From Crocosphaera subtropica ATCC 51142 (lineage in GTDB: Bacteria; Cyanobacteriota; Cyanobacteriia; Cyanobacteriales; Microcystaceae), in contig NC_010546.1 in assembly GCF_000017845.1 (NCBI RefSeq), forward strand, positions 4,290,001 through 4,322,000: DNA of 32,000 bases, in the 5' to 3' direction. Positions 1 through 32,000 of this stretch are shown here, one piece after another. The stretch's first letter is position 1. Every line of letters starts with the position of its first letter. A model generated the notes under the pieces. That model was not told where the DNA came from, ran no database searches, and saw only the letters and a program-made list of their open reading frames with translations. Made by a program: the position numbers and the translations under genes.

Positions 1-405
1 TTCTAGGACTTCTGAACTGCGACGGGCGATATCGATGCCTTTTTCTCCTCCATTGGGACTATTCCAGCCAGGATCAGCTAACCAGCGTACATAGTCATCA
101 TGAAATTCTCGGTTCACCTCATCGGGGGTTTTTCCTTCCCATTCTCCATAATAGATTTCTTTCAGGCCGTGACGAAGTTCCATGGGGATGTTGAGGAGAT
201 CACATAAGGGTTTAGCGGTGGCGATCGCCCGTTTTAACGGACTACAATAAACGGCTTTCCAGGGAAGATCCTTATAGGTTTGGGCGAAATCTTCTGCCAT
301 TTGTCGTCCAGAGGGAGTCAATTCAATATCTAATCTGCCACAGTAAGTTCCTGTTTGAGATGAGGTGGTTTCTCCGTGTCTGAGAAAATAAAGCTTAAGA
401 CTCAT
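1..405 (-). CDS. Histidine phosphatase / phosphoglycerate-mutase-family protein; N-terminal part only, C-terminus lies beyond the left window edge
   Basis: Absent from the ORF track because it runs off the edge. ATG at 405-403. The reverse-complement translation MSLKLYFLRHGETTSSQTGTYCGRLDIELTPSGRQMAEDFAQTYKDLPWKAVYCSPLKRAIATAKPL... stays open for 135 codons down to nt 1. The RHGET catalytic-His motif is typical of histidine phosphatase superfamily branch 1. Confidence 0.8.
   Translation of the reverse strand, partial: MSLKLYFLRHGETTSSQTGTYCGRLDIELTPSGRQMAEDFAQTYKDLPWKAVYCSPLKRAIATAKPLCDLLNIPMELRHGLKEIYYGEWEGKTPDEVNREFHDDYVRWLADPGWNSPNGGEKGIDIARRSSEVLE
221..228. repeat. HIP1 (highly iterated palindrome GCGATCGC), first of at least 11 perfect copies
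   Basis: Perfect copies read at 221, 1111, 2099, 3506, 4799, 19697, 20546, 22192, 27017, 28568 and 31712 (start coordinates). Several 7/8 variants are also present, for example near 7927, 15770 and 20744. Confidence 0.9.
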
Positions 406-521
406 GGGTTAATTTTTGCTTAATCTAACAATAAGAATATAGAATGCAAAATGGAAAAAAATTTAATTCTACATTCTCAATTCTATTTTTATAATATTTA
501 TAATGATTACTGTTTTTCTCC

Positions 522-1343
522 TTATTCCATGCCCCTGATAATTGGCCGATTAGTAGAAGGACGGGGGGTTAATTTGTTAGGTTTTTCTTTTTCTAATTCT
601 ATAATTTTTCGTTGTAACTGATTGACTTCTGTTTCTAATTGATTAATACGACTTTGTAAGATTGATATATTTCTTTGACTACGTTGATCCGTCTGTCTTT
701 GTCCGACGGTCATTTGTGCTTCTAAAGAATCTTGTTGCCGTTGCAGAAGGTTCAATTCACGAGTAAAACTTTGTTCTAACTGTTCCAGTTTTGATTCCCG
801 TTGAAACCATAGGGGAAGGCCGTCTCCTAATAAAGCTACACCTCCTATTCCTACACAAATGCCTCCTAAACCCACTCCAATAGCGGTTATAATCCGATTC
901 CGCCATTTAATGTGATTGGACAGTCTGGCCAACAGGTTTAAGGCATCTTCACAGTCTGGTTTAATGGCTAAACATTGCCGAATTCTCAGACGAATATTGT
1001 CTTCATCCTCTCCTCGATGATAAGTTTCCCATCGTCCCATATGTGCTGATGCTAAACTGACTAACATATCTAAGTTGGAAGGGTTAAAAGCTACTGCTTC
1101 TTGAAGTTCAGCGATCGCATCGTCCCAATGTTTTAAACGCATATAACCTTGGGCCCGAATATAGTGATCGTGGGATTGTTTTTGCGCTGCTTGTATTTCT
1201 TCTGGTTCTATGCCCAATTCACCAGCAATACTTTCTAATTCGTCGGTTGTTGGAATTCGTTGACTGGACTGACTCCATTCTGTCACTCGTTGAATATAAT
1301 TATTAATGACATTATTGGAGACATTACTGGTCATTTGTGTCAT
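522..1343 (-). CDS. Hypothetical membrane-anchored TPR-like / coiled-coil protein
   Basis: 273-aa ORF with an SD-like GGGGA just upstream of the ATG at 1343. TPR-like helices (YIRAQGYMRLKHWDDAIAELQEAVAFNPSNLD), one Gly-rich TM helix (IITAIGVGLGGICVGIGGVALLG) and a Q/E/L-rich heptad C-terminus. No family recognised by eye. Confidence 0.7.
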   Translation of the reverse strand: MTQMTSNVSNNVINNYIQRVTEWSQSSQRIPTTDELESIAGELGIEPEEIQAAQKQSHDHYIRAQGYMRLKHWDDAIAELQEAVAFNPSNLDMLVSLASAHMGRWETYHRGEDEDNIRLRIRQCLAIKPDCEDALNLLARLSNHIKWRNRIITAIGVGLGGICVGIGGVALLGDGLPLWFQRESKLEQLEQSFTRELNLLQRQQDSLEAQMTVGQRQTDQRSQRNISILQSRINQLETEVNQLQRKIIELEKEKPNKLTPRPSTNRPIIRGME

Positions 1344-1425
1344 TTTTCCCCATCCCCTTCTTATTTTTTTTGCGTTTTTATCTATTAGACAAAAAGAGAC
1401 TCATGATTGCTTAAAATTGTAACAA

Positions 1426-1887
1426 TTATTCTTGGGCCATGGTGCGAATAATGTCTCCTTGAGTCAAAATACCGATGACTTTAGTATTATTTTCATCAAT
1501 GACTGGTAAACGGCGGATTTTCTTTTCGTGCATCAGATGGGCTGCTTCTTTTAAGGATTTTGTGCCTTTTATACTAATGGGTTTATCACTCATCACTTCC
1601 CCAACGGTTTGCCCTAGGGCTTTATGAACTTCTTTTTCGTAACGGGCAGGATTTTGCAGATATATAACGCTATCTAAAATCATAATATAAGGGGGAGGTT
1701 CTACCCCTGTTTCTTGCCACATTAAATCGGTTTCAGAGATAATTCCCACAAGTTTTCCTTGATCATCGACCACGGGTAAACCACTTATTTTTTTTTCTGC
1801 TAGGATTTTCACCGCTTCTGAGAGAGGGGTTTGGGGGGTCACGGTGATAGGATTTTGCGTCATTACCTGAGCAACAGTTTTGGTCAT
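1426..1887 (-). CDS. CBS-domain pair protein
   Basis: 153-aa ORF with two CBS repeats (ISGLPVVDDQGKLVGIISETDL and IRRLPVIDENNTKVGILTQGDI). SD-like AGGTGA upstream of the ATG. Confidence 0.85.
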   Translation of the reverse strand: MTKTVAQVMTQNPITVTPQTPLSEAVKILAEKKISGLPVVDDQGKLVGIISETDLMWQETGVEPPPYIMILDSVIYLQNPARYEKEVHKALGQTVGEVMSDKPISIKGTKSLKEAAHLMHEKKIRRLPVIDENNTKVIGILTQGDIIRTMAQE

Positions 1888-1969
1888 GTTTCACCTGATG
1901 AAGCGTTTCATTACTTATTTATTCCTATTTTAAGACAAAAAGGACATCTCTTTAACCAAGCCAGAAATT

Positions 1970-2000
1970 AGTAGAGACTTAATCATATTAAGTTACTACT
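1970..2000 (-). terminator. Imperfect stem-loop downstream of the fructokinase gene (possible terminator)
   Basis: AGTAGAGACTTAA / TCATA loop / TTAAGTTACTACT gives 5+6 bp with a 2x2 internal mismatch. On the minus strand it is followed by AATTTCT. A weak candidate only. Confidence 0.3.
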
Positions 2001-2049
2001 GTAGGGATTGCTCTGATCAAGATTTTAGCCCTACTTATCTTGATAATTA

Positions 2050-3021
2050 TTAATTATTTTTTAGAAAAGTTTCAACTTCTTCTTGAGTCGGTTGTGCTGC
2101 GATCGCTCCTAGTTTTGTGGTGGTTAATGCCCCCACAGCATTACTATAAATAATTGCTTGTTTAGCGATATCTGCCTTATTGAAAATTTTATCTTGATAA
2201 AGACAACATTGAGCTAAAAATCCGGCTACAAAACTATCCCCTGCCCCTGTGGTATCCACAACTTCAACGGAAAATCCTTCTACGGTTCCTTGATTTTTTC
2301 CTAAATAATAATGACAGCCTTTTTCTGCTAATGTTACTAAAATACCTTTAATTTTAGGGAAGGTTTGAGCAATATTTCGGGGGTCTTCTGTTGACCATAA
2401 CCAGTTAGCTTCTTCTTGAGAACATTTAATCAAATCGGCTTCCTTTAAAATTTGCAAAATTAAGGGTTTTGCTTGTTCTAAATTTGGCCAAAATACAGGT
2501 CGCCAGTTGATATCAACAAAAATCTTCAATTGATGTTTTTTAGCAAGATCAATAGCTTGAAAAATAGCTTCTTTACTGTTTGAATAAGCCAATTCTAAAG
2601 TACCAATCACTAAATAGTTTGCATGAGTAAATAAGGATTCTTTTAACTGTTTAGCCTCTAATTGAGTATCAGCAAATTCCTCCGTATTAATATCTCCAAA
2701 ACCAGCAAAGTTTCGCTCTCCTGTTAAAGAACGAGTAACATAAACTTGTCTAGTTATCGCAGTAGGATGGCGTTGTATTCCTGTTATATTAACTCCTATT
2801 GTTTCTAAAAGATCAACTAACTCATCCCCTGGTTTATCTTCTCCAATACAGCCAATAAAAGCAGCAGCAACACCCAACTTAATTAAAGCACAAGCGACGT
2901 TAGCCGGCGCACCGCCTGGGTAAGCTGTCCAAGATGTAACTTCTTCTAATTCTTTCCCTAATTGATTAGCAAGACAGTCAAATAGGATTTCACCCATACA
3001 GAGTATTTGAGGATTATTCAT
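2050..3021 (-). CDS. PfkB-family carbohydrate kinase (fructokinase-like)
   Basis: 323 aa. PfkB signature 1 region YPGGAPANVACAL and signature 2 VVDTTGAGDSFVAGFL. The start lies 4 nt after the stop of the upstream gene, suggesting translational coupling. Confidence 0.85.
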   Translation of the reverse strand: MNNPQILCMGEILFDCLANQLGKELEEVTSWTAYPGGAPANVACALIKLGVAAAFIGCIGEDKPGDELVDLLETIGVNITGIQRHPTAITRQVYVTRSLTGERNFAGFGDINTEEFADTQLEAKQLKESLFTHANYLVIGTLELAYSNSKEAIFQAIDLAKKHQLKIFVDINWRPVFWPNLEQAKPLILQILKEADLIKCSQEEANWLWSTEDPRNIAQTFPKIKGILVTLAEKGCHYYLGKNQGTVEGFSVEVVDTTGAGDSFVAGFLAQCCLYQDKIFNKADIAKQAIIYSNAVGALTTTKLGAIAAQPTQEEVETFLKNN

Positions 3022-3025
3022 TATA

Positions 3026-4480
3026 TTAAAATTCTGACTCCTGACTGCTTTGAATCTGGGCTTCTTTTTCTTTATCTTCTTGTAATTGTCTTAAATGTTC
3101 TGCTTCTTCTAGGGTTGCTTCGGGATCTTCTTGTCGAGATTTTTGCACATAATTAATTTTCATTTCTTCTAGTAGTTCAGCTAGTAAAGATTGTAAGTGA
3201 GATTGAGTTTTAGGGTCTTGTAATTCTCGACTTAATGACTGTTTAAATTGAGTCGAAAGATGATTAAATAATTCTCGTCCTTCGAGATCAGCATAGGAAT
3301 TCATTAAAATTTCTAAGGTAGACTCCGCTAAATAATCTGCTAATTGTTCAATCACACCACTGGGAAGGGCTTGAATTCCTGGAATGGTTGCAATCCCTTG
3401 ATACACATTAGAGTCTTTAAACGACTCCTGTAAACTGTGTCTTAAGAGGGCTTCTAATTCCGGTTTAACTTCGGGTAAAACCCTTTCTATGGTTAATTCT
3501 AAAAGGCGATCGCTAATGGCATCTACTTTATTCACTGACCCAAGTTTAACGTAAGAGTCTGAACTAAATAACGCTTTTGCTGCTTCTCCACTCACCACAG
3601 AATCTTGAGTTTGATTGATTAATCTCACTAATAAAAAGTTAGAAATTCTGTCGGCTAAATAGGCAGCAGGTTCATGGGTTAATTGGGCTAAAACTCGCTC
3701 AAAATCGACTAATTTAGATTGATGTATTCTGACGGTAACGGGAATAATTCTTAACCAACGCCAGGTGGGTAATAAGAATAACCAATCGTACCAGCGACGC
3801 AGTAATCTATCAATAAAACTAACCTCATGATCATGAACGGATCGCCAGATCGCTTTCCTCATTATTTCTAGGAAAAAGAATAAAATAAAAACACTATCAA
3901 TGCGCCAAAATTCATCAACATATAAGCCATTTTCATCAATAGGACGAAAATAATTCGTAGCTAACAACGGACGGATTTTACTATCAAAAAATCCTAGGGC
4001 TTTTGCACTTCCTACGGATTCAAAATATTCTTGGCTCCATAGTTGATAAAATCCACTTTTAGCGGATAAACTATTAAATTCATGGCGAATAAGTCGCTTG
4101 ATTTTAGCTAAAGTTCCCAATTTATTAGAAATCAAAAAAGGATTTTCATCGAGTAAGGTTATACTTTGTTGTTGTAAATCTTTTAGTAAGGTTTCTGTTG
4201 ATTTTGTCCCTAGACTATTTTGGTTAATTTCTGCTTCTAATTGATCAACAGTTTGTAAATAATAAGTCGTTTCTGGATGAGGTTCAATGGCTTTAACTGG
4301 ATCATAAAGGGTAACAATTCCAGGTATTCGCTTTAAATATACATCCCTTAAAGGAATATAACTCATGTTAAATAGCACGAAAACAAGATTAATGATAGCA
4401 ATCACTGCCACCAGTTTATTCCAGAAATTTGAAATATCAAACCTTTTAATCCAACTTTCTTTAATTGGTGTAGTAATCAT
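3026..4480 (-). CDS. Conserved-looking hypothetical membrane protein with an Arg-periodic helix
   Basis: 484 aa. N-terminal TM (LVAVIAIINLVFVLFNMSYI) and two central hydrophobic segments (IDSVFILFFFLEIMRKAIW; RRWYDWLFLLPTWRWLRIIPVTVRI). Long acidic C-terminal tail. No catalytic motif seen. Confidence 0.7.
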   Translation of the reverse strand: MITTPIKESWIKRFDISNFWNKLVAVIAIINLVFVLFNMSYIPLRDVYLKRIPGIVTLYDPVKAIEPHPETTYYLQTVDQLEAEINQNSLGTKSTETLLKDLQQQSITLLDENPFLISNKLGTLAKIKRLIRHEFNSLSAKSGFYQLWSQEYFESVGSAKALGFFDSKIRPLLATNYFRPIDENGLYVDEFWRIDSVFILFFFLEIMRKAIWRSVHDHEVSFIDRLLRRWYDWLFLLPTWRWLRIIPVTVRIHQSKLVDFERVLAQLTHEPAAYLADRISNFLLVRLINQTQDSVVSGEAAKALFSSDSYVKLGSVNKVDAISDRLLELTIERVLPEVKPELEALLRHSLQESFKDSNVYQGIATIPGIQALPSGVIEQLADYLAESTLEILMNSYADLEGRELFNHLSTQFKQSLSRELQDPKTQSHLQSLLAELLEEMKINYVQKSRQEDPEATLEEAEHLRQLQEDKEKEAQIQSSQESEF

Positions 4481-4517
4481 TGTTCAACTGAGTAATGATC
4501 AACGTTTAATAATTAAC

Positions 4518-6167
4518 TTATCGAAGGTTTCCTGAACGTATAATACTAACAACTAACCATAATCCTAGCAGACTGGCTGCTGCAAATAAAATATTACTTA
4601 ACCAAAATAATTGTGAACTTTGTGCGCTACTAGAAATATTAGACGCACCCATAATTAAAGAACCAACAATAATACTAAATGCGATCCGATTGGCTGAATT
4701 ATCTAAACTGTAACGGATGGGATCAATATTTCTTAGGTTAACATTCCATTTCAAGGTTTCAGACGTTAAACGATCTAATAATAATTCCATTTGACGGGGC
4801 GATCGCAAGGATAAACTTTTTAAATCTAATGCTGTTCTTAAAAAGGTTTCGATAGGGTTATCCCCTAATAATTGACGACGGAATAAGTCCGTCATTAAAG
4901 GTTTAATTTGGTTAAGTAAATTAACTTCTGGATCAAAAGCCCTAGCTACCCCTTCTAAATTAGCTAACGTTTTAGCATATAATCCCATATTACTCGGTAG
5001 GCGAATGCGGTTATTTCTAGCAACTTGTAAAACCTCATAAAACACTTCGCTAAAGTTGAGTTGAGAAATACTTAAGTTATAATATTTCCGCAACATACTA
5101 TCATAATCGTTTTCTAAACGATCTAAACTCATGGGTTGTCCTGCTTCGGCTAATTCTAATGTTAATTGAGCGCAACGTTGGGCATCAATATCAACGATGG
5201 CCAGTAACATTTCCGTTAAAATTTGTTGAGTTCTCGGATCTAAACGCCCTACCATGCCACAATCTAACAGAGCAACCCGACCATCTTCTAAATAGAATAA
5301 ATTACCCGGATGGGGATCAGCATGGAAAAAGCCATTTAAGTAAATTTGTTGGAAAAAAGCACGAAACAGAAGGGTTGTAATCTCTCTTCTGGGGTTATTC
5401 TCTTGACCTTGAGAGGGTTGATCAGCAATTTTGGCTGCAAGTAAAGGGGTTCCGTCTAACCAGTCTAAAATCAGCAATTTTGGCGTAGTTAACTGCCAAT
5501 GGATTTTAGGGATCACTAATTTTTTGGGGTCAAACCAACGACTTTCAGTAAGGTTTAAACGGAGTTGAGTCGTATATTCAGCCTCCATAGTAAAGTCTAA
5601 TTCTGCTCTGAGAGCATTGGTAAATTCATCGGCGATGGCAACAATATCATAATCATCCCCAAAGTCAGTAAAAGAGACTAATTCGGCAATTCCCTTGATT
5701 AGTTTAATGTCCTGGTCAACCACTGCTTCTATGCCTGGTCTTTGCACTTTTAAAGCTACTTTCTGCCCATTTTTTAAGGTAGCTTGATGCACCTGTGCAA
5801 TGGAACCAGCAGCGATGGGTTTTTGTTTAATCTCTTGGAATATTTCTTGAGAGGGTTGGGGTAATTCTTGTTCTAATAATTGATGAATTTCTGGCCATGA
5901 AACAGGAGGAACATTAGATTGTAATTCCGATAATGCCTCTATATAGTGTTTTGGTAATAAGTCTGGACGAGTGGATAAAAGTTGTCCTAATTTGACATAA
6001 ACAGGTCCTAAATCAATTAGAATATTACATAAAACTTCTGGGGTCGGTAACTGGGGTTCATTGGATTGATTTCCTGTTAGTAATCCCTTCATATAATCCC
6101 ATCCATGATGAAATACTACTTCTAGAATTTCTCTTTGGCGGGATGTATTTTTTGTTAATGATAACAT
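4518..6167 (-). CDS. ABC1/UbiB(AarF)-family atypical kinase with C-terminal TM helices
   Basis: 549 aa. ABC1 hallmarks PIAAGSIAQVHQATLKNGQKVALKVQRPG and FFHADPHPGNL...DCGMVG. Two hydrophobic helices at the C-terminus. Confidence 0.85.
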   Translation of the reverse strand: MLSLTKNTSRQREILEVVFHHGWDYMKGLLTGNQSNEPQLPTPEVLCNILIDLGPVYVKLGQLLSTRPDLLPKHYIEALSELQSNVPPVSWPEIHQLLEQELPQPSQEIFQEIKQKPIAAGSIAQVHQATLKNGQKVALKVQRPGIEAVVDQDIKLIKGIAELVSFTDFGDDYDIVAIADEFTNALRAELDFTMEAEYTTQLRLNLTESRWFDPKKLVIPKIHWQLTTPKLLILDWLDGTPLLAAKIADQPSQGQENNPRREITTLLFRAFFQQIYLNGFFHADPHPGNLFYLEDGRVALLDCGMVGRLDPRTQQILTEMLLAIVDIDAQRCAQLTLELAEAGQPMSLDRLENDYDSMLRKYYNLSISQLNFSEVFYEVLQVARNNRIRLPSNMGLYAKTLANLEGVARAFDPEVNLLNQIKPLMTDLFRRQLLGDNPIETFLRTALDLKSLSLRSPRQMELLLDRLTSETLKWNVNLRNIDPIRYSLDNSANRIAFSIIVGSLIMGASNISSSAQSSQLFWLSNILFAAASLLGLWLVVSIIRSGNLR

Positions 6168-6223
6168 TGAATTTATTTGTTATATTTTCGTTTATTATAG
6201 TATAATTGTTGGTCAATCATAAG

Positions 6224-6244
6224 CCTCTCCCTATTGAGGAGAGG
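6224..6244 (-). terminator. GC-rich 7-bp stem-loop between the DUF2267-like gene and the ABC1 kinase gene
   Basis: CCTCTCC (6224-6230), loop CTATTGA, GGAGAGG (6238-6244). Lies 37 nt downstream of the 6281 stop on the minus strand. There is no clean U-tract, so its role as a terminator is uncertain. Confidence 0.35.
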
Positions 6245-6280
6245 TACTCGTTAACGATTCACCCATTATTATTAACGATT

Positions 6281-6739
6281 CTAGGCCTGTTCCCACATTT
6301 CTTTGATTTTACCAGGGAGAAAACCAGACAGTTCTGTAATTCTTTCTTGGGATAATTCTTCTTTCGTGGCAGCAAAAACGGCTTTGACAACAATTTCTCC
6401 TGTAGTTCTTTCTGGCATAGCTCCTTCTTGTTCGACCCGTCTAATAAATAGTTGATCATCGATATCAAGGGGACTGCGAATACGACTTATCCAAGCGACA
6501 ATAGGATTAGTATCTTTCCATAAATCAGCGATATCTTCTTCTAATTGTTTTTGGTTGCTTTCTACTGCTTTTGTATTCAATTCCGATGCAACATTATCTA
6601 TGGTTTTTGTTGGTACTAAATCTCGCATGGTTCGATAAACAATTTCTGTCATTTCTCTGGCTTCATATATATCGGTTAAGTTAGCTCTAGCCATTACTTT
6701 TTCTAGGAAGGATAAGTTAGATTGGGTTGCCGTAGTCAT
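6281..6739 (-). CDS. DUF2267-like small soluble protein
   Basis: 152 aa with a two-repeat helical pattern (YEAREMTEIVYRTMRDLVP... and GEIVVKAVFAATKEELSQERITELSGFLPGKIKEMW) that resembles DUF2267 proteins. Assignment is from memory of the family pattern only. Confidence 0.6.
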   Translation of the reverse strand: MTTATQSNLSFLEKVMARANLTDIYEAREMTEIVYRTMRDLVPTKTIDNVASELNTKAVESNQKQLEEDIADLWKDTNPIVAWISRIRSPLDIDDQLFIRRVEQEGAMPERTTGEIVVKAVFAATKEELSQERITELSGFLPGKIKEMWEQA

Positions 6740-6872
6740 AAAATATACTCTTTAAAAACTCTTTACTCTTTTAATTATGACTGTTAGCTCTAACCCATCC
6801 ATCTCAAATTAGATAGATTTTATATCTAACTGAGGATAGATTTTGACAGAAATTTTCAAATCAAGAAAACCC

Positions 6873-7253
6873 TTAATTATTACCTTTATTCAAATAAATT
6901 CTCAACAGGGTTGCATCTTCAGAGGTTCCCCGAATACCAGAACTAGATTGTTCGATTTGACTTTTCATTTGTTGGTTGTAGGGTTGCTGTTTGGTTGGTT
7001 GTTGACTATTATACTGAGACTCTGTAAAGTCCCATTTTTTTGTGTGGGATTTTTTATCATTCTCTTTTTTGTCCTTGTTGTTAACCGCAGCATCTTCGGA
7101 TACGTCAGAATGATGAATCGTAACCACAAAAGGCAGTTCATCTATGGTAAAGTTATGGGGGGAAGAAATAAAATTAACAAACAAATTAGCAAAAAAGAAA
7201 TAAACAGGTAAAAACAAAAAAACGATACTAGATAGTGCAGAGAGGATTAACAT
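6873..7253 (-). CDS. Possible small membrane-anchored low-complexity protein
   Basis: 126-aa ORF with a hydrophobic N-terminus (MLILSALSSIVFLFLPVYFFFANLFVNF) and a K/Q/N-rich tail. No SD sequence. It competes with the overlapping plus-strand ORF 6843-7211, which starts at TTG. The same strand as neighbouring genes and the signal-anchor-like start favour this one. Confidence 0.3.
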   Translation of the reverse strand: MLILSALSSIVFLFLPVYFFFANLFVNFISSPHNFTIDELPFVVTIHHSDVSEDAAVNNKDKKENDKKSHTKKWDFTESQYNSQQPTKQQPYNQQMKSQIEQSSSGIRGTSEDATLLRIYLNKGNN

Positions 7254-7343
7254 TGATGCAAACCTAATGATACTCAGTCTATAGCCAAGGGTAAACCTGA
7301 ATGAAAAAATGATTCATGTATCCCTAGACAGAATTCTAACAAT

Positions 7344-8090
7344 TTATTCAACTAATCCAGACCTTAAAGCCCGAACTGCTGCTTGGGTGCGATCATCAAC
7401 GCAGAGTTTATTGAGAATATTACGAACATGGGTTTTAACTGTCCCTACGGTAATACACAATTTTTCTGCAATATCAGCATTGTTACAACCCCCTACGATC
7501 AACTCTAAAACGTCGAATTCACGATCAGTTAAAGGAGAGATTTCAAACAGGTGTTGAGGATCTTCCTCAATGCAAGTTGTCTCCTCAAGTTGAACGGAGT
7601 GGTTATTATTAGATGAATGATTCACTGATACCGAAGAAAGTTCAGCTTTAGCAGTCACTGGTTTTTTGATTTGTTGAAGCACAATATTAGCAATATTCGG
7701 ATCAATCCAAGAATTCCCTTCATGGGTGTTTTTGATCGCTTCGATCAGTTGAGTGAACTCAATGTCTTTGAGTAGATAAGAATCAGCCCCCGCTACAAAG
7801 GCAGCTAACACATCTTTTTCCTGGGTTGTATTCGTCAAAATCAAAATCCGTGTTGAATGGGTATGAGGGTCATTTTTGAGACGTTGGGTGACTTCAATGC
7901 CATCGATATCCGGTAAGTTGAGTGCAACGATCGCCAGGTCAGGGTTTTCTTCCTTGATAATCTTTACTCCTTGATGACCATTAGCTGCTTCTCCTAGCAC
8001 TTCTATTTGTTCAACCTGTTTTAATGCAGCCAATAAACCAACACGGGTCAAATCGTGATCTTCTACCAATACAAGGCTAATTTTACTCAT
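7344..8090 (-). CDS. NarL/LuxR-family response regulator with a pseudo-receiver (phospho-acceptor Asp replaced by Ala)
   Basis: The ORF is open from 8141, but MSKISLVLVEDHD (ATG 8090) fits the usual receiver N-terminus. The receiver aligns to NarL: PDLILLDLNMPGMNG versus PDLAIVALNLPDIDG. C-terminal LuxR HTH: LTDREFDVLELIVGGCNNADIAEKLCITVGTVKTHVRNILNKL. Confidence 0.85.
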   Translation of the reverse strand: MSKISLVLVEDHDLTRVGLLAALKQVEQIEVLGEAANGHQGVKIIKEENPDLAIVALNLPDIDGIEVTQRLKNDPHTHSTRILILTNTTQEKDVLAAFVAGADSYLLKDIEFTQLIEAIKNTHEGNSWIDPNIANIVLQQIKKPVTAKAELSSVSVNHSSNNNHSVQLEETTCIEEDPQHLFEISPLTDREFDVLELIVGGCNNADIAEKLCITVGTVKTHVRNILNKLCVDDRTQAAVRALRSGLVE

Positions 8091-8601
8091 CTTCAATTCA
8101 TTAAATAGATGCAATATGGACAAATACGGCTTTAAGTTCATCCGTCTTTTGAGAGAGGGTTAATTTATATTAAACTCATTTGACAAAGGGGAACTCTAGG
8201 CGAATGTTATAAGAATACCATGAAAAGTCCCACTTTAAGATGAGCATAAACCACTCCTAATCAAGCTTAGTAATAAAGAACAAGAAAACTCAGATTTAGG
8301 CTTAAATTTACACCAAAATGCTTATTTTTTAAAATAATTAGCTAGAACAGATATGACCATATTTTTTCCCTAATTAGTTTTTGAAAAAAATTACCGATCT
8401 TTCTTAAGTGATAGAAGACAATTAACGGTTTTTAGGGGAACCTAACCAACGAAAGATGGTGATAGGGTAACATTTTTGTTCTAATAAAAGTAGGAAGTTT
8501 CAGTTAAGAGTGATTAAATAAACAAATCTTTTTTATCGAAATTTTGTGGTGTGTGATTAGTAATATTAACTGTTTTCCTGAGAACGAGACGGAGGTCATT
8601 T

Positions 8602-9219
8602 ATGCAATTATTAAATAAAAAACAGAATGTGAAAAATACTGGTATTATCGGTTTCATTAGTAGCATTGTCGTAGGAATTCCTTTGATAGCATTACCTGCA
8701 TCATCCCAAGTTATAATTCAACCGATTTGTCCTGGATTATATTACGAAGAACCTTGGAATGATATCATAGAACCCCCTGTAGGTTGTCCAGCTAACGAAA
8801 GAGAAATTTACGGGGAACAAGTACAAATTTATGATCCTGAACCTGATTATCTCGAACCTAATTATCGAGTAGTTCCCCCTCTTCCTGATACTGTGAGTGA
8901 TCCCATCACTTTCGTTAATCCGACTTCTCAGGGTACCGTAGACATTAAAATCGATAATGATACCAATGCCTTGGTAACATATCAGGTGTTAGGGCATACC
9001 GATGAAAGATGGTTAGAAGGTAGAGAAGAGATTATGCTCGAAGATGTTCCTACCCCAGTAACTGTAACCATGATCCGAGAAGATAATGGTTTATTAGAAT
9101 TCATGACCAGTGGATCTGACTCAGATTATTTGCACGTTACTCTAAATGAAGATCCTACCTTTGATGATATTCAAGGTGTTTTACGAATTCAACCGTCTGG
9201 GGAAGTTTTTCTACAATAG
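8602..9219 (+). CDS. Secreted hypothetical protein
   Basis: 205 aa. Strong SD (GGAGG) 6 nt upstream of the ATG. Signal-peptide-like GIIGFISSIVVGIPLIALPASSQ. Mature part has two Cys, an acidic/Pro-rich stretch and a predicted beta-rich C-terminus. No family recognised. Confidence 0.75.
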   Translation: MQLLNKKQNVKNTGIIGFISSIVVGIPLIALPASSQVIIQPICPGLYYEEPWNDIIEPPVGCPANEREIYGEQVQIYDPEPDYLEPNYRVVPPLPDTVSDPITFVNPTSQGTVDIKIDNDTNALVTYQVLGHTDERWLEGREEIMLEDVPTPVTVTMIREDNGLLEFMTSGSDSDYLHVTLNEDPTFDDIQGVLRIQPSGEVFLQ

Positions 9220-9259
9220 CCTCTCATACCATTAATCATTGATTATCAATAATCATCAA

Positions 9260-9287
9260 CTCTCCCATTACGGGAGAGGCTTTTTTT
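9260..9287 (+). terminator. Rho-independent terminator, possibly bidirectional
   Basis: CTCTCCC (9260-9266), loop ATTAC, GGGAGAG (9272-9278), then GC and T7 (9281-9287). It sits between the convergent genes 8602-9219 (+) and 9299-11119 (-). Confidence 0.7.
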
Positions 9288-9298
9288 GCTATTTTTGA

Positions 9299-11119
9299 TT
9301 ATGATTGTCCATAATCAAAGGTTAAAAATTGGGTTGCTTTTTCTACAGAAAGAGGTTTACTAAAATAGTATCCTTGCATGATTTGACAGTGCAAATGATG
9401 TAACGTATTCAGTTGTTGTTCAGTTTCTACGCCTTCGGCGACGACTCTCATCTCAAAACTGTTTCCTAGAAAAATTAGGGCAGCAATTAATGTGGTGTTT
9501 TCAGGGTTTTCTTTTATATTTTTAATTAAAGACACATCAATTTTTATTGTATCAAAGGGCATTTGATGCAAATGATTAACCGCAGCATAACCAATACCAA
9601 AATCATCTAAACAAACCCTAACGCCTAACTTTTTCAATTCTCTTGAAACTTCATAAGCTAGTTTAATATCTTTAAGGATAATTGATTCAGTAATTTCTAA
9701 TTCCAACCATTGTGGATCAAGTCCTGTAGATGTTAACACTTCATCAATAAGATCGACTAATTGAGGATGATGAAATTGGGCTATAGATAAATTGACAGAC
9801 ACTACCACTGAAGATAACTTATTCATCTGCCATATTTTATTGTGTGTACAAGCTTTTTCTAAAATCCAACGAGTTAATGGCACAACTAATTCTGTTTTTT
9901 CTGCCCAAGGTAAAAATTGTTGAGGGGGAATTAAGCCATATTTGGGATGTTTCCAGCGAATAAAGGCTTCCATCGCTTCTATTTTTTTAGCATTGGTATT
10001 GAATTGAGGTTGATAATATAAACATAATTCTTCTTTGGTTAATGCTTCATAAAGTCGCTTTTCGATTTGTGATAATGGAGGATTTGTTTGGTTTAGGTTT
10101 TCCGGGAGAAGGTTATGATTACCTGTTTTTTTATGATTAATTAGTTGGGTTTCTGCATAATTTAAAAGTTCTTGAGGAACTTGTCCATTTTTAGGATAAG
10201 TTGCTATTCCTAAATAAGTGACTAGGACTTGGGTATTTTCTTCAACGATAAAGGGGGATTTTAGTTCTTTAATAATCCGTTGAGTGATTTTATATAAATT
10301 GTCTGCTTCTTTAATATGAGGTAATAAAATAGCAAATTCATCCCCTCCCCAACGAGATACAATATCTCCTGTTCGGATACAATTTTTTAAACGTTGGGCG
10401 ATCACTTGTAAAAAATAATCTCCAATTCTATAACCAAACTTATCATTAATTTGGCTAAAATGTTCAATATCTATCAACAAAACTGCTAAACAATGATTAT
10501 GTCTTTTGGCATTCGTTACGGCAATGGAAATATATTCATTAAAAAGAATACGATTGGGTAATTCGGTCACTGGATCAAGATAAGATTCTTCTGGAAAGGT
10601 ATCATCGTTACCTAAATCGTTAAGGGAAGGACTTTGTAAGATATAAGTAGATTGTTGATTGGGATTACCTAAATATAAGGTTGGTGCTTGATTAATAGCT
10701 TGAGGAGCAGATTGTTCTATTTTTTTACTAATTTGTTTATCAATAAAACTTTCTGAAATTTGAGCAGGAAAAATGGTATGATAACTCCCATTGACTTCAC
10801 AACCAAAATTAATTAAATCCCCATCTTTGAGTTCATGGATTGTACATTTTTCTCCATTAACAAAAATCCCATTTTGACTCTTTTTTCCGTCTAAATCTCC
10901 GTCTAAAATCCAAAAAGCATCTTGATTTGTTTTGCGATTAAATTTTCTAATTAAAGTGGCGTGTTGGCGAGAAACTTGTTTAGAATAAATAATAATAGAA
11001 TTACTAGAATGTCGTCCTAAAGAGTATTTAGACTTTTCTAAGGAAATCGTTCGACGGGAGTTGCTATCTTCAAGAACCAAGATATAACGATGATTGGTGT
11101 TTTTTTTGGTGTCATTCAT
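9299..11119 (-). CDS. FHA-GGDEF-EAL protein (c-di-GMP synthase/phosphodiesterase with phosphothreonine-binding domain)
   Basis: 606 aa. FHA: YSLGRHSSNSIIIYSKQVSRQHATL...KSQNGIFVNG. GGDEF: I-site RTGD five residues before RWGGDEFAILL. EAL domain: EAF in place of EAL (MEAFIRW), with ELEITES, DDFGIGYAA, EGVET and QGYYFSKP. Confidence 0.9.
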   Translation of the reverse strand: MNDTKKNTNHRYILVLEDSNSRRTISLEKSKYSLGRHSSNSIIIYSKQVSRQHATLIRKFNRKTNQDAFWILDGDLDGKKSQNGIFVNGEKCTIHELKDGDLINFGCEVNGSYHTIFPAQISESFIDKQISKKIEQSAPQAINQAPTLYLGNPNQQSTYILQSPSLNDLGNDDTFPEESYLDPVTELPNRILFNEYISIAVTNAKRHNHCLAVLLIDIEHFSQINDKFGYRIGDYFLQVIAQRLKNCIRTGDIVSRWGGDEFAILLPHIKEADNLYKITQRIIKELKSPFIVEENTQVLVTYLGIATYPKNGQVPQELLNYAETQLINHKKTGNHNLLPENLNQTNPPLSQIEKRLYEALTKEELCLYYQPQFNTNAKKIEAMEAFIRWKHPKYGLIPPQQFLPWAEKTELVVPLTRWILEKACTHNKIWQMNKLSSVVVSVNLSIAQFHHPQLVDLIDEVLTSTGLDPQWLELEITESIILKDIKLAYEVSRELKKLGVRVCLDDFGIGYAAVNHLHQMPFDTIKIDVSLIKNIKENPENTTLIAALIFLGNSFEMRVVAEGVETEQQLNTLHHLHCQIMQGYYFSKPLSVEKATQFLTFDYGQS

Positions 11120-11175
11120 GGTTGAATCATCCCTACTTTAATTTGAGTTTAACGTTTATTGTTATCCTTCAATCT

Positions 11176-13275
11176 TTACACCTGACTTAAAAATGTAGTG
11201 GCATCAGCAGGTTTTAGGGGACGACTAAACCAAAATCCTTGAATTTCCTGACAATGCAATCTTTGTAAAAATTCTAATTGTTGTAAGGTTTCTACTCCCT
11301 CGGCGATGACCCTAAGATCGAAGCTTTTTCCTAGGCCAATTATAGCAGAAATGATGGCCGTATTTGCAGGATTATTTTGTAAAGTTTGGATAAAAGATTG
11401 ATCAATTTTTAGGGTAGTGATAGGAAATTTTTGTAAATAGGCCAACGAACAATAGCCGGTTCCAAAATCATCTAAGGAAATTTGTACCCCTATATCTCTT
11501 AATTTTTGTAAGGTTTCTTGGGAAAAATCAATATTTTCCATCATGGCCGTTTCCGTGATTTCTAAGTCTAACAAATGGGGGTCTAATTCTGTTTCTTCTA
11601 AAACTTGAGTAACGATATTAACTAAGTTGGGTTGTTGAAATTGTTTTGTAGATAAATTAACCGCAATAGGAATAGCTGGTAAGCCTTGTTTTTGCCAAGC
11701 TTTATTTTGTTGGCAAGCTGTTTTCAATACCCATAAACTAATCGGAATAATCAAGTCTGTTTTTTCAGCTAAAGGAATTAATCTAAGAGGAGAAACCTGG
11801 CCTAATTCTGGATGATACCATCGCAAAAGAGCCTCCATTCCACTAATTTTATTATTAGTCAATCTTAATTGAGGTTGATAATCTAAAGAAAAGGCTTCTT
11901 CTTCTAAAGCTTTATATAAAAGATTTTCTAACTTTAATAATAAAGAGGCCTTAGAAGTCATTGTTGACCGATAAAAACGGTAATGATTTTTACCTCGTTC
12001 TTTAGCCCGATAAAGGGCTGCATCAGCGTTTTTTAATAAAGTTTCTGTGTCCTCTCCATCTTGAGGATAAATAGCAATTCCAATACTGGTTTTAATATAT
12101 AATTGATGCCCAGAAACTTCAAAAGGTTGTTTAAGATCATCTAGAATCCGTTGTGCTAAATTAATGGTATCTTCTGGCGTATTAATTTGAGGTAATAATA
12201 AGGTAAATTCATCCCCTCCCCAACGAGAGACAACATCGTTATTTCGGACACAGGAACTTAATCGTCGAGCAAAACTTTTGAGTAATTGATCCCCGATTTT
12301 ATGACCCAACGTATCATTAACATTTTTAAAAGAATCTAAATCAAGAAAAAGTAATGCCATTAAATGGTTATTTTGCTTCGCTTTAACTAATGCGATTTCT
12401 AACTTTTCATCAAAATAATTCCGATTGGGTAAATCTGTTAATGTATCATAAAAAGCTCGGTATTCTAGATTTTTTTCAGCCTGTTTTCTAGCCGTAATAT
12501 CAAATAAATAACTTCTAATAAGTTGATGTTCTGATAAATAATGAACGTACTGCTCAAAAATATCAGCACCTATCATAACTTCTCTTAATAATAAATTCCC
12601 TTGAATATTCTGAACTTCTGAAAGTAACCCCGCTAAAACAGGATGTTTTAATTTATCTTGTCCAATGGTTTTAAACTTAATACTAGCTGCTGGATTGAGA
12701 TAAGTTAAATTTCCTGAAAAATCAATTTCAATAATTGGATTAGGACTTAGTTCAGGAAAAGAAGCTAATCGAATCAAATCATCGTGATCTCGCTCTTGTA
12801 AACTCTCATCACTAATCAAGGTTGATTTATTATTATCATCAGCCATCATTGTTTCTATCATTGCTTCCTCCTCTTGTTGTAATTGCCCAGGATCAAGAGG
12901 ATTAAATAAATCAATATCTAAGGATGTAGAAATAATATAATAACTAACCTTGGCTTGAGGACCAAAAATAATGACATCACCATGGTTTAAATTATGAGAG
13001 TCTTTTAACTGCCCATTAATTAATAAACCATTGGTACTGCGATGACCTTCTAAATCTCCATCAATAATGCGATAAGAATAACTATCTAATCGGGGGGTTA
13101 GCTTAACTCGTACAATGGTCGCATGGCGACGAGAAACAACTTGCTCATAAATAACAATATCATTACTCGATTCTCGGCCAACACTATAAGTTGCTTCTTC
13201 TAAAGCAACGATACGTCGGGCTTTTTGGTCTTCAATGACAAGAATATGGCGAAAGGATGATAGGGTGTCCATCAC
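11176..13275 (-). CDS. FHA-PAS-GGDEF-EAL protein
   Basis: 699 aa. FHA: YSVGRESSNDIVIYEQVVSRRHATI...RSTNGLLING. PAS-like: SPNPIIEIDFSGNLTYLNPAASIKF...IRSYLFDITARKQAE. GGDEF: RNND I-site plus RWGGDEFTLLL. EAL: MEALLRW, DLEITET, DDFGTGYCS, EGVET, QGFWFSRP. Confidence 0.9.
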   Translation of the reverse strand: MMDTLSSFRHILVIEDQKARRIVALEEATYSVGRESSNDIVIYEQVVSRRHATIVRVKLTPRLDSYSYRIIDGDLEGHRSTNGLLINGQLKDSHNLNHGDVIIFGPQAKVSYYIISTSLDIDLFNPLDPGQLQQEEEAMIETMMADDNNKSTLISDESLQERDHDDLIRLASFPELSPNPIIEIDFSGNLTYLNPAASIKFKTIGQDKLKHPVLAGLLSEVQNIQGNLLLREVMIGADIFEQYVHYLSEHQLIRSYLFDITARKQAEKNLEYRAFYDTLTDLPNRNYFDEKLEIALVKAKQNNHLMALLFLDLDSFKNVNDTLGHKIGDQLLKSFARRLSSCVRNNDVVSRWGGDEFTLLLPQINTPEDTINLAQRILDDLKQPFEVSGHQLYIKTSIGIAIYPQDGEDTETLLKNADAALYRAKERGKNHYRFYRSTMTSKASLLLKLENLLYKALEEEAFSLDYQPQLRLTNNKISGMEALLRWYHPELGQVSPLRLIPLAEKTDLIIPISLWVLKTACQQNKAWQKQGLPAIPIAVNLSTKQFQQPNLVNIVTQVLEETELDPHLLDLEITETAMMENIDFSQETLQKLRDIGVQISLDDFGTGYCSLAYLQKFPITTLKIDQSFIQTLQNNPANTAIISAIIGLGKSFDLRVIAEGVETLQQLEFLQRLHCQEIQGFWFSRPLKPADATTFLSQV

Positions 13276-13342
13276 AGATACATAAACCAGGGCTATTTTT
13301 ATTGTTCCCAGAAGTTTCTAGAAACTAACCATCTATCATCCC

Positions 13343-15895
13343 TCAAGACATAAAGTTTACAGAATCCATATAATTATTCCTAGTAATTTTGCTGAGGAGT
13401 TCTGTCGCTTCTTTGGTCGGTAGGGGACGACTAAACCAATAGCCTTGAATTTCGGTACAATCGAGATCCTCTAGGATTTTTAGTTGGTCAGAGGTTTCTA
13501 CCCCTTCAGCAACAACACGCAGATTAAACCCCTTGCCGATGGCTAAAATAGCAGCAATTAACCCCAATTCCTCTGAGGTTCCCCGTAAGTCTCGGATGAA
13601 GTCTTGATGAAGTTTTAAGGTACGAAAAGAAAATTGTTTAAGATATCCCAAAGAGGAAAAACCACGGCCAAAATCATCCAAAGCAATGCGAACCCCTAAA
13701 TTTTGAAGGTCTTGTAACGTCTTACGGGCTAAATTCAAATTTTGTCGTAACGTTAACTCTGTTAATTCTAATTCTAACCATTGAGGATCAAGACCAGTTT
13801 CATCGAGAATACTCGCTACGACTGTCGCTAAATGGGGTTGTTGAAATTCCCTGGCAGAAAGGTTAACTGTGACAGGAATTGGAGGTAAACCATCTTTTTG
13901 CCAAGATAGATTTTGTTCACAAGCGGTTTTTAACACCCATTTACTCAAATGTAAAATTAAGTTAGTTTTTGCCGCTAACGGTAAGAATTTTTGGGGCATA
14001 ATCATGCCAAAAGCCGGCGTTTCCCAGCGTAATAAGGCTTCCATCCCCACAATTTTTCCTGTTTTATATTGCAGTTGGGGTTGATAGTAAAGAGAAAATT
14101 GTTTTTTTTCTAACGCTTGATGTAGCAAACTTTCTAGCCGTAATAAAAGTTCGGCTTCTGCGGTTAAATGGGGACTATAAAATTGATAATGGTTTCGTCC
14201 CTGTTCTTTAGTTCGATATAAAGCTGTATCGGCATTTTTCAGTAACCCTTCTGCGTTGTCTCCATCTTGAGGATAAATGGCAATACCAATGCTACATTTT
14301 ATTTGCAGACGATGTTCATCTAAGACAAAGGGACGTTGTAAGGTTTCAAAAATACGTTGAGCTAATTTAACGGTATCTTCCGTATTTTTAATCTGAGGTA
14401 ATAATAAAACAAATTCATCACTTCCCCAACGAGTTACGGTATCCCCTGCACGAATACAAGAACTTAATCTTTCTCCAAAACTTTGTAATACTTTATCACC
14501 CAGAGAATGGCCTAACGTATTATTAATATGAGTGAAGGAATCAATATCAATAAATATCACTGCTAATAAATGTTCATGACGTTGGGCATGGGCTAAAGCT
14601 ACCCCTAATTGTTGCTTAAATAATTCTCGATTGGGTAAATTAGTCAGAGGATCATGAAGCAGTTGATATTGTAATTCTTCTTCTGCTTGTTTGCGGTCAC
14701 GAATATCTCTAACAATTAAACATAAAACTTCTTGTCCTTGATAGGTGGTAAGGCTAATTTTACCAGCAACCGCTAGTAATGAACCATTTTGATGACGATG
14801 AAAAGATTCCCTAATAATATAAGGATTTTCTGGGGTTATTTTTTCTAATTGTTCATTAAAAACATCCCGATTTATTTCTAGTAATTGATAAAGATTACAA
14901 CCAATAATTTCAGCACTACTGTACCCTAATAATTTACAATAAGCTTGGTTGGTTTCAATAATATGTTTTGTATCTGGATTAATAACTAAAATTCCCTCTT
15001 GGGTTTGCTCAAAAAAGAAACGGTAGCGATCTTTTCCTGCCGTTAATTTAAGTTCTCTTTTCCGATATTTTGTGATTTCAAATAAATAACTTCTTAAACA
15101 TTCACTTTCTTTTAAATAATGAATATGTTGTTCAAAAAAACTTTGCTCAAATTGCACTTCTCGTATAAAAGAAGTTCCCTCTGTCGACGTTTTATTGCCA
15201 ATGAGATTTTGCAGAACAGGATGAAAAGATTGTAATTTAATTAAGTCAGGAAACTTGATTTTAGCAGCAGCATTAACATAAGTAATTTGTCCTTGAAAAT
15301 CAACTTCTATAATGGGATTGGGATTAGAATCAGCTAAAGAAGTTTGATTTTTCAACAGTTCTGACCCTTTATTTTTTTTCTGGTTACCAAATGCCATCGT
15401 TTTAGGTTGATCATCATCCTCGTCTTCTAAGAAAATTTCATCAAGGGAGGCAAACTGATCAACAGACGGCAAATCATCTAATTCCAATTCCTTATCAACA
15501 AGTTGACTATCCGAGTCTGACTCTTTTAATAAATCAAGTTCAGAGGAATTAGCGATAATATGATAGTTCGCTTGAGATTGATTACCAAAACGAATTAAAT
15601 CCCCTGGGGCTAAATCGTGGGACAGACAATATTTACCGTTAACAGCAATGCCATTGGTACTTCTTTTTCCCTGTACATTCCCATCAATGATACGATAACA
15701 GGGCTGGTCATTCTTTTGATCATCAATCTTCAACAAAGTGGCATGATGACGAGAAACTTGGCGATCGTATAACAAAATATTACTATGGGGATCACGACCG
15801 ATAGAATAGGTATTATCCGTTAAAGGGACAATACGTCGAGATTTTTGATCGGCGATTACTAACAGGTGGCGGACTTCTGAGGCATTACTCATCAC
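13343..15895 (-). CDS. FHA-PAS-PAS-GGDEF(degenerate GSDEF)-EAL protein
   Basis: 850 aa. FHA: YSIGRDPHSNILLYDRQVSRHHATL...RSTNGIAVNG. Acidic linker. PAS-like 1: NPNPIIEVDFQGQITYVNAAAKIKF. PAS 2: RYRFFFEQTQEGILVINPDTKHIIETNQAYCKLLGYSSAEIIG. GGDEF domain has an RAGD I-site and RWGSDEF. EAL: MEALLRW, ELELTEL, DDFGRGFSS, EGVET, QGYWFSRP. Confidence 0.9.
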   Translation of the reverse strand: MMSNASEVRHLLVIADQKSRRIVPLTDNTYSIGRDPHSNILLYDRQVSRHHATLLKIDDQKNDQPCYRIIDGNVQGKRSTNGIAVNGKYCLSHDLAPGDLIRFGNQSQANYHIIANSSELDLLKESDSDSQLVDKELELDDLPSVDQFASLDEIFLEDEDDDQPKTMAFGNQKKNKGSELLKNQTSLADSNPNPIIEVDFQGQITYVNAAAKIKFPDLIKLQSFHPVLQNLIGNKTSTEGTSFIREVQFEQSFFEQHIHYLKESECLRSYLFEITKYRKRELKLTAGKDRYRFFFEQTQEGILVINPDTKHIIETNQAYCKLLGYSSAEIIGCNLYQLLEINRDVFNEQLEKITPENPYIIRESFHRHQNGSLLAVAGKISLTTYQGQEVLCLIVRDIRDRKQAEEELQYQLLHDPLTNLPNRELFKQQLGVALAHAQRHEHLLAVIFIDIDSFTHINNTLGHSLGDKVLQSFGERLSSCIRAGDTVTRWGSDEFVLLLPQIKNTEDTVKLAQRIFETLQRPFVLDEHRLQIKCSIGIAIYPQDGDNAEGLLKNADTALYRTKEQGRNHYQFYSPHLTAEAELLLRLESLLHQALEKKQFSLYYQPQLQYKTGKIVGMEALLRWETPAFGMIMPQKFLPLAAKTNLILHLSKWVLKTACEQNLSWQKDGLPPIPVTVNLSAREFQQPHLATVVASILDETGLDPQWLELELTELTLRQNLNLARKTLQDLQNLGVRIALDDFGRGFSSLGYLKQFSFRTLKLHQDFIRDLRGTSEELGLIAAILAIGKGFNLRVVAEGVETSDQLKILEDLDCTEIQGYWFSRPLPTKEATELLSKITRNNYMDSVNFMS

Positions 15896-16060
15896 AGTTT
15901 ATCGAGAGTAAAGTTTATATTTATAACATTCCCGAAAACCTCAGTAAAATTAACATAATTCTCAAGAAGGTGTTTTTCAATCTCTTTGACCGAGAAGAAA
16001 GACCATAAAGGTTAAGCGTATAATGACAAGAACATTATCTATCTGTGGGGAGGACATTCT

Positions 16061-16813
16061 ATGAATTCAACTCAAAGCGATCTCAAAGAGAACCGCTTCG
16101 CGGTGCGCCAAATCCCAAAACACGTTGATAAAATCTCCTTTGGAATCGCAAGTGTCTACTTCTTATTAGTATTAATGTGGGTATTTACTGAAATATCTGA
16201 CCAGGAAAAAGAAAAATCTCAAAAAGTCACTCCATCTGCTGCTGATGCTCAATTTATCGCTTATCTACAACAGTCTTTAAATGTTCTTAACCAACCAGCA
16301 ACGGAAAAAACCTTAGTTAATCCCGAAGATAAACAATCCTCTACCGTAGCGATTAATCCCCCTTCCCCTCCTACCCAACAAAAGGTAATAGAACGGGTTT
16401 ATGTGCCAATGTACCCGCCCAATCAGTCCAATTCAGCCCCTTCTAGCCTACAACCCCCTTCCCCTTCGAGCAATAGCAATAATAATCTTCCTCCCGCCCC
16501 TCCTTTTCCTGCTGCTACGTCTAAACCTTCGAGTGTTCCTGTGTTAACCCCCAACCAAAACACCTTTTCCGTTTCCCCAGACATTGCAGCTAATAGTCAA
16601 CTGCCCCAAGATGCCGGCCATCAGTTAGTTGGAGTTTTGGAGTCAGGACAACAATCAACCGCTATTTTTACGTTTAATGGGATTAGTCGACGCTTTGAAA
16701 TTGGAGAAGCAGTAGGCAATAGTGGGGGTATTCTCATGGGAGTGCAAAATCAAAAAGCCATTGTCTATCACAATGGTCAAACTAAACACATCGAAGTGGG
16801 ACAAGCCTTTTAA
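16061..16813 (+). CDS. Single-pass membrane protein with a Pro/Ser-rich linker and a C-terminal beta-domain (PilP/GspC-like by eye)
   Basis: 250 aa. SD GGGGAGGA upstream, and a TATAAT at 16019-16024. TM: ISFGIASVYFLLVLMWVF. Long P/S/N-rich spacer. C-terminus: LVGVLESGQQSTAIFTFNGISRRFEIGEAVGNSGGILMGVQNQKAIVYHNGQTKHIEVG. Confidence 0.7.
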   Translation: MNSTQSDLKENRFAVRQIPKHVDKISFGIASVYFLLVLMWVFTEISDQEKEKSQKVTPSAADAQFIAYLQQSLNVLNQPATEKTLVNPEDKQSSTVAINPPSPPTQQKVIERVYVPMYPPNQSNSAPSSLQPPSPSSNSNNNLPPAPPFPAATSKPSSVPVLTPNQNTFSVSPDIAANSQLPQDAGHQLVGVLESGQQSTAIFTFNGISRRFEIGEAVGNSGGILMGVQNQKAIVYHNGQTKHIEVGQAF

Positions 16814-16842
16814 CTTAGAGTTTAGAATTTATTAATTGCTGT

Positions 16843-17415
16843 ATGAGTATTTTTGATGATTTCAGTCGCTTTCTAGAAACACGATTAGAGGAATTTTTGA
16901 AAAATAATCCTCATCTAGAATTGCAGGCCCTTTTAGAACAATTGAGAGAACAAGAACAAGAAGCTCTAAAACTAATTATTGAAAAAGAAGGACAAAAAAA
17001 GCGTTTAGAGACTGAAATTCTTTCCTTAGCTGAAGAAATCCAAAGTTGGCATCAACGAGTGGCAAAAGCTCAAGCTGCTGGACGCTTAGATTTAGCCCAA
17101 AGAGCGCAAGAAAGAGAAGCTGCTCTCTTGCGTCAAGGTAATCAATTATGGGGTCAAATGGAAGCAGCTAAACAACAAATTGCTAACGGGAAAACCCTAT
17201 TAACTCAAATTCGACAGCGAAAAGAAGAAATTCAGACCAAAGCAAGGCAGGCTCAAGCTGCTCAAGCTGCTCAAACTCAAGCCAATTATGATACAAAAGG
17301 ATGGAATCAAACCATTAATTATAGTGTCTACAATAAGGCGACTGATCCCCTAGAAGCAGAGTTCCAAAGGTGGGAGTTAGACGATGAGTTAGATCAATTA
17401 AAACGGAATCTTTAA
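16843..17415 (+). CDS. Short PspA/IM30(Vipp1)-like coiled-coil protein
   Basis: 190 aa, starting 29 nt after the previous gene. The N-terminus MSIFDDFSRFLE resembles the PspA/Vipp1 start M-G-(I/L)-F-(D/S)-R. Continuous heptad coiled coil. The C-terminal DDELDQLKRNL resembles the Vipp1 tail DQELDDLRRRL. Family call is by eye only. Confidence 0.6.
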   Translation: MSIFDDFSRFLETRLEEFLKNNPHLELQALLEQLREQEQEALKLIIEKEGQKKRLETEILSLAEEIQSWHQRVAKAQAAGRLDLAQRAQEREAALLRQGNQLWGQMEAAKQQIANGKTLLTQIRQRKEEIQTKARQAQAAQAAQTQANYDTKGWNQTINYSVYNKATDPLEAEFQRWELDDELDQLKRNL

Positions 17416-17526
17416 CCATAGTCTAAAGTGCGTTTTTGATAAGTCAAGAAACCCTGACATTATAAGTAGTACAAACTTTAGTTCTTTAAGTTATAATATA
17501 ATTATGTACACAATCAGGGGAAATTT

Positions 17527-17679
17527 ATGCGAATCAAATCATGGGAATCCCCCCGCAAAATGAATCGGCGTAATGATAAAGGCCGTCTAGCATCAGCAAG
17601 ATTAAGACAGCTAAAAAAACGCAATAAGCAATTAAAACAGGAGCTTAAAAACGCTGCTGTTAATGATTGCAGCCATTAA
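17527..17679 (+). CDS. Possible 50-aa highly basic small protein
   Basis: Below the ORF-track size cutoff. AGGGGA SD-like element 5 nt upstream of the ATG at 17527. MRIKSWESPRKMNRRNDKGRLASARLRQLKKRNKQLKQELKNAAVNDCSH. No homology recognised. Confidence 0.3.
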   Translation: MRIKSWESPRKMNRRNDKGRLASARLRQLKKRNKQLKQELKNAAVNDCSH

Positions 17680-17697
17680 AGAGTTAGGAAACCAAGT

Positions 17698-17868
17698 ATG
17701 AATAGTAAACGACAGATTATCGAATCCATTGAGGAGATTCCCGAACTTATATTAACTGTATTATTAAATTGCATAGAATTAATAGAGAGTCACGAACAGT
17801 ATGAAGTTCCTGACTCTTTATTATTCAGTGACTTTAGTCTTACTGAAGGCTGGTTGACTAAAGATTGA
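17698..17868 (+). CDS. Small antitoxin-like ORF, apparently C-terminally truncated
   Basis: 56 aa: MNSKRQIIESIEEIPELILTVLLNCIELIESHEQYEVPDSLLFSDFSLTEGWLTKD. It matches the pattern of abundant cyanobacterial small antitoxin-type proteins (K..II..IE.IPE..L..VL.FI.. ... SE.SLAKDWL.PEEDEAW) but stops inside the terminal WL..EED.AW motif. No intact partner toxin gene follows. Confidence 0.4.
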   Translation: MNSKRQIIESIEEIPELILTVLLNCIELIESHEQYEVPDSLLFSDFSLTEGWLTKD

Positions 17869-18074
17869 AAAAAGATAGTTTTTATGACTTTTATACTGTA
17901 CTTTTACAACACATTGCCCTAAAAAGGAGTTTTTTCCCCTATAATTTTGTACAAAGAAGCTAACCCAACTAAAGCATATCCGATAGCTTCTTTGTCTCCT
18001 TTTGTAAAATATGGCAATTCCCATACTTGTAGTGATTAACTCTTGTATATTTCCTATACATTGAGATAAATAAA

Positions 18075-18773
18075 CTATTCCGTTAAGCCATGTTTTAAAG
18101 CAAAACGAACTAACTCCGTGCGACTATTTGTCCCTGTTTTACTAAACAAACGACTGACATATTTTTCTACATTTCTCACACTTGTCTCTAAACGTGCTGC
18201 AATTTCTTTATTCATTAAACCTTCTGCAACCAAGTCTAAAACACTTTGTTCTCTTGGAGTTAAATCAATTTTGATGGGGGATGGAGTCGTGGTTAAAGTG
18301 TTTTGTTGTTGTCCAAGTTGTTGTTTTAATTCTCGAATTTCCTGGGCGATTTCTTCTAATTTTGCCGAGTCAGTAGCGGTTTTTTCATTGGTTTTGCGAC
18401 GTTCTAATAAATTCTTAACAATTGCTTCTAATTCTTCAGGATCAAAGGGTTTCGGTAAATAAGCATCACAACCAGAATTATAACCCTTAATGCGATCAGA
18501 GGTCATTCCCCTAGCGGTTAAGAAAATAACAGGAATTCCCTGAAAACGGGGGTCATCTCGTAACTTTTCTAAGAACTGATAACCATCTACTTCTGGCATC
18601 ATAATATCAGAAATAATCACATCAGGTGTTATTTTTTCTAATATTCTCCAAGCATCAGTTGCATTACTTGCAACTTTAACCGTTAAATCTCCGCTATATT
18701 CTAAATAAGCTTGTACCGATTCTCTAACACTCGGTTCATCATCAACTAATAATATTGTTGCAGAATCACTCAT
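18075..18773 (-). CDS. NarL/LuxR-family response regulator (canonical receiver)
   Basis: 232 aa. Receiver with LLVDDEP, acceptor PDVIISDIMMPEVDG, FLTARG and YLPKPF. LuxR HTH: LTPREQSVLDLVAEGLMNKEIAARLETSVRNVEKYVSRLFSKTG. No adjacent histidine kinase. Confidence 0.9.
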   Translation of the reverse strand: MSDSATILLVDDEPSVRESVQAYLEYSGDLTVKVASNATDAWRILEKITPDVIISDIMMPEVDGYQFLEKLRDDPRFQGIPVIFLTARGMTSDRIKGYNSGCDAYLPKPFDPEELEAIVKNLLERRKTNEKTATDSAKLEEIAQEIRELKQQLGQQQNTLTTTPSPIKIDLTPREQSVLDLVAEGLMNKEIAARLETSVRNVEKYVSRLFSKTGTNSRTELVRFALKHGLTE

Positions 18774-18791
18774 GATTTTGGTTTATCTATT

Positions 18792-19148
18792 CTAATTTGA
18801 ACTGTCATCTACAGAAACCGCATTCACTTCTATTGTCTCACCTTCTGGAGAATCTTCTACGGTGACTTGATTTGAGTTTTGTAATCTTTCAACTACCATT
18901 GAAAATAATTCTGTTATCAATAACGTTAGTAACACGAAATCATCAATTTGTCCAGCAATAGGAAAGACATCGGGAGAAATATCAAAGGGACTGATAAAAT
19001 AAACTAACGTTCCTAAAATTACCAGCCAACTATACTGAGGATGACGTATTGCCCTACGATACCAATCATAAACAAATTGTAACGGAAATTTCATGGGACT
19101 GAATAATTTTTGTCTAACTTCAAAAGTTTTTGTTATTTCAAAACTCAC
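18792..19148 (-). CDS. DUF1232 (YkvA-like) membrane protein
   Basis: 118 aa. Characteristic YFISPFDISPDVFPIAGQIDDFVLLTLL motif flanked by hydrophobic helices. Lies 18 nt upstream of the response regulator gene. Confidence 0.75.
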   Translation of the reverse strand: MSFEITKTFEVRQKLFSPMKFPLQFVYDWYRRAIRHPQYSWLVILGTLVYFISPFDISPDVFPIAGQIDDFVLLTLLITELFSMVVERLQNSNQVTVEDSPEGETIEVNAVSVDDSSN

Positions 19149-19185
19149 TTTGATTATAACTTATAAATAATTATTAATCTTTCAA

Positions 19186-19213
19186 GTAGAGATGTTTCAT
19201 TAAACATCTCTAC
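19186..19213 (-). terminator. Perfect 12-bp stem-loop downstream of the deaminase-family gene
   Basis: GTAGAGATGTTT (19186-19197), loop CATT, AAACATCTCTAC (19202-19213). On the minus strand it begins 7 nt after the 19221 stop and is followed by TTGAAAGATT, only partly U-rich. It could be a terminator or an RNA stability element. Confidence 0.45.
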
Positions 19214-19220
19214 AGAAAAA

Positions 19221-20270
19221 TTAAACTGACAATAATTCTTGTTCTTCTTCTGAAGAATCGTCATTGAGTAAGCCAATTAATAAAGAAGCAGGCGGTTCCT
19301 TATATGGCCAGGCAAACGCATGACGAAAGGCTGCATCTTGACAAGCTTGTAACTGATGAAAATCAATCACATCTTGAGTCAAAAGATTTTCAAATTCAAA
19401 CGGTAAACGTACATTATGAAGTCCAGCATTATCCGTACAGATAGCTATATCAACTCCTGCATCAAAACAGCGATCAAATACTGTTTTTAACTGGTATAAA
19501 TCCTCTAAGGTTCCTGTTTTCAAATAAGTGGTAGGACACACTTCTAAACATTGATTTGCTTCAGCTAATTGGGGTAATAGTTCAGGATGTTTTAAAGGAA
19601 TTTGGATACCGTGACCAATTCTCATTAAATAGGGTAATAATTCAGGATAACAACCCTCCGGGGTTTCATAAAGATGACCAGTGGTTTTTAATCCAAGCGA
19701 TCGCGCATATTTATACAGATCAATAAACTCGTCTAATCGTTCCCCATAATGGGAGTCACCCCCGGCTACATCGATAGCACATACATAGTCTCTCATTTGT
19801 GCAGCTAACTCTACAATCGCCTTATTGACTTCATAGGGTAAACGGGAGTGCATACAAAGAATTTGACTAATAATAATCGGATATTCTTTGACTTGACTGG
19901 CCTTACCAACTATTTGCACAATATTAGTCATCGCCTCAATTCTTTGAGACTGATTAAGGTGTTCTGGAGTCCGAAGATAAGGGGTATAGCGTAACTCCAA
20001 ATAAGCCAAATTTTCAAAAATATAAGCCCCACGAATTAGGCGATAAATAAAGTAAGGAAGGGTTTGTTCTGTTTGTACACTTTCAACTAAAGTATGGAGT
20101 TCTAAATACTCATCCAGGGTGTTCCGTTTGCGGGTATAAAATTCTTCAAAAGTAGGGTATTCAGGAAACCGTTGCGCCATGTCTGGGTTATGACGCTTGA
20201 AATATCGCCAAAGAATGCGAGGAACCACAGAACCTCCGAGATGACGATGTAAGTCCGCGTAAAGTGCCAC
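19221..20270 (-). CDS. Adenosine/adenine deaminase-family metallo-hydrolase
   Basis: 349 aa. N-terminal metal-binding HxH (DLHRHLGGS), RIGHGIQ, and C-terminal IAICTDNAGLH matching the ADA TDD-type motif but with the second Asp replaced by Asn. Confidence 0.8.
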   Translation of the reverse strand: MALYADLHRHLGGSVVPRILWRYFKRHNPDMAQRFPEYPTFEEFYTRKRNTLDEYLELHTLVESVQTEQTLPYFIYRLIRGAYIFENLAYLELRYTPYLRTPEHLNQSQRIEAMTNIVQIVGKASQVKEYPIIISQILCMHSRLPYEVNKAIVELAAQMRDYVCAIDVAGGDSHYGERLDEFIDLYKYARSLGLKTTGHLYETPEGCYPELLPYLMRIGHGIQIPLKHPELLPQLAEANQCLEVCPTTYLKTGTLEDLYQLKTVFDRCFDAGVDIAICTDNAGLHNVRLPFEFENLLTQDVIDFHQLQACQDAAFRHAFAWPYKEPPASLLIGLLNDDSSEEEQELLSV

Positions 20271-20436
20271 AAAAACCTCCTGGTGCTGTATATTAAGATT
20301 TATTTTATAGCCATTAGCAAGGGAATGTTACAAATTAGGAAACATGAAAGACAAACTTGAATTCCCTTGATAAACTAACTCATAGAAGAAAAACCTTTAA
20401 ATTTTGACCATAAGCTTAAAATAGTCTTAAAGATTA

Positions 20437-21351
20437 ATGATCTCTGTCTATATTCTCACCTATAACGAACAAGTCGATATTGCCGAATGTATTGAATCGG
20501 TAATTGGTTTATCCGATGATGTGATCGTAGTTGACTCTTATAGTAGCGATCGCACCATAGAAATTGCCTCCCGTTACCCTGTGAAAATTGTTGAACACGA
20601 ATTTGAAAGTCACGGAAAACAACGGACTTGGATGCTAAAAAACATTCCAACTAAACATAAATGGGTCTATATTTTAGAAGCAGATGAACGCATGACCCCA
20701 GAATTATTTGCTGAGTGTGTTGCAGCCAGTCAAAGCAAACAAGCGATCGGTTATTATGTAGCAGAACGGGTTATCTTTATGGGTCAATGGATTCGTCACA
20801 GTACCCAATACCCCCGTTATCAAATGCGCTTGTTTGAAAAAGGCCAAGTGTGGTTTGGCGACTATGGCCACACCGAACGAGAAATTTACACAGGGCCAGT
20901 GGGTTTTATTAAAGAAACCTATCCTCACTATACCTGTGGCAAAGGCTTAAGTCGTTGGATCGAAAAACACAATCGTTATTCAACCGATGAAGCCAAAGAA
21001 ACCCTCTATCAATTAGAACAAGGGGGTGTGAATTGGAAAAAATTATTTTTTGGAACTTCTGAGGTTGAACGGAGACGGGCTTTAAAAGATTTATCCTTAA
21101 GAATACCGTTCCGTCCTATTGTTCGTTGGTTTTATATGTATTTTATCTTAGGAGGAATGTTAGACGGTAAAGCAGGGTTTGCTTGGTGTACCTTACAAGC
21201 CTTTTATGAGTATTTAATCCTCTTAAAAGTGGATGAATTGAGAGAAACTAACTTAGAGTCTCCCTATCCTAATTCCCTAAAATATCCTGATCCCGAAGAA
21301 TCAGCTAATCCCTCCGAGTCATTTCTTTATAGATCCGAAGAAGTATCATAA
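20437..21351 (+). CDS. Family 2 glycosyltransferase
   Basis: 304 aa. GT2 N-terminal pattern [21 protein letters not shown]...[14 protein letters not shown] and EADE (DxD-like). The C-terminal 25 nt overlap convergently with the prfB 3' end. Confidence 0.85.
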
Positions 21352-22440
21352 CGTAGGTAAGCTTCGATAAAAGGATCTAAATAACCATCCATTACCCCAG
21401 TAATATCGGTGGTTTCTATATTGGTTCGTAAATCTTTCACCATCTGATAAGGATGGAAAACATAATTCCGAATTTGATTTCCCCAAGCAGCGTCTACCAT
21501 ATCCCCTCGAATTTCGGCAATTTCTTGCGCCCGTTGTTCTTGGGCAATAATTAGCAATTTGGCCTTTAATAACGCCAGGGCTTTTTCTTTATTTTGCAGT
21601 TGAGAACGTTCTTGAGTACAACGAACCGCAATACCTGTAGGAATATGGACAACACGCACGGCTGTTTCCACCTTATTAACATTTTGTCCCCCCTTTCCTC
21701 CCGAACGAGAGGTACTAATTTCTAAATCTTTATCCGGAATCTCAACCTTAAGATCATCTTCTTCTAATGCTGGCATCACCTCAACTCCAGCGAAACTGGT
21801 TTGACGTTTACCATTAGCATTAAACGGAGAAATTCTTACCAGTCGATGGGTTCCTTTTTCTCCTTTTAAATAACCAAAAGCATAACGGCCTTCTATTTCT
21901 AGGGTCGCTGATTTAATGCCGGCTTCATCCCCTTCCGAGAGTTCCGTTAAATCGACCTTATAACCCTGTTGTTCTCCCCAACGGGTGTACATTCTCAGAA
22001 GCATTTGCGCCCAGTCTTGAGCATCCGTACCGCCAGCACCAGCATTAATGGTTAAAATCGCCCCTTTGGTATCATAAATCCCTGATAGTAACTGCTGTAA
22101 TTCCCAGCGATCGAGATTGTGGTTCAGTTGCGTAATATTCTCTTGAGCCTCTTGGCGCAGAGTGGTATCGTCTTCGAGTTCCAATAATTCTGCGATCGCT
22201 TTAGTGTCTTCTAACTGATGACACCATCGTTGATACTGTTCTAATTGGGATTTGAGATCATTTAATTCTTGTAGGGTGGTTTGAGCGGTTTCAGGATCAT
22301 CCCAAAACTGTGGTTGGGCTGCCGTATTTTCCAAATTTTTAATGGCTGCTTTGAGAGCAGGTAAGTCAAAGGTAGTCCTGGGTTTTCCCCAGGCGCGAAC
22401 CAATTAATTCAATTTCTCGTTTAAGTTCCGTTGTTTCCAT
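21327..22440 (-). CDS. prfB: Peptide chain release factor 2, expressed through a programmed +1 frameshift; CDS is join(22440..22369, 22367..21327) on the minus strand
   Basis: Frame 0 from ATG 22440 reads [24 protein letters not shown], then TGA (22368-22366). Frame +1 continues [13 protein letters not shown]... and contains the RF2-specific SPF ([11 protein letters not shown]) and the universal GGQ ([17 protein letters not shown]). The ORF-track start [12 protein letters not shown] is an artefact of the +1 frame. Confidence 0.92.
22365..22371 (-). promoter_or_regulatory. prfB: prfB autoregulatory +1 frameshift site CTT TGA C
   Basis: The minus strand reads CAGGACTAC CTT TGA CTT. This matches the canonical RF2 shift heptamer, with an SD-like AGGA a few nt upstream. 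Confidence 0.88.
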
Positions 22441-22454
22441 AGACTCCTAATGAT

Positions 22455-23717
22455 TTAAAATCTAAAGTTATTGTTCCCACCACCGTCAAAGTTTCTATTA
22501 GGTAACCCAATAATAAAGTTGCTAAAGCCTAACAAATCTCGAATAGGCTGAGTAATGACTCGGAAGGCTGCTAAAACCTTACCTAATAGGGTTCGACTGA
22601 CAACAATCACATCTTCATTTTGTAGGGTAACATATTGAGTCACATCGAGATTTTCTACCGTCTTAATGGGATTCAACCCTTGTGTTACCACTTTACCCTG
22701 TTCAGGATCAAATCTTAGTAACGTTACTTCTTCTTTGGTGATCAAAGGAATACTTGGGGGTAAAGCGGCCACTGCATCGACAAAGGTACTCCCATTGGGA
22801 AGGGTGATATTGCGAACAGCTAAGCCAATGGGAGCAGTGGGTACTAAGACACGAACGATAATGGTCGGTTGTGCTAAATTGGTTTTAGAAATTAAGGTTC
22901 GATCATAGTCTTTTTGTCCTGCATCTAGCTTAGAAACGATAATTGTATCCCCTCCCTGTAAGCGAAATGAGGGTAAACGAGTTCCTTCGATTAAGGGACT
23001 ATACAAATCAACCCGTTCTTCGAGTACGGTGCCATCTACTAGAGGACGACGAACAATAATGGATCGTAAGTCTGCTTCGGGGGTACTACCACCAACTCCT
23101 GTGATCACATTATTCAAGGTGATCCCTGGGGCAAAAAAGTAATATCCAGGACGACTGACTTCCCCTAAAATCGTCAACTGTACCGGACGAGGTCCTGAGA
23201 GAACCGCAATAACTTCGGGGGGTTCTTGTAAATAACGCTGTCCTAATTCGTAAGCCACTTTTGTTTCTACTTCATCTAGAGTCAGTCCCACAATAGAGAT
23301 TTGTCCCAAAAAGGGAACACGAATTTTGCCTTCAGGATCGATCGCTCCTACAAAGCTAAATTCATCAAAGTCAAGAACCGTTACACTAATGGCATCCCCA
23401 ATGGCTAAACGATAGAGATTAAACTGTTCTGAGGTTCTGACATCGAATAAAGGAGGTCGTTTAGTACCTGGGGGAATATCTTCATCTCGGAAAGTTGTCG
23501 GAGGAGACTCCTGAACTTCCACAGGTTCGAGGGGTTGTTGTTGAACGTCTTGAGCGATACTAGCGGGGGTTAATAACCCTTGAATTAAACTCCAACCTAA
23601 AAGACCTTGGGAACAACTGTAAAATATCGAAGCGAACAAAGGTAACCTCAATATTGTTTTTCGGGCTTGCTGAGATCCCTTTTGACGATTTACCATTGTT
23701 TTCCTCACACCACACAC
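22455..23717 (-). CDS. Wza/KpsD-like polysaccharide export protein (Poly_export + SLBB domains)
   Basis: 420 aa. Signal-peptide-like N-terminus; the start could instead be MVNRQ at 23696. Poly_export-type segment YRLAIGDAISVTVLDFDEFSFVGAIDPEGKIRVPFLGQISIVGLTLDEVETKVAYEL. SLBB-like repeats (ILGEVSRPGYYFFAPGITLNNVI; RLQGGDTIIV; LQNEDVIVV). C-terminal ...NNFRF with a terminal Phe, as in outer-membrane proteins. Confidence 0.85.
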   Translation of the reverse strand: MCGVRKTMVNRQKGSQQARKTILRLPLFASIFYSCSQGLLGWSLIQGLLTPASIAQDVQQQPLEPVEVQESPPTTFRDEDIPPGTKRPPLFDVRTSEQFNLYRLAIGDAISVTVLDFDEFSFVGAIDPEGKIRVPFLGQISIVGLTLDEVETKVAYELGQRYLQEPPEVIAVLSGPRPVQLTILGEVSRPGYYFFAPGITLNNVITGVGGSTPEADLRSIIVRRPLVDGTVLEERVDLYSPLIEGTRLPSFRLQGGDTIIVSKLDAGQKDYDRTLISKTNLAQPTIIVRVLVPTAPIGLAVRNITLPNGSTFVDAVAALPPSIPLITKEEVTLLRFDPEQGKVVTQGLNPIKTVENLDVTQYVTLQNEDVIVVSRTLLGKVLAAFRVITQPIRDLLGFSNFIIGLPNRNFDGGGNNNFRF

Positions 23718-23787
23718 ACATTACTCAGATTTTAGGATAGATCAAATCTGTCCTAATTGGTAACCAGTGATTCCTTATCAATGACCT

Positions 23788-24312
23788 TTAAAAGCCAAAG
23801 TCGCCCATACCCATCGGTGGCACTAAACGATCAACATCTAAAATAAAGACAGTTAATAATTGATCGTTTTCTTGTACTCTAGTAACGTGACTGGCAATTT
23901 CTAACGTATCCCCACGACGATAAGAGTCCGGTAAGGTGCGAATCTGGCTCAGAGGTACATCAAACATTGAAGGGGTTTGAGAGACTAAAATACCAAACAA
24001 TTCATCCGTGGTATTTTTTGCCAAGATCAGAAACTGTCGCCCCTGCATGGGTGATTGAGACACTTTAAAAAGGCGTTTATGGAGATCAATGGCCGTGATT
24101 TCCATTTCATCCATATGAATGAGTCCCACCGCCGTTGTGCCACTCCCTTCCATGGGGGTGTAATGAGTAATCTTTTTGACCGATTCTACCGGCAAAGCTA
24201 AATGAAGGGTTCCTGTTTGAAAAACTAATAATTTACGACGACGGGTTGCTTGTGATTCTAAATCAGGGTCAACAGTCGCTGTGTAATAAGAAGTTGTTTT
24301 TGTAGTCATCAT
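23788..24312 (-). CDS. CheW-like coupling protein, located downstream of cheA
   Basis: 174 aa. CheW-domain pattern: KLLVFQTGTLHLALPVESVKKITHYTPMEG...AVGLIHMDEMEITAIDLHKRL...FLILAKN...FGILVSQTPSMFDVPLSQIR. Confidence 0.8.
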   Translation of the reverse strand: MMTTKTTSYYTATVDPDLESQATRRRKLLVFQTGTLHLALPVESVKKITHYTPMEGSGTTAVGLIHMDEMEITAIDLHKRLFKVSQSPMQGRQFLILAKNTTDELFGILVSQTPSMFDVPLSQIRTLPDSYRRGDTLEIASHVTRVQENDQLLTVFILDVDRLVPPMGMGDFGF

Positions 24313-24382
24313 TTTTTCAGGTAATCAATAATAGATAATTTAGAAGTTAAAATAAACTTTCCATTCTCACTTCTTCTCAGTG

Positions 24383-27300
24383 TTAACTGGTAATCATATT
24401 TTTAATAGTTTCTAGGAATTGTTGTTCAATATAGGGTTTGGTAAAGTAAGCATTCGCCCCTAAATGGGTCGCTAACTGACGGTGTTTTTCACTGCTACGG
24501 GAGGTTAACATAGCCACAGGAATTGCCATTAATTTAGGATCACGACGACGTTGTCCAAGAAATTCAAATCCGTTCATATTGGGCATTTCCACATCACAAA
24601 TGACCAGTTGAATGCCTGGATGTTGTTGCAGTTGTTCTAGGGCTTCTCGCCCGTCTCTAGCCTGTAATACCCGATACCCTGATTTTTGTAAGGTTAAGGC
24701 TAAGGTCCGTCTTAAAGCTGCTGAGTCATCCACCACTAGAACGGTGGGATTTTGTAGCACTGAGGTCGGGGTAGAAGATTCCTCCCTAGCAGTTTCTACT
24801 GTAACACCAGCAGCTTTTTCGGAAGCCTCATAGGATTCTAAACATTCATCCAGTAAAATAGTGCCATTGACCACAGGAATTAAGGTTCCATCCCCCAAAA
24901 TAGTACAACCATAGATGTAAGTAGGGGCTGCTATAGCTTTACCGAAGGGTTTAATCACTAATTCTTGTTCGGTCACCAAACGATTCACTTCCAAAGCGTA
25001 TAAACGCTCCTTTCGCCGTAAAATCAGCAAAGGTGAACCCCAATTATCAGGGGTAGCAATGCCCTGAAGGGACTGAGAGGTAAAGCCTTCAGGACAAGGA
25101 CTCTTATACTCAAGCAAATGTTGAATGGGATAAATGGGAATAATGTGTTTTTGCCAAGCTAGAAACCGTTGTTCTCCTGATGTTTTAATTTGTTCTGGTT
25201 CTGGCATAATAATTTCTTCAATGCTATCGGAGGGGAGAGCAATGGCCGATCCTTGATGAGAATTATCTTGTTGAATCAAACAGACTAATAGTTTCGCAAT
25301 AGTGAGAGTTAGAGGCAAACGGAGGGTAAAAGTCGTTCCTTGGCCAGAAATAGAACTCACCGAAACCGTTCCTTTTAAAGCTCGTAATTGTTCTCTAACG
25401 ACATCTAAACCAACCCCACGACCAGAGAGTTCGCTAACTTTACTGGCCGTAGAAAATCCAGGTTCAAAAATAAGATCCTGTAGTGCTTCTTTTGTCATCA
25501 CAGTTACCTGTTCTGGGGTCACTAACCCTGCTTCAACTGCTTTTTTGGCAATTTTCTCCAAATCTAAGCCTCCACCGTCGTCGTGCATTTCAATGATGGT
25601 TTGGTTACCTTGGTGATAAGCCTGAATTTCAATTTGTCCTTGTTCTGGTTTACCCAACTTGCGACGAATTTCTGGGGGTTCAATTCCATGATCAAAGCCA
25701 TTTCTCAAAAGATGTTGTAGAGGATCATATAATTTTTCTAAGGCTGCTTTATCGACTAAAACTGAGCTTCCAGTCAGCTTCAATTTGACCAATTTATGAT
25801 ACTTATTAGATAGATCCCGTAAGACTCTAGGAAAACGATTTAAGACTTCTCCTAACGGTAACATTCTCGCCCACATTAATTCATCTCGAAGATTGGTGAG
25901 CATCTGTCGTTGTTGTTCTAAGGTTTGATTAGAGGAGCGGGCAAACAAAACGATATCATCCACTGATTCCTCTAATTGCATCATTTCTTCGAGTAAAGTC
26001 TGCACAATAGAATAAACGGTGCCATAGGAATCCATTTCCAAAGAATCGAAATCAGTAGATTCTGAAGAAGTAGAAAAAGGAGAGCGAGTAAAAGGATTTT
26101 GTTGATTTAAAGAATTAGTATTAACTTTTATAGCTCCATAACGTTCAGGAGCAATCACCATTTGATCCGATAATTGTTTAAGGGTGTCTGTAATTTTTTG
26201 GAAATGGGAAAATCGATAAATTAAGTCTTTGACCTTGTTTTGTAATTGATCATTTTGTAGAGATAAACTATTACGATTAATCACTAATTCCCCTACTAAA
26301 TTATTCATTCTTTCTAGTCGGTTAAAATCAACCCTAACCGAGAGAAGTGCAGCAGTTTTTTGTGTCTCTGAGGCTTCTTGTTGACTGACACTTCGGGTTC
26401 CTGGGCGACTTCTAGACGAACGAGTCGAACGAGTACCATGAAAATCTTGTTGGACAGTTTCACGGGATACTGGTTTGGGTGAAACTGAAGGATCATGCTC
26501 TTGTTCAACTGTCGGTAAGCTTTCAAAAATATCTTCAACTGAGCCAACAAAAGTATCAAGATTTTCTTGAATTTCTGTTTCATTAATTTCTAAGGATACT
26601 GGTTCTTCTGTAGGGGTTTCTACCTTACCAAACAGATCATCGAGAGAAGTGGCAAAAGGCACGTCCTCAATTGATTTAGATTGATCCTCAAAAGGTTCTC
26701 CAAAAACATCATCTAAAGCAGGAACCCCCTCCCAGTTGGGTTCTTCTTGTTCTTCTCCCGTTGACCCAAAAATATCATCCAATGGAGGTGTGTTGCTAAA
26801 ATCTAGGGTAGTAGCAGCCATTGGCTCCTGACTCAGAGAAGCCTCATCAGAGAACATCAATGGAGTGGCTTCCTCCTCTTGTGTATCTTGGAACAGATCA
26901 TCTAGGGAGAGAATAGAAGGGTCTTCTTGGGTCGGTTCTGAGGATGGTGCTGTTATTTCCAGTGTATTTCCATTAGCAAGATTTAATAAGTCTGGAGAGG
27001 GTTGACCCCCCGACGTGCGATCGCCTTCGACTAACACTAAATGCTGACTCTGTTTTAAATCCTTCAAGGTTAGCTGAGCAATGGTTATCGCCTCTGAAGG
27101 AGACTGTTCGAGGGCTTGTAGGGTGGTTTCGACAATCTCCCCAAACCCTGGTAAGCCAAGGAGTTCAGCAAATCCATTAAACACTTCCCCTTGATTACGC
27201 AAGGTTTGAGTAATTTGTTCATTATCTCCAGAAGCCAAAGCCGTTTCAATTTCTGCTAACCCCTGAGCTACATCTACTTCAAACAACGAAGAAACAATAT

Positions 27301-27772
27301 CAATACCTAAATCCGCCGAAGAGGGAATATACTGTTCCCCTTGAGCCATACTGTCTCCTAAAATAGCTTCGATGGCTTCAAATATAGGCAGAGCCGTTTC
27401 GATGGCCTCTTCTTCGTCAAAACTGCCCGTCGTCATTTGTTCTTCTAGGGGATCACGCAAGCGATCAAACGCCTCTAACAAGAGGCTTTCTAAATCATCG
27501 TCAATGATCACCGTCTCATCATACAAGGCTTTAAAGATGTCTTCAAGACGATGGGAGATAATTTTGATGGTATTGAGTTCCACACTGGCAGCCCCACCCT
27601 TAATGGAGTGAGCAGCCCGCATGATCTCGTGAACGGTGGCTTTGTTACGCTCTTCTTTGAGGGCAAGGAGTCCAGTTTCAATCATTTGCAGAAGTTCGGG
27701 GGCTTCTTCAATGAAAAATTGATAGGCTTGATCGCGGATGTCAGGGTTCATCATTGTTTTTGAGAGGGTCAC
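24383..27772 (-). CDS. Hybrid CheA-type histidine kinase (Hpt, long linker, dimerisation, HATPase, CheW, REC); PixL/TaxAY/PilL-like
   Basis: 1129 aa. Hpt phosphorylation site MRAAHSIKGGAASV (His55). An acidic linker of about 350 aa. HATPase N/G boxes (HLLRNGFDHGIE, DDGGGLD, GRGVGLDVV, GQGTTFTLRLP). CheW-like domain. C-terminal receiver (VLVVDDSAA, LVICDVEMPNMNG, MLTSRS, YFTKPY). Confidence 0.92.
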   Translation of the reverse strand: MTLSKTMMNPDIRDQAYQFFIEEAPELLQMIETGLLALKEERNKATVHEIMRAAHSIKGGAASVELNTIKIISHRLEDIFKALYDETVIIDDDLESLLLEAFDRLRDPLEEQMTTGSFDEEEAIETALPIFEAIEAILGDSMAQGEQYIPSSADLGIDIVSSLFEVDVAQGLAEIETALASGDNEQITQTLRNQGEVFNGFAELLGLPGFGEIVETTLQALEQSPSEAITIAQLTLKDLKQSQHLVLVEGDRTSGGQPSPDLLNLANGNTLEITAPSSEPTQEDPSILSLDDLFQDTQEEEATPLMFSDEASLSQEPMAATTLDFSNTPPLDDIFGSTGEEQEEPNWEGVPALDDVFGEPFEDQSKSIEDVPFATSLDDLFGKVETPTEEPVSLEINETEIQENLDTFVGSVEDIFESLPTVEQEHDPSVSPKPVSRETVQQDFHGTRSTRSSRSRPGTRSVSQQEASETQKTAALLSVRVDFNRLERMNNLVGELVINRNSLSLQNDQLQNKVKDLIYRFSHFQKITDTLKQLSDQMVIAPERYGAIKVNTNSLNQQNPFTRSPFSTSSESTDFDSLEMDSYGTVYSIVQTLLEEMMQLEESVDDIVLFARSSNQTLEQQRQMLTNLRDELMWARMLPLGEVLNRFPRVLRDLSNKYHKLVKLKLTGSSVLVDKAALEKLYDPLQHLLRNGFDHGIEPPEIRRKLGKPEQGQIEIQAYHQGNQTIIEMHDDGGGLDLEKIAKKAVEAGLVTPEQVTVMTKEALQDLIFEPGFSTASKVSELSGRGVGLDVVREQLRALKGTVSVSSISGQGTTFTLRLPLTLTIAKLLVCLIQQDNSHQGSAIALPSDSIEEIIMPEPEQIKTSGEQRFLAWQKHIIPIYPIQHLLEYKSPCPEGFTSQSLQGIATPDNWGSPLLILRRKERLYALEVNRLVTEQELVIKPFGKAIAAPTYIYGCTILGDGTLIPVVNGTILLDECLESYEASEKAAGVTVETAREESSTPTSVLQNPTVLVVDDSAALRRTLALTLQKSGYRVLQARDGREALEQLQQHPGIQLVICDVEMPNMNGFEFLGQRRRDPKLMAIPVAMLTSRSSEKHRQLATHLGANAYFTKPYIEQQFLETIKNMITS

Positions 27773-27850
27773 GAAGCAGGAAATAGAGAGGAGTAGGGGG
27801 AGAGGGGGAGATGATACTTACAGCTTTAATGATTGCCTATTCCCCATTCC

Positions 27851-30800
27851 CTAATTAACTTTGAACGGTTCAACATTGGCGTGTAACTGTTGGGCAAGGC
27901 CAAGAACCTCTTGGAAAGAGTCGGCCAGATGAGTGGCAGCAACGGAAGTATTTTGGGCAATGGCCGAGACTTCACTCATCACTGTATTCACGGATTCGGA
28001 GGTCAAAGATTGTTCTTTGGCAGCTTGGGAAATGGCACTCACCAACTCATTAATCTGTTGAGAAGCTGTGGTGATCCCGTGAAGACTAGAGCGAGTTTGT
28101 TGGACTAATTCGGTTCCTCGCAACACTTGTTCGGTTCCCATTTTCATTGTTTGGGTTACCTCCTTGGTTTCTGTTTGAATACTATTAACCAAGGTTTCAA
28201 TTTCTGTGGTGGCTTCGGCTGAACTGGTAGCCAAACTTCGTACTTCATCAGCAATAACCGCAAAGCCTCGTCCCTCTTCGCCCGCACGGGCTGCTTCGAT
28301 AGAGGCTTTCAATGCTAGTAAGTGGGTTTGTGCTGCAAAACGACCGATTAAACTAACAACCTTAGAAATCTTTTGAGACGATTCCCCTAAATGTTGTATC
28401 TTTTTAGCCGTTTCAGACACTGTATCTTGAATGGCCATCATTCCTTCTACCGTTTCATTCATAGCGTTTTCTCCTGCAACAACACTCTCAGCCGCCTGTT
28501 GAAAGGCCATAAGGGTGTGTTCAGCATTTTCAGCTACAAGATTAATAGAATGACTCATGGCTGTGAGGCGATCGCCAGCTACGGTGATTTGTTCAACTTG
28601 TTTGAGAGCTTCTGCTGTTAAGGTTTCAATTAACTGTTCATTATTGTTACTGGTATCAGAAAATTGTTGCGCTACGGTTTTCACTTGCGTAACCAAAGAG
28701 CGTAGGTTTTCAACGGTGGCGTTATAAGAATCAGCAATGGTGCCAATTTCATCTTGAGTTACTTTAGCGCGGATGGTGAGATCCCCTCGACCAATCGGTT
28801 CAACTTCCATTAACAGTTCTAATGCTCTCTGTTGTAGTTGCTCTTTAGCCACCCGTTGTTGTTCAGAGGCTAAGGTTTGTTCATCTAAGAGATTGGAGCG
28901 TTCTAAAGCGACCCCAATTTGTAAAGCCACTTGGGTCAAAAAGTCAATTTCAGGTTGTTGCCAATGACGAGGACTTTGACAATGATGGGCAATTAATAAA
29001 CCTAATAATTCCCTTCCAACGACAATAGGAACAACTAAGTTAGCCTGAATCTCTAACGTTTCAAGTTGTTGGAGATAACAGGGATTTAACCCTGCCTTAT
29101 GAATATTAGACAAGGCTTTCACTCGTCCTTGACGGTATTTTTCCACAAACGATTTAGCAAAACAAGGATCAGGAATGTGTTGTCCTAAGGCTGAAGGATA
29201 GGAAGGATTAACGGATTCAGCAATAATAGTTCCGTTCCAAGTTTCATCAAAACTGTAGACAATGACTCGATCTGTATTTAATGCTTGACGACTACTTTCA
29301 ACGACTAAATCGAAGAGATTTTCAGCGTTGAATTCAGTGGCAATTTGTACGGTAATGTCTTTGAGATCACGAGTTAACCCTGATTCTAAAGACTCCACTT
29401 GGGCTAGGGTGATACGATCAATGGTTACCTGTAGTTGGGTCACAAATTGTTTGAGGAAATTAATTTCTGTTTCTTGCCAACTCTGAGCATCCCTGCAATG
29501 ATGAGCCACTAAAAAGCCATAAAGGGTCTTTTGATTAAAGATGGGGATAATCAATTGATCCTTGACTTGAAAATTTTCTAAGCTATCTTGATAGTGAGAA
29601 TCTTGAGTGATAGTTTCTAATTGCGCTAAGGTCCAAGCTTCTGTTGAGGGGGTTTCTTTTAATTGTTGTATTAAGTGTGAGGGAACAATTTCATCGTGAT
29701 TATCTTGGTTTAAAACAGAAGAATAACCAGGAATAACCGCTTCATGCCATACCCTACCTTGATCTTGATCGAGATAATAAATTAAGAGGCGATCAACGTC
29801 AATCAGGTTTCTAGCTGCTTCTAAAGCTGAAGAAAACCAGTTATCTAGGGTTAGGGAATCAATGCTGGTCGGGGAAGATAGTTCGGCTAAAAAGCGAAAC
29901 ATCTCGGTTTTTTGTCGTAACCCCTGTTCATAGGTGACAATATGACTAGCCATTTCATTAAAATGTACCCCCAACTGTCCCACTTCATCGTCAGAGAAGC
30001 TATTAACTTGAACATCATGGTTACCACTGGCAAATTGCTGAGTCGCAGTTTGTAAGCGTTTAATCGGTTTGATAATAGTTGAAGCAATGGCCGCTGTAAT
30101 TATGACCACAATTCCTAAAACTGCCACCGATAAAGCCAGTTGTAACATTAAACCTTCTTTGAGAATCTGATTTAATCCTAGTTCTGGATCACCGTAAACT
30201 AAAATGGCAATCTCCTGGCCGTTATAGTTAGAAATAGCTTTAGCTGCTAGGGTATAGGGATGATTGTTGAGATAACCTCGTTGGGCAACCCCTTGTCCTT
30301 GAGCTTGTACCGCCTTTTCTAAGATGGATTTATCGGGAAGGGGTAGATTAACATTGGCTTCTCTTCCTTCGGTTTTTTCAAATGCGGTAGCTAGGGTAAA
30401 TGCTTTATTTTTAGGATCGTAAAGATACACTGCACTATACCCTATGCCTTGAAACCTATCGACAGTTTCCTGAACCATCTCTACATTACCGTTGACAATA
30501 TCCCCAGCAACAAGAGTACCGATGACGGTTTGTGTCCCTGGCAATTTAACAGGGGTAACGGTATAACGAATCAGAGCCTCCTGGCTAGTGAGTCCAGCAG
30601 GTAAAGGGGCTTTTTCTTGGATAAGTTCTTCCCAACTAACTAATTCACTGGTGCGAATCTGTTTTTGTTGTTTGATCGCTTCGGTGACTAACCCTTGGGG
30701 ATTAAATATCTCTCCTTGACGTTGGCCATTCGCATTGGCGATGATCCGTAAATCTTTGCCCACTAGGGTGACATATTCTAGATCATGAATTTTTTGTTCA

Positions 30801-31240
30801 TTTTTTAAGATAGATTGTAGTTGAGTACGAATTTCAGGGGATAAAGACTGTCCTTGACTAGCAGTTTTGCTGGCTTCAATAATGGTAGGGTCTTCGGCTT
30901 CAGAGGCAAAGCCTAAAGCCATGATCTCTAAATCCCTACTATAATTAAATTCGGTAACTGCTAATTGAGACTTGGTTTGATACAGTCCATAAGAGCGCAA
31001 ACTACCCACTAAGGAAGTTGAGCCTAACCCCATTAATCCTCCTAAAGCCAGAAAAGTTAAGGCGGTAATCATCTGAGTTTTGCGACGGATCGGCAAGTTA
31101 TAAAACTGCTCAATCAGGGGTAATTTGGAGGAGGAAGGTGGGTTAGACGTGGGTAGGGTCTTAGAGGGTAAGTCAGAAGAAGGGGATGGAGAAACCCTAG
31201 AAGAAGAAGAGTTAGAAACTGGCTTGACAGGGGTTTGCAT
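27851..31240 (-). CDS. PixJ/TaxD1-like methyl-accepting chemotaxis protein: 2 TM with periplasmic domain, HAMP, GAF, DXCF-type GAF (putative cyanobacteriochrome), MCP signalling domain
   Basis: 1129 aa. TM1 at about 57-80 and TM2 at about 362-388. HAMP: [23 protein letters not shown]...[15 protein letters not shown]1 lacks the bilin Cys residues. GAF2 has DPCF (Cys693) and NPCY (Cys721). MCP hairpin: [31 protein letters not shown]. Confidence 0.9.
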
Positions 31241-31328
31241 GGTACTGGATAAGGGAGAATCAATAAGGGATAATTCAGAATAATTAATTAGGGAGCATAA
31301 GGGTAAATAAATGACAATTCCCTAGAAC

Positions 31329-32000
31329 CTATTTAACTTTGAACTGTCGAACGCTCTCTTGTAATGACTGGGCAACAGCTAAGAGTTCTCGGAACGAATC
31401 AGACACTTGAATTGCCTCGCTAGAGGTTTTATCCGAGATGGCTGCTACTTGAGCCATGGTTTGGGTTACCGTCTGACTGGTTTGAGACTGTTCAATGGCA
31501 GAACGGGTAATGGCTTCGACTAATTCACTGATTTGAATACTGGCAGCCGTAATTTGATTAAGACTCTTACGGGTTTCATCCACTAATTTCGTCCCGGTAA
31601 CCACCTGTTCTGTCCCTGCTTCCATGGCCGCCACTACCTCGTTGGTTTCGGTTTGAATACTGGCCACTAGGGCTTCAATTTCTGCTGTGGCTGAGGCTGA
31701 CTGACGAGCCAGCGATCGCACTTCATCGGCAACCACCGCAAAGCCCCGTCCCTCTTCTCCTGCGTGGGCTGCCTCAATGGAGGCATTCAAGGCGAGTAAG
31801 TTGGTTTGGTCAGCAAAACTACTAATGAGGTTAACTACCTTAGAAATTTTCTGGGACGACTCCCCTAACCGTTTCACTTTTTTGGCGGTTTCTGCTACTG
31901 TTTGTCGAATAGCCATAATGCCATCTACGGTGCGGTTCATGGCATCTTCTCCCTGTTCTACGGTTTCGGTTGCTTGTTGTACAGTGGCTTCGGCTAATTC
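31329..32000 (-). CDS. Methyl-accepting chemotaxis protein, C-terminal signalling domain only; N-terminus lies beyond the right window edge
   Basis: The frame stays open from stop 31329 to nt 32000 (224 codons). The region 31941-32000 translates to [20 protein letters not shown], upstream of the ORF-track Met. Canonical tip: [32 protein letters not shown]. Paralogous to the C-terminus of 27851-31240; both end in FKV(K/N). Confidence 0.88.

Follow-up and report, generated by a model that had tools for sequence, protein, structure and literature searches.

Three consecutive genes, here called A, B and C, occupy positions 9299-15895 on the minus strand of the window, the whole 32,000-nucleotide stretch of Crocosphaera subtropica ATCC 51142 DNA that was analysed. 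Gene A (13343..15895) encodes 850 amino acids and is the orthologue of Synechocystis slr1102, gene B (cce_4176; 11176..13275; 699 aa) is the orthologue of slr1103, and gene C (9299..11119; 606 aa) takes the third position, like slr1104. The reading frames and the gaps of 67 nt (A/B) and 56 nt (B/C) agree with the original prediction, which also proposed an operon. As the genes lie on one strand, are separated by short gaps in which a search revealed no terminator-like hairpin, and keep their order in other genomes, they probably do form one operon. A candidate promoter for it, though a weak one, is given by two matches to a sigma-70-like consensus upstream of A (15952..16029, minus strand). 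Judged from sequence, the locus is a long-standing trio of c-di-GMP enzymes, the counterpart of slr1102-slr1103-slr1104.

Domain architecture and active sites

The common plan that had been described, an N-terminal FHA domain followed at the C-terminus by GGDEF and EAL domains, was recovered by Pfam in each of the three proteins (GGDEF E 1e-46 to 1e-58; EAL E 1e-66 to 1e-71). All features below are on the minus strand. The FHA domains of A (residues 30-104, 15584..15808; PF00498, E 7.9e-14), B (residues 30-105, 12961..13188; E 3.6e-14) and C (residues 32-106, 10802..11026; E 1.2e-15) are significant, scoring 52-58 bits against a cut-off of 20.7 bits. The signatures quoted for them (SIGRD/SRHHA/STNG and others) were found in the sequences; A has GR, SRHH and STNG intact, and SQNG replaces STNG throughout the C clade. 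In the AF2 model of B the FHA domain is a beta-sandwich (pLDDT 64-84 per 10-residue block). The FHA profile matches the FHA domain of Slr1951 (PDB 3hx1, E 5.7e-30), and GarA/OdhI and Rv1747 are also among its PDB sequence matches.

The count of two, one and zero PAS modules holds, although Pfam alone gives a single one above threshold, in A (residues 290-400, 14696..15028; PAS E 2.9e-12, TIGR00229 E 1.4e-21). The shared NPNPIIE segment, which is present as quoted, falls below the Pfam PAS threshold. Its AlphaFold model nevertheless has PAS topology (core pLDDT >90), and all 50 PDB matches listed by Foldseek are PAS, LOV or PYP domains (best E 3e-5). This compact PAS, or X, spans residues ~186-281 of A (15053..15340) and, with flanking helices in the AF2 model, residues 163-267 of B (12475..12789), the two versions being aligned by hhalign with a probability of 100% (E 3e-44). 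C has no PAS.

The catalytic domains differ among the three proteins. A carries a GGDEF-like domain (residues 413-569, 14189..14659) with the sequence GSDEF, in which the RAGD I-site and the GTP-binding residues are retained, and an EAL domain (residues 591-824, 13424..14125) with all Mg-binding and catalytic residues intact, the equivalent of the substrate-recognition residue D318 being His (KLH). A is thus predicted to be a phosphodiesterase with a regulatory GGDEF-like domain. In B all domains are canonical: the GGDEF domain (residues 274-431, 11983..12456) has the GGDEF motif, an RNND I-site and intact equivalents of D327, N335, D344 and K442, and the EAL domain (residues 453-686, 11218..11919) has all catalytic and recognition residues by alignment with 5m3c. 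Within this genome's trio a fully canonical cyclase site is confined to B. The GGDEF domain of C (residues 180-334, 10118..10582) retains GGDEF and RTGD, and lacks the R446 equivalent, which is lost in 35 of the 36 C-clade proteins; as a cyclase, C would be weakened or regulatory. Its EAL domain (residues 354-589, 9353..10060) is an EAF variant with intact catalytic residues, so that A, B and C all appear to have a catalytically intact EAL domain.

Residues were counted in 110 orthologues (36 A, 38 B and 36 C). The FHA phosphothreonine-binding residues, which had been said to be intact, are the best-kept functional feature (GR/SxxH/NG in 36/36 A, 38/38 B and 34/36 C; 108/110 overall). The seven EAL catalytic residues come next (31/36 A, 32/38 B and 29/36 C; 92/110), and the GGDEF A-site is intact in just 7/36 A, 21/38 B and 17/36 C. 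In the Synechocystis lineage (L015, L016, L026) it is degenerate in all three genes.

The tether threonine and its phosphorylation

C-terminal to each FHA domain lies an acidic, putatively disordered tether with a motif that is new here, one conserved threonine followed by hydrophobic residues. In A it reads T166-M-A-F, within an acidic disordered linker (15389..15400), in B K150-S151-T152-L-I (12814..12828) and in the short tether of C D-D-T174-F-P (10592..10606), some six residues N-terminal of the GGDEF domain. The threonine is present in all 38 B linkers and all 36 C linkers, in both cases as the sole column with at least 90% conservation, and a threonine followed by two hydrophobic residues occurs in 31 of the 36 A-clade linkers against 8.7±2.7 in shuffles. 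The residues that follow it vary from clade to clade and do not readily suggest one common FHA specificity. In the AF2 model of B the tether is disordered (residues 141-160, pLDDT 32-36) and the unphosphorylated motif is not docked on the FHA domain. Histidine kinases of cyanobacteria, and a cyclase as well, begin with the same cassette of FHA domain, threonine motif and compact PAS, and this speaks for an input module that is complete in itself.

The tether motif of B (S151/T152) is a predicted phospho-acceptor, homologous to Slr1103 pS146/pT147. A Slr1103 phosphopeptide, STIINEQEQEASR, was found in Synechocystis in vivo (PMC4379935 supplement), with the phosphate at S146 or T147 (localisation 0.98 and 0.97); in one of its two spectra it lies on the Ser preceding the invariant Thr. 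Phosphorylation of this peptide increases 2- to 6-fold in nitrogen starvation in most of the comparisons listed, and Slr1102 pT424 is up to 7-fold higher in the same dataset (PMC4379935 supplement). The Slr1102 phosphopeptide appears again in PMC10651672, by a mass match calculated in this analysis; orthologue mapping found no conservation of its site outside Synechocystis. The two peptides fall in the A and B clades, with identical residue numbers in the Synechocystis salina orthologues, and the reported phosphosites include none in a C-type protein and none in any protein of Crocosphaera. These in vivo sites back the idea of the original prediction that Ser/Thr phosphorylation is routed into c-di-GMP turnover. 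The trio is probably switched by protein phosphorylation, and nitrogen status would be the best lead for the physiological cue.

The input had been called unknown, as the window seemed to contain neither a Hanks-type kinase nor a PP2C phosphatase. That absence stands, a scan of 23 ORFs of 100 aa or more in the window having found none, but the conserved tether motif, phosphorylated in the B orthologue, now offers a candidate entry point. The sole kinase-like match in the window is an ABC1/UbiB-type protein (4518-6167). No kinase or phosphatase genetically linked to the array was found; Hanks kinases are encoded near a few related loci (L012, L064 and L069).

We lean, with some reserve, towards the trio being c-di-GMP turnover enzymes, mainly hydrolytic, that are switched by binding of an FHA domain to a phosphorylated tether. 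FHA domains are specific for phosphothreonine, and the spectrum that places the phosphate of Slr1103 on Ser counts against this reading. We infer that a Hanks-type Ser/Thr kinase encoded elsewhere would phosphorylate the tether threonine of these cytoplasmic and probably co-transcribed enzymes, and that one of the family's FHA domains would then bind it, either in cis, as an intramolecular switch like that of GarA/OdhI, or in trans between subunits or from one of the three paralogues to another, as in Rv1747 or Chk2. The dimer arrangement on which GGDEF and EAL activity depends may thereby be reset, the main conserved output being c-di-GMP hydrolysis. The PAS domains (two, one and none) would contribute separate inputs, so that the three enzymes could respond differently to one phosphorylation signal.

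It is possible, though doubtful, that the FHA domains instead read phosphothreonine on an external partner, namely a Hanks kinase or its substrate, such as a protein involved in pili, motility or the cell envelope. The enzymes would be recruited or activated at a particular site for local c-di-GMP signalling, and tether phosphorylation would be a by-product of kinase proximity, a model near to the original one. Many FHA proteins of other bacteria do bind activation-loop or juxtamembrane phosphothreonines of kinases, and the intact binding residues, the lack of cis docking in the AF2 prediction and the Hanks kinases near the three related loci all fit. Nevertheless, such a model leaves unexplained a threonine that is conserved across clades and in the histidine kinases sharing the cassette, within an otherwise unconserved tether, and no partner gene conserved beside the array was found.

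We consider it improbable that the proteins are largely redundant PAS-regulated phosphodiesterases, with the FHA domain serving as a phospho-independent dimerisation element or scaffold and the threonine being structural. The well conserved EAL residues would agree with this, as would the high redundancy of c-di-GMP enzymes in Anabaena: of 16 single mutants, 14 had no heterocyst-frequency phenotype (PMC8682488). However, the invariant FHA residues are exactly the phosphate-contacting ones, regulated phosphorylation of the motif region occurs in vivo in Slr1103, and the predicted disorder of the tether makes a structural role for one threonine unlikely.

Ancestry and neighbourhood of the array

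Arrays in the same A-B-C order occur across many genera of the Chroococcales; 80 loci were kept, with Nostocales absent from them. The orthologues of A, B and C form three separate clades (bootstrap 99.5, 69.5 and 97.5%), clade membership matches array position, and the clades stay apart also in genomes whose array is spread over more than one contig. B shares 57-90% full-length identity with its orthologues in other genera, whereas array neighbours share 43-55%, over the core only. Each gene thus resembles its orthologues in other genera more than it does the other two genes of the array, and the local duplication that had been proposed is not a recent one. By these comparisons the duplication is ancient, the clades having been separate since before the genera diverged, which also argues against simple redundancy. 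Of the stepwise sensor loss only one step is retained, namely the loss from C of the compact PAS, an ancestral part of the cassette; the second PAS was either gained by A or lost by B.

A PixJ-type cluster (GAF-HAMP-MCP, CheA-REC and CheW) lies 7.9-15 kb from the array on the same strand, thus beginning 7.9 kb from gene A, close to the ~8 kb noted before. The array might be an accessory input or output of this cluster and control phototaxis, c-di-GMP being known to influence phototaxis in Synechocystis and Thermosynechococcus (PMC10124867), and an MCP homologue is present near one Gomphosphaeria array (L039). Such a role is very unlikely in our opinion. The interval is filled with unrelated genes (adenosine deaminase, glycosyltransferase, release factor, Wza-like exporter), and the flanks, compared over 10 kb and thus ending short of the cluster, bear no resemblance to those in Gloeothece PCC 7424 and Rippkaea PCC 8801. 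Neighbours are kept within Crocosphaera, and no conserved neighbour was found outside this genus. The motility link thus lacks support from synteny, in which only the gene order of the array itself is conserved, and the data point to nitrogen status instead.

Comparison with known systems

The proposed mechanism resembles that of GarA/OdhI of Actinobacteria, in which the FHA domain reads in cis a kinase-targeted threonine on a flexible segment as an off-switch, and that of Rv1747 of M. tuberculosis, in which such a threonine is read in trans and drives oligomerisation. The likeness is in mechanism only, FHA-tether binding in cyanobacteria being a proposal; the outputs differ (inhibition of metabolic enzymes, an ABC transporter), and the threonine of GarA/OdhI is N-terminal whereas that of the array tethers is C-terminal to the FHA domain. 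The Slr1951 FHA domain is of the same cyanobacterial subtype as those of the array (signature YRIIDGD-x-x-G-x-x-S-x-NG), although 3hx1 is an isolated domain from structural genomics, without ligand.

A degenerate GGDEF domain beside an active EAL domain, as predicted for A, is found in two enzymes cited in PMC13571940. SesB of Thermosynechococcus (GSDEF-EAL), which shares the GSDEF motif with A, is described there as an active phosphodiesterase without cyclase activity, and the degenerate domain of Caulobacter PdeA (GEDEF-EAL) as binding GTP and activating the EAL domain. Their inputs, a cyanobacteriochrome GAF/REC and a PAS domain respectively, are unlike the FHA domain of the array.

The array had been thought uncharacterised. 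This needs some correction, as slr1102-1103-1104 of Synechocystis sp. PCC 6803 were already tabulated, with no function given, by Enomoto, Wallner & Wilde in 2023 (Table 1; PMC10124867), and a related enzyme, CdgSH (All1175) of Anabaena sp. PCC 7120, has been characterised (PMC8682488). CdgSH (FHA-PAS-GAF-GGDEF-EAL) was shown to have both activities, that of the phosphodiesterase being dominant, and to act upon nitrogen step-down, when its phenotype is seen (PMC8682488). It shares with the array proteins the N-terminal FHA domain, a PAS and the GGDEF-EAL tandem, and has an RxxD I-site, but it has a GAF domain in addition, and its gene stands alone and not in an array. Slr1102, Slr1103 and Slr1104 are, like A, B and C, consecutive and in the same order of architectures (FHA-PAS-PAS, FHA-X and FHA-X; PMC10124867). 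They differ in that all their GGDEF A-sites are degenerate, whereas that of Crocosphaera B is canonical and C retains the GGDEF motif.

Layout of the array and its FHA domains

The three genes of the array all lie on the minus strand, with A at 13343-15895 (850 aa), B at 11176-13275 (699 aa, identical to cce_4176) and C at 9299-11119 (606 aa), and they are separated by gaps of 67 and 56 nt. The original prediction of three ORFs sharing an FHA-...-GGDEF-EAL architecture was borne out by ORF and Pfam analysis. The FHA match (PF00498) was significant in A, B and C at 52.3, 53.4 and 58.1 bits, against a curated cut-off of 20.7 bits, and the GGDEF (PF00990, 155-195 bits) and EAL (PF00563, 223-240 bits) domains were far above their curated cut-offs in all three proteins. 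A GTG directly precedes an ATG at the start of both A (15887-15895) and B (13267-13275); translation probably begins at this ATG, which would make the two proteins one residue shorter. The array is likely an operon, since the promoter/terminator scan found no terminator-like hairpin in the two gaps, promoter-like matches were found upstream of A and the gene order is conserved. The scan is weak evidence, its overall count of promoter-like matches (37) being within about two standard deviations of shuffles (27.9 +- 5.2).

The phosphate contacts of FHA domains are a Gly-Arg in the beta3-4 loop, a Ser-x-x-His in the beta4-5 loop and an Asn-Gly in the beta6-7 loop. These residues are present in window A, B and C and in 108 of 110 orthologues (A 36/36, B 38/38, C 34/36); the counts given below for clades A, B and C refer to this set. 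The position before the Asn holds Thr in A and B, and Gln, His or Arg in clade C. In addition, the FHA profile matches solved FHA domains, namely 3hx1 (Slr1951) at E 5.7e-30 and also Rv1747, Dun1 and GarA. From the HMM match and the phosphate-contacting residues the three FHA domains are predicted to be phosphothreonine readers.

Two plus-strand ORFs divergent from A (16061-17415) encode a 250-aa protein, rich in proline and predicted to have one hydrophobic segment, and a 190-aa coiled-coil-like protein. Pfam matched neither of them, and their conservation is limited to Crocosphaera, with no counterpart in Rippkaea. The array is flanked by genes for NarL/LuxR-type response regulators (7344-8141 and 18075-18773) with no adjacent histidine kinase; the position of the first is conserved within Crocosphaera only, and the second has matches in 12 loci (five of them not Crocosphaera), as expected for a common family. 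The only kinase-like gene of the window encodes an ABC1/UbiB-type atypical kinase (4518-6167), which nothing ties to the FHA domains.

Conservation and origin of the trio

A scan with an FHA alignment, using one genome per species, retrieved 284 relatives, from which the best 79 loci were taken, all of them cyanobacterial by content. ORF and HMM analysis of these loci showed that the order A (~830-880 aa)-B (~700)-C (~600-630) recurs across genera, being found in Crocosphaera species, Cyanothece BG0011, Synechocystis salina and Synechocystis MAGs, Merismopediaceae, Snowella, Hydrococcus, Pleurocapsa, Chroococcus, Aphanothece hegewaldii and Gloeothece PCC 7424. Full-length orthologues of B with 57-90% identity occur in Crocosphaera, Rippkaea, Aphanothece, Gloeothece, Hydrococcus, Chroococcus, Chroococcopsis and Pannus. 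In some genomes the locus holds B-C alone, and in three of these the A-clade gene is on another contig (L021+L077, L022+L081 and L024+L074), the trio being kept though the array is broken.

The array had been attributed to local duplication. The GGDEF-EAL cores of A and B are 55% identical, and those of A/C and B/C 43%. In a neighbour-joining tree of this catalytic core the proteins fall into three orthologue clades corresponding to the three array positions, with bootstrap values of 99.5% (A), 69.5% (B) and 97.5% (C). Orthologues from other genera resemble each gene more closely than the genes beside it do, which rules out a recent duplication in situ; the duplication that gave rise to A, B and C is ancient.

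Variations on the array were also seen. In Crocosphaera watsonii WH 8501 about 3.3 kb separate A and B (L008:6694-10001) versus 50-200 nt elsewhere, which may reflect an insertion. In L031, L041, L044 and L067 the FHA and GGDEF-EAL parts of several array genes are on different ORFs, presumably through frameshifts, pseudogene formation or MAG assembly errors. Moreover, Geminocystis, Gomphosphaeria and Prochloraceae carry a second type of three-gene FHA-GGDEF-EAL array, encoding proteins of ~820, ~855 and ~710 aa (L039, L040, L041, L043, L044, L046 and L052). The GGDEF active site is fully degenerate in its first two genes, with RxxD kept in 16/16, and the third has a canonical GGDEF without RxxD.

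The genes flanking the array are unrelated in Gloeothece and Rippkaea, and when every ORF of the window was compared by BLAST with 81 loci, no conserved partner gene was identified, with matches to the neighbours only within Crocosphaera. The conserved unit is therefore the trio itself. The same comparisons found no linkage with the nearby MCP-CheA-CheW cluster conserved outside Crocosphaera, and the proposed connection of the array to this PixJ-type cluster gains no comparative support from their proximity. A Wza/SLBB-type polysaccharide export gene is paired with the chemotaxis-like cluster on the same strand (22455-31240); it lies (22455-23717) directly downstream of the series CheW (23788-24312), CheA-REC (24383-27772) and HAMP-GAF-GAF-MCP (27851-31240). 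Hanks-type kinases were found close to arrays only sporadically in a regex and Pfam screen. Pkinase-GUN4, Pkinase-SH3 and Pkinase genes lie within a few kb of genes with the same FHA module (L069:9116-10630, L064:4147-6174 and L012:15985-18093); one of these kinases is located 2 kb downstream of gene C in Crocosphaera sp. XPORK-15E.

Compact PAS segment and catalytic domains

Pfam found a single canonical PAS domain, in A (residues 290-400, 47 bits vs a cut-off of 22.6). The 'NPNPIIE' segment shared by A and B is homologous between the two proteins (hhalign probability 100%) and gave only weak PAS matches at the sequence level. The Pfam PAS matches were below threshold (13 bits, E 0.1 in B; weak in 17 of 19 orthologues), hhalign matched the segment only weakly to a canonical PAS (E 0.002, probability 15%) and a profile search against PDB gave E 0.8, so that structure prediction was needed. 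Residues 150-272 of B, modelled with AF2 (core pLDDT >90), show the beta-beta-alpha-alpha-alpha-beta-beta-beta topology of PAS between two helices, and all 50 PDB matches listed by Foldseek for this model were PAS, LOV or PYP proteins (best E 2.6e-5). The segment is thus modelled as a compact PAS domain, and the proposed series of two, one and zero PAS-like modules in A, B and C holds; the spacer between FHA and GGDEF measures ~299, 155 and 62 residues in the respective clades.

Every retrieved protein with this FHA subtype has the FHA domain, then a Thr motif in the linker that follows it (the tether), then a compact PAS marked by LASFPEL(S/T)PNPI..., with the exception of clade C, which has lost the PAS. 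This cassette also heads histidine kinases of the types FHA-GAF-HisKA-HATPase and FHA-PAS-PAS-HisKA-HATPase. Such kinases, with the compact PAS after the FHA, were observed in Acaryochloris, Thermosynechococcaceae and others (L054:9983-12118, L069:2084-4198, L047:10013-12079, L075:9998-12736 and ~20 similar loci). An exhaustive profile search yielded 178 clusters (50% identity) at E <= 1e-30, with a complete cassette in 101 representatives. Their outputs were GGDEF+EAL in 34, GGDEF only in 11, a short tail only in 11 and other in 45, the last including at least 30 histidine kinases (13 with a receiver and 10 with Hpt) and one nucleotide cyclase.

The seven Mg/catalytic residues of EAL domains (E175, N233, E265, E268, D295, K316 and E352 in RocR numbering; PMC2952852) are all present in window A, B and C, including the EAF variant of C, and are intact in 31/36, 32/38 and 29/36 members of clades A, B and C. 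The recognition residues checked were R179, D296 and D318, and the equivalents of all three are found in B and C. In A a His replaces D318 (KLH for KID), as in most of the Crocosphaera A proteins listed; this Asp is counted as a recognition and not a catalytic residue (PMC2952852).

The GGDEF active site is intact in 7/36, 21/38 and 17/36 members of clades A, B and C. The window proteins were compared with GG[DE]EF plus the equivalents of D327, N335, D344, K442 and R446 (PleD numbering). Window A has GSDEF and departs from this set; B keeps all the active-site residues, with K for R446; C keeps GGDEF with Asn in place of R446, an equivalent of which is absent from 35 of the 36 clade C members. 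Judged by these residues, B would therefore be the only canonical cyclase of the three. In PMC13571940, SesB is cited for GSDEF as a cyclase-dead motif beside an active EAL, and PdeA for a related GEDEF domain that binds GTP. No support was found for GSDEF as an active cyclase motif, and these precedents indicate inactivity. The inhibitory RxxD motif, which precedes GGDEF by five residues, is RAGD in A, RNND in B and RTGD in C, and it is retained far more often than the active site, in 33/36 and 24/38 members of clades A and B and in 36/36 vs 17/36 of clade C. This suggests that the degenerate GGDEF domains act as c-di-GMP-binding regulatory modules.

The tether threonine and a possible phospho-switch

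Behind the FHA domain comes an acidic linker of poor conservation (the commonest residue per column averages 0.44 in B and 0.34 in C), which is disordered in the AlphaFold prediction. One Thr stands out, as the only linker column with at least 90% conservation in B and likewise in C. In clade B it forms the motif K-S-T-[LIMA]-[IV] (Thr in 38/38; window T152), in clade C the motif [DE]-[DE]-T-[FIL] (36/36; window T174, about six residues before the GGDEF domain), and a Thr-hydrophobic-hydrophobic motif occurs in 31 of 36 clade A linkers (window T166), compared with 8.7+-2.7 in shuffled linkers. AF2 did not dock the unphosphorylated tether on the FHA domain, and pLDDT along the tether remained <50; this negative or uninformative result, which says nothing on the phosphorylated state, is a weak point of a tether-reading model.

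Published data bear on this Thr through slr1102-slr1103-slr1104, the counterpart array of Synechocystis. With S. salina and the Synechocystis MAG loci L015, L016 and L026 as proxies for PCC 6803, this array has the same gene order, the same clade in each position and corresponding peptides. In S. salina and a related genome the B-clade protein has STIIN at residue 146 and the A-clade protein has ETLANQALYDP at residue 423/424, the residues matching the phosphosites, so that Slr1103 can be assigned to the B type and Slr1102 to the A type, and the S146/T147 site of Slr1103 to S151/T152 of window B. In the Synechocystis phosphoproteome (Spät et al. 2015, PMC4379935 supplementary file 6), the Slr1103 peptide STIINEQEQEASR (residues 146-158) is phosphorylated at S146 (localisation 0.98) or T147 (0.97), and nitrogen starvation raises this phosphorylation 2- to 6-fold in most of the listed comparisons. 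One Slr1103 spectrum puts the phosphate on the Ser preceding the invariant Thr, another weak point of the model. The same data contain pS60 in an FHA loop of Slr1103 and pT424 just before the GGDEF of Slr1102, the latter up to 7-fold higher. The pT424 site is confined to the Synechocystis lineage. Slr1102 and Slr1103 were classed by those authors as adenylyl/guanylyl cyclases, without discussion of FHA or c-di-GMP (PMC4379935). An Slr1102 phosphopeptide was detected again in 2023 (PMC10651672), its mass being by our own calculation that of the pT424 peptide carrying two heavy dimethyl groups as label. The Slr1103 site was not found in the supplements of PMC7466104, PMC10243305 and PMC10651672, in the last of which only the Slr1102 spectrum appeared.

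The architecture, the orthology, the residue conservation and the phosphorylation of the motif in an orthologue in vivo are established. The best-supported reading, in which FHA-tether binding, its effect on activity, the kinase and the physiological role are inferred, is that the trio are phosphorylation-gated c-di-GMP enzymes with hydrolysis as their main conserved output. A distant Hanks-type kinase would phosphorylate the tether. Phosphothreonine is read by FHA domains in cis in GarA/OdhI and in trans in Rv1747 or Chk2, and the FHA domain of this family could read its phosphorylated tether in either manner, in trans between subunits or paralogues. This contact would alter how the dimer is arranged, and with it the GGDEF and EAL activities that rely on this arrangement, and the PAS domains may contribute further inputs. 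A joint and more far-reaching reading is doubtful as a whole: the cassette would be a self-contained phospho-switch, written by Hanks-type kinases, read by its own FHA domain (in cis or between subunits) and placed before at least three outputs (GGDEF-EAL enzymes, histidine kinases and a nucleotide cyclase), and the trio a nitrogen-status-gated c-di-GMP controller working through phosphorylation-dependent pThr-FHA hetero-oligomers of the three paralogues, with labour divided among a PDE-only, a bifunctional and an I-site-regulated enzyme.

The trio is real and belongs to a kind already catalogued and functionally unstudied. To our knowledge no role of the FHA domain has been shown for any cyanobacterial c-di-GMP enzyme. 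Most such proteins have no known function according to a review (PMC10124867), and our literature search found no report of functional work on slr1102-1104 or cce_4175-4177. FHA domains are nevertheless a recurring partner of these enzymes; in Microcystis a single FHA-GGDEF-EAL protein, its only hybrid enzyme, is found in 23 of 24 genomes (PMC7063779). The new link is a conserved three-gene array with an invariant tether Thr and published phosphodata never tied to c-di-GMP signalling. The model gives a testable route from Hanks-type kinase signalling into c-di-GMP control and, via the cassette, also into two-component signalling; between them, trio, phosphosite and wider cassette open the role that FHA plays in the c-di-GMP signalling of cyanobacteria to direct test.

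The nearest characterised enzyme is CdgSH of Anabaena (All1175; FHA-PAS-GAF-GGDEF-EAL), which is bifunctional with dominant PDE activity and I-site feedback and shows its phenotype when nitrogen deprivation sets in (PMC8682488). The timing of this phenotype and the dynamics of Slr1102/1103 phosphorylation make nitrogen status the best lead for the cue, which would be relevant to a unicellular diazotroph. No evidence was found for the link to phototaxis, and the physiological hypothesis was moved accordingly. As in the switches of GarA/OdhI and Rv1747, where the Thr targeted by a kinase sits on a flexible stretch joined to the FHA domain, the tether Thr lies in a stretch predicted to be disordered, and in Slr1103 this motif is phosphorylated in vivo at S146/T147.
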